A stretch of 64,000 nucleotides of DNA from an uncultured Hyphomicrobiaceae bacterium (lineage in GTDB: Bacteria; Pseudomonadota; Alphaproteobacteria; Rhizobiales; CAYWUX01): positions 9,028 to 73,027 of the forward strand of contig CAYWUX010000014.1 of NCBI GenBank assembly GCA_964461525.1, written 5' to 3'. Position 1 is the stretch's first letter; each line of letters starts with the position of its first letter. Shown here in pieces: positions 1 through 64,000 of this stretch. The notes under the pieces were generated by a model. That model did no database searches and was not told the DNA's origin. It saw nothing but the letters and a program-made list of their open reading frames with translations. The position numbers and the translations under genes were made by a program.

Positions 1-154
1 TTTACGAGAGGCTGGCGCAGATCTAAACATTAAAGATAATGAATCCCTAACTGCTCTAGACCTTGCGGCAAATGATCAGGTGAAAGTGGTGTTAACAAGA
101 TAGTTATTAGGTAAGGTGTTATTGAATTTCTGCAGATTGACAGATATTGCAAGT

Positions 155-859
155 TTAGAAATCTGCTAGAAAGTTTGCCAGTGCTTTAAGTTCTCTATCA
201 GAATAGACATTCATCAGCGATGCCTTAGCAGGCGAATTCAAGCGCTTTTTATATTTGAAGGCCAACATCGTAACCTCAAGATAACTGGCTTTTTGACCTG
301 ATAATCGAGGAACACGGCTTCCTCCCTCGTATCCACCTAGGTGGCACTGAACGCATTGTCCAGCAGTGGCAGCTCTTTCAGCGATAAATATATCTTTTTC
401 TGAGGCAGCATCTTCAATACGAGGCCATGTCTGCTCAGAAAAATATTTAGCCAATTCCTTCATTTCGGTCTTTGACAAGTTAGCGGCTATCTCAGTCATG
501 ATCTCATGTTCACGGCGACGCGCTTTGTAGTCCTTTAATTGAGTATAAAGATAAAAAAAATGTTGACCCGCAATGATGGGTACTTTGGGATCCTCCGATA
601 TTCCGTCTTTCCCATGACAGCTCACGCACAACTCTATTTTTTCATTAGTCTCACTCTCCGCCGAATTCACAGGATTTATCCTGTAAAATAGAAGCGCAAT
701 AAAAATAATTACAAATGATGAGACAATCACTATTGGCACTATTGGCACTATTGGCACTATTGGCACTTTTGGCACTTTTGGCACTTTTGGCACTAATGGG
801 CGAGTTGCATTCCCCTGAAAAGTCGATTTTATTTTTATTTTTGGTTTTCGATTAAGCAT
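155..859 (-). CDS. Dihaem cytochrome c4/c553
   Basis: Two CxxCH motifs (CVSCH, CVQCH), 'PIIAGQHFFYLYTQLKDYK' and 'PRLSGQKASYL' c4 signatures, hydrophobic N-terminal anchor; follows the PQQ dehydrogenase on the same strand. Confidence 0.9.
   Translation of the reverse strand: MLNRKPKIKIKSTFQGNATRPLVPKVPKVPKVPIVPIVPIVPIVIVSSFVIIFIALLFYRINPVNSAESETNEKIELCVSCHGKDGISEDPKVPIIAGQHFFYLYTQLKDYKARRREHEIMTEIAANLSKTEMKELAKYFSEQTWPRIEDAASEKDIFIAERAATAGQCVQCHLGGYEGGSRVPRLSGQKASYLEVTMLAFKYKKRLNSPAKASLMNVYSDRELKALANFLADF
732..794. repeat. 9-bp tandem repeat, (ATTGGCACT)x4 + (TTTGGCACT)x3, in frame within the cytochrome N-terminus
   Basis: Read directly; encodes (PKV)3(PIV)4 on the minus strand. Confidence 0.97.
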
Positions 860-887
860 GACAGTTTGCCCCCGTTCCCTTTAAACT

Positions 888-919
888 TAGAGGGGAGTGT
901 CAATTGCACACCCCCTCTA
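888..919 (-). terminator. Stem-loop between the PQQ dehydrogenase and cytochrome c4 genes
   Basis: TAGAGGGGAGTGT...CACACCCCCTCTA inverted repeat just after the dehydrogenase stop; weak U-tract. Confidence 0.55.
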
Positions 920-942
920 GTAGGCTTTTCTTTAATCAATCA

Positions 943-2661
943 TCAGTCGGCAAGTGTGAATGCAATAATATTGTTACCGCGTTTATAGTTCAATTGGGTA
1001 TTTCCCCCAGCTGCTACAACGATATATTGTTTGCCGTCCACAGTATATGACGAGGGAGGCGCATTTACACCGGCACCGGCTTGGAAATTCCAAAGTATTG
1101 AGCCTGTCTCGGCATCATAAGCTTTGAATTGGCCATTACCTTCACCAGTAAACACCAGGCCGCCCGCTGTTGCCAGAACTCCACCAATCATTGGCTGGGG
1201 GGTTCTGACCTTCCATCGAATTTTGCCAGTGTTAAAGTCAACTGCTGTGATATTGCCCCATTGTTCTTCCGTTGGAATGACCTTGAAAGCCCCGCCGAGC
1301 CACAATTTTCCATTGGGATAGGGAGTGCTTTCAACATGGTAAGTCATAGGTTGATGAAGATTGATTGCGTAAACAAGGCCCAGCTGTTCGTTGACCGCCA
1401 TTGGCGACCACTCCACGCCGCCATTGGCACCTGGCAGCATGCGCTTCCCTTCTTTTGTTGGAAGAGTCCACATATCTTCCTGAACTACCATCGCTTCTGA
1501 AAAACGAATTAGGCTGCAATCATCCCGTTTGTGGACATAGACATGTCCTGTTTTGCCACCATGTAAAACACCCGGGACGGTTTGACCATCATTATCTTTG
1601 ACATCGATCAAGATCGTCGGACTTACAGCGTCTAAATCCCAGACGTCGTGCGCAATATATTGATAATGGCAAACATAATTTCCAGTATCGAGTTCGACCG
1701 CCACCATTGAATTGGTATATAAATTATCACCAGGACGAAGCGAACCATCAAGATCAGGCGAAGGATTACCAACAACGAAATAGACGCGTCGGTTTTCTAA
1801 ATCGACAGAAGGATTTTGCCAGACACCCCCTCCAAGAGTCTTGTATGGATCGCCCGTCTTCTTGAGAGCTGCTTTTTCAGCCTCAATATCACGATGCATG
1901 TCACGACCCGTTGCATCATTTTTAGCCCAAACACCCACGGAATCTTCTGGAATTGTATGGAAGGTCCAAAGTAATTTTCCAGTCTTTGCATCGAAAGCTT
2001 TAACAAAACCACGAATACCGTATTCACCGCCGTTAGTGCCGATTAGAACCTTGCCGTCAACAACTGTTGGCGCCATTGTTTCACTATAACCCAGTTCCGG
2101 ATCAGCAATTTGCTCACTCCAAAGAACCTTACCAGTCTTGGAATCCAAAGCTAACAGTTTCGCGTCCAAGGTCCCCATAAAAACCTTGTCGTCATGTATT
2201 GCTACTCCACGATTGTTTGGACCACAGCAAAATGTAGTAATTGGACCCATCTTATGCTTGTAATGCCAAATCTGTTCGCCAGTTTTAGCATCAAGTGCAT
2301 ATACATGATTGAATGCCGTTGTTGCATACATTATGCCATTTACAACAATGGGTGTTGTTTCCATGGTATCTACAACTTCTGTTTGAAATATCCAAGCTGG
2401 CCTGAGTTGCTTTACGTTTGAAACATTAATCTGTCGATTGGGGTAATAACGGGTTTGTTTGTAGTCGCCATTGGTATGAAGATAATTGTTCCCATCGCTT
2501 GCTGCGCGATTCAACATATCCTGCGTTACAACAGACATATCTCCATATAGAGTTGCTTTTTCAACTTCCTGAGCCGATAAGCCTAGGGTAAAAGAAATTG
2601 TTAAGACCGCTAAAACGGAAATTGTACGGAAGACATTTGAAATTGAGCTATAGATATTCAC
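943..2661 (-). CDS. PQQ-dependent dehydrogenase, methanol/ethanol family, with candidate lanthanide-binding D-x-D
   Basis: Vicinal CC ([10 protein letters not shown]), [32 protein letters not shown], repeated Trp-docking motifs, signal peptide; GTG at 2661 follows an AGGGAGG RBS (ORF track starts 2685). Confidence 0.9.
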
Positions 2662-2925
2662 TGTTACCTCCCTAAATTTTTTCACTGCAGTTTCGCAAAG
2701 CAGTTAGACTGTATTCATCTGCTTATATTATTATAAAATTCCAACGTTAATTATAATTGGGGAACAGAAAAAATCTACCTAATTCTAATGAATCTGAGAA
2801 TCGGACAGAGTAGGTAGTTTTCAAAAAGGTATCATTAAACCAGTAAACTCTTTTAAGGAAAACTCCACCAGCGGATCGATTGGAGCGAAAAAATTTCAAA
2901 ACAACTAAATAGTCAGGTAAGGCTT

Positions 2926-3738
2926 ATGCAGGTCCATCTGGGAGATCTAGTTCATTGTTGGCGGGCATTTCGCGGGATTGTTAAGCGGGAATATTTACGC
3001 CTGATCCATCAGAGGACACGATTTTTAGCATCGCTAGTTCGTCCACTGATCTGGCTCATTATTTTCGCTGTTGGATTTCGTTCGATATTAGGCGTTTCAA
3101 TTACACCTCCCTACGAAACATATATCACCTATGACGAATATATTTTGCCAGGGCTGATCGGAATGATCCAACTTTTCAATGGAATGCAGAGTGCCCTTTC
3201 CATGGTCTATGACAGAGAGATGGGATCGATGCGCGTGCTTTTGTCGACTCCGCTTCCACGATGGTTTCTTCTAATTTCGAGACTAACGGCAAGTGTCGTC
3301 ATTTCATTGTTACTCGTATATGCATTCCTGTTATCGGCATTTCTCTTTGGAACGCGCATACCGTTAATCGGATATATTACAGTAATTCCATCACTCTTGT
3401 TGTCTGGTGCCATGTTAGGTGCGCTGGGAATATTGTTGTCGTCGAAAATAGAGCAAATGGAAAATTTTGCTGGCGTCATGAACTTTGTTATTTTTCCTTT
3501 ATTGTTCGCATCTTCCGCTCTTTATCCATTGTGGCGCGTTCGGGAATCAAGTGTAGTTCTTTACTATTTGTGCCAATTGAATCCTTTTACGCATGCTGTC
3601 GAACTAATCCGGTATTCCATGTACGCAAGGGTCAACTCGGAATCATTGATGGTCGTCTCCATTTGCACAATTCTCTTTCTGACAGTCGCTATTTCTAGTT
3701 ACAGTCCCACTCGTTGGTTTAAGTCCTACCGTCGATGA
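2926..3738 (+). CDS. ABC-2 type permease of the PQQ-ADH-associated transporter (PedC/LutF-like)
   Basis: 'FRGIVKRE...RFLASLVRPLIWL...FAVGFRSILG...YETYITYDEYILPGLIGMIQLFNGMQSALSMVYDREMGSMRVLL' typical of this family. Confidence 0.85.
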   Translation: MQVHLGDLVHCWRAFRGIVKREYLRLIHQRTRFLASLVRPLIWLIIFAVGFRSILGVSITPPYETYITYDEYILPGLIGMIQLFNGMQSALSMVYDREMGSMRVLLSTPLPRWFLLISRLTASVVISLLLVYAFLLSAFLFGTRIPLIGYITVIPSLLLSGAMLGALGILLSSKIEQMENFAGVMNFVIFPLLFASSALYPLWRVRESSVVLYYLCQLNPFTHAVELIRYSMYARVNSESLMVVSICTILFLTVAISSYSPTRWFKSYRR

Positions 3739-3740
3739 AT

Positions 3741-4490
3741 TTAAATCTGGACAATTTCCGGATATGCTGCGGCAAGTTTGGCAATGAACCGCTCTTGTAC
3801 TTCAATAGATCTTTGGGCGCGCGGGAAAGGTATATTAATTTGTTGTATTACATGACCTGGAGTGGACGAAAATAGAACCAATTGATCAGCAACGGAGATG
3901 GCTTCGCGAATATTGTGCGTTACCATAATTATGGTCATAGGATTGTCCTCCCATAACCCGACCAACAGCATTCGTAATCTTTGAGCAATATTCTCGTCAA
4001 TTGAAACGAATGGTTCGTCCATTAAAAGGAGTTGTGGTTCAACAGCGAATGCACGAGCTAAAGCCACCCTTCGAGCTTGGCCCAGTGACAATTCAGATGG
4101 AAAACGCTCTCGTAGTTCAGAAAGGCCGAGTGTTTCGAACAGGTCTGACAAATGTTTATGTTTGAGATGCTCCGGTAACGCCAGGCGGACATTTTGTTCG
4201 ACCGTTCTCCAAGGCAGCAGCAATGGATTTTGAAATACTGCGGCCAGTCTCATTTCGTCGGGTAAATTAACTGAACCCGTAAAATTTGGGTCGAGTCCAA
4301 GTAAAATTCTCAAGGTCGAGGTCTTACCGCAACCTGAAGGGCCAATTATACAGGAGAATGACCCCGGTTTAATATCAAACGCGAGATTACGTATAGCAAG
4401 GAATTCTTCGCCATCTGCACTGGAGAAGCGCTTTTCATCTATCCGGATTTCAAACCGGTTTTGTGCGCCAACGGTTAGCTCTTTCTTCAA
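3741..4490 (-). CDS. ABC ATPase, NitT/TauT family
   Basis: Walker A GPSGCGKS-like (GPSGCGKT), signature LSLGQ, Walker B LLLMDEPF, H-loop VTHN. Confidence 0.93.
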   Translation of the reverse strand: MKKELTVGAQNRFEIRIDEKRFSSADGEEFLAIRNLAFDIKPGSFSCIIGPSGCGKTSTLRILLGLDPNFTGSVNLPDEMRLAAVFQNPLLLPWRTVEQNVRLALPEHLKHKHLSDLFETLGLSELRERFPSELSLGQARRVALARAFAVEPQLLLMDEPFVSIDENIAQRLRMLLVGLWEDNPMTIIMVTHNIREAISVADQLVLFSSTPGHVIQQINIPFPRAQRSIEVQERFIAKLAAAYPEIVQI

Positions 4491-5229
4491 TGGGCTGGAC
4501 CAATAAATATTCGATCAAAAGAATGACAATAACGAACGCAAGCGTGTATCCCAGAATAGCTTTGACATCGAATAATTGAAAATAAAGATGAATTTGAAAT
4601 CCAACTCCGTTAGATCGTCCGAGAAGCTCCACTACTAACACAATTTTCCAGATCAATGAAAGTCCTGAACGTGCTGATGCGGCAATGTAAGGATATAGCT
4701 GAGGCAGGATTACATGACGAATGACAGCAAATTGGGAGAAATCATAAACCCTGGCCATATCTTGATATTCAGATAGTAGCGCTCTAGAACCTTCTCTTAA
4801 AGTGACAATAACATTTGGAATTTTGTTAAGAGAAACCGCAATAATAGCTGCTGCTTCAGTCAGACCTATCCATACATATGCAAGAATAATTATAACAAGT
4901 GCAGGCATATTTAAAAACAGAATAATCCACGGATCGGCTAAATTGTCAGCGGTTCTATTTTGGCCAATATAAATTCCAATAGCTGACCCAATAAGCATTG
5001 CTAATATGAAAGCAGCTAAGACCCGCGCCAAAGTCACTGACAAATGATATGGCAATTGGCCTGACAGAATCTCATTAAACATGAATGAAAATACTTCGGT
5101 TGGCCCGGGGAGAACCTCATTCTGAAATATCGCCGCGGTGGAATACCAAATTAAGAAAAAAAACAGAATTGATGCAGTACGCAGATATGAAGCCTTTTTC
5201 AGCGTAGTGCGCGGGCGTTCATGTTCCAT
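4450..5229 (-). CDS. ABC permease, NitT/TauT family
   Basis: Multiple TM helices, EAA-like loop (EYQDMARVYDF), 'ELLGRSNGVGFQI'. Confidence 0.92.
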   Translation of the reverse strand: MEHERPRTTLKKASYLRTASILFFFLIWYSTAAIFQNEVLPGPTEVFSFMFNEILSGQLPYHLSVTLARVLAAFILAMLIGSAIGIYIGQNRTADNLADPWIILFLNMPALVIIILAYVWIGLTEAAAIIAVSLNKIPNVIVTLREGSRALLSEYQDMARVYDFSQFAVIRHVILPQLYPYIAASARSGLSLIWKIVLVVELLGRSNGVGFQIHLYFQLFDVKAILGYTLAFVIVILLIEYLLVQPIEERANRWRTKPV

Positions 5230-6208
5230 CGGTTAAAAAAACCCAGAAAGTTCCTTTCGCCAACTGCGAAGCTGATCCAACTAGTTTCTCTCCTCCAAGC
5301 TTGGCAAGAATGTCGTATATTCTTGCAGTGTCTAGTTGCTCTTCCACCATCGGTCTTTTGGGAATACCTTCTCGAAAACGCAATTTTAGAATCTCAAACG
5401 TTTTATCGTCTTTTGCTTTTGTCAATTCACGCAGCCGGCCCCATTCCAAATCTGAAGTCGCAAGGAGGTTTTTAGCAGACGAGGAGGCTTTGAGAAAACC
5501 CAGGGCAGCGTTCATATTGTTTTTAGCCCAGGTTTCCGAGAATACGTACCCGAGAGCCGAAATCCGACCGTTGGCACCAAGTAACCGTGCCACATCATTA
5601 GCTCCAACTAACCGTCGGAACCCGTTTGCTTCTAATCTGGCAGAAAAATGCCAATAGTTAATGACGGCATCTAGTTCGCCTTGCAGCGCCTTTTTATACA
5701 AAAGAGGAGGTGCTCCAAATATTTGCTCAGTCTGGTCTTTCAGATCTATTCCGTAATCGCGTTTGGCTAGACCGCGTATCAGAAGCCAACTCTTGTCTAA
5801 CGGACCACCTGCGATACCGATTTTTTTACCCTTTAGATCAGCCAATGTTTTTACAGGAGATTTGTTCTCCACCATCAACGCGCCTATTGCCGACGAATAA
5901 GGAACAAAAGCCAGAAGCTTGCCATTTGCGCGTTGTCGCGATACCCAGAGCCAGTCGCTTACGATAAAATCAATATCCCCTGCCTGAAGCGCAAATCTTG
6001 ACGCCTGCGTACTGGCAAAATGGACAATTTCCAATTCAATGCCCTGCGCTTTGTCAAAATTATTATTTTTTATGGTATTTAATTCCCAGTTTACTGTCCC
6101 AAACTTCAAGACGCCAACGCGTACTTTTTGAAACGCATCGGCAGGCCAGCTAACAATCTGGAGCACACAAAATACGACTAAAACCAAAAATCTGGATATC
6201 ACTGACAC
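5219..6208 (-). CDS. NitT/TauT-type periplasmic binding protein, PqqT-like (candidate PQQ uptake)
   Basis: Signal peptide; 'VGVLKFGTVNWEL', 'SDWLWVSRQR', 'GGPLDKSWLL' motifs seen in binding proteins beside PQQ dehydrogenases; overlaps the permease gene. Confidence 0.8.
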   Translation of the reverse strand: MSVISRFLVLVVFCVLQIVSWPADAFQKVRVGVLKFGTVNWELNTIKNNNFDKAQGIELEIVHFASTQASRFALQAGDIDFIVSDWLWVSRQRANGKLLAFVPYSSAIGALMVENKSPVKTLADLKGKKIGIAGGPLDKSWLLIRGLAKRDYGIDLKDQTEQIFGAPPLLYKKALQGELDAVINYWHFSARLEANGFRRLVGANDVARLLGANGRISALGYVFSETWAKNNMNAALGFLKASSSAKNLLATSDLEWGRLRELTKAKDDKTFEILKLRFREGIPKRPMVEEQLDTARIYDILAKLGGEKLVGSASQLAKGTFWVFLTDGT

Positions 6209-6656
6209 CTGAATACTCCTGAAAATTTTTTAATCCGCACTTTCGATTGCGTTGGCAAAATAGTCGGCTCCTGAGCTCAATGTAGTCCCATCCCTATTTC
6301 GAACACTGACTATAGATAAACCCGCACCAGTGTTTCAAAGGTAATATCATAGCACAACACTAAACATATCAGGCATCAAGTGTTTTCCGTGTATATGGCT
6401 GAATTTTTGATTTTCTGAGAATAGCTTTTGGGTTGTTTATTTGAACCACCTTTGGATATTTTGTCGGTGGTGAGCTCAGTCTTTTTACAAGGCAATAGAG
6501 ACGTAAAAAAAATAGTGCTTAAGATTTATAAACAAAGGGGACCGACTAGTTATAATTTCTGGACTTCGAATACACGCTCAATATAGATTTATAAGTATAT
6601 TCATTTAAAGAAACTCTCTTCAATTTCTGATTCGCCAAATTGAAATTTGGAGGATA

Positions 6657-7118
6657 ATGGTTAAAAACATGACGATGGGAATTAGTCGAATTATATTTGT
6701 CGTATTATTCACTTTGAGTGTGGGTATTCCGAATTTTGGTTTCCCGATCAAATCTTCTTATGCCAAGGGAAATATTACAAAACGAGCAATTCGCCTCCCT
6801 CAATTAGAACTACAGGCATCGAAAGGATTCTCCAGAAAAAATTATGAGATCGAAACCGGAGTTTATTATCGCTGGCGAATTAGTAGTGACGGCAAGGAAG
6901 AATACAAACTTTTGGCGCCCGAATTCTTTCGGAATTCATGGATTGATCAAATCTCGATTGAGGATAAGGAAGTCAAGCCATTTGGGCTTTATTCGGTCGA
7001 ATTTGATGATGAAGGAGTAATCGATATTTGGTTTGTGGCAATCCGCCCCGGCAGATATGAGTATTTCGTTGAAGGACTGGCCAATCAGGGATTCAAAGGA
7101 GTCATCAAAGTCGAGTAA
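6657..7118 (+). CDS. Exported cupredoxin-fold protein without copper ligands, PQQ-cluster associated
   Basis: GGAGG RBS, signal peptide, beta-rich 'FVAIRPGRYEYF...GFKGVIKVE' cupredoxin-like C-terminus; no Cys, His or Met in the mature part. Confidence 0.7.
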   Translation: MVKNMTMGISRIIFVVLFTLSVGIPNFGFPIKSSYAKGNITKRAIRLPQLELQASKGFSRKNYEIETGVYYRWRISSDGKEEYKLLAPEFFRNSWIDQISIEDKEVKPFGLYSVEFDDEGVIDIWFVAIRPGRYEYFVEGLANQGFKGVIKVE

Positions 7119-7233
7119 GTATTGATATGTGATTTTATTTTCGTGATGCGAAGCTAAAATTTCTTCTAATACCGATTTATGGTTACAGCAGCTCTTTTTC
7201 AAAAGAGGAAACAAAATTGAAACTCGAATAAAA

Positions 7234-8280
7234 GTGGATAAAACAATTATGTGCCCAACCAGTTTTTTGATCGACTATTCTTACATCAAGCAATTGCGAC
7301 TGAGGTGGGTTATTATTTTTTTAGTTATTTTATTTATTTGTAGTTTTAAGTCTTTTTCTTCTAATGCTAGGGGATCTGGACGAACGATAATCAGCAATGA
7401 AAAAGGAAATACGCTGACAATTCTTGATTCGTCCGACAAGATAATTCAAACAATTGATACGTGCACGCGTCCACGGGGTATGCATTTCAGTGAAAACCGC
7501 AAGCGGTTTTTTGTCGGATGTGGCGATGATTCATTAATAGCCATCTATGATTTGGCGACCCTGGAACTCGTCGGTCGCATCACGAATGTCGCACAACCCG
7601 AAACTTTCGATCTACATCCAAATGGAAAACATCTTTATGTTTCAAATGAGGAGGATGCAACAGTAACCCTTTTTGATGTTACAACTGGAGAACAATTGGC
7701 AGAGTTTGAGACGGGCGAAGAGCCAGAGGGAGTTCAAACTACCTCAGATGGAAAATTTGTATTCGTTGCTTCTGAAGCTGCCAACCTTGTTCATGTAATA
7801 GACGTGGATAAAAATATCGTAGTCAAAGACATTTTGGTTGATACGCGTCCACGCCGGTTTGCCCTGACCCCCGACGAACAAGAGCTTTGGGTTTCTGCTG
7901 AATTGGCAGGTGTCGTCAATATCATTGATATAAAATCACTAAAATTGATCGATGATATTGCTTTTTTGCCAACAGGCTTTCGCAAAGAACAGGTGACTCC
8001 TGTGGACGTCCTCATTACCAAAGATGGCGTTCGCGCTTATGTGGCTCTTGGTCGGGCGAACCATGTGGCCGTTGTTGATGTTAAATCCCGTGAAGTAATC
8101 AAATATATTTTAGTCGGAAAACGCGCCTGGGGCCTAGCGTTAACTCATGACGAGAAAAAACTCTACGTTGCCAATGGACTTTCGGACGATATAACGATTA
8201 TCGACACTGACAATCTTAGGGCAATGAAATCTATTCCTGTTGGATTGGTACCATATGGCATACTTATCGATGATCATTAG
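7234..8280 (+). CDS. YVTN beta-propeller protein, PQQ-catabolism associated (PedA2-like)
   Basis: Repeated 'LYVSNE', 'VFVASE', 'LWVSAE', 'AYVALG', 'LYVANG' blades with P-x-G/PE motifs; start may be ATG 7249. Confidence 0.9.
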   Translation: MDKTIMCPTSFLIDYSYIKQLRLRWVIIFLVILFICSFKSFSSNARGSGRTIISNEKGNTLTILDSSDKIIQTIDTCTRPRGMHFSENRKRFFVGCGDDSLIAIYDLATLELVGRITNVAQPETFDLHPNGKHLYVSNEEDATVTLFDVTTGEQLAEFETGEEPEGVQTTSDGKFVFVASEAANLVHVIDVDKNIVVKDILVDTRPRRFALTPDEQELWVSAELAGVVNIIDIKSLKLIDDIAFLPTGFRKEQVTPVDVLITKDGVRAYVALGRANHVAVVDVKSREVIKYILVGKRAWGLALTHDEKKLYVANGLSDDITIIDTDNLRAMKSIPVGLVPYGILIDDH

Positions 8281-9472
8281 CCGAGTAAGTATCATACTTC
8301 TGTTACTGGCCGGGAGCGCAACCCTGCCCGCTGCCGCACAGGAGGAAGAGTCCGAGTTTGTATTTGCTTACGTCACTCGTGAGGCGGATCCGTTTTATCA
8401 AAAGCAACGAGCTTATACCGGATTAAAATTACGTGAGGCCAAACCCTTGAAAGATGCCGCACTTTTAGCTCTCGGGGAAAGTCGCATTTTGGGCCGCTTG
8501 GCGAGAGTGAAATTCAAACTTGTTGAGATGATGCTGAAGAAATCGGACAACATCTCAACAGCTTTATTGAAGTTACATCGTGAAAGTAACGCTAGCGTAT
8601 ATTTGTTGGATATACCTTTGAATGACTTAATAAGTGCTGGAAGAGCCTTGGCCGGAGAACAAGAGCTTTTGCTGTTTAATATTCGTCACGGGGAAGATTC
8701 TTTGCGAGGTGAAAATTGTTCTCCTGTAATATTTCACACCTATCCTAGCAACGCAATGCTCATGGATTCAATTGCCCAATATTTGGTCAAGAAAAAGTGG
8801 TCCCGGATTCTTGCTCTTCGCGGCTCAATGAAGGAGGACAAACGGCTCACTGAAACATTTGTCCGGTCCGTAAAAAAATTTGGTCTCAATATCGTGGGAA
8901 TAAAGGAATTCACCTTGAGCAATGATCCACGGTTACGAGACCGTACTAATATTTCATTGCTCACGGGCTCGACCAGCTACGACATAATTTTCCTGGCGGA
9001 CACACAAGGTGATTTTGGCCGATATATCCCATACAGCGCATATTATCCCAGACCCGTTGTCGGTTCAGAGGGTCTCAAAGCAAGTGCATGGCATTGGACC
9101 TGGGAACGTCATGGGGCTCCCCAGTTAAATCAGCGGTTCGACCGTCGAACGAAACGGCGAATGAATGGCAGGGATTGGGCATCCTGGATGGCAGTAAGAT
9201 CTGTTACAGAAGCAATTGTTCGGATCAAATCGTCTGATGTTCAGGAAATCAGCAGCTATCTTGTTTCTGAATCCGCAACCTTTGACGGTTATAAAGGAGT
9301 GCCGGTAAATTTTCGCCGCTGGAATAATCAACTCCGGCAGCCAATATTACTTCATGTACATAACGCGGTCATAGCGCGGGCTCCAATTGACGGATTTCTC
9401 CATCGATCTAACACGCTTGATACTTTGGGTCTCGATCATCCAGAGTCAAGTTGCAATTTCCAAGGTAACTAA
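8270..9472 (+). CDS. ABC substrate-binding protein of the PQQ-ADH system (PedA1/LutA-like, LivJ-type fold)
   Basis: Signal peptide; 'WHWTWERHGAPQLNQRF', 'FRRWNNQLRQPILL', 'APIDGFLHRSNTLDTLGLDHPES' family motifs; overlaps the beta-propeller stop (ORF track start 8240). Confidence 0.88.
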   Translation: MIISRVSIILLLLAGSATLPAAAQEEESEFVFAYVTREADPFYQKQRAYTGLKLREAKPLKDAALLALGESRILGRLARVKFKLVEMMLKKSDNISTALLKLHRESNASVYLLDIPLNDLISAGRALAGEQELLLFNIRHGEDSLRGENCSPVIFHTYPSNAMLMDSIAQYLVKKKWSRILALRGSMKEDKRLTETFVRSVKKFGLNIVGIKEFTLSNDPRLRDRTNISLLTGSTSYDIIFLADTQGDFGRYIPYSAYYPRPVVGSEGLKASAWHWTWERHGAPQLNQRFDRRTKRRMNGRDWASWMAVRSVTEAIVRIKSSDVQEISSYLVSESATFDGYKGVPVNFRRWNNQLRQPILLHVHNAVIARAPIDGFLHRSNTLDTLGLDHPESSCNFQGN

Positions 9473-9758
9473 GGATAGAGCCAGAAAAAGCATTTGATAC
9501 TACATCCAGTTAAAGCACCGATAACCAGTTGTCGTCGCGACAAGAAACCCCTGGCCAATATTCGCTAACAGATCATTGTTGAATTTAGTTCTGCTCGACA
9601 ATCCTGAAATTGATCAAATGATTGTTAGTTCGGCCTAAAATTCGAATGTTGTCATCTAGTAATTAATAAAGAGATCATGATTCAATTTTATGACATCAGG
9701 ATTGTTTTAAATACTCGGCTATTCCATGCGAAGATAGTTCCTGGATATTCTTGAGTCT

Positions 9759-11441
9759 TCAGAAAACAGATTTTAAATTCTTGCCAGACGCATGCGAGCG
9801 TTGAATAACCGGTGATACGACGCGATCTGAAACCGGAAAGTCCCAGACGGCTGCTCGACCATTACTTTCAAACTCCTCTATTAGTTCTGGAATGGTGCTA
9901 AGGTCCTCAACACGCTCCCCGCGCAAACCAAAGCCCTGTGAAATTGCCGCAAGATCGGTTCTCCCGAATACAGCACCTTCGTCGGGAAATCCGTCTGCGC
10001 GAAGTTTCTGAATTTCTGAACCATAGCCTCCATCGTTGAGAACGCAGACAAGAATTTTGAGCTCATGCCGCTTTATTGTTTCAAGTTCCTGCACATGCAT
10101 CAGCAAACTTCCGTCACCATCAAAAAGAACGACGGGCCGGTTGGGGCGCGCTGCAGCGACACCAATAGCGAATGAGATGCCGTTCCCGATGGCACCAAAC
10201 TCCCGGATAGTAAGGAAACGTTCAACGGGCCGTGAAGGCATCTGCGCGAAAAAATAAGAGCAGTGACCGGAAGAGTTAACTAGTTCCCAATCCATTGGCA
10301 CATCGCTTTCCAGAGCTGAAACAACATTTCGCGGATCATGGAGTCCTGGCTCTATATCAAACGGCGTGCTGTCCGCTGGCTTGTTTTTTATAAATTCAGA
10401 CAAAGCTGAACTTCTCCACTGATTTGGACGTTCAGTGACCGCAACTGTCAGAGCTTCCACACCCAATCGTGCATCTGCCCTTACATGTTCCCCGGCAACT
10501 AACTGCCCCTGGCTGATGGCTATCGGATCCACATCGATCTGAAGAACTTTGGCATCAGGCCAGAGTTTACCTCCATCCGTGTTGTGCTGCGCAAGACTGC
10601 ATCCTACAGCAATTATGAGATCAGCATCTGAAAGACATTCGCGCCCCACCTGTGAGGAATATCCGCCTGAAATTCCAATTGAAAACGGATCATCATGGAA
10701 CAGCCCCCTTGCAGGTAAGCTAGTCGCCAATAGCGCATCGCATTTCATTGAAAACTTTCGGCAGGCTTCGCCAGCATTGCTCTGAACAGCGCCAATCCCT
10801 GCGATAACGACAATGCGCCGAGACTCTTTAATTAATTTTGCCGCCCGGGCGATCTCCTGCGGGTGAGGTTGGATGGGTTTGATATCCGGGGCAATTAGAT
10901 GAGAGGGGTCGGGTAATGGATCAGTAATGTTAACGGGAGTGTTCTGCAAGTCGAGGGGAACGCCCAGAATTACTGGCCGCTTTTTTAATTTTGCCTGCAA
11001 AAACGCGTCTCTAACCTCCTGGGCCATAAGTTCGGGATGATGTAACGATTTGTAGACTGCACCCGCTGCCCTTACAAAGGGTGCCTGATCGATGGCCTGA
11101 TTATACCAGTTTGACTTTATAGGAGCTTCGCCTGCAAAAATAACTAATGGAATGTGGGCGCGAACAGCTGCCGGCAACGCAGTCAAAATTTGGGTTAATC
11201 CAGGTCCACATGTTACTGTTGCCACACCGATATTCCCGGTCTTACGGGAATAAGCCATTGCAGCAGCTACGGCACAGTGTTCGTGACGCACATAGATCAT
11301 GCGAGTGCCCAACGCGCTGAGGCAACTGGCCCATTTCATATTACCGTCACCCAGTAGCGCAAAACAGGTCTCGACTCGCTCCTGTACAAATGCACGGGAA
11401 AGAAGCTCATAAACCTTTGTTTGTTCGATTTCAGTTTTCAA
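9759..11441 (-). CDS. Thiamine pyrophosphate-dependent enzyme (acetolactate synthase-like, substrate unknown)
   Basis: 'RHEHCAVAAA', 'TCGPGLT', TPP motif GDGS...NDGGYG. Confidence 0.9.
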   Translation of the reverse strand: MKTEIEQTKVYELLSRAFVQERVETCFALLGDGNMKWASCLSALGTRMIYVRHEHCAVAAAMAYSRKTGNIGVATVTCGPGLTQILTALPAAVRAHIPLVIFAGEAPIKSNWYNQAIDQAPFVRAAGAVYKSLHHPELMAQEVRDAFLQAKLKKRPVILGVPLDLQNTPVNITDPLPDPSHLIAPDIKPIQPHPQEIARAAKLIKESRRIVVIAGIGAVQSNAGEACRKFSMKCDALLATSLPARGLFHDDPFSIGISGGYSSQVGRECLSDADLIIAVGCSLAQHNTDGGKLWPDAKVLQIDVDPIAISQGQLVAGEHVRADARLGVEALTVAVTERPNQWRSSALSEFIKNKPADSTPFDIEPGLHDPRNVVSALESDVPMDWELVNSSGHCSYFFAQMPSRPVERFLTIREFGAIGNGISFAIGVAAARPNRPVVLFDGDGSLLMHVQELETIKRHELKILVCVLNDGGYGSEIQKLRADGFPDEGAVFGRTDLAAISQGFGLRGERVEDLSTIPELIEEFESNGRAAVWDFPVSDRVVSPVIQRSHASGKNLKSVF

Positions 11442-11860
11442 ATGTCAATCTCCCATAAATCCGAACGTATCCAATCTTTTTTGTGATTGAAATTAATTTC
11501 GCAAGCGCTTAACAGTATCTTGCATCACAACTTCCTGCAGGCCTACGCAACATAGCCAGCCTACCGCTGAGCCAAGCGGTAGCCGATAGATCGTACATGA
11601 GGATTTTAACAGGAGAAATCTTCATGTCGATCAAGATTAGCATGTTTGCTTACATCACCGCCTATTCTGGTGCGCTTCACACATTGATCCGCCAATCTCT
11701 TCTAACGCCATAATGCGGAAAGCTTTCCTTTACCGGGAAGAGAACAGTGAACCCGGGAGGCCCATCATGAAAGACTTGACAACTAACCCGGAATTAGAGA
11801 ACAGTCTGGGTCATGAACGGTCCTTTTCCTTCGACTGAAAAGGAGTCCGTTTCGCCTCCA

Positions 11861-11878
11861 ATAGTGTTGCAAAAGTCG
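11861..11878. mobile_element. Possible orphan IS terminal inverted repeat (TGTTGCAAAAGTC)
   Basis: ATAGTGTTGCAAAAGTCG resembles IS ends I recall from alphaproteobacteria; no partner repeat or transposase nearby. Confidence 0.3.
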
Positions 11879-11955
11879 GCTTTCAGGCTGAGGATTATTA
11901 GTGCTGTGCAAGGGTCATTAAGACCGAGGAAGCAGCGGCCGCATAATTGGCAAGT

Positions 11956-12489
11956 CTAAAGCTGATCGATGAGCTGGTTAACGGGTGCATCGGCGTTTAA
12001 CAATCGATCGCACTGATTGGCTCCCATGACTGGTAAATTCCCCTCTAATAGACCCAATTGCACTAAAACGGTAGCCTGATCCCAATAAATATGCTCGGAA
12101 CTGATCAAGCCATTCTCAAATGCAATTATCGCAACATGCGGAATGGCAAGCCGGCGATCTGTCGGTTCTATACCGGGGGCGAACCAATCCATTCGAACGG
12201 TATGGGTGAAGCGCAGAATGAATTCATCGATGATGCGTCCCTGACCGACGCTGCGCGTTAACAGTTCCAGTTCCGCATCCTCTGGCATTTGTGGAATGAA
12301 GATCTCCGCGTAAAATTTTCGCAATGCCTCTCGACCGGTCGCGCCGGTATTCACGGGCACATGTATTAACACAGGGTGTTCTGTCATCGTGGCAATTGCC
12401 GCGTCAGCATCTCCCGTACTGAATTCGCTCGCCGTATGAGCCTCCCAGACATCGATGAGTGCTTGTTCATTATCGTTGAACTGATTCAT
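11956..12489 (-). CDS. SnoaL-like / ester cyclase family protein
   Basis: AGGAG RBS; 'WEAHTASEF...AIATM...HVPVNTGATG...EHIYWDQATVLVQLGLL'. Confidence 0.88.
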   Translation of the reverse strand: MNQFNDNEQALIDVWEAHTASEFSTGDADAAIATMTEHPVLIHVPVNTGATGREALRKFYAEIFIPQMPEDAELELLTRSVGQGRIIDEFILRFTHTVRMDWFAPGIEPTDRRLAIPHVAIIAFENGLISSEHIYWDQATVLVQLGLLEGNLPVMGANQCDRLLNADAPVNQLIDQL

Positions 12490-12801
12490 GTGTGGTCTCC
12501 TGATTGAATGGTGCCGAGATCCTGCTATTATACAGTTTCTTTCAGTGGGCGCAAAAAATCAGGTTGAAGTTCGAAGAGACTATACTGTTAGACAGTCGGG
12601 ATTTTAACGGGTCCATCCTTATCAAAAGATTTGATTACGGTGGCGATTGCCAATCACACGACCTCGTCTGTGGCAAATTCAGGCCGCTGAAAGCCCTAAT
12701 TTCGATTGGCTTTCGAGATATAGGCCCGCAACAAGTTAAGAACATACCTTACGAGGCATCTTCGCGGCGCATCCCGCGGGCGCCAGTGCCAGAATGATAT
12801 T

Positions 12802-13050
12802 ATGTCTTGGCATGCAATGTCCCTAAATTCTGAGAGTTCTCGGGCGGAGGCCATTACGGCACTGTGCACTCTTATAGACGAAGTCCGACTCGTTCCAGTA
12901 AATGGTAGCCTGAAGTTCGAAATTGTTGGAGAACTGTCCGCTCTCATCAATTTTGCAAACAAATCTACCAATTCTCACGAAATAGGAGAGCAATTAACGT
13001 TGGTTGTGGGGGCTCGGTGCCACCTATACCGAACTCCAGTGCAAATCTAA
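12802..13050 (+). pseudogene. C-terminal remnant of a large serine recombinase
   Basis: 'RAEAITALCTLIDEVRLVP...LKFEIVGELSALINFA...LVVGARCHLYRT' matches the conserved C-terminus of alphaproteobacterial island recombinases; catalytic domain absent. Confidence 0.7.
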
Positions 13051-13198
13051 TTATAGATGAGTTCTTACTCGTCTCCATACTCTTGCCTACATGCATCACA
13101 CCAATTGTAGAAGCGAGGGTTTTCCCGAATGATATTTCAGAATGAAGTTTACAATGAGTAAGTTATCGTCAATGAGTGAGACGCCGATAGTACGCGAC

Positions 13199-15910
13199 TC
13201 ATTTTTGACAACTTTCTGCTTTGAGCAAGGCGACTGGGAAGGTGTTAAGTATTTCGCTAAGTCTAAGACTCGTTTCCCCGTTAATTGTTTGTTTGTTTGT
13301 CAAGTTAAGCCATCTTTTCCCCGAGAGTTGCTCCGGCAAAACAATACACGTATCCTCCCAAATATCCGGGGGAACAATTGACTGAGTTTGTCCACTAAGC
13401 AAAGCACTGACTAAACGAGGAGCGACCGCTATGGCGGCATCCCCGTCAAGGCACCGAGCGAATGCAACTACATGGTTTGCCAATGCGTTTTCTGCCCTGA
13501 GGGGCAGATACGCGCCATCCGAAAAAAGTTCCGGACAACGTTTTCGATAGGCGAGCCCAACCATAAGTAAACGCATCTTTATTGCACCTGATGGCCAATC
13601 TGAAAGTAACTTTTTCTGATCCCAGGTCCTTATCTCATTTAACAAACGGCTACGCCGATCGAAATCAACTGGACGCCTGTTGTCCGGATCAACTAGACTG
13701 AAGTCCCACAGTTCACTTCCCTGGTATAAATCAGGCACTCCCGGAGCCATGAGCTTCAACAGAGTTAACGTTAGACCGTTGAGTGCACCAGCAACGAAAA
13801 TTGGTTGGCATGTGCTAGAAAAATCTTCTAGAAATTGACCCGATATACTGGGATCGAGCGTATTGCGGACAAAAATTTCTATAGTTTCCTCGTATTCAGA
13901 ATTCTGATCCGTCCAGCTCGTATAAACCTTTGCTTCGCGCACGGCTTTTAACATGAATTGTGTCATGCGGTCCTGGAAGTCCCGCCATTTTTCCTCATGC
14001 TTTATGATCTGCTCAAGTGGCCATGCACCCAAGAGCGTCTGATAATACAACCATTCGGTTTCTGGGTCTGGTAATTTGTGCTCTTTAGTGTCCCGATGCA
14101 GATGTGCATTCTGTTTAGTCCATCTTGTGACGGCCGAAAACCAGTCATTTGACAGTTCGCTCAACGTATAGAGACGGGCGCGTGTATCCTCTCCACGCTT
14201 CGTATCGTGCGTGGAGGTTGCGCTGAGTCCCAATGGCTGTCGAACTTGTCGACAAAACATTTCGTCATGGAAGGCTTCTGGCGGCGCACCAAACTGTTCA
14301 GGTTGTCCCCCAACTTCATTTAATCCGATAAATCTATTGTATTGATAGAATACAGTATCTTCGAGGGCCTTAGCCATGACGGGTCCCGTTGTCTGCTGGA
14401 ACCGCGTCGTAAATTCCAAGGCAGAAGCTTGGTCGTCAGGCGAAATAAATTCGAGTAACAAGATTCGAGAAATAAAATGAAGGGCTCCTTGGTCTTCGAC
14501 TTCTCGCGCTGCAACAGCAGATTGTGTAGCGTCTTCTATAACTTTGCGATCGGTATCAGAAGGACCTGAGACGTCCACATAAGTGCGGTATACTGGCAGT
14601 GCGGCTGCGAGCTCAACAATGGCGCGCCTTAATGTATCGGGACCAAAATCTCGCGTTCGATAATCTCGTTCCGCCAGCGAGATTGCCATTTCTTTGAGGT
14701 AGGCAAGCTCGCCGGCGAGATTGCGTGAAAGAATTTTTCGTTTGTTGTCCAGTACAAGTGCCGGATAATCAATCTCCTGACCAATATAACGATGATACGC
14801 TTCGGTCACAATGGCAACACCGTCCGAATCAACGAGTAGGTTTCCAAGCGATCTTATGAACTCGTATCCGGTAGTACCGGCAACAGGCCAATCTTGCCGC
14901 AGCTCTTCATTGGGCCCAAGTATCTTTTCCACGATGATATAAAATAATTTTTTTCCATTGGCCTCAGTTTGTAATTTCTTAAGATAACTCTTGGGATCTG
15001 CGAGACCATCAATGTGATCCAGACGCACTCCTGTAATGCAATTTTTCTTGATCAAATTAAGCAATTTCATATGCACGTCTTCAAAGACACGATTGCTTTC
15101 TACTCTAAGGCCGACCAGATCTGCAATTTCAAAAAAGCGCCTATAGTTAAGAGTCTCGCGTGCCGCACGCCAGTGCGCGAGCTGCCAGACTTGTGCTTCG
15201 TGCAGCTCATGGATGGCGTTCCTATCGCTGCTCGTATCCTCTAATTTTTTTTTGATAGATAAGTGTACCGATTTATTTCTGGCGAGATCGGCTAACCCCT
15301 TCTTTAGACTTTGGGAAACTTCTGGCGTAGAGACTGCAAAGCGCCGGGTAAGCTCAACAAAAGACTCGTCTTTGAGATGTGTGAATAGTTGAGCATACGA
15401 AGGCGGTGTTAAAGGTAACTTCAACTGACCATAAGAGAAAAATATGCCTCCATCGCAAACATCGAAAACTAATCCAAACTTGCCCTCGTCAAGCTCCTTG
15501 CCATATCCAGCCGCCAAGGCAGGCACAACGAGTTTCGGGGCCGTCCAGTCAATGTCAAAATGCTGAGCGTAATCACTACGAGCACCCCATTCGAGCACAT
15601 CACGCCACCACGGATTGTATGGCGTTGAGCCCATATGATTCGGAACAAAATCGATTATTAAACTTAGTCCATAATGTTTCAATGCGCCGATCAATTTCCC
15701 AAACTCGTCCTCACCCCCAAGGGAACGTTCAAGGCCGCTAAAATCTATAACGTCATATCCATGCGTGGAACCAGGTGCAGCTGTAAAAATGGGAGAGGCA
15801 TAAAGATGGCTTATACCTAGTTGATTGAGATACGGAACGAGATCTAAAGCTCGTCCAAATGTCATGCCATTACGAAACTGCAGGCGGTATGTTGCTGTTG
15901 GCCTGTTCAT
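13199..15910 (-). CDS. treY: Malto-oligosyltrehalose synthase
   Basis: 'PTATYRLQF', 'GSTHGYDV', 'RLDHIDGL', 'STHDTKRGED', 'PGVPDLYQG'. Confidence 0.97.
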   Translation of the reverse strand: MNRPTATYRLQFRNGMTFGRALDLVPYLNQLGISHLYASPIFTAAPGSTHGYDVIDFSGLERSLGGEDEFGKLIGALKHYGLSLIIDFVPNHMGSTPYNPWWRDVLEWGARSDYAQHFDIDWTAPKLVVPALAAGYGKELDEGKFGLVFDVCDGGIFFSYGQLKLPLTPPSYAQLFTHLKDESFVELTRRFAVSTPEVSQSLKKGLADLARNKSVHLSIKKKLEDTSSDRNAIHELHEAQVWQLAHWRAARETLNYRRFFEIADLVGLRVESNRVFEDVHMKLLNLIKKNCITGVRLDHIDGLADPKSYLKKLQTEANGKKLFYIIVEKILGPNEELRQDWPVAGTTGYEFIRSLGNLLVDSDGVAIVTEAYHRYIGQEIDYPALVLDNKRKILSRNLAGELAYLKEMAISLAERDYRTRDFGPDTLRRAIVELAAALPVYRTYVDVSGPSDTDRKVIEDATQSAVAAREVEDQGALHFISRILLLEFISPDDQASALEFTTRFQQTTGPVMAKALEDTVFYQYNRFIGLNEVGGQPEQFGAPPEAFHDEMFCRQVRQPLGLSATSTHDTKRGEDTRARLYTLSELSNDWFSAVTRWTKQNAHLHRDTKEHKLPDPETEWLYYQTLLGAWPLEQIIKHEEKWRDFQDRMTQFMLKAVREAKVYTSWTDQNSEYEETIEIFVRNTLDPSISGQFLEDFSSTCQPIFVAGALNGLTLTLLKLMAPGVPDLYQGSELWDFSLVDPDNRRPVDFDRRSRLLNEIRTWDQKKLLSDWPSGAIKMRLLMVGLAYRKRCPELFSDGAYLPLRAENALANHVVAFARCLDGDAAIAVAPRLVSALLSGQTQSIVPPDIWEDTCIVLPEQLSGKRWLNLTNKQTINGETSLRLSEILNTFPVALLKAESCQK

Positions 15911-17826
15911 ATTGAACGCGGACGCTCTGAAGCCACAGCCTGAATAATATCCAGAAATGGAGAAGAATTTTTCAATTCACTGATGGCTAAGGGAAGTTTA
16001 CGACGCCAGTTGGGGTGTTCACCTACTGTACCAGGCACATTGATCTGCTGAATTACTTCTGCCAAATCTTCAATCTGAACGGCCACCAATCGACATGGTG
16101 TTCGGGCTAAAAATTTGTGGAGAGCAATTATGAGCTCATTCGTCAATTCGTCTGGAGGAAGTTCTTCACCTCGCGCTGCAGGATAAAGCTCATCAGGTAG
16201 CAACGCTTCATCGGCCAGAGCAGAAAGCAGCTGCTGCCGGTCTTTAATTCGCTGAGCCATTAAATCTGACTCGTAAGTTAAACGCTCAATGCCAAATTGG
16301 CCGAGTTGCTTAATATCAAGTCCGATCCACCATCCACGAAGCGTTGGCAGATCATGTGTTGAGATACAGGCGAGAGCATCTTTCGAATAGTAAGATGGCG
16401 CTCGAAAACGCCGCCCCTCTTCTCTCTCAAAAAATAAAACTAAATAACGTTGAACCCGGGCTTGCTTCATAATATCGCGGAAATTGGCCGGTACGGTACC
16501 TAGGTCCTCTCCAATAACAAGTGTCTGTGTCGAATGCGAAATTGCTGCTAATACCTGAAGCGTTTGGTTCATTGGATAATGAACATAAGCTCCGCCAGAA
16601 CCGTCAAGCCCGTCGGCAATGAGATAAAGACGGTTGAGTGACATGACATGATCAATTCGAATAGCTCCGGACCGCAGCATAGATTCTTGCAAAGTTGAAC
16701 CGAATGCACTTCCATTGTCCTCCCGTAATACAATTGGTGACAAGGGAGCGAGACCCCAATCCTGGCCCTGGGCATTCAGAGCATCTGGTGGACTTCCAAT
16801 TCTAATGCCGCGCAAAAAGATTTCTGGTTCAAACCAAGTATCAGCACCATCGGGAGCGACACCAACTGCCAGATCAAGATATAGTCCTATGCGCATCCCA
16901 GCTGAGAGGGCCCGTTGTTGCGCATTTTCGAGTTGTTGGTCTGCAATCCATTGCAACCACATATGGAACAATACTCGGTCCTTTTTTTCCTCACAGAATG
17001 TCCTGACAACTTCTGTATTTGGGTCTTTAAACGTATCTGGCCATCCATGCCAACCACAAGGAAATCCTTGGCGAACCATTTCTTCTGACAGCGCTTCGAA
17101 CAGCGCAAATTTTTTTAAAGTTTCTCCTCGATCATCGCAAAAGGACTTGAACGCAATATCCTTATCTGAACCGGTCCCCAGTTGGCATGCGCAGAAACGA
17201 ATAAAGCTCCTCTCCAATGCTACCCTTTTAAGGCGTGCGACGGCCTCATAATCAACAAGTTCTGATTCACGAACTTTTTGAATTTCCCCAACATCGATAT
17301 AGCTTGCAATATGCTGTTCATTATTTTCAATTTTATCGACAGCAATATAAAATGTGTTGAGAAAGCGGCGGCTCGACGGGGAATAAGGGCTGAAGCGATT
17401 AGGATCTGAAGAGAATAACGCGTGCAAGGGATTTACACCAACAAAATCAGCTCCAGCCGAACCAGCAAGCTCTACAAATTTTGCCAAATCTTCAAAATCG
17501 CCGATACCCCAGTTCCGAAGTGACCGAAGGCTGTATAGCTGACACATTATTCCCCAGGCACGTCCATCTTCTAACCATTTCGGAAGAAAACAACGGGGAA
17601 CATCTACTTCCGAGACCCCGCCTCTGAGATTTTGTTGTGCGTGAATAAGGCTTGAGTGTATCGCTTCATCTGAATCCGCCGCAACTCCAAGAGCTTCCAG
17701 AAGGCCCTGCTTAGCATTTTCACTGGCATGACACTGTTCACCCGTCTCTCTAAGGTAGCTGAGAGCTATACCATAAAATTCAGCCAACTCATCTAATTTT
17801 GCGTTCATCTTATCGTCTTTAGCCAC
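15907..17826 (-). CDS. malQ: 4-alpha-glucanotransferase (GH77)
   Basis: 'WGIGDFEDL', 'SPYSPSSR', 'RIDHVMSL', 'IGEDLGTVP', 'STHDLPTL', 'NVPGT...NWRRKL'. Confidence 0.96.
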   Translation of the reverse strand: MAKDDKMNAKLDELAEFYGIALSYLRETGEQCHASENAKQGLLEALGVAADSDEAIHSSLIHAQQNLRGGVSEVDVPRCFLPKWLEDGRAWGIMCQLYSLRSLRNWGIGDFEDLAKFVELAGSAGADFVGVNPLHALFSSDPNRFSPYSPSSRRFLNTFYIAVDKIENNEQHIASYIDVGEIQKVRESELVDYEAVARLKRVALERSFIRFCACQLGTGSDKDIAFKSFCDDRGETLKKFALFEALSEEMVRQGFPCGWHGWPDTFKDPNTEVVRTFCEEKKDRVLFHMWLQWIADQQLENAQQRALSAGMRIGLYLDLAVGVAPDGADTWFEPEIFLRGIRIGSPPDALNAQGQDWGLAPLSPIVLREDNGSAFGSTLQESMLRSGAIRIDHVMSLNRLYLIADGLDGSGGAYVHYPMNQTLQVLAAISHSTQTLVIGEDLGTVPANFRDIMKQARVQRYLVLFFEREEGRRFRAPSYYSKDALACISTHDLPTLRGWWIGLDIKQLGQFGIERLTYESDLMAQRIKDRQQLLSALADEALLPDELYPAARGEELPPDELTNELIIALHKFLARTPCRLVAVQIEDLAEVIQQINVPGTVGEHPNWRRKLPLAISELKNSSPFLDIIQAVASERPRSI

Positions 17827-19687
17827 GACTCTTTTCTAAGATATTAAATATGACCGACCACGCTGGAAGCCAGTCGGATTCCAATTTAGAGTTGGCTGCT
17901 TCAGGAATCTCGAAAATTGTACGTTTGACAAAACTGACGTCGTCTTTTGCAGCTGACTGGATCTCTGTAGGCATTTGCCGCCAAGGCGTTTCTGAAAGAT
18001 TAGCGGTCAAGGACAAACAGCTCCCGTCGCCAAGTTGCCAGATGACGTGAAGATCTCGCTCGGCACTCAGTTGCTTACAACCGTAGTGATTACGCATATT
18101 TTTTATTTTCGGCATAATTTCTTGCCGTCGAATATTGATCAGTTGTTTAACAAGATCTAATCGCTGCTGGCCTTTGCTCCGCATGCTTGCTTGCCAGTCA
18201 AGCTTCGTGTTGGAGAAGGTTTCCAACTTGTTTGGGTTAGGGATTCGCTGGCGGTTCTCCACACCCTGAAAGCTGCGCCACCTGTTAAATTCATTACGTC
18301 GTCCCTCGCAAATAGCCTCTCCAAGCTCACCATGAAAATCAGCGAAAAAGTAGAAAGGGCAAGTTTCACCCCACTCCTCGCCCATGAATAAGAGCGGTAT
18401 CTGAGGACTAAGCAGTAGTATCGCCGTCAGCGCATCGATTGCCTGCGGTGTAGCCAAGAGGGAGATCCGCTCCCCTAGAGCCCGATTGCCGACCTGGTCG
18501 TGATTTTGTAGGAAATTTACAAAAGCAACCGGCGGTAAATGCGCACTGGGTGTGCCCCGTGCAACGCCTTTAGCAAAATTAGAAGGTTCACCTTGGTAAA
18601 CGTACCCCTCGGTAAGAGCCCGTGCCAATTTGTCGGCCGGCTTCCTCTCATAGTCGATATAATAGCCGTCAGACTCGCCTGTTGCAATTACATGAGCAAC
18701 GTGGTGAAAATCGTCATTCCACTCAGCGGTATAGAGCCGTGGTAAACCGTCAATATCTCGCTTATGCAAAGATGTGATATTGCGCTCATCTTCGGTCGTC
18801 AAATGAATCTCTCTATCGCGAATACGGGAACGAACAGTCGACGCCAGTTCTTCGAGAATGCTGGGTGAAGTACTGTCATGAATTTGATTAATGGCATCTA
18901 GCCGTAAACCGTCAAATCGAAACTCTTCAAGCCAGTAGAGTGCATTCTCAATGAAAAATCGACGAACTGGCTCCTGTGTGTAGTCAATCGCGGCTCCCCA
19001 GGGTGTATCACGATTAGAATCGAAAAACGTCGAAGCATAAAGATGAAGGTAGTTTCCATCCGGCCCAAAGTGATTGTACACAACGTCGAGAAATACCATG
19101 AGGGCCCGTTCATGGGCTGCGTCTATCAGCTTTTTTAAAGCAGTTGAACCTCCGTAAGCTCTATGCGGTGCATAGAGTAGAACACCATCATATCCCCAAC
19201 CTCGATCACCAGAAAATTGGGCAACTGGCATAAGCTCAATTGCCGTAATGCCAAGCTCGACAAGGTAATCGAGCTTTGACTTGATCGCTGAGAAAGTTCC
19301 CTTTTCAGTGAAGGTGCCGGTGTGAAGTTCATAAATGACGGCCTCGTTCCATGGGCGCCCACGCCAATCCCCATTATTCCATTTATAGCCAAAAGGATTA
19401 GACAGAATTGACGGTCCGTGCACATCGTCCATCTGCTCCCGTGAGGCTGGGTCGGGAACCTGCAAACCGCTCGCCAGTTCAAATTGGTAGCCGTGGCCTA
19501 TATCCACCGCGTCCGTCACAATTTCGAACCAGCCTTCATTCACGGGTGACATGGGTAATCTTAAATTTCCGTGTTCTGATACCAATGAAATAGACTGTTG
19601 GTCCGGTGCCCAAAGTCGAAAGCGAACTCCGCCCCCGTCTAGTAGTTCCGCGCCCCAAGTACGTTCGAATGCAAATTCATCGCTCAT
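17819..19687 (-). CDS. treZ: Malto-oligosyltrehalose trehalohydrolase
   Basis: 'FRLWAP', 'WGYDGV', 'DGLRLDA', 'QNHDQVGNRA', 'PLLFMGEEWG'. Confidence 0.97.
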   Translation of the reverse strand: MSDEFAFERTWGAELLDGGGVRFRLWAPDQQSISLVSEHGNLRLPMSPVNEGWFEIVTDAVDIGHGYQFELASGLQVPDPASREQMDDVHGPSILSNPFGYKWNNGDWRGRPWNEAVIYELHTGTFTEKGTFSAIKSKLDYLVELGITAIELMPVAQFSGDRGWGYDGVLLYAPHRAYGGSTALKKLIDAAHERALMVFLDVVYNHFGPDGNYLHLYASTFFDSNRDTPWGAAIDYTQEPVRRFFIENALYWLEEFRFDGLRLDAINQIHDSTSPSILEELASTVRSRIRDREIHLTTEDERNITSLHKRDIDGLPRLYTAEWNDDFHHVAHVIATGESDGYYIDYERKPADKLARALTEGYVYQGEPSNFAKGVARGTPSAHLPPVAFVNFLQNHDQVGNRALGERISLLATPQAIDALTAILLLSPQIPLLFMGEEWGETCPFYFFADFHGELGEAICEGRRNEFNRWRSFQGVENRQRIPNPNKLETFSNTKLDWQASMRSKGQQRLDLVKQLINIRRQEIMPKIKNMRNHYGCKQLSAERDLHVIWQLGDGSCLSLTANLSETPWRQMPTEIQSAAKDDVSFVKRTIFEIPEAANSKLESDWLPAWSVIFNILEKSRG

Positions 19688-21798
19688 CGGCGCCGACCCT
19701 CGAAAAGCATTGCAGCGCGTGGCGGCAAGTCTATCGACTGGCCAGACTCCACGGGTGGTAGAGAAGGTTCAATCTCACCTCGGGCCGAATCAGCCAACAA
19801 ACGCCAAGCAAATATCCCATGTGATGTCGGCATGTGAAACAAGACATCCTCGTGATGCGCATTGAGCAAAATAATAAGCGGCGTCGTTCGGCTCTGAAAC
19901 AGCATTAAGCCAAGGCTCCGGGCCCCCCCATTCTGCCAGTCTTTCTCTTCCATCTCATGCCCGTCACCACGCAACCAAGTAATATTCTTCGTACCGTCGG
20001 CAAGCACCTGTTCACCGTGTAAAAAATGGCGTTGACGCAGCAAAGGAAATCGCTGCCGCAAATTGATAAGTCCCGATATATAAGTGAAGAAAGCTTCGTC
20101 TTCTTCAGTTAGCTTCTGCCAATCAAGCCAGGACAGGCTATTGTCCTGGCAATAAGCATTATTATTACCTGCTTGACTACGGCCGACTTCATCTCCCATA
20201 AGCAACATTGGTGTACCCTGAGAAAATAATAAAGTTGTCATCGATGCGCGTCTCAATCGTCCGCGCATTTCGACGACTTCTGGTTGGTCACTTGGCCCCT
20301 CGACACCGCAGTTCCAACTTCGGTTATCGTCATGACCGTCATTGTTGCCTTCGTTATTCGCTTCGTTGTGCTTTTCGTTGTATGAGAACAGATCGGCAAG
20401 CGTGAAACCGTCGTGCGCGGTCATAAAGTTCACACTCGACCAGGTCCTTCTTCCGCGTTTTTCAAATAGATCAGCCGAACCCGTCATCCCTGAAGCTAAC
20501 GCTGGAAGAATTCCTTCGTCTCCCTTCCAAAAACTGCGGAGATCGTCGCGGTAACGGCCATTCCATTCTGACCATCCCGGCGGAAAATTACCGATCTGAT
20601 AACCATTCTCTCCGACATCCCAAGGTTCCGCGATCAACTTAACCTGTGAAAGTGAAGGATCCTGCCTGATTGCATCAAAAAATGTGGCGTCTGGCTCGAA
20701 ATCCTTTAATTCTCGACCGAGAGATGTGGCCAAATCAAATCGGAATCCGTCGATGTGGCACTCTTCGACCCAGTAGCGCAAAGAGTCCATGATCATTTGC
20801 AGCACTCGCGGGTGGCGTTGATTTATTGTGTTTCCACAACCCGTGGTGTCGTAGTAGTAGCGCGGCTCTTTAGAAAGCATGTAATAGCTTGCATTATCAA
20901 TACCACGAAATGAAACTGTTGGACCTAATTGGTTCCCTTCGGCCGTGTGATTATAGACGACGTCAAGTATGACTTCTATACCTGCTTCGTGCAGGCGATG
21001 AACCATCAATTTAAACTGATTGATGTCATCCTCATTTGAGATGTATTTACCTGAGGGAGCAAAAAAAGCTATCGTATTGTATCCCCAATAATTCGTTAGA
21101 CCTTTCTCAACTAGATGGCGGTCGTCGAGAAACGCCTGAACAGGTAGCAATTCAACAGCCGTTACACCAAGCCTCATGAGATGCTCTATGACCGCTGGAT
21201 GGGAAAATCCGGCAAACGTACCCCTGGCATGCTCATGCACAAGCGGATGGCTTGCTGTCATACCTTTCAAATGAGCTTCATAAATAATCGTATCGGCCCA
21301 ATGAGTTCGAGGCCTGCTTTCTCGTCGCCAGGGAAAAGATGGTCTCCAACGTGCTGCTGCTTCTGTAACCACACATTTAGGTGTAAAGGGCGCGGAGTCT
21401 CGTTTGTCAAATGAGAGATCAAGTTCGTCTGAACCGACAACATATCCATAATGGGCGTCATTCCAGACCAATTTCCCTTTTAGAGCCTTCGCATAAGGGT
21501 CAAGAAGGAGCTTATTGGGGTTGAATCGATGTCCTTCCTCAGGAAGATACGGACCATGTACACGGTAACCGTAATGCTGTCCCGGTCTCAGGCCTACAAC
21601 ATGCCCGTGCCAAACTTCGTCAGTGTACTCGGGGAGTTTTATCCTATCCGTTTCCCTAACCCCCTGTTCATCAAAAAGACAAAGCTCGACATGCGACGCG
21701 TTCGCGGAAAAAAGCGCAAAATTTACTCCTCTACCATCCTGCGTCGCACCCATTGGATATGGAAGCCCGGGTTCGACACGATAATTTCTGCGTGTCAT
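19684..21798 (-). CDS. glgX: Glycogen debranching enzyme
   Basis: 'GVNFALFS', 'NYWGYNT', 'DVVYNHTAEG', 'DGFRFDLA', 'AHDGFTLAD'. Confidence 0.97.
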   Translation of the reverse strand: MTRRNYRVEPGLPYPMGATQDGRGVNFALFSANASHVELCLFDEQGVRETDRIKLPEYTDEVWHGHVVGLRPGQHYGYRVHGPYLPEEGHRFNPNKLLLDPYAKALKGKLVWNDAHYGYVVGSDELDLSFDKRDSAPFTPKCVVTEAAARWRPSFPWRRESRPRTHWADTIIYEAHLKGMTASHPLVHEHARGTFAGFSHPAVIEHLMRLGVTAVELLPVQAFLDDRHLVEKGLTNYWGYNTIAFFAPSGKYISNEDDINQFKLMVHRLHEAGIEVILDVVYNHTAEGNQLGPTVSFRGIDNASYYMLSKEPRYYYDTTGCGNTINQRHPRVLQMIMDSLRYWVEECHIDGFRFDLATSLGRELKDFEPDATFFDAIRQDPSLSQVKLIAEPWDVGENGYQIGNFPPGWSEWNGRYRDDLRSFWKGDEGILPALASGMTGSADLFEKRGRRTWSSVNFMTAHDGFTLADLFSYNEKHNEANNEGNNDGHDDNRSWNCGVEGPSDQPEVVEMRGRLRRASMTTLLFSQGTPMLLMGDEVGRSQAGNNNAYCQDNSLSWLDWQKLTEEDEAFFTYISGLINLRQRFPLLRQRHFLHGEQVLADGTKNITWLRGDGHEMEEKDWQNGGARSLGLMLFQSRTTPLIILLNAHHEDVLFHMPTSHGIFAWRLLADSARGEIEPSLPPVESGQSIDLPPRAAMLFEGRRR

Positions 21799-21811
21799 TA
21801 GCGATCTCCGA

Positions 21812-24049
21812 TCAATGCGAGACTGGCGTTAGCACGATCGTCGCCAAAGGCGGTATGGTTAACAACAGCGAAGCTTGCATTCCATGCCAGCCAACATCTG
21901 TCGCCTCCACTTGACCGCTGTTACCGACATTGGAGCCGCAATAAATTGCCGCATCTGTGTTCAAACGTTCTTCCCAAGTTCCCGGAATGGGAACACCTAT
22001 TCTGTAATCACGCCTCACGACTGGGGTAAAATTACATACAACCAGAACGGGTTTCGAATCGTTTCGACCTCTCCGTAAATATGCTAACACGCTGCGATTA
22101 GCATCATCGGCCTCAATCCACTCAAAACCTTCCGCCTCACAATCGAGTTCGTATAAAGACGGCGTCGCAAGATAGAGTTTATTAAGATCGCGCACGAGAG
22201 CCTGAACCCCTCGATGTTGCGGTTCTGCAATCAGATGCCAGTCAAGTGATGCGTCATGGTTCCACTCACGTTCCTGAGCAAATTCTCCTCCCATAAACAG
22301 CAATTTTTTGCCAGGGTGGGTCCACATGAAAGCCAAGTAAGCCCGAAGATTGGCGAACTTTTGCCAACGGTCTCCGGGCATTTTTCCAAGAAGAGAGCCC
22401 TTGCCGTGCACCACTTCGTCATGACTGAGAGGAAGTATGAAGTTCTCACTAAAGGCATACTGAATGCCAAAAGTCATCTGAGAATGGTGGTGGCGTCGAT
22501 GAACAGGATCACGTGTCATGTAAGCCAGAGTGTCATGCATCCAACCCATATTCCACTTAAAACCAAAACCAAGTCCCCCTTCATCTATCGGTCGAGAGAC
22601 CTTTGGCCAAGCCGTAGATTCTTCAGCAGCCGTAAACGTTCCGGGGAATTCGTCGTAAACTATTGTGTTCATTTGTCTGAGAAAAGAAATTGCTTCGAGA
22701 TTTTCACGTCCACCGTGAATATTCGGGACCCATTCGCCTGGTTTTCTACTGTAATCTAGGTAAAGCATTGAGGCGACGGCGTCGACCCTCAGTCCATCAA
22801 CATGATAGCGGTCGAGCCAAAACAAAGCATTAGCTTCCAAAAAATTCGCCACTTCTCGTCGACCAAAGTTATAAACTAACGTATTCCAGTCCTGATGGAA
22901 GCCCAGTCGCGGATCGTCGTGTTCATAAAGCGATGTACCATCGAATCGAACAAGTCCGTGCGGATCGGTCGGGAAATGTCCCGGCACCCAATCGACAATT
23001 ACACCGATACCCGCTTGGTGGCAGTAATCTACAAAACGTGCAAAAGCCTCCGGGGGGCCGAAGCGAGCTGTCGGCGCGAATAACCCAATTGGTTGATACC
23101 CCCAAGATCCAGTGAAGGGGTGCTCGCTAATAGGCAACAACTCTATATGCGTGAAACCAAGGTCCGTCACGTAGGCAACAAGTTCGCTAGCCAACCTATC
23201 ATAGTCAAAATTTACATTACCCTCTCCACGGCGCCACGAACCGAGGTGCACTTCGTAGATCGAGATTGCCGATGAACGATCGTGAACTACGTTGCGGCGA
23301 GTCAACCAGTCGTGGTCAGTCCAATCATATTCGACAAGTCCATGTGCAAGCGAGGCTGTCGAGGGAGGTATCTCCTGAGAAAATGACAACGGGTCTGCCT
23401 TGAGTGGCAGCAATTTGCCGTCTTGGCCCAGGATCTCGAATTTATAATGAGAATCTCGTGCAACATCGGGGATAAACAGTTCCCACACACCCGATTCTAT
23501 TCGTTTGCGCATTAGGTGGCGTCGACCATCCCAGCCGTTGAAGTCGCCGACCACACTGACTCTTTCCGCATTCGGTGCCCACACAGCAAATACAACACCG
23601 TAAATCCCATCTATGGCGAAGGGATGTGCGCCAAGCATCTGATAAAGACGCTTGTGGGTTCCCTCTGCAATTAAATAAACATCTGTTTCACCTAGATAAG
23701 GGGGAAAGCGGTACGGATCCTCTCGGTCCCACTGATGGTCGCCCTTCGTAAAGCGCACCTTATATTTTGGAGAAGCTATGTCAGCAGGAAAAATGCCTGC
23801 AAAAAATCCGTCATCGTGCAGTCTCTCAAGTGTGATTAGTTTTTCTCCGGTGTCATTCGCTATTATCTCAGCGATATCGGCTTCCGGCTCGAACAAACGC
23901 ACAGAAATTCGACCGTCCGCTGATTTATGAGGCCCTAATACGGAGAATGCATCGCCGTGACGTCCCGTTACAATCGCTTCAATTTCCTCTGTAGAGGGAC
24001 GCCAACTGACTGATCCGTCCGCCTTTTCAGGAAATGATGTCACCAGCAT
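21812..24049 (-). CDS. glgB: 1,4-alpha-glucan branching enzyme
   Basis: 'FAVWAPNA', 'YEVHLGSW', 'SWGYQP', '[11 protein letters not shown]', '[12 protein letters not shown]'; AGGAG RBS. Confidence 0.98.
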
Positions 24050-24055
24050 GCTCCT

Positions 24056-27000
24056 TTAATTCGAAATGCGTTCCAGCACACCACGAAGCGGAATGGAAAG
24101 CCAGTTCGGCCGATTTGCGGCCTCATACGAAATCTCATAGAAGGCTTTCTGCAAGATAAAAATCTCAAGCTGATCCATAGCCGACTTTTTATCTTCTGGA
24201 TAACTAGCCAAATCTGTCGCAGTCTCCTGGTAAGTCTGAAAAAATTCATTGCTTGCATTGTCGCGCCATTTCACGGCTGACAAGAAAACACGCTCAGGCA
24301 GTTCTACAGCCTTTTCTGCCAGGCGATCCAATGCCGTCCAAGCAACATAGTCAAGCGAACGAAGCATACCCGCAACATCGCGTAAGGGAGAAGTCTTCGC
24401 CCTCCGCTCGGCGAGTGGTCTACCTGGTTCACCCTCAAAATCTATAATAATCACATCATCCTTTGAGATAAGCACTTGTCCGAGATGATAGTCACCGTGA
24501 ACACGGGTCTTAAATCCAGAAGGCGTTGTCTCAGCTAGATTATTTAGACGCTGTCTGATCGCCTCGCGCGAACTGAGAAGACGCTCAACTGCTTGTCGGG
24601 TTTCATCATCAAGTATCGCTTTTATTCTTTCCAGCACCATAATTGCGCGATTTACTTCTTCATGCGTTGCTTCAACCCAGTTTTTTATATCTGTGGTTGT
24701 TACCGGCTCACGCTGGAAATCCGGATCCTCCGTATCAATTGCGAAAGCACGATGCAATTCTGCGGTTCGCTGACCGAGCTTGCGAGTCAGGTCGAGAGGA
24801 AGCACATAGGCGGCGTCCAGGTGAGCAGACTGTTCGGCTTCTTCTGGTGGTAGAACTGCAATCTCCTCAAAATTTCTCTCTATGGCATCAACGGTAAAAT
24901 TCCAGCAATCGCCCTGATTTTCGACATAAGCAAAAAGCGCTGCAAGCGTCATCGGAGCGCCCTTTGATGGACAATACTCGACCATACCAAGAAAAGCGGG
25001 AGTATTATGGTAATGGGCCACCTCGCTGAGAAATTTTGCAACTTCGAGCTCCGGCTGGACGCCTTCACGCAATCTGCGATAGAGCTTCACAACGATTTTC
25101 TCATCGACAATCAATGATACGTTGCTTTGTTCAGCACCAACAGACCGAACTGTCGCATCTGCTTCTATGGGGTCCCATTCGCCGAAGGCTTTGAAACGCA
25201 GGATGCCTTTTTCGTCCTCTATGATCAACCCATTTGACACCGAGTTAACAAGCTCTTGTGCAAAGCTTTCATCTTGGGTCGCATCCAGCAATGCACCTAT
25301 GCGGGAACCGCGGCGTAGTTTAGCCAAGGTGAAGGGCAGTTTCGCCGTACCTTGAAGCAAATGCTCACTGCCCCACAGGGCTGACAGTGGTAAAAAATAG
25401 ACTTGAGTCTCATCGTTATCGAGTACAACTTTAAGTAAATTGAAAGGATATCTTTTTCTTGAAGACTCGGCAATTGCCAGCGGATACAATTTCACACTTT
25501 TAATGCCTACGTTTTTGCCGCCAAACCACCGTTGTCGACCAAGAAATTCAGGCAAACAATAATTTTCCAAATTGCGGCGTTCTCGTCCCTCGATAATACT
25601 ATCCCAATCTCCCGCCATTACAACCGTTATGAACTCCAAGGCTGACTCGACAGGGGGAATACGCCAATGAGGCTCGTCCGCCTCCGGCTTAAGGATAAAC
25701 CAGTAAAAACCGTAAGCTGGAAGTGTCAGCATATATGGTAACTCGCCAACAGATGGAAACGAAGAGTTGCCAGTCAGCTCAATAGGAACAGAACCGTGAT
25801 ACGAAGAGAGATCAAGTTCAACAGCCTGAGCTGAATTTGATAAATTGAAAACGCAAAGGAGGTTTTGGTCACTATACTCGCGTACATATGCAAGTATTTT
25901 CCGGTTGCGCGGATATAGAAATTTCAAGCTGCCACGACCGAAGGAATTGTGCAGTTTCCGAACAGCGATCATTCGGCGCATCCAGTTAAGCAAAGAGGAA
26001 GAATCTTTCTGCTGCGCTTCTATATTGATTGCCTGGTAGCCATAATTAGCGTCCATAATCAGAGGCAGATACAATCGTTGCGGGTCCGCACGTGAGAAAC
26101 CAGCATTACGATCAGCTGACCACTGCATAGGGGTCCTGACACCGTCGCGGTCGCCGAGGTAGTAGTTATCGCCCATCCCGATCTCATCGCCGTAGTAGAT
26201 TACCGGCGTTCCAGGCATTGATAACAATAATGCATTCAACAGCTCGATTTTGCGGCGATCATTCTGGAGAAGCGGTGCTAAGCGACGACGAATACCGAGA
26301 TTGATGCGTGCGCGGGGATCGGCAGCATACGTATGCCACAAATAATCTCGTTCATCGTCTGTCACCATCTCAAGAGTGAGTTCGTCGTGATTACGCAAGA
26401 ATAAAGCCCACTGACATGTTTCGGGAATATCTGGAGTCTGACGCATGATATCAGTTATAGGATGCCGGTCCTCTTGAGCAAGCGCCATGTATATACGTGG
26501 CATCAGTGGAAAATGAAACGCCATATGGCATTCATCTCCGTCGCCGAAGTACGGACTTGCGTCCTCAGGCCACTGATTTGCTTCTGCCAGTAGTATCCTG
26601 TCCGGATAACGAGCGTCTACTTCTTTTCGGATCCGTCTAAGGACTGCGTGGGTTTCGGGTAGATTTTCGTTGTTCGTTCCTTCCCGCTCGCACAAATATG
26701 GAACGGCATCTAGCCGCAAACCGTCAACCCCTAGCTTAAGCCAGAAATCGATGACCTTAATGATTTCTTTTACAACTTCGGGATTGTCATAATTAAGATC
26801 AGGCTGATGAGAGTAAAAGCGATGCCAGAAGTAGGCTTTTGCAACTGGATCCCAAGTCCAGTTCGAGGTCTCTGTATCTAAAAATATTATCCGTGTACCT
26901 TTATACCGTTCAACATTATCGCTCCACACGTAGAAATTTCTTTCGTTTGATCCCTCAGGTGCCCTTCGGGCCCTCTGAAACCACGGGTGCTGGTCCGAAG

Positions 27001-27397
27001 TGTGATTAACAACCAGCTCTGTTATAACACGGATACTGCGGCGGTGAGCTTCGTTAACGAAGGCTTTAAAACTTTCCAAATTGCCGTAGCTGTCATGGAC
27101 ATTATAATAGTCGGACAGATCATATCCATCGTCTCGAAGCGGTGAAGGATAGAATGGCAATAGCCAAATCGTATTTATTCCTAGATCCTGGACGTAATCA
27201 AGACGGTGAATCAAACCCCCAAAATCGCCAATTCCGTCACCTGTTGCATCTTGAAAAGCCTTTATATGCAGCTGGTAGATGATTGCATCTTTGTACCAAT
27301 TCGTCGTTGAACGATCAATGCCTGCAGCTTGGCTCGCGACCATAAAATTACTAACAGACTGAGACAACTCAGAAGCAGATTTTGTGAAATCTGCCAT
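24056..27397 (-). CDS. treS: Trehalose synthase fused to maltokinase (TreS-Mak/Pep2)
   Basis: N-terminal GH13 ('RDDGYD', 'DGLRLDAVPYL', 'RNHDELTLE'); C-terminal kinase ('EQSNVS', 'RVHGDYHLGQVL', 'DFEGEP', 'PLRDVAGMLRS'). Confidence 0.97.
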   Translation of the reverse strand: MADFTKSASELSQSVSNFMVASQAAGIDRSTTNWYKDAIIYQLHIKAFQDATGDGIGDFGGLIHRLDYVQDLGINTIWLLPFYPSPLRDDGYDLSDYYNVHDSYGNLESFKAFVNEAHRRSIRVITELVVNHTSDQHPWFQRARRAPEGSNERNFYVWSDNVERYKGTRIIFLDTETSNWTWDPVAKAYFWHRFYSHQPDLNYDNPEVVKEIIKVIDFWLKLGVDGLRLDAVPYLCEREGTNNENLPETHAVLRRIRKEVDARYPDRILLAEANQWPEDASPYFGDGDECHMAFHFPLMPRIYMALAQEDRHPITDIMRQTPDIPETCQWALFLRNHDELTLEMVTDDERDYLWHTYAADPRARINLGIRRRLAPLLQNDRRKIELLNALLLSMPGTPVIYYGDEIGMGDNYYLGDRDGVRTPMQWSADRNAGFSRADPQRLYLPLIMDANYGYQAINIEAQQKDSSSLLNWMRRMIAVRKLHNSFGRGSLKFLYPRNRKILAYVREYSDQNLLCVFNLSNSAQAVELDLSSYHGSVPIELTGNSSFPSVGELPYMLTLPAYGFYWFILKPEADEPHWRIPPVESALEFITVVMAGDWDSIIEGRERRNLENYCLPEFLGRQRWFGGKNVGIKSVKLYPLAIAESSRKRYPFNLLKVVLDNDETQVYFLPLSALWGSEHLLQGTAKLPFTLAKLRRGSRIGALLDATQDESFAQELVNSVSNGLIIEDEKGILRFKAFGEWDPIEADATVRSVGAEQSNVSLIVDEKIVVKLYRRLREGVQPELEVAKFLSEVAHYHNTPAFLGMVEYCPSKGAPMTLAALFAYVENQGDCWNFTVDAIERNFEEIAVLPPEEAEQSAHLDAAYVLPLDLTRKLGQRTAELHRAFAIDTEDPDFQREPVTTTDIKNWVEATHEEVNRAIMVLERIKAILDDETRQAVERLLSSREAIRQRLNNLAETTPSGFKTRVHGDYHLGQVLISKDDVIIIDFEGEPGRPLAERRAKTSPLRDVAGMLRSLDYVAWTALDRLAEKAVELPERVFLSAVKWRDNASNEFFQTYQETATDLASYPEDKKSAMDQLEIFILQKAFYEISYEAANRPNWLSIPLRGVLERISN

Positions 27398-29403
27398 CAG
27401 ATTTCACCTCCTGGATGTATTAAACGCCAGATCTTATAGGGACATTCGTGCGGATCAATAAGGATGTGTTGCACTTTACCGGTCCATGTAAACCGATGAT
27501 CTGTGGTAAGATCCTCTACTCCAACTGATGCATGATCAGGAAGTCCGAATTCCCAGAGGGGAACTTCAAAATGAGCTCCTTGCGGATTGTGCGGGTCGAG
27601 GTTTACTGCGAGCAAAATAAAGTCATGCTTATCAGCCGTGGACTTTCCATAATAAAGCACCTGATCATTCCAGGCATTGTAGAAATTAAGATTAGTTAAC
27701 TGCTGTAATGCTGGGTGGTTGCGTCTTAATCTGTTTATGAGCTTGATGTCATCTTTGATGTGATCCTCACGGTCCCAGTCCCAAGCCCGCAGCTCATATT
27801 TTTCTGAGTCCATATATTCTTCTCTCCCAGGCAATGCGGCGGCTTCACAAACTTCGAAGCCGTTATAAATTCCGTAGTTGCAAGCAAGCGTTGCGGCCAA
27901 GATTAAACGGACCTGGAATCCAGCTCGACCACTCGACTGAAGATAATAAGGGTTAATATCCGGCGTATTTGTGAAAAAACTGGGTCTATAATACTCGCAC
28001 ATTTCTGTCCTGGTTAGCTCGGTAAGATATTCGGTGAGTTCTGACTTGGTATTGCGCCAGGTAAAATAGGTATACGATTGAGTGAAACCGAGTTTTGCAA
28101 GACGTTTCATCACTTTCGGCCGAGTAAATGCCTCTGATAGAAAAATCACTTCCGGATGTTGATTATGGATCTCTTCAATCAACCATTCCCAAAAGGGATA
28201 GGGCTTTGTATGCGGATTATCGACACGAAATATCTTGACCCCTCTGTCAATCCAGAACAGCAAAACATTTTTGAGTGCGTACCATAAATCTGGGAATGCC
28301 TCGCGATAGAAATGCACGTTGACAATGTCTTCATACTTCTTTGGCGGGTTCTCAGCAAATTTTATCGTGCCATCTGGTCTCCAGTCAAACCATTCTGGGT
28401 GATATTTTATCCATGGGTGATCAGGGGCACATTGTATCGCGAAATCAAGTGCAATCTCTAGACCATGATCCTCGGCCGCTTCCACAAGATCGCGAAAATC
28501 GTCAACTGTTCCGAGTTGCGGATGGATTGCGTCATGGCCTCCTTCAATAGATCCAATTGCGTATGGGCTTCCCAAATCTCCTGGCTCAGCATTCAACGAA
28601 TTATTAGGGCCCTTTCGGTTTATGCGGCCGATCGGATGGATCGGCGTGAAATAGAGAATGTTGAAGCCCAGGTCACGAACGTAGGGCAACCGAGTAATTA
28701 CATCAGCGAAAGTACCGTGGCGCCGAGTGTCTCCAGATTGTGAACGAGGGAACATCTCATACCAGCTACTCATTACAGCTATTCGCCTGTCGACCCAAAC
28801 CTTTAGTTGCTTAGGATAGCGGGTAAGATTGACGCGCGGCCCGACGCGAGCCATAAGCTTGGATAATCGGTCGCTGGTCAGCAGTTTAAGCTTCTCAGAT
28901 TCCTGTTCCAGCTGATCCAATTTAGTGAGAAGCTGGTTCAACTTCGAGCGATCCTGCTCCGAACCGCGATCATCATCTTTTATTGATTGTTCGATGAGAA
29001 GTCGACCTTCCATCAACTCAAGAGGCAGCTGTTTGCCAGCTGCCTTTTTCTTGGTCACCTCATCCTTCCATGACGTATAGGGCGCGCGCCAGGAAATAAT
29101 CGTGTAAAAATAATAACCAATATGTTCAACTTTGAATTCACCGCGCCAGCGATCGTTTTCAAGAGTGCGCATTGGAACTTGTTGCCAGTCCTGTTCCCGA
29201 GCGCTGCGATAAAGCAAGGCTGCGTCAATTTTATCATGCCCATCGCAAAAGATGTCCGCCTCAACTGACATTATGTCACCAACGGCTCGTTTCGAAGCAA
29301 AACGTCCTCCATCAATTTCAGGCCAGACACCTTCGATGGCAATACGTGCTTCTGCAAGTAGCGAGAGATTCTTGAATGATACATCGCTGCTTTTATCCGC
29401 CAT
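27397..29403 (-). CDS. glgE: Alpha-1,4-glucan:maltose-1-phosphate maltosyltransferase
   Basis: 'WYEMFPRS', 'GSPYAIG', 'NPPKKYEDI', 'FRVDNPHTKP', 'SEAFTRPKVM'; stop overlaps the treS start (TGATG). Confidence 0.97.
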   Translation of the reverse strand: MADKSSDVSFKNLSLLAEARIAIEGVWPEIDGGRFASKRAVGDIMSVEADIFCDGHDKIDAALLYRSAREQDWQQVPMRTLENDRWRGEFKVEHIGYYFYTIISWRAPYTSWKDEVTKKKAAGKQLPLELMEGRLLIEQSIKDDDRGSEQDRSKLNQLLTKLDQLEQESEKLKLLTSDRLSKLMARVGPRVNLTRYPKQLKVWVDRRIAVMSSWYEMFPRSQSGDTRRHGTFADVITRLPYVRDLGFNILYFTPIHPIGRINRKGPNNSLNAEPGDLGSPYAIGSIEGGHDAIHPQLGTVDDFRDLVEAAEDHGLEIALDFAIQCAPDHPWIKYHPEWFDWRPDGTIKFAENPPKKYEDIVNVHFYREAFPDLWYALKNVLLFWIDRGVKIFRVDNPHTKPYPFWEWLIEEIHNQHPEVIFLSEAFTRPKVMKRLAKLGFTQSYTYFTWRNTKSELTEYLTELTRTEMCEYYRPSFFTNTPDINPYYLQSSGRAGFQVRLILAATLACNYGIYNGFEVCEAAALPGREEYMDSEKYELRAWDWDREDHIKDDIKLINRLRRNHPALQQLTNLNFYNAWNDQVLYYGKSTADKHDFILLAVNLDPHNPQGAHFEVPLWEFGLPDHASVGVEDLTTDHRFTWTGKVQHILIDPHECPYKIWRLIHPGGEI

Positions 29404-29675
29404 ATTTACCTCTTAACTGGTCTGAAGAGGATCGTCGATGCAAGTAATTCTCCGAATTACATATGCGGCTGAAATTATTTTATCCAGTGATGAGTTCGGT
29501 TACTACGTCGAATAGGTAGGAAGCATTGTTAAACTCATAACATTGCGAATTCTGCCGTCGAACTGTTTAGATCCTTCGTTCGTGATTTCCTGATTCAACT
29601 CTTCGTTGCAATTATTATCAATTATTGCGTTTCCAATTTTTTTGGCTGCAAGTGTTATTCTAAAGCCAACATGGC

Positions 29676-29975
29676 TCATCCAAGCATAGATTGTGATCTT
29701 GAACTTTTCAATTCTGCAATGGCCAATTTTACCTTATGTAAGAGTTCCTCATCTGACGACATCGCTTTAACCATCTCCATAGTGCTGGGATCTGGTATCA
29801 TTCCTTCATCTACTGCTTCCAATCGTTGATGTACCTCAAACGCCCAGCTGCGCAACGCGGTTAGCTTTTCTCCACGTGTCAGCATCACTTCTTTGAGCAA
29901 ATCCTTTGGATCATCAAACTCCTGTGCAGGTGAGAACTTTGCTTGGTAGCGGTTTATTTTGAGAGTTGAAATCAT
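29676..29975 (-). CDS. Conserved small hypothetical protein of stress clusters
   Basis: 'PAQEFDDPKDLL...LTRGEKLTALRSWAFE...AVDEGM' pattern seen in small alphaproteobacterial stress-island proteins; ATG overlaps the stop of the upstream pseudogene. Confidence 0.7.
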   Translation of the reverse strand: MISTLKINRYQAKFSPAQEFDDPKDLLKEVMLTRGEKLTALRSWAFEVHQRLEAVDEGMIPDPSTMEMVKAMSSDEELLHKVKLAIAELKSSRSQSMLG

Positions 29976-30348
29976 ATATTACCTTCTTGTTCGATTTTGA
30001 AAGCTGAAATGACTAGCTTTTGCTTTACATATTTTTCCATCCTGACCGATGACTCTTCAATTGGTTACTGCGAAGCATCAAGGATCCTCTTAACACCGAC
30101 GACAGCAGCTGTGACGTACCCACCATAATGATCAGCGACAAGGTTCTCAATGTCACCTAATGCTTAATTATCAAGGTTATATATCGATTTTCCAATCAAG
30201 CTGTTGACCGTCCGAAGTCCTCTTGACGCTGTCAGCCTGTTAATTTGGTCTGGCTTGATCCCAGGGTTACGTTGCCTGATTTTCGATGTGCCGATACGGA
30301 TACTACCAGGATTGCACCAGTGCAGATTATCATATGACTCTTTAACAT
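29972..30348 (-). pseudogene. PRC-barrel protein pseudogene
   Basis: AGGGAG RBS + ATG 30348, signal-peptide-like start, frameshift, then 'NSLIGKSIYNLDN*ALGDIENLVAD...VTAAVVGV...*'; in-frame TAA at 30164-66 and 30065-67; final TGA 29972-74 overlaps the next ATG. Confidence 0.8.
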
Positions 30349-30382
30349 GACAAATCTCCCTTTATGCCTGGCTTAAGTACTA

Positions 30383-30407
30383 AACATAAACACCGTACGG
30401 ATGTTCT
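30383..30407 (-). promoter_or_regulatory. Candidate sigma-EcfG (general stress) promoter, AGAAC-N17-GTT
   Basis: One mismatch to GGAAC-N17-GTT; 35 bp upstream of the PRC pseudogene start. Confidence 0.55.
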
Positions 30408-30530
30408 GGAGGTGGTTCGGAAAAATAAGATTTAAAGTCTAGTTTTGTTCACTAAATCTAACAAAATCTTACAGGAATTTTGTTTGTCCATACTTCGAGC
30501 TGAACTGTTGGGTCTTTAACAATCTCACTA

Positions 30531-30808
30531 ATGCTCCTCATGCTGTTCTCTTTAAATGCAGTGGCCCGAACTGACAAAAAAACAAAACTAAAGGTCGGTA
30601 CCCTGACCTGTAAATCTGTAAAGTGAAGATGGGGGGCATAATTCGAACCGTGAAGGAGCTATCATGTAGTTTCAAACGCGACAAAATCGGTCGTAACGAG
30701 TATTATACAGGTAAGATCTCGAAATACGCCCCAGACTGTGCGCCTAGTGCTAAAACGATTATGGTCTGGGTCGACAATTCGGTTGCAAGTAACCCTCCAT
30801 TAAGATGA
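30531..30808 (+). pseudogene. DUF992-family pseudogene (frameshifted)
   Basis: Frame 1 'MLLMLFSLNAVA...KVGTLTCKSVK*', shifted frame 'GGIIRTVKELSCSF...EYYTGKISKY...TIMVW' follow the DUF992 pattern. Confidence 0.65.
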
Positions 30809-30918
30809 ATTTCAGTTAACCGAGTTTGTTTAAGAGATGTTTATTCATGTCTGCGACAGTGATTGCTCATTCAACGACTGAATGTGTCAATAACAGATTT
30901 CTTACAGGGAAGTCAGGA

Positions 30919-31086
30919 ATGAAGTTTTGTTCTAAATTTTTAAAAGACCATTCCGGCGCAACCGCGATAGAATATGGCCTGATCGCTGCGGGCATTTCTA
31001 CTGCGATTATTGTCAGTGTGTACACATTGGGCCCCACTCTCGACGGCACGCTCAGCTTTGTAAATACAGAGATGAACTCGCAGTAA
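30919..31086 (+). CDS. flp: Flp/Fap type IVb pilin
   Basis: 'KFLKDHSGATAIEYGLIAAGIS' prepilin motif G|ATAIEY; 55 aa from ATG 30919. Confidence 0.93.
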   Translation: MKFCSKFLKDHSGATAIEYGLIAAGISTAIIVSVYTLGPTLDGTLSFVNTEMNSQ

Positions 31087-31119
31087 TCTCCCTACCAGCT
31101 TATCAATTGGGAGTTGTAG

Positions 31120-31156
31120 AAATGGCTCTTGCCGAGTGGCGGGGGCCATTTTTTAT
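31120..31156 (+). terminator. Rho-independent terminator after the pilin gene
   Basis: AAATGGCTCTTGCC-GAGT-GGCGGGGGCCATTT stem followed by a T-run. Confidence 0.8.
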
Positions 31157-31457
31157 TGTGAAAGGTAATACATTCAGATGAAGCGTAATATGGAATGATT
31201 GTTCTCGAACATTACTTTTGCAGGCTTATTCACTCCATCCACAGCTTTCGTTTGAAATAACACATGCAAATCAGATAAGGGGATCTGATGAGGTGATTCG
31301 ATCGTTAACCAGGATTGCTATGATTTGACTGACGATCGAATTGTTGGTGGTGTTTTGGATCGGTTCCATTTATGTCCAGGAGGTTTTAAAACCAAACGAC
31401 CAGTGATGACAAGGACAAGCACTGACTTATTTCTGCAAGATTAAGCTTTTTGATTTT

Positions 31458-32393
31458 ATGAAAATATCCCGCATATTGCTGTTCTCGCTGATGGTCAGTC
31501 CCATTTTGATTTTTTTATTTTGGCCAGCCTTCGAGGAAAAACGAATAGCACTTGTACTGGGTAATTCAGACTATACTCATTCTTATCCCATCGGTACTGC
31601 AACAAACAATGCGAAGGCAGTAAGCCGTTCACTTAGACGTCTCGGGTTTGACGTAATTGTGGGAACTAATCTTTCACGCTCCGCAATTGAATCCTCAATC
31701 CAGAAATTTGCCTCGCAATTAAACGACGCAGATGTCGCACTGTTGTATTATTCAGGCTATGTCTATCAAGAGTCCGGGCGAACCTATATTGCACCTATAG
31801 AGGCAAAGCCATCAAAGCCTTACCAACTTGAATTCCAGACCATAGAAATGCGATCCCTTCTCATTCAAATGGCAAATTCGACACGTTCAAATTTGGTCCT
31901 TTTTGATGCCTGCCGGGCTATCCTCTCGTCCACCCCTGAAAGCGCGTTAAGTAAATGTTTGCCGATGACACGCATTCCCATTCAGAAGCGGGTGATAATT
32001 TCTTATCCAACGAAGTTGCCCGTTGCCTTGGCTACCATGCAGCGCGGGAAAAGCAAATTTACAAAATCGTTCCTGGATAATATGGACAGAGTAACCGAGA
32101 ATAATAAGCAGGCTTTATTTTATAACGCTATGTTGGAAGAGGTTTCATCCGATCAATCGGGAATTTTATTGACAACTTCCCAAACCGGCCCAGATTTAAT
32201 TGGTAAGCCTGCTTTAGTGCCTGAGGAGAAAACTAGCCAGACCAATTTGCCAGCTATCTCTTCAGACGATCAAACTGAAAAACAATTTGATTATAAATCA
32301 GGATCCACTAAGAAGCGCAAAATCACAAATCGTGTCACTAGAGAAAGTTGGAAAAAACGAAAACTACGTCAAATGCTAGAATCAATCGATTGA
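31458..32393 (+). CDS. Membrane-anchored caspase-like (peptidase C14) protein, catalytic His replaced by Tyr
   Basis: 'RIALVLGNSDY', 'LRRLGFDV', 'VALLYYSGY' (normally SGHG), 'LFDACR'; N-terminal TM helix. Confidence 0.85.
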   Translation: MKISRILLFSLMVSPILIFLFWPAFEEKRIALVLGNSDYTHSYPIGTATNNAKAVSRSLRRLGFDVIVGTNLSRSAIESSIQKFASQLNDADVALLYYSGYVYQESGRTYIAPIEAKPSKPYQLEFQTIEMRSLLIQMANSTRSNLVLFDACRAILSSTPESALSKCLPMTRIPIQKRVIISYPTKLPVALATMQRGKSKFTKSFLDNMDRVTENNKQALFYNAMLEEVSSDQSGILLTTSQTGPDLIGKPALVPEEKTSQTNLPAISSDDQTEKQFDYKSGSTKKRKITNRVTRESWKKRKLRQMLESID

Positions 32394-32491
32394 ACACAAT
32401 ATTCCAGAAATTTCCAACGCGGTAGCTCAACACGGTATAGCCTTAAGGGGCAGGGCTTGTTCGATTTAAATAAGGGGCTATGACATCACAA

Positions 32492-32519
32492 ATGACCGGT
32501 CTTGGCTATTAGCAGTCAT
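32492..32519. repeat. Short REP-like palindrome (ATGACCG...CAGTCAT)
   Basis: Imperfect inverted repeat just downstream of the cyclase gene; similar to elements at 54299 and 55768. Confidence 0.5.
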
Positions 32520-32566
32520 AAAGCTCACTTTACAAATCATTGCACAATATTTCCTACTTGGATAGA

Positions 32567-34327
32567 TCACTCTGGCACGCCTACCTTACGCAAGGCTTCG
32601 ATAATGCGATCTCGGTAGGTCTCAGACGATAAGCCGAAAGCATCATTTCCGGCACGCGTTAGACTGAACCCGGGATCAAATTCGACTAGGCGCTGAGCAA
32701 TTTTGCGGGCGTCGTCGAAGCGTCCAAGTTCGACAAGCGATGTCACCCAGGTGGATAACATCGGCACCCCGAGTGGACCCCCGTGAGCAACATTGCGCTC
32801 GAATGTGTCGCTCGCTTCCTGGTATCGTCCGGCGACAAAGCACGCCCGCCCCAGAGAATTAAGGTAAGGACCGGCGACATTTTGTGGATTGAGCCGTAAT
32901 CCCGTGAGAATGCTGTCGCGCGCCTCTTCGCCTTGACCCGCGCGTAACAGGCAGTTCGTCAGGAAAAGGTAGCTGTCTGCGTCTCCCGGCTGCAATTCGA
33001 CGGCGCGGCGCGCGGCGGCAATCGCTTCGTTATCTTGACGCGCGACCGAATAGGCATAGCCCAATGCCGAATGGGACAATGCAAATGCGTCATCTTTGGT
33101 TACCGCCTGCTCGGCAAACTCGAGCGCAAGGCGCACATCCTGTTCCGGATTATCGCTGTGGCCAAACATCACAGCCATCGAATGGGTGATTGATTTGCCA
33201 GCGTAGCCTCCCGCGAAACTCGGATCGATATCGATGACGTGCCCATAAGTTCCACGCGCGGTCAGGATATTGGCCCATGTGGGCGGGTAGAACGTCATCC
33301 GAGCGCGTAGATAGAGATCATAAGCTTCCGGGATTTGGGTGGGAGCGTGAGCGAGCTGTTCCGCTTCTCCAGGTTTGAGTGTTACAGCCAGCGCCCCGGC
33401 AACCTGGCGAGCGACATCGTCTTGAACAGCAAAGATGTCTTCGAGATCGCGGTCATAGCGCTCGGCCCACACGTGATGATCGCTGGTCGCGTCGATCAAC
33501 TGCGCAGTGATGCGCAATCGGTTTTGCGCCTTGCGTACGCTGCCCTCGAGCACATATCTAACACCAAGATCGCGGCCGACCTGCATGAGCGTCACCGATC
33601 GTCCTTTGTAGATAAACGATGAATGCCGGGCAATGACAAATAGGCCTGAAATTTTTGCGAGTTCCGTGATGATATCCTCAGTGATACCGTCCGAAAAATA
33701 TTCCTGGTCAGGGTCACCGCTGAGGTTGTCGAAAGGGAGAACGGCTATCGACGGTTTCTCGGGCAACGGATGGGTGCCTTCCGAACCTGATTTTTGAGTC
33801 ATTGGAGCATCGCGCCGGACTTTAAAAGCATGGACGGGCGGACCAATATTTTTGACCCGCTGAGGTCCAAGATCATCGAATGATAGATCAACCTTGGATC
33901 TAATGCTCTGATGGACGATATCAGAGATACAGATGCCTCCGGCATCCGCCAGGCTTTCCAGTCGTGCGGCCACATTGACGCCATCTCCGAAGATGTCATC
34001 GCCTTTAATAATTACATCTCCAAGGTTAATACCGATCCGAAACTGAATTCGGCGATGCTGTGGCACCTCCGCATTCCTTTCCTCGATTGCGTGCTGAATG
34101 GCAGCGGCGCAACGAACAGCATCTATTACGCTAGCAAACTCCGCCAGAAGTCCGTCGCCCATGGATTTGAAAATGCGGCCCCGGTACTCGGCAACGCATG
34201 GATCGACTGTATCATTAAGATACAAAGTAAGTGAAGCAAGGGTTCCTTCCTCATCTTCACCCATCAGTCGGGAATATCCGACAACATCTGCCGCGAGAAT
34301 AGCAGCCAGCCTGCGTTGTTGATTCAT
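32567..34327 (-). CDS. Class III adenylate cyclase with TolB-like and TPR domains
   Basis: 'AADVVGYS', 'KSMGDG', 'DIFGDGVNVAAR'; 'PSIAVLPFDNLSGDPDQEYFSDGITEDII'; TPR-like C-terminus. Confidence 0.93.
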   Translation of the reverse strand: MNQQRRLAAILAADVVGYSRLMGEDEEGTLASLTLYLNDTVDPCVAEYRGRIFKSMGDGLLAEFASVIDAVRCAAAIQHAIEERNAEVPQHRRIQFRIGINLGDVIIKGDDIFGDGVNVAARLESLADAGGICISDIVHQSIRSKVDLSFDDLGPQRVKNIGPPVHAFKVRRDAPMTQKSGSEGTHPLPEKPSIAVLPFDNLSGDPDQEYFSDGITEDIITELAKISGLFVIARHSSFIYKGRSVTLMQVGRDLGVRYVLEGSVRKAQNRLRITAQLIDATSDHHVWAERYDRDLEDIFAVQDDVARQVAGALAVTLKPGEAEQLAHAPTQIPEAYDLYLRARMTFYPPTWANILTARGTYGHVIDIDPSFAGGYAGKSITHSMAVMFGHSDNPEQDVRLALEFAEQAVTKDDAFALSHSALGYAYSVARQDNEAIAAARRAVELQPGDADSYLFLTNCLLRAGQGEEARDSILTGLRLNPQNVAGPYLNSLGRACFVAGRYQEASDTFERNVAHGGPLGVPMLSTWVTSLVELGRFDDARKIAQRLVEFDPGFSLTRAGNDAFGLSSETYRDRIIEALRKVGVPE

Positions 34328-34418
34328 CTCAAAATTTTCTAATTAATCATAGCGAATAGTTTGAAAATAGCACAAGTTGCTCATCAGGTTAATCCCACAA
34401 AATGTCCGAATCGGGCGG

Positions 34419-34517
34419 GTCCGCAGGATTGACCATTTTCTCGACCTGAGTTGGGTTCACAAGGAACTTGAGCCCTTCTACAGCCATGCCGGACGGCCCT
34501 CCATTGATCCTGAACTG
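34419..34517 (+). mobile_element. IS1182-family transposase N-terminal fragment
   Basis: 'VRRIDHFLDLSWVHKELEPFYSHAGRPSIDPEL' (DUF772-type GRPSIDP motif); similarity ends abruptly. Confidence 0.8.
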
Positions 34518-34777
34518 AGCCTTTTGAGGTCGATTGAGATTTCAAGAGAGCTCGCCTCAACTTATGAGCAAATAATGATATTTTTTGAAACAAGCAGCAG
34601 TGTCACTGAGAGTTATTAAAGTGGTGTTAGTGCAAACAGTCGATAAGATGATGAGAACGAATCCTGCAAAACTTTTAGGGCTAAACTAGAACCTGCTACG
34701 TTTTGCATACGAGGATTGATTATCGCTATGCTCTTATGTCTTTGCTGCTACCGCCTAGAACCTGAAGAACGTCAAAA

Positions 34778-34811
34778 GGCAGATCAAGAAATTTTAGTGG
34801 CTTGATCTGCC
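34778..34811. repeat. 11-bp perfect inverted repeat GGCAGATCAAG-N12-CTTGATCTGCC
   Basis: Read directly; intergenic, about 280 bp upstream of the monooxygenase. Confidence 0.7.
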
Positions 34812-35094
34812 AACCAAAGAACCGATCTAATGCCGAAAGCATCGGCTAGCTCGGCAGTCCAACGCCCAAATGTTCTGGTCAACGCCACGACATTACTGAG
34901 CGGACAAGACTCTTTGAAGCATTGCCGTAAATGTCCGGAAACGGGGACAAGGCAGAAAGTTATCGACCTAAAACCAGACTAACCAGAATAGTATTTGTAA
35001 ACTTTCTGACTCGTTGGGTTTTGGTTGTTTTACCGGTGCCATCTGCTACACTCGCAAGTATGCAGACAGGTCGGTTACGCGGAGGGCTGAAGAC

Positions 35095-36180
35095 ATGTCA
35101 AAACACAACACAATCATCGCTCGTGCGCTTAAATTCGCTGAAGACAATAGTATAAGGATACCAATTCTCTTGGCTCCGATGGCAGGCGCGTGCCCGGTTT
35201 CTCTCTCAATTGCTGTTGCCAATGGTGGAGGTATGGGTTCATGTGGTGCTTTGTTGATGTCGCCGGAAACAATTTCAAGCTGGGTTGAGGAAATGCGCGC
35301 GGGTTCCAATGGCGCATTCCAACTCAATACCTGGATACCCGACCCAGAACCTGTTCGTAATTTGGAACACGAGACCGCGGTTCGTGCCTTTCTTTCACAA
35401 TGGGGACCGGAAGTGCCGGTAGAAGCCGCCGACAACGCCCCTCCAGATTTTCAGGCTCAATGTGAGGCAATGCTTTCCGCTGGCCCTCATGTGATCTCTT
35501 CAATTATGGGTCTTTACCCACCTGAATTCGTCGAACGCATGAAGTCCAGAAACATTAAGTGGTACGCAACTGTTACTACAGTTACAGAGGCGCTCGCAGC
35601 CGAAGCTGCCGGAGCTGACGTCGTAATTGCTCAAGGGATGGAAGCAGGAGGTCATAGAGGTGCCTTCGAAGCTTCCGAAGCCAGCACAACCATGATTGGA
35701 CTATTTGCACTTCTGCCAGCGGTCGTCGATGCAGTAAATATCCCGGTCGTTGCGACCGGTGGAATAGCGGACGCAAGAGGTGTAGCCGCTGCCCTTCTCC
35801 TCGGAGCCTCCGCTGTTCAGATTGGTACTGGCTTTCTTCGGACTCCAGAAGCGAAGATTTCGTCTGCCTGGGCGGATGCAATCGCTTCGGCGTCACCAGA
35901 AGGGACAATTGCTACGCGAGCTTTCTCTGGTCGGCTAGGCCGTAGTATTCGCACGGCCTACGCTACAGCAGCCGGTATGAAAGATGCACCGGAACCAGCA
36001 CCTTATCCGATCCAAAGGTATCTAACCCAGCCGATGCGAGATGCCGCGACAAAATCTGGAAATATAGACGGCATTCAAGCATGGGCAGGGCAATCAGCAG
36101 GTCTTGCTCTCGCTGCCTCTGCAAGCGAAGTTGTGGAGTCCCTTTGGATTGAAGCACAAGCGCTACTTAACCAGGATTGA
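35095..36180 (+). CDS. Nitronate monooxygenase family (FMN-dependent)
   Basis: 'PILLAPMAG', 'QGMEAGGHRG', 'ATGGIADARG', 'AVQIGTGFL', 'WAGQSA'; GGAGG RBS before ATG 35095. Confidence 0.92.
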   Translation: MSKHNTIIARALKFAEDNSIRIPILLAPMAGACPVSLSIAVANGGGMGSCGALLMSPETISSWVEEMRAGSNGAFQLNTWIPDPEPVRNLEHETAVRAFLSQWGPEVPVEAADNAPPDFQAQCEAMLSAGPHVISSIMGLYPPEFVERMKSRNIKWYATVTTVTEALAAEAAGADVVIAQGMEAGGHRGAFEASEASTTMIGLFALLPAVVDAVNIPVVATGGIADARGVAAALLLGASAVQIGTGFLRTPEAKISSAWADAIASASPEGTIATRAFSGRLGRSIRTAYATAAGMKDAPEPAPYPIQRYLTQPMRDAATKSGNIDGIQAWAGQSAGLALAASASEVVESLWIEAQALLNQD

Positions 36181-36421
36181 GCTCACATATCCAGAGATGT
36201 TGACTACAGACTCACGTAGAACTTGTTTGTCATCAGACGACGGTAGCTGTTCAATTAGATTTTCTATTTGAGAACCAGAACCAAGGAAACGTTCGTAAAG
36301 TGGCGGAAGTCGTGAGGTCTCAAGTTCTATTGCAGCCTGATTTAGCAGACCAGCGGCAAGGTTGATTTCTGCTCGAATTGTTAATAACGCATGTAAAGTG
36401 TTTAATCCAACTTCCACTAGA

Positions 36422-36526
36422 TCAGTTATAGCCGTTGCGCTGGAATCGGCTCGGTTCATCGATGGCTGCCATAAAAGCCAGGGCCGTGATCGGGCCGACT
36501 CCGGGAATCGTCATAAAAACACGTAC
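36422..36526 (-). mobile_element. IS110-family transposase fragment
   Basis: 'VRVFMTIPGVGPITALAFMAAIDEPSRF' is the HhH-like motif of IS110/IS116/IS902 transposases. Confidence 0.8.
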
Positions 36527-36611
36527 CTGTTTTTTTAGTACAATCATTTTGACTTCACGAGAAAACGAACAATCGCAATTGAAACCAAAGATTCAAAGGC
36601 ACGGTTCTCTT

Positions 36612-37469
36612 CTATTTAATGGCGCCGACGGTAAAGCCCTTGACGAAGCGGTCGACGAAGAAGTTGTAGACAATGGCGATTGGCACGCTGGTGATTACAC
36701 ACGCCCCCATCAGAGAGCCCCAGAAATAGACGTCGCCGCGGACCAGGAAGGTCGGCACTCCGACGCTGATGGTCAGCCGCGACGAAGCCGTTATGAACGT
36801 CAAAGCGTAAATGAATTCCTGTATCACCAGTGTGAATGCGAAAATGACTACGGTCAAGATACCGGCGGTGGAGACAGGCACCACAACGCGAAAGAAGGCG
36901 CCGAAGCGGCTCAAACCGTCTATCATAGCCGCTTCCTCCAGATCTCGCGGGATTGCCTTGAAGAAACCCATCAACAGCCAGGTGCAAAACGGCACCGCGA
37001 AGCTGGGATACACCAGGACTAAGGCCCAAAGCGAATCCTGCAGCCCAAGATTTCCGACGACGCGTGAGAAGGGGATGAAAAGAATGGTCGGCGGGATCAA
37101 GTAGGTGAGAAAGATACCGATGGCCAACCGTTGTGCCCACTTCCCCGACAGTCTTGCCAGGCTGTATCCGGCGGGCACCGCCAGCAGCAACGTAATGACG
37201 ACCACAATCACGCCAACCCAGGCCGTGTTCCAGATCCACTGCGGATATTGGGTGTCAAAAAACAACACCCGCAGATTGTCCAATGTCGGCGGCTCGTTAT
37301 AAATGAACGGGTTGCTCTCGGTGTTCAAGAGATCTCTGGTCTCTTTAAAAGTGGTGATCGTCATCCAGAAGAAGGGGAATGAAGCAAATAAAACGAAGAC
37401 GGCAATAATGGCGAAATGGGCGACCTTTTTGGCCCAGTTCATGAGGCGGATGGAGAAAGGATAAGCCAT
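36612..37469 (-). CDS. Carbohydrate ABC transporter permease (MalG-type)
   Basis: EAA motif 'PRDLEEAAMIDG', six TM helices; visibly GC-richer than the flanks. Confidence 0.92.
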   Translation of the reverse strand: MAYPFSIRLMNWAKKVAHFAIIAVFVLFASFPFFWMTITTFKETRDLLNTESNPFIYNEPPTLDNLRVLFFDTQYPQWIWNTAWVGVIVVVITLLLAVPAGYSLARLSGKWAQRLAIGIFLTYLIPPTILFIPFSRVVGNLGLQDSLWALVLVYPSFAVPFCTWLLMGFFKAIPRDLEEAAMIDGLSRFGAFFRVVVPVSTAGILTVVIFAFTLVIQEFIYALTFITASSRLTISVGVPTFLVRGDVYFWGSLMGACVITSVPIAIVYNFFVDRFVKGFTVGAIK

Positions 37470-37470
37470 T

Positions 37471-37963
37471 TTATGTCACTTCCGCGCGCCGGGCGATCTT
37501 CAGGAACCCGATGGCCACTGCTACCAAGATCGGGAACAGGAACAACGCCGTCGCAGCACCTTCGGCCAGATCGCCGCCTTCAATACCGGTGAAAAAGGCC
37601 TGGCTCGCCAGTACGTGCGTAGAATCATACGGCCCCCCACGGGTCAGCACGAAGACAACGATCATATCGGTGGACGTGAACACGATGCCGAACAGCATCG
37701 CCACCATCAAGATCGGCAGCACTAAAGGAATGGTGATTTGGAACAAACGACGCCAGAACCCAGCGCCGTCGATTTGAGCGGCATCTTGGATATCCTGGGG
37801 GATTGAGCTCAATCCCGCAAGGATGATTATTGTGGCCAGCGGCAACAACCGCCAGACGTGAACGGTGATAATGGACGCCATGGCCAAATCCGGTTGGCCG
37901 AGCCAGATGGGCCAAAAACCGGGCTCGAAGAGACCAATGGCGCGGGCCGACCAGTTGATGACG
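37471..37963 (-). pseudogene. 5'-truncated carbohydrate ABC permease (MalF-type)
   Basis: 'IYSVINWSARAIG...WLGQPDLAMASII...IPQDIQDAAQIDGAG'; N-terminal half missing, fused to the SBP fragment. Confidence 0.85.
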
Positions 37964-38347
37964 CTATAGATTGAATTTTTTAGTTTTTGGATTGTAGGTG
38001 CTCTTAATTGCTAGATCAATCGGCTTGCCCCATTTGCGTTCTACCTCTTGGTAAATCTCTGCGTGATCAATGACCTGGTCCTCGTAAACCGGCGGTGGCC
38101 AGTTGAACATGAACATGTCGTGGCCTTTTTTTGCCGAAACCTCAGCAGCCGCTCGTGCGTTAATCTGCGCAATGCTGATATTATCGACAATCACCTCGGT
38201 ATCGTTCTGCTTGCCCCATTCCTTGACGTAGGTGTCATTGAACCACTTGTCGTAGCGCGGAACGAAGTGTACCCATTGCAAAATCTTTAGTGTCTTGGCC
38301 GCCTTGGCAGGACGCGGAATGAAGAAAGGACCCGCGCTTGCTGCCAA
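37964..38347 (-). pseudogene. 3'-truncated sugar-binding protein (N-terminal third only)
   Basis: 'KTLKILQWVHFVPRYDKWF...KEWG...AAEVSAKKGHDM...STYNPKTKKF' then stop; signal region disrupted. Confidence 0.8.
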
Positions 38348-38429
38348 GCCAAGGGCCCGAACCCGGAATTACACCATGTTGTAAAGCTCTTCCGTTGAAC
38401 AGCTCGTTGTCCTTATGACATACGGTCCT

Positions 38430-38650
38430 GTCTTGCTGACCGGCGCGAGCGGGCAAAGGCGTCTGTCGTGCTCTCAGCCCGGACAAAGTCCCGCACCTCT
38501 TCATCCATGTCGCGTGTCAGTTTCCTTACCTCGGCCGTAGTGCATTTGGGTTTCAGGGGACAGGATCGACAATCAGACTTTTTCGCCCGGTAATAAAGAA
38601 TACGGCCCTGATCAATATGGCCTGTCGTGGTGAGAACTTTCCCCTCGCAC
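38430..38650 (-). mobile_element. IS1182-family transposase C-terminal fragment
   Basis: 'GKVLTTTG...YRAKKSDCRSCPLKPKCT...RKLTRDMDEEVRD...FARSRR' (DDE_Tnp_1_6-type). Confidence 0.82.
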
Positions 38651-38656
38651 CTGTCC

Positions 38657-38924
38657 GTTAAAAATGTCACACTCATTGGTGATGCAGCTCATCCTATTTT
38701 GCCATTTCTAGGATGCAGCTGCGATAACAGATGCACTCCTTGAAGCGAAAGGAGTGTTTAATTTAGCTTGGAATATTTATCAGAAAATGCGACGAGAAAG
38801 AACTTTACGTGTTCAAGCAGCTTCGCGGCGGAATGGAGAAATCTATAATATGCCTGCACCCGCCAGATGGATAACGAACGATTTAGCTAATCGGTTCGGC
38901 TGGCTTTTTGATTATGGACAATAA
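38657..38924 (+). pseudogene. C-terminal fragment of an FAD-dependent aromatic monooxygenase (salicylate/3-hydroxybenzoate hydroxylase type)
   Basis: 'NVTLIGDAAHPILPFLG', then in a shifted frame 'DAAAI...YQKMRRERTLRVQAASRRNGEIYNM...WLFDY*'; the QGAAMAIE segment is deleted. Confidence 0.78.
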
Positions 38925-38956
38925 TCCGATAATAAATTTTATCGAGACTGCAACAT

Positions 38957-39169
38957 CTATTCACGCGTAATCTCGATATATCTCTCAAACCTATCAGTTC
39001 TGATTACAATTAGGTTGCAATTACGTACATCTGCAAACTGACAATTTGAACATTTATCAAACTTTGTTGATCCATAATTTTCTCTCAACAGTTCATAGCA
39101 CTTCAAGCAGTTCTCCGGATAGTGTTCACCAGGGAAACTCATAACCTCAACCGTATCAGTCTTGGTCAT
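38957..39169 (-). CDS. 70-aa Cys-rich protein (CxxC...CxxC...C)
   Basis: AGGAGG RBS 7 nt upstream; CLKC, CSNC and one further Cys; lies downstream of the nar operon on the same strand. Confidence 0.65.
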   Translation of the reverse strand: MTKTDTVEVMSFPGEHYPENCLKCYELLRENYGSTKFDKCSNCQFADVRNCNLIVIRTDRFERYIEITRE

Positions 39170-39305
39170 AACTGGTCCCTCCTATTTTCCTTGACGATTA
39201 CAGTGTTTAGGTGATTCGCGAACTAGACCAAGAAGCTATAGTGTCGCACCTAACATTGACTGCAGTTTTGATCTCTGCAGCGGAAGCTATCATCGCTGTG
39301 CCCCG

Positions 39306-39581
39306 TTACTTAGGAAACACCTCCTCCAGTATGTGTTTAAGGGCAACACTTCCCGGGTCGTCAGCACTGTTCAACTTACTCATAAGCTGAGCCCAACTGT
39401 CGGGATTAGCATTTGATGAAAAAGTATTGATCGCCTTTATGATTGTCTCGCCGAGGGTTAAACCATGGTCCTCAGCAACTAAATTCAGCCGTGCAAGAAC
39501 TGAAAGATCCTGCAAATCAATAAGTGTTTGCAAAGCAACCATCTCATCTGAGAGCTGATCTATGAGTGTGCCAAGCAACAT
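39306..39581 (-). CDS. Conserved hypothetical protein at the end of alphaproteobacterial nar operons
   Basis: 'MLLGTLIDQLSDE...DLQDLSVLARL...SWAQLMSKLNSADDPG'; ATG 39581 with AAGG RBS, 11 bp after the PPIase stop. Confidence 0.72.
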   Translation of the reverse strand: MLLGTLIDQLSDEMVALQTLIDLQDLSVLARLNLVAEDHGLTLGETIIKAINTFSSNANPDSWAQLMSKLNSADDPGSVALKHILEEVFPK

Positions 39582-39592
39582 GCTTGCTACCT

Positions 39593-40426
39593 TTAGTAAA
39601 CACGCAAATCTCGGGCGTTGGGCATCTCTATTCCACAAACTTCTGCAGCCGATAGTAATCGCGCAATATATTGTGCAATAGCTATACGCTTTACACGATC
39701 GCGCAGATAAGTGGAAATGTGGTTCTGCACAGCGTCGAAAGGAAGCGGTCTACTTTCTATACGCTGGTGTAAGTAGATTATGTGGAAACCGTACGCACTC
39801 TCTAGTGGCTCACTGCTCATATTACCAGGAGTCATAGCACTTAGCTCGGACTCGAACTCAGATGTTGTTTGACCGGGAAGGAGCTGACCGAGATTGCCAC
39901 CTTGGCGGGCTGACGGGCAATCAGATAATTTTCGGGCCCAGTTCTCAAACTCGCTTGGAGCTTCTCTCAGTATTTTGATTAAATTCATGGCTTCCGAACG
40001 ACGGGCAGCATAAGTTTTAACGTCAGATTTCGAGGCTTTGAAAAGAATATGTGAGGCCTCAAACACAGGCTGAGAGCGAAACCGGTCTTTATTTTTTTCG
40101 TAATATCGCTGGCATGACTGCTGGTCCGGCCTTGGTGTTTTAAGCTCCTGCTCAATCAACTGGCGAATTATGGCCTCATCCTCGGTTTCGCGTAGCCCTT
40201 GGTCATCGACTGCGGGTTCAGCCACTATATTTTTTTGCTTGGCTTCCTGTAACAATACTAAGCGAACTGCCAATGCAAACGCTGCAGCCTTCCAGGCCTG
40301 CAGCGGAGTAGAGGCCGGATGAAATTGAACTTCTCGTGCAATTTCGTCGTAAGGGATCTCTATCCCATTCACACAGACAGGCTCCCGAGGCACTTGCCGA
40401 AGTTCATTAATGGGCGAACAAATCAT
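39593..40426 (-). CDS. PpiC/NifM-type peptidyl-prolyl isomerase, nar-associated
   Basis: 'EASHILF', 'ARKLSDCPSARQGGNLG', 'ESAYGFHII'; ATG overlaps the narI stop. Confidence 0.92.
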   Translation of the reverse strand: MICSPINELRQVPREPVCVNGIEIPYDEIAREVQFHPASTPLQAWKAAAFALAVRLVLLQEAKQKNIVAEPAVDDQGLRETEDEAIIRQLIEQELKTPRPDQQSCQRYYEKNKDRFRSQPVFEASHILFKASKSDVKTYAARRSEAMNLIKILREAPSEFENWARKLSDCPSARQGGNLGQLLPGQTTSEFESELSAMTPGNMSSEPLESAYGFHIIYLHQRIESRPLPFDAVQNHISTYLRDRVKRIAIAQYIARLLSAAEVCGIEMPNARDLRVY

Positions 40427-41163
40427 TGTTTTACCCCGCCAGTGAAGCGATGAGGATGAATTTCATCAGATTTGGGTGCACCATTTGATCGCACAACTTG
40501 ATATCCCCGTCGGCCGAGATACCAGATAGGTGCACTCCAAACATGGACAAGCCGAGTAAACGGGAAGACAAGAAATATGGTCATTCCAAGGAACAGATGC
40601 GCCTTAAAAACTGGATGGGCCTCAGCAACAAGCTTCCAAGATTCGGATTTCAGGGTTAGAATGCCTTGTGCCCAATTCATGAACTTGACCATCTCGTTTC
40701 CATCAAGATGCCCCATAGATACAGGAATTGTTGCAAGTCCGAGTAGCAATTGAGCAAAGAGTAAAAGTAGAATGGCGATATCTCCAAATGACGATGTTGC
40801 ACGAATGCGAGAGTCAAATAGCCGCCTGTGGCTCAAAAGCGCAATGCCGACTAAACATACAAGTCCAGCAATGCCACCAATTAAAATTGCCATAATTTGC
40901 TTTGCACCGTGGCTTATGCCAATGGCATCAAAGAAGGCAATAGGTGTGAGCAGGCCAACCAAATGACCAAAAAAGATTACTAGTATACCGATGTGAAACA
41001 GGTTTGACCCCCAAATCATCTGACGTCGTCGGAGAAACTGACTTGAACCTGATTTCCAAGTGTACTGCTCACGATCAAACCTGATGAGACTGCCAAGAAT
41101 AAATACGGTCAGCGCTACATAAGGATACCAGCCGAATACAATGTGATTGATGGTGTCATGCAT
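40423..41163 (-). CDS. narI: Respiratory nitrate reductase gamma subunit
   Basis: 'RFDREQYTWKSGSSQ', 'FHIGIL...GH', 'HLFLGMTIF...FPFTRLVHVWS'. Confidence 0.97.
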   Translation of the reverse strand: MHDTINHIVFGWYPYVALTVFILGSLIRFDREQYTWKSGSSQFLRRRQMIWGSNLFHIGILVIFFGHLVGLLTPIAFFDAIGISHGAKQIMAILIGGIAGLVCLVGIALLSHRRLFDSRIRATSSFGDIAILLLLFAQLLLGLATIPVSMGHLDGNEMVKFMNWAQGILTLKSESWKLVAEAHPVFKAHLFLGMTIFLVFPFTRLVHVWSAPIWYLGRRGYQVVRSNGAPKSDEIHPHRFTGGVKQ

Positions 41164-41166
41164 AAC

Positions 41167-41913
41167 TTACAATCCTTTAGATGATGAATAGGTGATCTGA
41201 GTGCGCTGTCGTTGAGACAGCTGAACACCGTCAGCCGGGCGTGTAGCTGCACGAAGCTTCGATATAAGGTGATCCTTCCCACATTCGGCCGTATCTGGTC
41301 CGAATCGAACTTCTTCCTCTTCCCAGGCCGCATCCAATACTTCTAAATTATCGGGATCGGGATCTGGGTGGTCAAGAATAGCCTTCACCGCAGCTTCATT
41401 TGGCTTCCCCTTTGCCAAAAACACCAGTGAAGAAAATATTGTTACATAGGGAGACTTTCGCTTTTTCAGCCGAGTGCGAAGTGCTTCTATGATATGAAGC
41501 GGTTCATTGAGGAGCGAACGAGCTTTCTTTTCTTGTTGGGTTGAAAGAAATTCCAAAAACAGAGGTAAATAATCCGGTAGCTCGTTCGTAGCAGAATAAA
41601 GACCATTCATTTCGTAAAGGTTCTGTAATTCAACCATCGCCTGACCGCGATCACGACTCTCACCATGTACGTGTTCAAACAGATGCAATGACAACGATCG
41701 TGTTCGATCAAAAAGCAAAACGTATCGCTCCTGCAAATCCAAAAGTTCCCCGCTATCAAATTCTTGCAAAAATCGATCCAATTGTATCCGGTTTTTCTCA
41801 GATAAAATGTCTTCCTCATCCAAGGCAGCAATCAGATCAGAACTAGCGGCTTGTAGCTCGGCAGTAGGGTAGCTGAGAATTGCCGACAGAACCTTCAACG
41901 TTTTTCGCATCAT
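41167..41913 (-). CDS. narJ: Nitrate reductase molybdenum cofactor assembly chaperone
   Basis: 'YVLLFDRTRSLSLHLFEHVHGESRDRGQAMV', 'ELPDYLPLFLEF'. Confidence 0.97.
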   Translation of the reverse strand: MMRKTLKVLSAILSYPTAELQAASSDLIAALDEEDILSEKNRIQLDRFLQEFDSGELLDLQERYVLLFDRTRSLSLHLFEHVHGESRDRGQAMVELQNLYEMNGLYSATNELPDYLPLFLEFLSTQQEKKARSLLNEPLHIIEALRTRLKKRKSPYVTIFSSLVFLAKGKPNEAAVKAILDHPDPDPDNLEVLDAAWEEEEVRFGPDTAECGKDHLISKLRAATRPADGVQLSQRQRTQITYSSSKGL

Positions 41914-43430
41914 TCAATCTCCATTGGGGTCTTGATTTTTCCCGGAGTACCAAAGAGACCTGTTCCAGTTTGTCCTTCAGAGCATCCGTTCCCAAATGAA
42001 AAGCCGCAGGAACCGCGGAGGTCGTAAGCGTCTTCCCCAAGTTCACGATGTACTGTCGGAATTACGAATCTGTCTTCATAGTTTGCGATTGCCATTATAT
42101 GGTACATTTCTTCGATTTGCTCCGGAGTGAGCCCAACCGAACTTGGTGTCTTTTCATCCAGAACACCATCGACTGTTTTTGCACGCATGTAAGCACGCAT
42201 CGCCAACATGCGCTCCAGTCCTTTTGCGACGGGTCCTTCGTCGCCTGCTGTTAGTAGGTTTGCAAGATATTTAAGCGGAATGCGAAGAGAGCGTACGTCT
42301 GGCATTGCTCCATTCATCCCCATCTTTCCTGCTTCCGCTGCTGACTGAATCGGAGATAAAGGAGGAACGTACCAGACCATGGGAAGAGTGCGGTATTCGG
42401 GATGCAGCGGAAATGCAATTTTCCAGTCCATCGCCATTTTCCAAACCGGAGATTTGATCGCGGCTTCCAGCCAAGCGTTAGGAATGCCATCTCCCCGGGC
42501 TTTGGCTTGAACTTCCGGATCATTTGGATCAAGGAAAATTTCAAGCTGTGCGCCGTAGAGGTCCTTTTCTTCCTTAACGCTCGCTGCATCTTCGATCCTA
42601 TCGGCGTCATACAGTATTACGCCAAGGTAACGAATTCGTCCCACGCAGGTTTCGGAGCAGACCGTGGGCTGGCCGGCTTCAATTCGTGGATAACAGAAAA
42701 TGCATTTTTCAGATTTTCCACTTGACCAGTTATAATAGATCTTCTTGTAAGGGCAACCAGAGACGCACATACGCCAACCGCGGCATTTATCCTGATCGAT
42801 TAGAACGATGCCATCTTCCTCGCGTTTGTAAATAGCACCCGATGGACAAGCAGCAACACAGGCGGGGTTGAGACAATGCTCGCACAACCTCGGGAGATAC
42901 ATCATGAATGTGTTTTCAAACTCCCCGTAAATTTCTTTTTGGACGCCGTCGAAGTTGTAGTCTTTTGAACGTTTGGAAAACTCACCGCCGAGTATTTCCT
43001 CCCAATTGGGCCCCCATTCTATCTTTTCCATCCGTTCGCCGCTGATAAGGGAACGCGGTCGCGCGGTGGGCGTGGCTTCTAATTCCGGAGCAGTTTGCAG
43101 GTGATCGTAATCAAATGTGAACGGCTCATAGTAATCGTCAATTTCAGGCAAGTCGGGATTGGCGAATATATTGGCGAGAACACGCCATTTCCCTCCGATC
43201 TTTGGTTCGATCTTGCCGTTGGCCTTGCGTTTCCAGCCACCGTTCCAACGATCCTGGTTCTCCCAATCTTTGGGATAACCAATGCCTGGTTTCGTTTCAA
43301 CATTATTGAACCAGGCGTATTCCATCCCTTCACGATTAGTCCAGACATTTTTGCACGTTACGGAACAGGTGTGGCAGCCAATGCATTTATCAAGGTTCAG
43401 AACCATAGCAATTTGGGCACGTACCTTCAT
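41910..43430 (-). CDS. narH: Respiratory nitrate reductase beta subunit
   Basis: 'MKVRAQIAMVLNLDKCIGCHTCSVTCK' and further Fe-S Cys motifs; true start 43430 overlaps the narG stop (ATGA). Confidence 0.98.
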   Translation of the reverse strand: MKVRAQIAMVLNLDKCIGCHTCSVTCKNVWTNREGMEYAWFNNVETKPGIGYPKDWENQDRWNGGWKRKANGKIEPKIGGKWRVLANIFANPDLPEIDDYYEPFTFDYDHLQTAPELEATPTARPRSLISGERMEKIEWGPNWEEILGGEFSKRSKDYNFDGVQKEIYGEFENTFMMYLPRLCEHCLNPACVAACPSGAIYKREEDGIVLIDQDKCRGWRMCVSGCPYKKIYYNWSSGKSEKCIFCYPRIEAGQPTVCSETCVGRIRYLGVILYDADRIEDAASVKEEKDLYGAQLEIFLDPNDPEVQAKARGDGIPNAWLEAAIKSPVWKMAMDWKIAFPLHPEYRTLPMVWYVPPLSPIQSAAEAGKMGMNGAMPDVRSLRIPLKYLANLLTAGDEGPVAKGLERMLAMRAYMRAKTVDGVLDEKTPSSVGLTPEQIEEMYHIMAIANYEDRFVIPTVHRELGEDAYDLRGSCGFSFGNGCSEGQTGTGLFGTPGKIKTPMEIE

Positions 43431-46400
43431 TCTGCGGCCTCCTTGTGCGTGGTGGTTGACATTGCAGTAGATGTGTCTTCGCGATCGAGCCAATCGACTT
43501 CTGACATCTTGCGCACGATAACAAATTCATCTCGATTGGTACCAATAGTTCCGTAGTAATTGAAACCGTAAGACTGTTGAGCATAACCTCCAATCATATG
43601 GGTTGGTTTGATGACTGCTCGTGTTACTGAGTTATGAATGCCACCACGGTTTCCTGTAATTTGAGAGCCTGGGACATTTACAATCTTCTCCTGCGCATGG
43701 TACATGAAAATTGTACCTTCCTTGATGCGCTGAGATACAACCGCTCGTGCAACCAGTGCACCATTTGTGTTGTATGCTTCGACCCAATCGTTATCGGCAA
43801 TACCGACTTTGTTAGCGTCACTTTCACTGATCCAGACGATCGGACCGCCGCGAGATAGTGTTAGCATAATTAGATTGTCGGTATAGGTGGAATGGATCCC
43901 CCACTTCTGATGGGGAGTAATGAAGTTTAAAACGACTTGTTTTTCACCGTTTGGTTTGGTGTCTATGACTGGTTTCACACTGTGCGTGTCGATCGGTGGG
44001 CGATAAGTGCACAAAGCTTCGCCAAAGGCTCGCATCCAGAGATGATCCTGATACAGCTGTTGACGACCACTGAGCGTGCGCCATGGGATTAGTTCATGTA
44101 CATTTGTGTACCCGGCGTTGTAACAGACCTTTTCTGACTCCAAGCCAGACCAGATAGGAGAGGAAATTATTTTGCGCGGCTGCGCGACGACATCACGAAA
44201 TCGGATTTTCTCATCTTCTTTCGAAGCCGCCAAATGCGTGTGCTCCCTACCGGTTGTCTTACCCAGGGCCTCCCAGGCTTTTACAGCCACTTCCCCGTTT
44301 GTCTCTGGCGCCAGCGACAAGATAACTTCACAGGCATCAATCGCGGATTCAATTTTGGCAAACCCCTTTGTCGGACCATTTTCTAAAACCGCACCGTTGA
44401 GTTTTTCCAAAAAGTCAACCTCATCTTCAGTGTTCCATGCAATTCCTTTAGTGCCGTTACCGAGTTGTTTCATAAGCGGTCCAAGAGACGTGAATCGCTT
44501 ATAAAGATTGGGATAATCGCGTTCTACGACCGTAACAGATGGCATCGTTTTGCTAGGAACAGGTTCGCATTCTCCCTTTTTCCAGTCCTTTACGTCCAGT
44601 GCCTGCGCAATTTCCATAGGAGTGTCGTGCATAATTGGTGTCAATACTACGTCATGCTCAATTCCAAGAACTTCGGGCGCGACTTCGGAGAACTTTTTGG
44701 CTATCGATTTGTAGATCTCCCAGTCAGACCTTGCTTCCCAAGACGGATCAACGGCTCCCGTCAAAGGGTGGATGAAGGGATGCATATCAGAGGTATTCAG
44801 GTCGTCTTTTTCGTACCAGGTGGCTGTTGGAAGCACGATATCCGACAGCACACATGTGGTCGACATGCGGAAATCCAATGTGACGAGAAGATCAAGTTTT
44901 CCTTGTGGTGCATCATCGTGCCAAACGACATCGACAGGTTTTTCAACTCCTGCTTCCCCGAGATCCTTACCCATGACGCCATGACTAGTGCCAAGCAGGT
45001 GTTTCAGGAAATACTCGTGCCCTTTGCCTGAGGAGCCGAGAAGATTAGAGCGCCATACAAACATATTACGTGGCCAGTTTTTGGGATTGTCGGGATCGTG
45101 ACAAGACATTCTAAGATCACCTGATTTAAGCCCGTCGACCACGAAATCACTTGCGTCCATTCCAGATTTTGAGACCTTTTCGCCGAGTTCAAGCGGATTG
45201 GTCTCAAGTTGAGGTGAGGAAGGTAACCAACCCATACGCTCTGCGCGAACGTTGAAGTCGATAAGAGCGCCATCCCATGGCCCATTAGGTGCGGTGGGCG
45301 AAAGTATCTCTTTCACATTCAGTGTCTCGTAACGCCACTGATCGGAGTGGGCATAAAATGCAGACGTGGAGTTTTGTTGGCGTGGCGGACGATTCCAGTC
45401 CAATGCGAAAGCCAGCGGTAGCCAGCCCGACTGCGGCCGGAGCTTTTCTTGACCGACATAGTGCGACCAACCACCACCCGATTGCCCCACGCAACCGCAC
45501 ATTACGAGCATATTAATCACACTGCGATAATTCATATCAGCATGGAACCAATGATTCATTGCCGCACCGATAATAATCATCGACCGGCCATTCGTTTTTT
45601 CGGCGTTTGATGCAAACTCCCGCGCAACGTGAATAATTTGATCACGTGGGACACCCGTGATTTTTTCAGCCCAAGCTGGCGTGCACGGTTCCATATCATC
45701 GTAGCTGGTGGCGACATGTTTGCCGCCGAATCCTCGATCGATACCATAATTTGCTACGAAAAGATCATAGACCGAGGCAACGTAAGTCTCACCCCCAACC
45801 AGCTGTAGCTTCTTGACCGGAACCTTTCGTACGAGAATGTTTGGATGGTCAGTTCCAGTAAAGTGATCGTGGTCACGATTCCCAAAATACGGGAAACCAA
45901 CTTCTGCATATTCGTCTTTAATGTCTGCAAGCGACATTCGGAGATTCGTTTCATGTCCAGCGGATTCTTTCTCCTCTAGATTCCATTTTCCTTGTTCGCC
46001 CCAGCGAAATCCAACTGACCCGTTTGGAACAACAATTTTGTTATCGTGGGATTTGTCAAAAGCGACTGTTTTCCACTCTGGGTTGTTGGTTTCTCCAAGA
46101 GCTTCATCAAAATCTGAGCAGCGCAATTGGCGTTCTGGAACAAAATGGCTTCCATTTTTTACCAATCGAACAAGCAGTGGCATGTCAGTGTATTTGCGGA
46201 GGTAGTCCTCAAAATACAGAACTTTGCGATCGGTGTGGTACTCCCGCAAAATAACGTGCCCCATGGCCATCGCTAGTGCGGAGTCCGTACCTTGTTTCAC
46301 AGCTAACCAAATGTCGGCAAACTTAGATGCTTCTGAATAATCCGGGCATATCACAGCACTTTTAGCGCCGCGATAGCGCGCTTCTGTGTAAAAGTGGGCA

Positions 46401-47188
46401 TCTGGTGTACGGGTTTGGGGGACGTTTGATCCCCAAATTATTAAGAAACCCGCATTGTACCAATCAGCTGATTCCGGAACATCGGTCTGTTCGCCCCAGG
46501 TCTGCGGCGATGCCGGAGGAAGATCACAATACCAGTCGTAAAATGACATGCACACGCCACCCAGAAGCGAAAGATATCGCGATCCTGCGGCGTAAGACAC
46601 CATGGACATCGCTGGGATCGGGGAGAAGCCGAAAATCCGGTCTGGCCCATAAGTTTTGATTGTGTAGGCATTTGCTGCGGCGATGAGTTCGGTTACCTCA
46701 TTCCAATCAGTTCGAACAAAGCCACCTTGCCCGCGCTTCTTGACATAGGCTGCCCGCTTTCCCGGATCCTCGACAATTGATGCCCAAGCCGCAACAGGCG
46801 ACATGGTCGCTCTGGCATCGCGCCAAAGCTTAATAAGCCGTTTCCGTACGAGTGGATACTTTACCCGGCTATTCGAGTAGAGATACCAGCTGAAACTTGC
46901 GCCACGTGAACATCCCCGCGGTTCGTGGTTCGGCAAGTCGGGTCGAGTACGCGGATAATCTGTTTGCTGTGTCTCCCATGTGACAATACCGCCTTTGACG
47001 TAGATTTTCCACGAACATGCTCCAGTACAATTCACTCCATGAGTAGAGCGAACGACTTTGTCGTGTTGCCAGCGTTTTCGATAACCATCTTCCCAACTGC
47101 GGTTCTCGTTAGTGGTGATGCCGTACCCATCCGAAAAAGGTTCCGGCTTGCGCTGGAAGAATGTGAGACGATCAAGTAAATGACTCAT
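43427..47188 (-). CDS. narG: Respiratory nitrate reductase alpha subunit
   Basis: 'MSHLLDRLTFF', 'RSTHGVNCTGACSW', 'SFYDWYCDLPPASPQ', 'TPHQKWGIHSTY'; ATG 47188. Confidence 0.98.
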   Translation of the reverse strand: MSHLLDRLTFFQRKPEPFSDGYGITTNENRSWEDGYRKRWQHDKVVRSTHGVNCTGACSWKIYVKGGIVTWETQQTDYPRTRPDLPNHEPRGCSRGASFSWYLYSNSRVKYPLVRKRLIKLWRDARATMSPVAAWASIVEDPGKRAAYVKKRGQGGFVRTDWNEVTELIAAANAYTIKTYGPDRIFGFSPIPAMSMVSYAAGSRYLSLLGGVCMSFYDWYCDLPPASPQTWGEQTDVPESADWYNAGFLIIWGSNVPQTRTPDAHFYTEARYRGAKSAVICPDYSEASKFADIWLAVKQGTDSALAMAMGHVILREYHTDRKVLYFEDYLRKYTDMPLLVRLVKNGSHFVPERQLRCSDFDEALGETNNPEWKTVAFDKSHDNKIVVPNGSVGFRWGEQGKWNLEEKESAGHETNLRMSLADIKDEYAEVGFPYFGNRDHDHFTGTDHPNILVRKVPVKKLQLVGGETYVASVYDLFVANYGIDRGFGGKHVATSYDDMEPCTPAWAEKITGVPRDQIIHVAREFASNAEKTNGRSMIIIGAAMNHWFHADMNYRSVINMLVMCGCVGQSGGGWSHYVGQEKLRPQSGWLPLAFALDWNRPPRQQNSTSAFYAHSDQWRYETLNVKEILSPTAPNGPWDGALIDFNVRAERMGWLPSSPQLETNPLELGEKVSKSGMDASDFVVDGLKSGDLRMSCHDPDNPKNWPRNMFVWRSNLLGSSGKGHEYFLKHLLGTSHGVMGKDLGEAGVEKPVDVVWHDDAPQGKLDLLVTLDFRMSTTCVLSDIVLPTATWYEKDDLNTSDMHPFIHPLTGAVDPSWEARSDWEIYKSIAKKFSEVAPEVLGIEHDVVLTPIMHDTPMEIAQALDVKDWKKGECEPVPSKTMPSVTVVERDYPNLYKRFTSLGPLMKQLGNGTKGIAWNTEDEVDFLEKLNGAVLENGPTKGFAKIESAIDACEVILSLAPETNGEVAVKAWEALGKTTGREHTHLAASKEDEKIRFRDVVAQPRKIISSPIWSGLESEKVCYNAGYTNVHELIPWRTLSGRQQLYQDHLWMRAFGEALCTYRPPIDTHSVKPVIDTKPNGEKQVVLNFITPHQKWGIHSTYTDNLIMLTLSRGGPIVWISESDANKVGIADNDWVEAYNTNGALVARAVVSQRIKEGTIFMYHAQEKIVNVPGSQITGNRGGIHNSVTRAVIKPTHMIGGYAQQSYGFNYYGTIGTNRDEFVIVRKMSEVDWLDREDTSTAMSTTTHKEAAE

Positions 47189-47194
47189 AGTCAA

Positions 47195-47222
47195 CTATTC
47201 CTTATTCTCTATTCCTTATTCT
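47195..47222. repeat. 14-bp tandem duplication (CTATTCCTTATTCT x2) covering the narK stop and narG RBS
   Basis: Read directly. Confidence 0.9.
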
Positions 47223-49954
47223 GCAAATTGTGTCTCTTGAGACTGCTGGGAAGTTCTACGCTCTATGTCGTAGAGTAGACCGGCAGGCCGGGTGTAAAAC
47301 CACCACGTTACGACGGCGCATGTTAGGTAAAAAATTAGAAACGACCAAAGAGCTAAAGACGGCCCTCCAGTCATGACAATCGATGTGCCGTAACTCTTTG
47401 GAATAAAGAATGCTCCATAGGCAGCAATTGCAGAGGTAAAGCCGATTATCGCAGCCGCTTCCTTATCTGCCTGACGGACTCGATCTTCAGGTGTCATATC
47501 AGGTAACAAGCGAGCGACTTCAATACGCATGATTGTCGGTATCATTTGGAATGTTGAGGCATTACCCACACCTGTTGCAAAGAATAAGATCATGAACATT
47601 GCGAAAAATCCCCAAAATGCTCCGGGCTGTTCTTTGGTTGCCAGGAAATAGAGCACGCCACCCACAGTCGCGATCATTAAAAGGAACGTCCAAAATGTGA
47701 CACGCCCACCGCCATACTTGTCGGAGATCCAACCGGTTGCTGCTCGCGACAGCGCGCCGATTAGAGGACCTAAAAATACATACTGGAGCGAGTTTACTTC
47801 GGGGAACTGCGTCTTTGCCAGCAGAGGGAAGCCCGCCGAATAGCCGATAAAGGAACCAAAGGTTCCGGTATATAGCCAGCACATAATCCAGTTATGCTTG
47901 CGCTGGAATATGACGGACTGCTCGCTGAAAGATGCCCGTGCTGAGGCGATGTCATTCATTCCGAACCAAGCTGCGATTGTGGAAATCATCAAGAATGGAA
48001 TCCAGATGAAACCGGCATTTTGCAGCCAGAGCTTGGTTGACCCATTTACGACCTGAGGCTCGCCACCGATAACACCAAAAACGCTGGTGGTGATTACTAT
48101 CGGCACTATGAATTGCATCACGCTGACTCCTGCATTGCCCAGTCCCGCATTCAAAGCGAGGGCATTTCCTTTCTCAGCTTTTGGAAAAAAGAAACTGATG
48201 TTCGCCATTGATGAGGCAAAATTGCCGCCGCCAAGGCCGCAAAGCAGAGCCAACACTAGGAATATGAGGTACGGTGTTTCAGGGTCTTGCACTGCATAAC
48301 CGATACCAAATGCCGGGATCATAAGGGACGCTGTTGTTAAGGTCGTCCAGAGGCGTCCGCCAAAAATGGGGACCATAAATGAGTAGAAGATTCGTAAAGT
48401 GGCTCCTGACAATCCTGGAAGTGCCGCCAACCAGAACAGTTGATCGGTCGTATAATTAAAACCGATTGACGGCAATTTGGCAACCACAACACTCCAGACC
48501 AACCACACCGCAAACGCCAGGAGAAGTGCCGGAATCGATATCCACATATTTCGCATTGCAATGGCGCGTCCTTCGGTTTCCCAGAATTCCCTATCGTCAG
48601 GACGCCAGTCTTCTATCACGCCAGCAAGAGCACCTTCGTGCTCAGGCCCGTGAATTTCTGCCATTTCCGGGAGTTCCGGAAGCATCTCAATACTTGTCGT
48701 TTTTGCACTACGTTCCATCGCCAGAATCGAGAAATGCATCCAGACAAATGCTAATACGATAATGCCAAACAAGACCATGAAGCAGCTGGTCCAAACTCCG
48801 GTTAAATCTAGCATTGCGCCAAATAATATAGGTAGAACGAACCCTCCCAAACCACCAACTAGACCGACTATCCCTCCGACGGATCCGACGTGATCAGGAT
48901 AATATACCGGGATGTGTTTATAAACGGCTGCTTTGCCAAGGCTCATGAAGAAACCGAGTACAAAGACCAAAACTACAAATGGAACCAGCCCCATGCTTGT
49001 AGTGAACATGATAGGGCCACGGATGCCATGGATTACATAGTCAGTGTTTGGATATGACAGCATGAATGTGCAAACTGCTGAAACGCCAAAGGTCCAATAC
49101 ATGACCTTGCGAGCACCCATCCTATCTGATAGGTGACCACCATAGGCCCTGAAAACACTTGCGGGCACGGAATAGAATGCCGCTAAGATGCCGGCAGTTT
49201 TAATATCCAATTCGTAAACGCCAACGAGATAGCGTGGTAGCCACAGCGCAAGCGCGACGAATGCACCGAATACAAAGAAATAGTATATAGAGAAGCGCCA
49301 GACCTGGAGTTTCTTGAGTGGACCAAGTTCCATCCAGGTGCTGCGCAGAGATTCTCCCGTCCGTCGTCGGTCTTGAATTACGGGGTCATCTTCGGTTGTG
49401 AACCAGAATATAACGGCCATAATCAATAGAGCTACTGCCCAGATCTGGGCGACTGTCGTCCATCCATAAGCTACCATCACAAACGGCGCTAGAAACTTTG
49501 TAACTGCCGCACCGACATTACCCGCACCAAAAATTCCGAGAGCCGTCCCTTGCTTTTCGATGGGATACCATCTTGAGACGTACGCAATACCGACGGCAAA
49601 GGAGCCACCTGCAAGGCCAACACCTAGCGCAGCAATGAGCATCATTTGATATGTCGTCGCATAAGAAAGGAGAAAGGTTGCGATTGCCGCGAATACCATG
49701 GTTGCAGTATACACGACTCGGCCGCCATATTGGTCTGTCCAGATTCCAAGGAAGATTCGGCTCAAAGAACCTGTCAGTATAGGAGTTGCTATTAACAATC
49801 CGAATTGGGTATCGTTCAAACCCAATTCCTGTTTGATTCGAACACCTATGATGGAAAAGATAGTCCAAACAGCGAAACAGATTGTAAAGGCAATTGTGGA
49901 AAGCCAAAGGGCTCTGTTTTGATCGGAAGAAGTGACGCCTTTGATTTTGTCCAT
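47216..49954 (-). CDS. narK: Fused NarK1-NarK2 nitrate/nitrite transporter (two MFS domains)
   Basis: 912 aa, two MFS units with nitrate signatures 'GLAGGSFAVG' and 'GLGGGNFASSM', joined by the 'EDWRPDD..FWE' linker. Confidence 0.95.
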   Translation of the reverse strand: MDKIKGVTSSDQNRALWLSTIAFTICFAVWTIFSIIGVRIKQELGLNDTQFGLLIATPILTGSLSRIFLGIWTDQYGGRVVYTATMVFAAIATFLLSYATTYQMMLIAALGVGLAGGSFAVGIAYVSRWYPIEKQGTALGIFGAGNVGAAVTKFLAPFVMVAYGWTTVAQIWAVALLIMAVIFWFTTEDDPVIQDRRRTGESLRSTWMELGPLKKLQVWRFSIYYFFVFGAFVALALWLPRYLVGVYELDIKTAGILAAFYSVPASVFRAYGGHLSDRMGARKVMYWTFGVSAVCTFMLSYPNTDYVIHGIRGPIMFTTSMGLVPFVVLVFVLGFFMSLGKAAVYKHIPVYYPDHVGSVGGIVGLVGGLGGFVLPILFGAMLDLTGVWTSCFMVLFGIIVLAFVWMHFSILAMERSAKTTSIEMLPELPEMAEIHGPEHEGALAGVIEDWRPDDREFWETEGRAIAMRNMWISIPALLLAFAVWLVWSVVVAKLPSIGFNYTTDQLFWLAALPGLSGATLRIFYSFMVPIFGGRLWTTLTTASLMIPAFGIGYAVQDPETPYLIFLVLALLCGLGGGNFASSMANISFFFPKAEKGNALALNAGLGNAGVSVMQFIVPIVITTSVFGVIGGEPQVVNGSTKLWLQNAGFIWIPFLMISTIAAWFGMNDIASARASFSEQSVIFQRKHNWIMCWLYTGTFGSFIGYSAGFPLLAKTQFPEVNSLQYVFLGPLIGALSRAATGWISDKYGGGRVTFWTFLLMIATVGGVLYFLATKEQPGAFWGFFAMFMILFFATGVGNASTFQMIPTIMRIEVARLLPDMTPEDRVRQADKEAAAIIGFTSAIAAYGAFFIPKSYGTSIVMTGGPSLALWSFLIFYLTCAVVTWWFYTRPAGLLYDIERRTSQQSQETQFAE

Positions 49955-50013
49955 TTCGCTCTCCTTTGCTATGGATCACAAAGTTAAGCTAGATTTCCGG
50001 ATGCATGTTGTTA

Positions 50014-50027
50014 TTGATTTGAATCAA
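50014..50027. promoter_or_regulatory. FNR/FixK box TTGAT-TTGA-ATCAA
   Basis: Perfect consensus, 60 bp upstream of the narK start. Confidence 0.9.
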
Positions 50028-50213
50028 TTATATCAATTTTCTACGTTAACTAATCTCACGAATAGATACACCTGATTAAACAATACATGAAACCACACTA
50101 GAAATTCAGTTCATACAAATTAGGCGATGAATTCTATTTTCATTCGACTTAAACAGAGGTAGGCATGGTTATGGATGGCCTTTGATGCGTACCTGTAGTG
50201 CTGACAGAGTCAG

Positions 50214-50366
50214 TTAATTACTATCTTTAAAAGGCTCGAATTCAGTTAACTCTGTCGTTGAATAGGAGCCCGCCATTTCATCGATTGTAACAAGTCGGCC
50301 ACCACTTGCCTCAGCATACATGAGAACCTTGAGGGCATAGTCCGAAAACTTCGTCAGTTGCATCAT
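50214..50366 (-). pseudogene. nsrR: Truncated Rrf2/NsrR-type regulator (50 aa)
   Basis: 'MMQLTKFSDYALKVLMYAEASGGRLVTIDEMAGSY' then loss of similarity and a stop; not in the ORF track. Confidence 0.75.
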
Positions 50367-50475
50367 TCGTCCTGCGACATCACTATAATAAATCCGTTCT
50401 TGACTATTTTTTCTGGCAAACTGGGCTTAATTAAATACCAGACCTAACCATAGCGATTACATCCCGCTTGCTGCA

Positions 50476-50489
50476 TTGATGTAGGTCAA
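50476..50489. promoter_or_regulatory. Second FNR/FixK-type box TTGAT-GTAG-GTCAA
   Basis: One mismatch to TTGAT-N4-ATCAA; lies inside CCGCTTG...CAAGCGG; 110 bp upstream of the nsrR remnant. Confidence 0.7.
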
Positions 50490-50585
50490 GCGGATGATTA
50501 AGGCTGTTCTTATTAATTATATCGCCATTCAGGAAGCCCAGAATGGCAAGGCCGCCGACTGGATGGAGCACGTCAGCGACGAGCA

Positions 50586-51005
50586 ATAAGTTATACGGCG
50601 GTGGTCGTCGAGGCAGCGGTCAGCGCTGACGGCCAATTGACGATCCCCCGCGTGGATATTGCGTTCGACTGGGGTGCTGTCGTCAATCCGGACCGCGTCC
50701 GGGCGCAGCTGGAAGGCGCCGTTGTGCAAGGTGTGAGTCTCACCACGCTGGGCGAAATCAGCTTCAAGGCCGGACGGGTCGAGCAGTCGAACTTTCACGA
50801 TTACGAGTTGACCCGCATTGATGCTGCACCGACGGAAATCCGAACGCATCTGGTCAGCCCGCTCAAATATGATGGCCCTCTCGGTGTTGTTGGCGAGCCG
50901 GGTCTGCCGCCGGTGGCGCCGGCTCTCACCAACGCCATTTATGCGGCAAGCGGCAAACGCATCCGCAGACTGCCTATCCGGGGCCAACTCGCGCAACGAA
51001 CCTAA
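50586..51005 (+). pseudogene. iorB: C-terminal fragment of an isoquinoline oxidoreductase beta / xanthine dehydrogenase Mo subunit
   Basis: 'SYTAVVVE...VNPDRVRAQLEG...QSNFHDY...GEPGLPPVAPALTNAIYAASGKRIRRLP'; no upstream domains; GC-rich patch. Confidence 0.85.
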
Positions 51006-51080
51006 ATTAGACCATGAACCCGTTGATCGCCTTGCAAATAACTGAGAGGTTGAATAATAATGTAGAAGCCGGGAGCTCCC

Positions 51081-52862
51081 ATGAAGAATGGTTTCGTATT
51101 TGCGTGCACTTTGGATAGTCTGAGAGATAAGGGACGCCTCTTAATTCGAGGGGCCCACCGGCCAATTCTGCTTATTTATGACAATGACAGTGTATTCGCG
51201 CTCGATAATCGTTGTCCACATATGGGATTTCCATTGGAGAAAGGCAGTGTCGATGGCGGTATTCTCACTTGTCATTGGCATCATACCCGATTTGATCTTA
51301 CGAGCGGTTGCACATTCGACTTGTGGGCTGATGACGTACCGACTTGCCCGGTGGAGTTGCGCGGCGGCGAGGTCTGGATAAAACCAGATTTCAGTCAGCC
51401 TGATCCTCTGTCACACTGGCGACAACGTTTGAGCGATGGCTTAGCTTATAATCTTAGTCTCATACTTGCAAAGAGCGTATTTGGTCTTCGAGCTGCAAAT
51501 GCCACAACTAAAGATATTATTAAGTTGGTGGCATTGTATGGCGCTCGTAATCGAGACGGTTGGAATACAGGGCTTACTCTTGCGACAGCACTCGGAAATC
51601 TTATGTCACTGCTCCCAGAAGAAGAAACGAGCATTGCTCTAATTCAGGGCGCTCGTCATGTGGCCGCCGACTGTTCGGGGGAACCGCAACGTTACGATAG
51701 AGCCCCACTTAAGAGTGCACCTGATACAACTAAGCTTGGCGACTGGCTCCGACGCTGGAATACGGTGCGGCATCGAGAGGCGGCAGAGCGAACACTTCTC
51801 ACGGCCATCGACACCGGGGCATCCCAGGCGGAACTTGCGGATATGCTCTTCACTGCCGAGACCGACCGTACATTTGCTGACAGTGGACACTCGTTTGACT
51901 TCATTAACAAAGCTTTTGAATGTCTCGATTTAATTGGTTGGGAAAACGCAAATCAGGTATTACCTACCGTTGTCGGTCAGATGATAGCTGCTCGCGGTTC
52001 AGAAGAGTCTACAGCTTGGCGTCAACCTGTCGATCTGATAGAGCTGCTCAGCGAGGTTTTTACGAAACTCCCTGACCTCTTTGCTTTTGGCCACCACAAA
52101 GAACATTGGCGCCAACACGCCGAGCTCGCTCAGGCGTTACTTGTTGATGATCCGATTGCCGTGATTGAGTCCCTGAAAGGAGCCATTATCGACGGAGCAA
52201 AGCCGACCGATCTTGGACGCTCTCTGGCGTACGCGGCAGCCTTGCGCCTGGCACAATTTGGTACCTCCAACGAGCACTCAGATTGGGAAACGGCGCACCA
52301 TGTATTCACCTACTGTAACGCAGTGCACAGAGCCATGCAGCGGATTGATTTGCATGATGATGAACATAAAGGATATACTGATTCAGTTCGCGGGATCTTT
52401 CACGGCGCGATGGCGATTTATCTCTCTCGTTATCTTAACGTACCTCCCGCAAATATACCCGATGAGAACGATAAACAACTCGACAAATTGCCTACTGTCC
52501 CCGAAGAGCTAAAGGCATCTCTACTGAATGCCTTCGATCAACAGCGACGCGTCGACTTGTCAGCGCAGATCGTTGCCCGCTATCTCCTGCTGGGCCACAG
52601 GCCGGAAGATCTAATCGTCACTCTCGTCCACGCCGTGTTACGTGAAGACGCGGGATTCCACACTTATCAAATGATTGAAGCTGGTGTGCGCCAATTCCAG
52701 GAGTGGGGAAATAGTGAGCAAGGTCGTCATATTCTAATTGGAATGACCCGGTATTTGGCTGCTCATTCGCCGACACAAAGGTCTTCCTATCAAACAGTCG
52801 ACATTGCTCGTCGTCTCATGCGTGGTGGGCAGCTTCATGAAGAAAACGAACATGAAGCGTGA
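51081..52862 (+). CDS. Rieske [2Fe-2S] domain (NirD-like) fused to a ~480-aa helical domain of unknown function
   Basis: 'NRCPHMGFPL...LTCHWHHTRFDLTSG' Rieske ligands; His-containing helical C-terminus; GGGAG RBS. Confidence 0.88.
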   Translation: MKNGFVFACTLDSLRDKGRLLIRGAHRPILLIYDNDSVFALDNRCPHMGFPLEKGSVDGGILTCHWHHTRFDLTSGCTFDLWADDVPTCPVELRGGEVWIKPDFSQPDPLSHWRQRLSDGLAYNLSLILAKSVFGLRAANATTKDIIKLVALYGARNRDGWNTGLTLATALGNLMSLLPEEETSIALIQGARHVAADCSGEPQRYDRAPLKSAPDTTKLGDWLRRWNTVRHREAAERTLLTAIDTGASQAELADMLFTAETDRTFADSGHSFDFINKAFECLDLIGWENANQVLPTVVGQMIAARGSEESTAWRQPVDLIELLSEVFTKLPDLFAFGHHKEHWRQHAELAQALLVDDPIAVIESLKGAIIDGAKPTDLGRSLAYAAALRLAQFGTSNEHSDWETAHHVFTYCNAVHRAMQRIDLHDDEHKGYTDSVRGIFHGAMAIYLSRYLNVPPANIPDENDKQLDKLPTVPEELKASLLNAFDQQRRVDLSAQIVARYLLLGHRPEDLIVTLVHAVLREDAGFHTYQMIEAGVRQFQEWGNSEQGRHILIGMTRYLAAHSPTQRSSYQTVDIARRLMRGGQLHEENEHEA

Positions 52863-52883
52863 CAGATTGGCGTTAGCCAGCTC

Positions 52884-53171
52884 ATGCGGATGCCAAGTTT
52901 AAAAAAGTCGCCTTCCAGCGCCACAAGCGTCGGCGAGGGCATCGCGCGCGAGGAACTGGCGGGGCTGGCCTACATGTTCTGGGCTAGGCTTATCGCAATC
53001 GCCATCCTCGCCGGCTGGGCGCTGACACTGCCTTTCGAGCGCTCTGGCTTCTATCTCCTCACTCTCGCGGCATTTGCGCTTCTCGGTGCACCGCCCTATT
53101 TTCTGGCGCGGCGGGGTAGCGGGCTCTGGCTGACGCATTTTTCCATAATTATTGACCGAATTGTGGTCTAA
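52884..53171 (+). pseudogene. Short membrane protein fragment, possibly the N-terminal TM part of a sensor/cyclase
   Basis: Two to three TM helices in a GC-rich patch ending at an AT-rich junction. Confidence 0.35.
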
Positions 53172-53291
53172 TCAGATCCAGTTGGGATGCTCGATGCAAG
53201 CCTGACCATTGAATTTGCAGTTACCGGAAAAACGCTATGCCAACAATTCGTGTTGCGTACACTGTCTGCAACTGGCCAATCTGAGCCGGCA

Positions 53292-54011
53292 TCAGTATCT
53301 GGCGCGTCCACCTGACATGTCGAACACGGCGCCGGTGTTGAAGGCGCTGGCGTCCGAACACAGCCAAACAACCAACGCCGCGACCTCCCTCGGGTCACCA
53401 AGCCGCCGCAGCGGACTCGCTGAAATCATGGCGTCGACGGTTTCATTGCCCAGATCACGGATCATGCGCGTATCGATGGGGCCGGGTGCAACACAATTCA
53501 CACGTATGTCCGTGTCACATACCTCGCGTGACAATGCCTTCGTAAAGCCGATCACGCCAGCGCTCGCCGCCGAATAAGCTGCCAAGCTTGGCAGTCCCTC
53601 TTTGCCAGCCAGCGAACCCATATTGACGATACGTCCTCTTCCAGCCTGCCGCATCAGCGGCAGCACTTGATGAGTAACTTCCAGCATACCGATAAGGTTC
53701 GTCTGCAAGATGCGATGCCACTCGTCCGGATCAAACGCCTCGAAACGCATGTAAGGGCCTAGATAACCGGCATCGTTGATGAGAATATCGATGCTCTTTC
53801 CCCCAATTACCCCAAGGGCATTGGCAATGTCGTCGCGCTTGGTAACATCGACGGCAACGCTATGGGCGCCTGGAAGTTCGATTGGATCGATATCCCAGAT
53901 CCATACCTCGGCGCCACTGGTCGCAAGGAGATGCGAAATCGCATGGCCAATGCCGCGTGCCCCGCCTGTGACTATGGCGATCTGCCCTGAAAAGTCATAG
54001 CTTACCGTCAT
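53292..54011 (-). CDS. SDR family oxidoreductase with atypical YxxxS active site
   Basis: 'TGGARGIG', 'LINDAG', 'NMGS', 'YSAASAG', 'RVNCVAPGPIDT'; probable start ATG 54011. Confidence 0.88.
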   Translation of the reverse strand: MTVSYDFSGQIAIVTGGARGIGHAISHLLATSGAEVWIWDIDPIELPGAHSVAVDVTKRDDIANALGVIGGKSIDILINDAGYLGPYMRFEAFDPDEWHRILQTNLIGMLEVTHQVLPLMRQAGRGRIVNMGSLAGKEGLPSLAAYSAASAGVIGFTKALSREVCDTDIRVNCVAPGPIDTRMIRDLGNETVDAMISASPLRRLGDPREVAALVVWLCSDASAFNTGAVFDMSGGRARY

Positions 54012-54298
54012 AACAATTATTCCATTCGCCAACAGCCTGAGCCACCTGTGCGGCGTCTTAGACAATTTTGACATCAGAATAACGCTACAATGGAGGAACC
54101 TTCAAAATCAAGCGAAAGTACCCGCCTCGACATGGAACTCCTGCTGTACGTCACGGAACGCAACAAAGTACTAATGTTAAGATTTTTAGCACACAATGTA
54201 TGAACCGGCTGCGATTTGCAATTGAGGATTTACTAAATTACGGAAAACTTTAAATTTCTGTTGTTGGTACTTTTGAGACCACTTCAGTCATTGCTGGG

Positions 54299-54375
54299 AA
54301 TGTCCGAAATCGGGAGTAAAGCAGACTCTTTTCAGACCCGACGAAAAGGTCTGAAGTTGACCCGACTCGGACATT
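54299..54375. repeat. 77-bp nested palindromic (REP/MITE-like) element
   Basis: Outer arms AATGTCCGA/TCGGACATT and TCGGG/CCCGA; inner stem TTCAGACC/GGTCTGAA. Confidence 0.75.
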
Positions 54376-54516
54376 TGGTTGATTAACGGTCTCAGAAATG
54401 AGATGCTGGATTTGACCATTTTATGATCCCGGTCGCACCGGAAGCGAGCTAGACATAGATCATTCCGTTTTTCAGACCATAGTCTTTAAATTAGAGATAG
54501 GTTTTGGGAGTGGTTC

Positions 54517-55633
54517 ATGAATAATATAGGCCAGTGGCTTGAGGAGCTTGGCCTGGGAAGATATGCGTCCCTTTTTGTTGAGAATGAAGTAGACTTTGGG
54601 GTTCTGCCTGACTTGACTGAGCAAGACCTAAAGGACCTTGGAATTCCCCTCGGCCATCGCAAGAAGATTTTGCGGGCGATTAAAGCATTAGCACCTGGAC
54701 CTGATCAGATCGGAAATGCGGTGGTCGCATCTCTTTCGGATACCAATTCACCAATTTCAACGAGGCAAATAGAGGGTGAACATCGCCAGCTCACCGTCAT
54801 GTTTTGTGATCTCGTCGGTTCTACCGAGCTATCCCAGTTGCTTGACCCTGAAGATCTTCGCGAGGTGATCCGAACCTACCAGAATAACGTCGCCGGTGAG
54901 ATCGCACGATATGAAGGACACGTCGCCAAGTTCATGGGCGACGGCGTGATCGCGTATTTCGGTTATCCTCGCGCCCACGAGGACGATGCTGAGCGCGCGA
55001 TACGATCTGCCTTATCGATCGTCAAAGTCATTCCAGCATTAAGAATCGAGAAGGCGAAGTCTCTGGAAATTCGAATTGGTATCGCCACCGGGCAGGTCGT
55101 GGTTGGCGACATCATTGGCGAAGGGGCGGCACAGGAAGAAGCCGTGACCGGCGACACGCCTAATCTTGCTGCGCGTCTGCAGGAATTGGCCGCGCCAAAT
55201 TCGATTGTTGTGAGCGAAGCCACGAGGGAACTCACGGGTAACATATTCGAATGCACGATCCTGGGGCCGAAAAAACTGAAGGGGATAACCGAGCCCATAC
55301 AAATCTGGCAGGTAGAAGGTGAACGCTCGATTGAAAGCCGGTTTGAAGGCCGTTCCGGCAAACTGACGGCCTTCGTGGGCCGGGAGCACGAAGTTGGCCT
55401 GCTATTGGAGCGATGGCAACGAGCGATGGAAGGTGAAGGCCAGGTCATTCTACTGTCGGGCAGGGCCGGTATTGGCAAATCGAGAATTCTGGAAGTTCTT
55501 CGCTCACACTTGTAAAAAGAGACGCACCTCAGTCAGCACTATCAATGCTCGCCCTATCATACAAATAGCGCGTTCTATCCAATTAACACCAGATTTGCAG
55601 GACGCCAAGACGTTGCTCGACGAACTGGTATGA
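54517..55633 (+). pseudogene. SAM + class III adenylate cyclase + AAA/TPR gene, broken by a nonsense codon and a large deletion
   Basis: SAM 'WLEELGLGRY...DLKDLGIPLGHRKKIL'; cyclase 'CDLVGST','KFMGDG','GDTPNLAAR'; Walker A 'GRAGIGKS'; TAA 55513; in-frame 'YQCSPYHTNSAFYP'; then the family's C-terminal 'TPDLQDAKTLLDELV*'. Confidence 0.88.
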
Positions 55634-55767
55634 TCAATCTGTTTTGTAGCGGTTGACGGCTTTTCCTAATCGGTATCGCAATGCGTAACTTTGCTATTGC
55701 AATCAGAAATTGAGAATGGCTGCTATTGGCAGATTTGGTTGATTTAGCCGGCTTTCGTTGTGTTTCG

Positions 55768-55793
55768 ATGTTCGCATTGGTAGAAGCGGACAT
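55768..55793. repeat. REP-like palindrome ATGTTCGC...GCGGACAT
   Basis: Imperfect inverted repeat downstream of the second cyclase gene. Confidence 0.6.
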
Positions 55794-55915
55794 TTGGCTT
55801 CCCAAACTTCTTTTCCCATTAGCGTTTCTGGTCCCTTAACGACGGTTCCAGAGTACCCTCTCCCAAGTGTTTTCAGATTTTTAGTTATTCTACTAAGCGA
55901 CTGCCTTTCATTCAC

Positions 55916-56728
55916 TTACTTAGCTGATTGGGCGTAAGATCGTGCACGGATAACTTCGTTCAGATCGCAATCGATCCCCTCTATGGATTTGCCATCGGGA
56001 CGCGGTGGTGTTTCTGAAGTACCGGTGCTGTAGGCCTCTGCGGCAGCCGGCCGCGCCATCAATTTGTCTCGCCATGCATTAATTTTCGGGAAATCGCCTG
56101 GACTAACTTTTTCTGGATAAAGCTCTCGAATGCGATGAATGTTGGAGAGTACATAAATGTCTGCGAGCGAGATCGAATCACCCGCGATCCATGGCATTTC
56201 ATTCAATTCTTTTTCGAGCCATATGACAGTATAGTCGACAATTTCCAATGCAGCTTGAATTTCGCCTTCACTGTACCCGTCTCCAGACAAACGCCGCCAT
56301 CTTTCACGGCGTTCAGGCATAGGCGTGTTGGCTATCATTTTAGCCTTGTCTTCTTTAGACAATTCGTCGACCAAAGTTTTTAACCGGGCAGAGAAGGTTA
56401 AATTGATAACGGCCTGATGCACGTAATCGCCCATCCACATCCAATGGCGCATGCGCCAGCGTAATTGTGGGTCTTCTGGTTTTAACGATGGATCTGGAAA
56501 AGCATCATCGATGTATTCGAGAATTGCGACAGCGTTATAGATAGGGGTGCCATTATGGATGAGAACAGGGACAACTCCATTTGGATTTAGTTTCAAGTAT
56601 TCGGGGTTTAGATTTTCGTATTTCCAAAGCTCAATATAATTGCTTGTGTATTCTATGCCCTTTTCTTTTAGGCAGTGGCGCACCTGTTTTGAGCAGGTGC
56701 TTAATCCGCTGTGATAGAGTTCCAACAT
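55916..56728 (-). CDS. Glutathione S-transferase family protein (SxCS motif)
   Basis: 'MLELYHSGLSTCSKQVRHCLKEKG', 'YLKLNPNGVVPVL', 'WIAGDSISLADI'; true start probably ATG 56728 rather than 57160. Confidence 0.88.
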   Translation of the reverse strand: MLELYHSGLSTCSKQVRHCLKEKGIEYTSNYIELWKYENLNPEYLKLNPNGVVPVLIHNGTPIYNAVAILEYIDDAFPDPSLKPEDPQLRWRMRHWMWMGDYVHQAVINLTFSARLKTLVDELSKEDKAKMIANTPMPERRERWRRLSGDGYSEGEIQAALEIVDYTVIWLEKELNEMPWIAGDSISLADIYVLSNIHRIRELYPEKVSPGDFPKINAWRDKLMARPAAAEAYSTGTSETPPRPDGKSIEGIDCDLNEVIRARSYAQSAK

Positions 56729-57582
56729 TTTGATGTATCCTATGACTAACTTGAAGCAGCTATTGTTTGCGCAATCTTTGGATCTGACTGGATAGTATCG
56801 ACTTCTATTTCTTTCCAAGTAAAGTGAAAACAATTTATCGAAGGGCCATTCCCGCCACATTCCGATCCTCATCCCGATTATATCAAATGGTGTAGGCTGA
56901 TGAACCTCACGCCCCTGAATCTTTCCCGGTTCGGCTGTCGCCTCACCACCATGGGAGTTGGCAAAAGCGATAGCAACGGATATTCCTGGCGTTCGGGGTG
57001 GGAAATGAAGGATTGATGGCGGGCACTGAATAAGTCGTTCCGTAAATTGATTGTCTGAATGGAAGAAACGCTGCGGCAGAAAAATACACTGAAAAAAGAC
57101 GCGGGCAATGCGAGAATTCTGATGTTGAATAATTAATGGAATCCCATTTTTTTCATGCAATATATAATGCCTTCTTTTTGGAATTGTGTTATTAAATTAT
57201 TGCAGCTTTCCAAGCAAAAACAACTTCATAAGTCTGTCAAAACGCCAATGGGATAGTAAATTATGAAAATAGAAAAATTCCCGCCTATCAGACGTGCTTC
57301 CCAGAAATTTCTTTCCACCGCAATGCCCGCCGTGGCCCCGTAATAATCATGCTCCATGAATGGGGTTCTTAAAAGGCGCGCAGCACGAAACAAAAAATCA
57401 AAAGCAGACAGTCGCGGAGAAGCAAGACCAATGATCATTTGCAATCTCCAGTTCCTGACTCGTTTCAACAATCAAACTGTCCCATCCAATCGAACACACA
57501 AACTAAAATTATTGTAATATTATCAGATTAAGGCCCTCGTTGTACTGACAACTCATAACGAGATGCTCAATTCGCGGCGCAT

Positions 57583-57607
57583 GGAACCAAATCGCGATCC
57601 AATTGTT
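57583..57607 (+). promoter_or_regulatory. Sigma-EcfG-type promoter GGAAC-N17-GTT
   Basis: Consensus match 50 bp upstream of the DUF1328 gene. Confidence 0.72.
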
Positions 57608-57657
57608 GCTTAGACACAAAACAATTACGATCGGACAAATTAGAAGAGGAGCCAGAG

Positions 57658-57837
57658 ATGCTTACCTGGATTGTTTTATTTATTGTCGGCGCAATCATTA
57701 TGGGTTTTCTCGGTTTTACGGGCATAGCAGTGGCATTTGCATCGATCGCAAAGATACTGTTCTATATTTTCCTAGTACTTTTGGTTATTGCCCTAGTAGC
57801 GCAAGTTGTTCGTGGAAGAAAACCACCGGTTGTCTAA
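57658..57837 (+). CDS. DUF1328 (YtjA-like) small membrane protein, 59 aa
   Basis: GAGGAG RBS; 'MLTWIVLFIVGAIIMGFLGFTGIAVAFASIAKILFYIFLVLLVIALV'; too short for the ORF track. Confidence 0.88.
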   Translation: MLTWIVLFIVGAIIMGFLGFTGIAVAFASIAKILFYIFLVLLVIALVAQVVRGRKPPVV

Positions 57838-58266
57838 CACCGAAGTAAATTATATGAGTCCGGTATACGAATATTCTCATCCAGTTCGATACTGGAAAAT
57901 TATAATCAATTTTTAATATTGGATCACAACAGTTTTAACAGTCTGAATTTCGAGTCAAGAGGAGCGCGTATGTAATCATTAAGCAAAATATTGCTGTATT
58001 TATCTTGATTAGGAGCTCAAAATTACAGTTCCCGTAGCCATTTTTTCTTTCAGGTGAATGTTCACCAAGTAATAAAATCCGTTTCTCCTAGCAAATTTAT
58101 ACAAAAATCGATAGTCTAAGATCATTGTCGGTCCGCCAGATGACGGGCTGAGAAAGTAAAAGACGGGAACCGTTGAGGTTGCTAGAGGAAATGACAACAA
58201 GAAAGAGACAAATGCCGCTCGGCAGCCTTTGCACATTCTATTCTCTTTCGTTATCAGTTTTTGTTG

Positions 58267-58800
58267 ATGAATGAACAAGATCGCTCCGTAGTTCTAGGCA
58301 ATATTGAAACGGAAATACCCCGCTTACGCCGATACGCGAGGTATCTTGTCAGAGATATTGAATGTGCGGATGATCTTGTACAAGATTGTCTTGTGAGGGC
58401 AATCGAACATATCGATCAGTGGAAACCGGGGACCAATCTGCGTGCCTGGATGTTCGTAATATTAAAAAACGTATTCCTCAACGAACTGCAACGGTCAAAA
58501 CGAGAAACGCCAAATGAATGGCGTCATGATGAAGAGTTCATAGTACCAGCGGCGCAGGAAGCACGGCTTACTTTGCTTGAGATACAGGATGCATTCTTCA
58601 AACTGTCGGATGAGCACCGGGAAATTCTGCTGCTTATCGCGATTGAAGGATTAAAATATGAAGAAGCTTCTCTTGTGCTGGAAATTCCCGTAGGTACAAT
58701 TCGCTCGCGGCTTTCAAGAGCTCGCAGAGCATTAAGCAACTTGATCGAAACTGGTAAAGCACATTTGGATGCGGCCCGGAAGGAACAGGGTGGTGGTTAA
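58267..58800 (+). CDS. ECF sigma factor (PrtI/ECF26-like context)
   Basis: 'IPRLRRYARYL...ADDLVQDCL', 'TNLRAWMFVIL', 'YEEASLVLEIPVGTIRSRLSRAR'. Confidence 0.93.
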   Translation: MNEQDRSVVLGNIETEIPRLRRYARYLVRDIECADDLVQDCLVRAIEHIDQWKPGTNLRAWMFVILKNVFLNELQRSKRETPNEWRHDEEFIVPAAQEARLTLLEIQDAFFKLSDEHREILLLIAIEGLKYEEASLVLEIPVGTIRSRLSRARRALSNLIETGKAHLDAARKEQGGG

Positions 58801-59743
58801 GCGAAAGTCGATCAGCGATGAGAAAATCCAAGACTACATTGATGGTCGGTTGAACGATCATGACCATGCTTCTGTGGCGGCTTTTTTGCTGGCAAACCCC
58901 GATATTGCCAGTCGGATTCAACGGTTGAGAGATCATAACGATGCTCTGAAGGCTGTCGGCACCGACATACTTGCTGAACCTGTTCCGGAACGTCTGAGAG
59001 CGGTTGTTGAAAATGCTCGTAACAAACAAGAGTCTACTACAGCAGATACCGACAATTTGTACAAAATGCATCGAAGAGGATTTTGGGAGGGGCTTGCATT
59101 CTCAGGTGCTCTTGCGGCCGGAATCGTAATCGGTTGGATCGGGCACGGTGAATTACGTCCGGGCTTCAACCAACAAGAACTCGCCCTCCTGACAGCGCGT
59201 GACGCCTATCTGTTTTATAGTCAACAACGGGATTACCCCGTCGATATTACTTCTGACCGCAAAGATCAGGTTTACGATTGGTATAAAAAATCATTTGGCC
59301 GCGGTGTAGAATTACCTGATCTAGACGACTTGGGATATAAATTTGTGGGTGGACGTCTGGTTCCCTGGTCACAAGGGCAACTTGGCCTGAATTTATATCA
59401 AAATAACAAAGGTTCGAGAGCTTCTGTTTTGACATGGCCTGCTAAAACACCCTGGGAACGTACGCAACTTCCTGCAAAATTCGAAAATGTTCAAGTTCAA
59501 TATCATTGGCAGGATGGTATTGGTTATGCTGTCATGTGTGATGAAGGTAATGACGATTTTGCCAGTATTGCTAAAGCTGTATTAGGCTTTTTGTCTGACA
59601 TCCATAAAAAAGCTAGTGGACTTGGAGATGCAGCAATAGAGGCTGAAAAACAGACCTATGATACGTCAAAAGAACTGGGTGACAAAACAATTGCGAAGGC
59701 TGCCGAGAGTAAAGGTAGCATGACTGTCGAGAAACAAAAGTAG
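58790..59743 (+). CDS. Membrane-bound anti-sigma factor (PrtR/RsiW-like) with an extra C-terminal tail
   Basis: 'IQDYIDGRL', 'EPVPERL', one TM helix, 'PDLDDLGYKFVGGRLVP'; GTG 58790 after AAGGA overlaps the sigma stop. Confidence 0.88.
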   Translation: MVVKRKSISDEKIQDYIDGRLNDHDHASVAAFLLANPDIASRIQRLRDHNDALKAVGTDILAEPVPERLRAVVENARNKQESTTADTDNLYKMHRRGFWEGLAFSGALAAGIVIGWIGHGELRPGFNQQELALLTARDAYLFYSQQRDYPVDITSDRKDQVYDWYKKSFGRGVELPDLDDLGYKFVGGRLVPWSQGQLGLNLYQNNKGSRASVLTWPAKTPWERTQLPAKFENVQVQYHWQDGIGYAVMCDEGNDDFASIAKAVLGFLSDIHKKASGLGDAAIEAEKQTYDTSKELGDKTIAKAAESKGSMTVEKQK

Positions 59744-59831
59744 TAATAAAATTAACATCTTTTTGCGATTTTCTGAATTTAACTCCTGCCATTTCGTCTG
59801 TTTTTTCTACCAAAGAAACACGCACCCTCGC

Positions 59832-59856
59832 GGAACTTTATCCACTCCCCCTTGTT
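59832..59856 (+). promoter_or_regulatory. Sigma-EcfG-type promoter GGAAC-N17-GTT
   Basis: Consensus match upstream of the PRC-barrel and csbD genes. Confidence 0.72.
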
Positions 59857-59928
59857 AACTCACCATAGCATGACGGTTGTTACCGTTAAGAACGATGGAT
59901 ATCTAATTTAGGAATGAGAGGATTTGTT

Positions 59929-60456
59929 ATGATTAGAGAGCTTATTACGGGCAGTGCTCTTGCCATGTTTCTTGTCGCACCAGCGGCAATAGCTGATCAA
60001 CAGAAGAATACGGAGAATTTCGTTGTGGTTCAATCCGAGAACCAATGGCTCGCTAGTGATTTTACGGGCAGGAGCGTTCACAGCAATTCAGGGCAGGAAT
60101 TAGGCGATATAAACGACCTCGTGTTCAACGAGAGCGGGCAAGTTGTTGCTGCTGTTCTTGGCGTCGGTGGCGTGCTCGGTATCGGTGAGAAAAACGTGGC
60201 CGTCCCCTTTGACTCAATTGATCAAAAGCCAGGCAAGGATGGGAAAGTACTACTAGTTGTAAATCTTAGTAAGTCGGACCTGGAAAAGGCGCCTAAATAC
60301 AAATCACGTAGTGGTGGCCAAGCTATGATGAAACAGGTTCAAAATAAAGCCAGTGACATAGGAGAAAAGGCAAAGGAAATGGGAAAAGACGCCATGGAGT
60401 CGACCAAAGAAACAGGTGAAGAGGATATGACAAAAGACAACAAAACGACCCAATAG
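59929..60456 (+). CDS. Exported PRC-barrel protein with LEA-like tail
   Basis: Signal peptide; 'WLASDFTGRSV...ELGDINDLVF...AAVLGVGGVLGIGEKNVAVPF...KSDLEKAPKY' (alternative start 59914). Confidence 0.9.
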   Translation: MIRELITGSALAMFLVAPAAIADQQKNTENFVVVQSENQWLASDFTGRSVHSNSGQELGDINDLVFNESGQVVAAVLGVGGVLGIGEKNVAVPFDSIDQKPGKDGKVLLVVNLSKSDLEKAPKYKSRSGGQAMMKQVQNKASDIGEKAKEMGKDAMESTKETGEEDMTKDNKTTQ

Positions 60457-60538
60457 CAAATGCCGGTGTTCGGGTTGCGCGGTTGTTGTCTTTGCCGCAC
60501 AGCCGGAGTCAATGAGTTTTTAGTAAGGAGAAAATATT

Positions 60539-60736
60539 ATGAATTGGGACCAAGTCAAAGGAAATTGGAAACAAATCAAAGGCCGAATAACTGAGAATTG
60601 GGGCGATATCACAGACGATGAAATTGACCAAATTAACGGTCGGCGCGAACAGCTAGTCGGAAAAATACAGGAACGCTATGGCGTCGCCAAAGAGGAAGCC
60701 GAGCGGCAGATCGACGACTGGCTCAACAATAATTAG
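60539..60736 (+). CDS. csbD: CsbD/YjbJ family stress protein
   Basis: 'MNWDQVKGNWKQIKG...WGDITDDEI...GRREQLVGKIQERYG'; AAGGAG RBS. Confidence 0.96.
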   Translation: MNWDQVKGNWKQIKGRITENWGDITDDEIDQINGRREQLVGKIQERYGVAKEEAERQIDDWLNNN

Positions 60737-60790
60737 AAATTGTGAAAACTAAAATTCAATAAATACATTCATTTCGATTGAATCTAGTGA

Positions 60791-60838
60791 CACCGGGTGG
60801 CTGTTAGATGAGATAGATCTCATCCTCACCACCCGGTG
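60791..60838. terminator. Long hairpin between csbD and DUF3309
   Basis: CACCGGGTGG/CCACCCGGTG outer and GATGAGAT/ATCTCATC inner perfect stems; no U-tract. Confidence 0.5.
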
Positions 60839-60916
60839 AATTAAATTCACGAGTATTTGACAACAGAATACTCAATCACAAAATCGAGATTTAATTCATT
60901 GAGGAGTCAGAGTACG

Positions 60917-61075
60917 ATGACCATCGGAACCATCCTAATAGTAATTCTCATTCTATTTTTGATTGGTGCTTTGCCAGCATGGCCATACAGTCGAAGCTGG
61001 GGTTACGCCCCATCCGGCGTGGTTGGTCTGGTTGTCCTTGTTATATTAATACTGGCTCTTATGGGACGGATCTGA
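60917..61075 (+). CDS. DUF3309 family small membrane protein
   Basis: GAGGAG RBS; 'ILILFLIGALPAWPYSRSWGYAPSGVVGLVVLVILILALMGRI'. Confidence 0.92.
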   Translation: MTIGTILIVILILFLIGALPAWPYSRSWGYAPSGVVGLVVLVILILALMGRI

Positions 61076-61079
61076 CGAA

Positions 61080-61212
61080 TACCGGTCATGAGTCCATTGG
61101 TGATGGGGAGTGCGCTGATGTGATTTTCCAGCATGAGGCCGATCAGATCAAGAAGCGACGTGTTGGTCCGCGCTGTAATCACCGCCGATGTCATGATATC
61201 TCGTGCATGCTT
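61080..61212 (-). pseudogene. CBS-domain gene remnant
   Basis: 'HARDIMTSAVITARTNTSLLDLIGLMLENHISALPI' matches the CBS N-terminus; start codon appears mutated (AAG). Confidence 0.65.
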
Positions 61213-61561
61213 ACCCTGATGTCCTTGATATTATGAATTCGATCGGGGGTTGATTCCGGCAGTCCCTCGAAATCACGAAATGGTTGAAATAAAGAAATCT
61301 CAAGGCCGTGATCGGCGACCATAGCTGCAGCTTCAGCGGGTCCACCATCAAATGCAAGAAAGTCGTTCTCAAAATCTCAAATACTATCGAAACCAGCTGC
61401 GGCAATTGCATTGAGTTTTTCGCGGAAATCTCCGTTGATTGCAACAGTAGAAATCGAAGTGTGCATAGTATTAAGCTTTCTCTTTAACGTTGGGACAAAA
61501 GTTCCATATTACAAAGCAGTACTTCCTTTTTGGTTCGCAGAAGTGCAGGACGCGATTGTCT

Positions 61562-62041
61562 TCAAATCGGTCCCACCCGGATCGGTTCAGGCATGTTGGC
61601 AGGCAGCTCACCTGTCATGCGGGCAGCAGCCTGTAATGCGACGATGTAACCATAGGTCCCGAGACCGCAGATTACCGCTGTCACCGCCCCAGACATAATT
61701 GAGTGCCGGTGCAGTTCGTCACGGCCATGAATGTTAGAAATGTGCAGCTCAATTATTGGAGCTTGGAATATCTTCAAAGCATCCAGGATCGGAATCGAGT
61801 GAAACGAGCATCCCGCAAGATTGATGATCAGCGCGCTGGCGTTCTGGCGGGCCTCTTGGATCCAGTCGACGATTTCGCCTTCGTGGTTAGTCTGACGGAA
61901 CTCAAGCTCAACCTCCAAAACCTTTGCAAAGGCCTGACAGCTTTCTCTGACTGCCTCCAGAGTCGTCGACCCGTATATCTCGGGCTCGCGTTCGCCGAGC
62001 AGGTTCAGATTCGGCCCGTTCACAATCCAAATTTGCGCCAT
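61562..62041 (-). CDS. aroQ: Type II 3-dehydroquinate dehydratase
   Basis: 'NGPNLNLLGEREPEIYG', 'QTNHEGEIVD', 'ELHISNIHGR'. Confidence 0.95.
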   Translation of the reverse strand: MAQIWIVNGPNLNLLGEREPEIYGSTTLEAVRESCQAFAKVLEVELEFRQTNHEGEIVDWIQEARQNASALIINLAGCSFHSIPILDALKIFQAPIIELHISNIHGRDELHRHSIMSGAVTAVICGLGTYGYIVALQAAARMTGELPANMPEPIRVGPI

Positions 62042-62094
62042 GACAACTTTCCTTCCGCTATGTGATGGAGACTATCCTTAGCACCTCATCAGCT

Positions 62095-63009
62095 TTACAA
62101 ACCTGTTTCGGGTTCCGCCAACAAACCCCGCAGTCGCCCGTAGTCGACAGGGCGGCCCGTGAAGATCTGCCAGGCATCGACGCCCTGATGGAAAAACAAC
62201 TCATAGCCGCTGATGACTGTGAGACCTTCGGCGGCGGCATCGCTGAGGAACTGTGTCTCAAGCGGAGTGTAGACGGCATCGAATGCCCATTGGCCTTCGT
62301 GCATCTGTCCACGGGGCATTGGCGTGCCGGAATGGCCGAACATTCCAACCGGCGTGCAGTTGATCAGGCCGTCCGCCTGCGCTGCGATTGCAGCGGTGTC
62401 ATCTGCAACCGTGACGAACGTTCCTGGAGAGACATCTTTAAGGCATTTGGCAAGCTTCTCCGCCTTCGCCCGGGCCAGATCAACGATCCAAAGGGTGTCG
62501 AGGCCGAGCTCTAACAAGGCAAAGGCAATTGCTTTGCCTACACCACCGGCGCCGATCATGCAGACCCGACCAGCGGCGACGTCGCGGCGGACGGCGCGAT
62601 ACATAGCGATCATGCCGCTGTAATCGGTGTTGAACCCGATCGGGCCTGCGGGCTCGAAAACAACCGTGTTGACCGCACCTATGTTTCTGACCACTGGATC
62701 GTCGATCCAGACGCATCGGGCTGCCTCCTCTTTGTAGGGGTATGTGATGTTGACCCCGCGGTAGCCATTTGCCGCGCAACCTTCGATGATGCTCTCCAAG
62801 TTCAGCCCCAGCTCACGTGGCACCAGGCGCTCGTAGCTGACAGGAACGTCAGCCAATCGCCCTGCGAGATGGTGCAGAACGGGGGCTTTCGACTGGGCGA
62901 TGTTATCTCCGATCAGGCCGAGTTTTATCCTTGATTTGCTTTCAGAATTTCCAGATACACGCCCGTTTCCGAAGAGAGTGCTGGTGCTTTGGTCAGGTCT
63001 TTTCGACAT
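62095..63009 (-). CDS. aroE: Shikimate/quinate dehydrogenase (AroE/YdiB family)
   Basis: 'GVNITYPYK', 'IGAVNTV', 'GFNTDYSG', 'GAGGVGKAI', 'DAVYTPLET'. Confidence 0.9.
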   Translation of the reverse strand: MSKRPDQSTSTLFGNGRVSGNSESKSRIKLGLIGDNIAQSKAPVLHHLAGRLADVPVSYERLVPRELGLNLESIIEGCAANGYRGVNITYPYKEEAARCVWIDDPVVRNIGAVNTVVFEPAGPIGFNTDYSGMIAMYRAVRRDVAAGRVCMIGAGGVGKAIAFALLELGLDTLWIVDLARAKAEKLAKCLKDVSPGTFVTVADDTAAIAAQADGLINCTPVGMFGHSGTPMPRGQMHEGQWAFDAVYTPLETQFLSDAAAEGLTVISGYELFFHQGVDAWQIFTGRPVDYGRLRGLLAEPETGL

Positions 63010-63649
63010 ACCGCAAAATCATCTCAACCACGCCGTCCCGTAATGAGGCCAAAGATGTCTTGGAATCGAGATCGCGTTCGAAGATCCTGGAAAAGGTAGC
63101 GCGATTGGAAACGTTGAAAAAACAGAGCGCACTGATCTTCCAGTGCAACTCAACCGCATCAAGGTTTGCGCGGAAAACGCCCTCCCGTGCGCCACGTTCA
63201 AGCAATCGATCCACGGCATCGATCGCTGTCAAATTGAGCTCCTGGATTGCGAACGACTGCGCAATGTATTTGGCGTGATGGATGTTTTCGATCATCACCA
63301 GGCGAATGAAGTCCTCATTGCTGTTGTGATAGTCGAATGTGAAGCGGACCAAGCGTTCCAGCGCGTTGGTCGGCGGCAGATCATCGAGTTCCAGATTCGC
63401 CTCAAATGCCCGAACCTTACCGTAGGCAGCTTCCAGCACTTTCAAATAGAGCTTTTCCTTGCTGTCAAAATAATAGTAAATCATCCGTTTGCTGCATTTC
63501 GTTTTAGCAGCAATCTCATCGATGCGCGCGCCCGACAGACCGCGTTGCGCAAATTCTCTGGTCGCGACTTCTATGATGTTGCGTTTGGTACCTTCCGGAT
63601 CATTGGTCCGTCCTGGCATATCACTATTCTTAATCGTCTGGACCGTCAT
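62993..63649 (-). CDS. TetR family regulator
   Basis: HTH 'ATREFAQRGLSGARIDEIAAKTKCSKRMIYYYFDSKEKLY'; alternative start ATG 63619. Confidence 0.93.
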   Translation of the reverse strand: MTVQTIKNSDMPGRTNDPEGTKRNIIEVATREFAQRGLSGARIDEIAAKTKCSKRMIYYYFDSKEKLYLKVLEAAYGKVRAFEANLELDDLPPTNALERLVRFTFDYHNSNEDFIRLVMIENIHHAKYIAQSFAIQELNLTAIDAVDRLLERGAREGVFRANLDAVELHWKISALCFFNVSNRATFSRIFERDLDSKTSLASLRDGVVEMILRYVEKT

Positions 63650-63758
63650 TCCTCTTCCCTCTCACAGAGCTTGGATGCCGATAAAATCCCGCTGGACTCA
63701 AAAAGGAGTGTCCAGCACATCGATCAGGTTGCAATTTCGCTCTCTGAGACGATCATTA

Positions 63759-63788
63759 TTGACATAAACTAACTAGTTCGTCCATTAT
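63759..63788 (+). promoter_or_regulatory. Sigma70-type promoter with an embedded palindromic operator
   Basis: TTGACA at 63759, CATTAT at 63783; ACTAAC-TA-GTTCGT near-palindrome (63768-63781) in the spacer. Confidence 0.65.
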
Positions 63789-63850
63789 CTTTTCGAACAG
63801 GCAGGTGTCATCACAACGGATCGACCTGCTTACGAAAGGGAGGAAATACA

Positions 63851-64000
63851 ATGAACGTTTCTGTTTCTAAGCGCGTGGCCATTCTTGTCGGTGCTCTGGC
63901 GGCGGCGATCAGCCTGTCAACGGGCGCCATATCAGCCGACAAGCCGAAACTAAAATTTGCTGCTGTCTTCAGTGATACGGACATCCGAGCGGATGCGATG
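63851..64000 (+). CDS. N-terminus of a probable TRAP transporter DctP-type binding protein (runs off the window)
   Basis: GGGAGG RBS, signal peptide, 'KLKFAAVFSDTDIRADAM'; divergent from TetR/aroE/aroQ. Confidence 0.7.
   Translation, partial: MNVSVSKRVAILVGALAAAISLSTGAISADKPKLKFAAVFSDTDIRADAM

Follow-up and report, generated by a model that had tools for sequence, protein, structure and literature searches.

A locus for a lanthanide-motif PQQ dehydrogenase with homologues of PqqT and of the Ped/Lut lanthanide importers

PedA1A2BC of Pseudomonas putida KT2440 is needed for lanthanide-dependent growth, where the binding protein is the product of pedA1 and the beta-propeller that of pedA2 (PMC6839425), and LutAEF, of the M. 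extorquens system LutABEF, is needed for such growth as well (PMC7391723). PqqT of M. extorquens AM1 (Ho and Cotruvo 2019; PMC11331073) binds PQQ with a published Kd of 50 nM, is represented by the structures 9B1U (with PQQ bound) and 9B1V, and is viewed as a protein for periplasmic capture and retention. Another PQQ-scavenging device is PqqU (YncD), the TonB-dependent PQQ importer of E. coli, and in both proteins a lysine replaces the metal on PQQ (K274 in PqqU, K142 in PqqT). PqqU differs in being an outer-membrane transporter of unrelated sequence and fold, and none is encoded in the window described here, i.e. the 64-kb stretch of DNA that was analysed, where no TonB-dependent receptor was found among ORFs of at least 150 aa. 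Because PQQ enzymes act in the periplasm, a cell would gain nothing obvious by bringing PQQ into the cytoplasm, a point against PQQ import. To our knowledge, PqqT has been studied to date only as a purified protein, and inner-membrane import of PQQ has not been demonstrated for this founding member.

A dehydrogenase, a cytochrome, a PqqT trio and Ped/Lut homologues are clustered at 155-9472 of the window (ORF map, Pfam, NCBIfam), which comes from an uncultured bacterium of a salt marsh, and checks of ORFs, Pfam and NCBIfam recovered every gene named in the original prediction where it had been placed. The clustering is not due to chance, because three independent assemblies have the same gene order with more than 99.6% identity and because these gene sets are found again beside members of the dehydrogenase family in 80 genomes. 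All genes of the locus are under purifying selection (dN/dS 0.04-0.15). Since the arrangement recurs in many bacteria, it is genuine without being confined to this locus and represents a variant of an architecture already known. Rhizobial xoxF loci (Rhizobium leguminosarum L088 and Sinorhizobium L089) hold the same three modules in about 12 kb, namely lutA-lutB-cupredoxin-lutE-lutF, pqqT-permease-ATPase and a PQQ dehydrogenase with its cytochrome, and the layout is thus not special to the window. Their dehydrogenase, in contrast, is XoxF (734 bits to TIGR03075 and 32% identical to the window enzyme), and they also have a monohaem XoxG, XoxJ, formaldehyde-handling genes and pedB/lutE. The pqqT operon of the window is separated from the cupredoxin-pedA2-pedA1 operon by a divergent, AT-rich intergenic region (6209-6656; ORF map), which presumably holds the promoters of both; consensus promoter matches in it are no commoner than in shuffles, and Rfam gives no match. 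An ankyrin-repeat gene, not pedB, lies to the left of the cytochrome gene.

The dehydrogenase gene (943-2685, minus strand) encodes a predicted periplasmic PQQ-dependent alcohol dehydrogenase of 572 aa from the gene callers' start, with 486 bits to TIGR03075 (methanol/ethanol PQQ dehydrogenase family, cut-off 480.05). The closest solved structure in the PDB search is PedH/ExaF (6ZCV/6ZCW; 306 bits, E 4.9e-90 to 6ZCV), and XoxF (6dam) gives 254.6 bits (E 1.4e-74). With PedH/ExaF the enzyme shares the D-x-D, Glu and Asn ligands, the vicinal disulfide (C153-C154) and the form of a soluble quinoprotein without a haem domain. The W-D-L-D-A motif of lanthanide-type enzymes is present (W349-D350-L351-D352), with the additional Asp two positions past the catalytic one, and the metal ligands E221, N307, D350 and D352 are conserved in 80 of 80 loci of the dehydrogenase family. 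The motif and the full ligand set point to a lanthanide-type enzyme, as originally proposed; the D-x-D motif is predictive and not proof, and lanthanide dependence is accordingly a prediction.

The enzyme was also said to be neither XoxF nor ExaF/PedH, and judged by scores and identity it is far from both. It scores more than 1090 bits against its own clade versus 306 bits against PedH. XoxF identity was rejected given 32% identity to rhizobial XoxF, a dihaem cytochrome partner and the absence of a XoxJ-type gene at the locus (Pfam/NCBIfam, PDB). No PQQ dehydrogenase encoded on the M. aquaticum 22A replicon to which locus tags assign the type 6a enzymes Adh4/Adh6 is more than 37% identical to it. 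By these comparisons the enzyme belongs to an uncharacterised, highly conserved clade outside XoxF and, probably, outside PedH/ExaF. The clade occurs in Alpha-, Beta- and Gammaproteobacteria from the sea, salt marshes and soil and is named in RefSeq only as 'PQQ-binding-like beta-propeller repeat protein'. The gene is transcribed in a salt-marsh metatranscriptome, from which a 260-nt contig maps to 1562-1821.

The cytochrome gene (155-859, minus strand) encodes a c4-family dihaem c-type cytochrome with a CxxCH motif in each of two c-type haem domains (CVSCH and CVQCH; Pfam Cytochrom_C/CBB3). Its closest solved relatives are c-552 (1h1o, 5.8e-19) and cytochrome c4 (6q2u and 1etp), each matched in two stretches. 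A c4-like dihaem cytochrome is located directly downstream of the dehydrogenase in 76 of the 80 related loci, a conserved pairing that suggests, in line with the original prediction, that it is the enzyme's electron acceptor. The partner of PedH/ExaF is, in contrast, of the c550/PedF type.

On the minus strand, three genes overlap or abut: a periplasmic class II binding protein that is a predicted PQQ binder (5219-6208), an inner-membrane BPD_transp_1 permease (4450-5229; PF00528, SsuC/TauC-like) and a NitT/TauT-type ATPase (3741-4490; ABC_tran, with TauB, SsuB and NrtCD types best in NCBIfam), the latter two assigned to the binding protein by synteny as well. The ATPase has Walker A (GPSGCGKT), signature (LSLGQ) and Walker B (LLLMDEP) motifs. 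The binding protein matches 9B1U/9B1V with E 3.8e-74 and is 44% identical to M. extorquens PqqT over the whole mature protein, in an ungapped alignment of 289 residues (28-316 on chain 4-292 of 9B1U). T38, G109, K139 and Y185 correspond to T41, G112, K142 and Y188 of PqqT, according to a numbering map validated on nine of nine residues named in PMC11331073, while N143 is replaced by S (S140), E111 by I and I222 by L (PqqT numbering). The conserved contact side chains T, K and Y support a PqqT homologue, and the strained, metal-mimicking lysine is invariant across the PqqT family. A grouping with sulfonate or nitrate binders, which would have spoken against PQQ binding, was not seen: the second-best PDB match is a nitrate-transport binding protein at 2.8e-05, and SsuA (2x26) follows at 4.8e-04. 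As in M. extorquens, a NitT/TauT-type permease and ATPase and a lanthanide-type PQQ dehydrogenase are nearby, but here the dehydrogenase is non-XoxF and no pqq genes are nearby. The trio is found in 14 other loci, ten of the dehydrogenase family and four of xoxF, and PqqT homologues adjoin a PQQ dehydrogenase in four of four sampled genomes (R. leguminosarum, Sinorhizobium, Chelativorans and an ENA MAG).

Three plus-strand genes encode homologues of the Ped/Lut proteins beside the dehydrogenase, as in P. putida and M. extorquens: a PedC/LutF-type ABC-2 permease (2926-3738; a full-profile match to TIGR03861 with 388.9 bits, cut-off 241.35), a YVTN beta-propeller homologous to PedA2/LutB (7234-8280; TIGR03866, 322.7 bits, cut-off 287.3) and a Peripla_BP_6 substrate-binding protein homologous to PedA1/LutA (8240-9472). 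The last aligns with positions 15-347 of the 347 in TIGR03863 and scores 395.2 bits (E 2e-118), 18 below the curated cut-off of 413.6, which its syntenic orthologues exceed (L027 445.7, L088 483). The order is thus pedA2-like and then pedA1-like, and the earlier naming is corrected on this point. The beta-propeller gene is present in 55 of the 80 related loci, and the PedA1-like gene in 50, always beside the beta-propeller. The proposed lanthanide ABC importer holds in that Ped/Lut homologues flank the dehydrogenase, but its ATPase gene is missing: no pedB (TIGR03864) was found in the whole window by tblastn with L057 PedB (302.8 bits to TIGR03864), which matched only the NitT/TauT ATPase with 27% identity. 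The importer as encoded here therefore cannot work alone. In 19 of 19 observable relatives pedB is upstream of pedC, and L093 is pedB-less like the window. Compared with PedA1A2BC and LutABEF, the window lacks the PedB/LutE ATPase, LutG, LanD, LanM and the TonB receptor LutH, and its genes lie in two transcription units split by the inverted pqqT operon.

A further likeness to the Ped/Lut clusters is a small exported protein of 153 aa (6657-7118, plus strand), homologous to a protein that rhizobial lut clusters encode at the lutC position (39% identity, E 9e-26, to 6701-7183 of L088). This conserved gene was missing from the original prediction. The protein has no sequence match in Pfam, NCBIfam or PDB and has 479 homologues. 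Its AlphaFold model (pLDDT 87, core above 95) has the Greek-key beta-sandwich of a cupredoxin fold, matching cupredoxin domains of laccase, nitrite reductase and AcoP with Foldseek probability 1.0. No conserved Cys, His or Met was found in 34 aligned family members, and a blue copper protein was rejected since the His/Cys/His/Met copper ligands are missing. The invariant residues are instead acidic or aromatic, the acidic ones being D78, E82, E105, E115, D117 and D123.

The favoured reading, with a probability of about 0.6, is that the genes form a module for alcohol oxidation in the periplasm, with supply lines for both its cofactors. A Sec-exported dehydrogenase would oxidise an alcohol or aldehyde using PQQ and, judged from D-x-D, a light lanthanide, and would pass electrons to the co-transcribed c4-type cytochrome. 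The PqqT-type protein would capture periplasmic PQQ and dock on its own permease and ATPase, the three making up what is predicted to be a complete type I ABC importer. PedA1/LutA, PedA2/LutB and PedC/LutF, probably with the acidic cupredoxin, would be the periplasmic and membrane parts of a lanthanide importer whose ATPase would have to be encoded elsewhere. The model is based on homology, conserved ligand residues, gene neighbourhood and purifying selection. The ligands bound, the direction of transport, lanthanide dependence, the electron-transfer partner and PqqT-ABC in place of PQQ biosynthesis as the supply are what we infer from it.

As originally described, the window has no pqq biosynthesis genes (no pqqB, pqqC or pqqE among ORFs of at least 150 aa), and the 'scavenging' of a PQQ auxotroph is unproven, resting only on the absence of these genes from 64 kb. 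The visible genome being those 64 kb, pqq genes outside it might supply the cell, and PqqT-ABC would then recapture or retain leaked PQQ or feed a regulatory signal. This has a minor share of the probability. M. extorquens carries PqqT alongside pqqBCDE, and in L091 pqqT-ABC is a neighbour of pqqB/pqqC, so pqqT is no marker of auxotrophy. Against this, comparison of the 80 loci, which include any ped gene in 57, pqqB/C/E in 19 and the pqqT trio in ten, shows pqqB/C/E and pqqT-ABC together within 10 kb in none of the 29 with either (hypergeometric P about 0.055, uncorrected for phylogeny). In several they occupy the same operon slot: the order is pedB-pedC-pqqB-C-D-E-pedA2-pedA1 in L027 and pedB-pedC-pqqT-permease-ATPase-pedA2-pedA1 in L042, L056 and L058, so that genes for biosynthesis in one case and for uptake in the other fill the slot between pedC and pedA2. 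That PqqT-ABC truly replaces pqqBCDE, in an organism that cannot make PQQ and imports that of its neighbours through an inner-membrane ABC importer, is a tentative extension. With it goes the idea that lanthanides in the periplasm may be handled by the acidic, copper-less cupredoxin as a new protein of this type and that the orphan PedC may draw its power from an ATPase encoded away from pedC.

The remaining alternatives concern single parts of the module. A dehydrogenase that uses Ca2+ or is promiscuous for metals, with the Ped/Lut genes serving another purpose, is improbable: D-x-D is only predictive and Voutsinos et al. noted cofactor heterogeneity within families, but D352 and the other ligands are invariant in the family, and the sole demonstrated role of the ped/lut genes, found in 57 of 80 loci, is in lanthanide-dependent growth. 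The absence of pedB from the window and the ankyrin-repeat gene beside the cytochrome would fit a decaying Ped/Lut remnant, with lanthanide arriving by another route, although this is still less probable. PedC is full length (389 bits) with dN/dS 0.094, measured against L093, a relative with 91% identity in which the pedB-less order is kept at dS of about 1, and dN/dS is about 0.07 for the beta-propeller and PqqT and 0.15 for the cupredoxin. Least probable of all is that the NitT/TauT trio imports another anion (sulfonate, nitrate or aromatic acid), the likeness to PqqT stopping short of specificity. Pfam and NCBIfam place the binding protein only in the generic NMT1/SsuA families, and positions 143, 111 and 222 differ, yet the identity to PqqT is gapless, the contacting T, K and Y and the family-invariant lysine are kept, and the trio accompanies PQQ dehydrogenases time and again.

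If PqqT-ABC does replace pqqBCDE, an importer of this kind would for the first time have a defined physiological role, and a periplasmic cofactor would pass through, or be sensed in, the cytoplasm as lanthanides are. The exchange of pqqBCDE and pqqT-ABC in one slot of a widespread dehydrogenase family is comparative evidence for PQQ supply by the transporter in vivo and points to tractable organisms for work on PqqT-ABC. Pairing of a lanthanide-motif PQQ alcohol dehydrogenase clade with a c4-type cytochrome extends the known lanthanide-associated gene set to a new enzyme clade, and the cupredoxin without copper ligands recurs in clusters for lanthanide uptake and has so far gone unstudied. The findings extend current ideas and do not overturn them.

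Within the 5' end of the cytochrome ORF there is a tandem repeat of eight 9-bp units (728-799; TRF, repeat family D1). The true start may be downstream of the 5' extension that carries the PKV/PIV repeat. At this repeat, assemblies break up and the depth doubles.

The interval 155-9472, as mapped by ORF calls and by Pfam and NCBIfam profiles, contains nine genes that form four transcription units. The PQQ dehydrogenase (943-2685) is the first gene of a two-gene unit on the minus strand, the second being the gene for a dihaem cytochrome c (155-859). Across a 240-bp gap, and in divergent orientation, lies a lone ABC-2 permease of the PedC type (2926-3738, plus strand; TIGR03861, 389 bits). Convergent with pedC is a minus-strand unit of the NitT/TauT type with a binding protein (5219-6208), a permease (4450-5229) and an ATPase (3741-4490). 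Beyond a 448-bp AT-rich gap, a plus-strand unit starts with an exported 153-amino acid protein (6657-7118) and continues with a YVTN beta-propeller (7234-8280; TIGR03866, 323 bits) and a Peripla_BP_6 binding protein (8240-9472; TIGR03863, 395 bits, just below the cut-off of 413.6). In the Pseudomonas putida naming, this last binding protein corresponds to PedA1 and the propeller to PedA2 (PMC6839425).

These ORFs and profiles confirm the clustering of a PQQ dehydrogenase, a cytochrome, a NitT/TauT trio and PedA1-, PedA2- and PedC-like genes described in the original prediction. The stated lack of pqq genes was borne out for pqqB, pqqC and pqqE; none of these, and no TonB-dependent receptor gene, was found among the ORFs of at least 150 amino acids in the 64-kb window. 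The overall interpretation, a locus importing both the lanthanide and PQQ, is supported in part. The gene order is identical in three independent assemblies with more than 99.6% identity, and none of the contigs matching the window's own sequence reaches to the left of it. The genes for a thiamine-diphosphate enzyme (acetolactate-synthase-like, under every equivalog cut-off) and a SnoaL-like protein (9759-12489, minus strand) adjoin the module but were left out of it, since in relatives the dehydrogenase lacks them as conserved neighbours. No Rfam family was found at E up to 0.1 across 1-12000, promoter-like and terminator-like matches were no more frequent than in shuffled sequence, and the two divergent intergenic regions have no repeat in common.

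The dehydrogenase (ORF of 580 amino acids, called gene of 572) barely clears the cut-off of the methanol/ethanol family, with 486 versus 480 bits. It carries the Glu and Asn ligands together with the vicinal Cys-Cys, and its W-D-L-D-A motif contains the D-x-D signature. This signature is a predictor of lanthanide dependence, and the metal ligands are invariant in all 80 family members, so that the enzyme is predicted to be of the lanthanide type, as proposed. The nearest solved structures are PedH (306 bits), the type II quinohaemoprotein ADH (293), ExaA (279) and XoxF (255), whereas matches within its own family exceed 1090 bits at 74-91% identity. The identity is 32% to rhizobial XoxF and at most 37% to any PQQ dehydrogenase of the Methylobacterium aquaticum 22A replicon that carries the type 6a Adh4/Adh6 (by locus tag), which rules out closeness to the enzymes of that replicon. 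From these bit scores and identities the enzyme probably belongs to a separate, uncharacterised clade, which fits the prediction that it is neither XoxF nor ExaF/PedH. The family, named 'PQQ-binding-like beta-propeller repeat protein' in RefSeq, includes members from MAGs of Alpha- and Gammaproteobacteria as well as from isolates, for example Tistlia, Propylenella, Alsobacter, Alloyangia and Marinobacter guineae; relatives with 63-71% identity occur in Ideonella, Caballeronia and Paraburkholderia. In one JGI contig (L003), 54 bp corresponding to 2161-2214 are missing from the dehydrogenase gene, which together with one further indel causes the gene to be called in two pieces; the difference reflects either variation in the population or faulty assembly.

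Two CxxCH motifs are present in the cytochrome, whose matches are dihaem proteins of the c-552 and c4 types. In 76 of the 80 family loci its gene is found immediately downstream of that of the dehydrogenase, which fits the c4-like cytochrome expected at the locus. A 9-bp unit repeated eight times (728-799), encoding VPKVPKVPKVPIVPIVPIV, is found in the 5' part of the ORF and is a break point of short-read assemblies, with doubled depth. The cytochromes of relatives are approximately 205 amino acids long, and the repeat may therefore belong to a variable leader or precede the true start. On the plus strand, 1-101 is the 3' end of a gene for an ankyrin-repeat protein (C-terminus …AGADLNIKDNESLTALDLAANDQVKVVLTR*), which converges on the cytochrome gene. 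In three other loci (L005-L007) and on an Alloyangia pacifica plasmid (L092) the cytochrome is likewise followed by an ankyrin-like gene, and such a gene may thus be a further conserved partner of the dehydrogenase family.

A search of all PDB sequences with the product of 5219-6208 gave 9B1U/9B1V as the best match (E 3.8e-74), with a gapless alignment over residues 28-316. 9B1U is PqqT of Methylorubrum extorquens with bound PQQ, in which the backbone of L37, A42 and G112 and the side chains of T41, K142 and N143 contact PQQ, Y188 stacks, I222 is near PQQ and E111 is directed away (PMC11331073). All nine residue letters were reproduced in the PDB chain with this numbering. At L37, T41, A42, E111, G112, K142, N143, Y188 and I222 the window homologue has L, T, V, I, G, K, S, Y and L, thus keeping T41, G112, K142 and Y188; the first three of these are invariant across 24 homologues and position 188 is Y or F. 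The next match, a nitrate-transport binding protein (2.8e-05), and the sulfonate binder SsuA (2x26; 4.8e-04) are far weaker. The riskiest guess in the prediction, that this is a PQQ-type binding protein, accordingly holds at the sequence level. The PqqT-like family is large (more than 5900 matches), and homologues in Rhizobium, Sinorhizobium, Mesorhizobium and Chelativorans, all with generic annotation, are about 60% identical to the window protein. Among the few papers on this protein retrieved by full-text search, none appears to deal with its gene neighbourhood.

The 80 dehydrogenase-family loci were compared with 10-kb flanks, module genes being placed by tblastn. The beta-propeller was found in 55 loci, the PedA1-type binding protein in 50, pedB and pedC in 20 each, pqqB/C/E in 19, the 153-amino acid gene in 17 and pqqT-permease-ATPase in 10. 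In no case does a locus combine pqqT with pqq biosynthesis genes; the hypergeometric P for this lack of overlap is approximately 0.055, a weak statistic that ignores phylogeny. One locus (L027) reads pedB-pedC-pqqB-pqqC-pqqD-pqqE-pedA2-pedA1, each gene being confirmed by NCBIfam equivalog models, and three others (L042, L056 and L058) read pedB-pedC-pqqT-permease-ATPase-pedA2-pedA1. One operon slot is thus filled by either PQQ synthesis or the PqqT transporter, and this alternation is the best available evidence suggesting that the transporter serves PQQ supply.

All four sampled PqqT homologues on long contigs adjoin a PQQ dehydrogenase. The genes of Rhizobium leguminosarum and Sinorhizobium run lutA-lutB-160 aa-lutE-lutF-210 aa, pqqT-permease-ATPase, xoxF-xoxG-xoxJ; the three-module layout is thus already present in rhizobial xoxF loci, where it has gone unremarked. 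Chelativorans and an ENA MAG supply the remaining two homologues. Because the ENA MAG has pqqB and pqqC a few genes from pqqT, PqqT alone is no indicator of auxotrophy.

The lanthanide-type importer was recovered with its PedA1-, PedA2- and PedC-like genes but without the ATPase gene pedB. A tblastn search of the 64-kb window with PedB of a family locus (L057; TIGR03864, 302.8 bits) hit only the NitT/TauT ATPase, with 27% identity. In relatives, pedB adjoins pedC wherever both are visible (19 loci), with two exceptions at contig ends. An inversion model predicts pedB just left of the cytochrome, and was rejected since the ankyrin-repeat gene occupies this position. The absence is neither an assembly error nor recent decay, because a locus from another study (L093; dehydrogenase 91% identical) keeps the same order of permease and ATPase convergent with pedC, and then the divergent dehydrogenase. 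Between the two, dN/dS for PedC is 0.094 (dS about 1), comparable to 0.04 to 0.15 for the other genes. PedC is therefore predicted, from selection, to be functional, in which case its ATPase must be encoded elsewhere. The neighbouring NitT/TauT ATPase is unlikely to power PedC; we know of no precedent for such an ATPase serving a permease of a different fold class.

The 153-amino acid protein has no Pfam, NCBIfam or PDB sequence match (nor does the PedA1-like binding protein match any PDB sequence). The 153-amino acid protein shares 39% identity (E 9e-26) with the product of the 160-amino acid gene that separates lutB from lutE in the rhizobial clusters. In M. extorquens this position is taken by lutC, deletion of which gives a small La-dependent growth defect (PMC7391723). 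Identity with LanD, encoded by the neighbouring small gene there, was rejected, as LanD is an unrelated 6.8-kDa three-helix bundle. An AlphaFold model based on 34 homologues (pLDDT 87) matched cupredoxin domains in Foldseek with probability 1.0. The family alignment has no conserved Cys, His or Met but invariant acidic residues in 'SDGxEEY' and 'EFDDEGxID', and a putative metal-handling role other than copper is plausible.

The most likely working of the module is that the dehydrogenase would oxidise some alcohol or aldehyde in the periplasm and reduce the c4-type cytochrome. PedA1, PedA2, PedC, an unlinked PedB and the cupredoxin-like protein would carry the lanthanide across the inner membrane, a role shown genetically for PedA1A2BC (PMC6839425) and LutAEF (PMC7391723). 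PQQ, able to diffuse through the outer membrane, would be captured by PqqT and handed to its ABC transporter. All parts of the module are members of described families; what is new is the three-module layout tied to a different, uncharacterised ADH clade with the lanthanide motif and a c4 partner, the alternation of biosynthesis and uptake within one operon slot, the conserved pedB-less arrangement and the fold assignment for the protein in the LutC position. The A. pacifica plasmid (NZ_CP022192.1, 59496-79166) represents a cultured carrier of the dehydrogenase family and a possible experimental system for the clade. It also has, within 9 kb, a second set of genes for a binding protein, a YVTN propeller, a binding protein and an ATPase, together with a PQQ-associated CXXCW-motif protein.

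Elsewhere in the window, which derives from an uncultured bacterium of a salt marsh, are genes for GlgE-pathway glucan enzymes, NarGHJI and cyclases as well as shikimate genes. Seven genes on the minus strand (13199-29403) form an alpha-glucan operon that encodes the GlgE maltosyltransferase, a TreS-Pep2 fusion (amylase and kinase-like APH domain), GlgB, a CBM48-bearing isoamylase-type enzyme, a DUF3459-bearing enzyme of the alpha-amylase family, MalQ and another protein of the alpha-amylase family. The respiratory nitrate reductase genes narGHJI (39593-49954, minus) have a PpiC-type rotamase downstream and a 912-amino acid MFS protein, probably a NarK-NarK fusion, upstream; nitrate respiration is a probable capability of the organism. 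A metacaspase (Peptidase_C14) adjoins an adenylate/guanylate cyclase with TPR repeats (31458-34327), and in a second cyclase (54517-55515) a SAM domain at the N-terminus is accompanied by the beginning of an AAA_16 ATPase domain.
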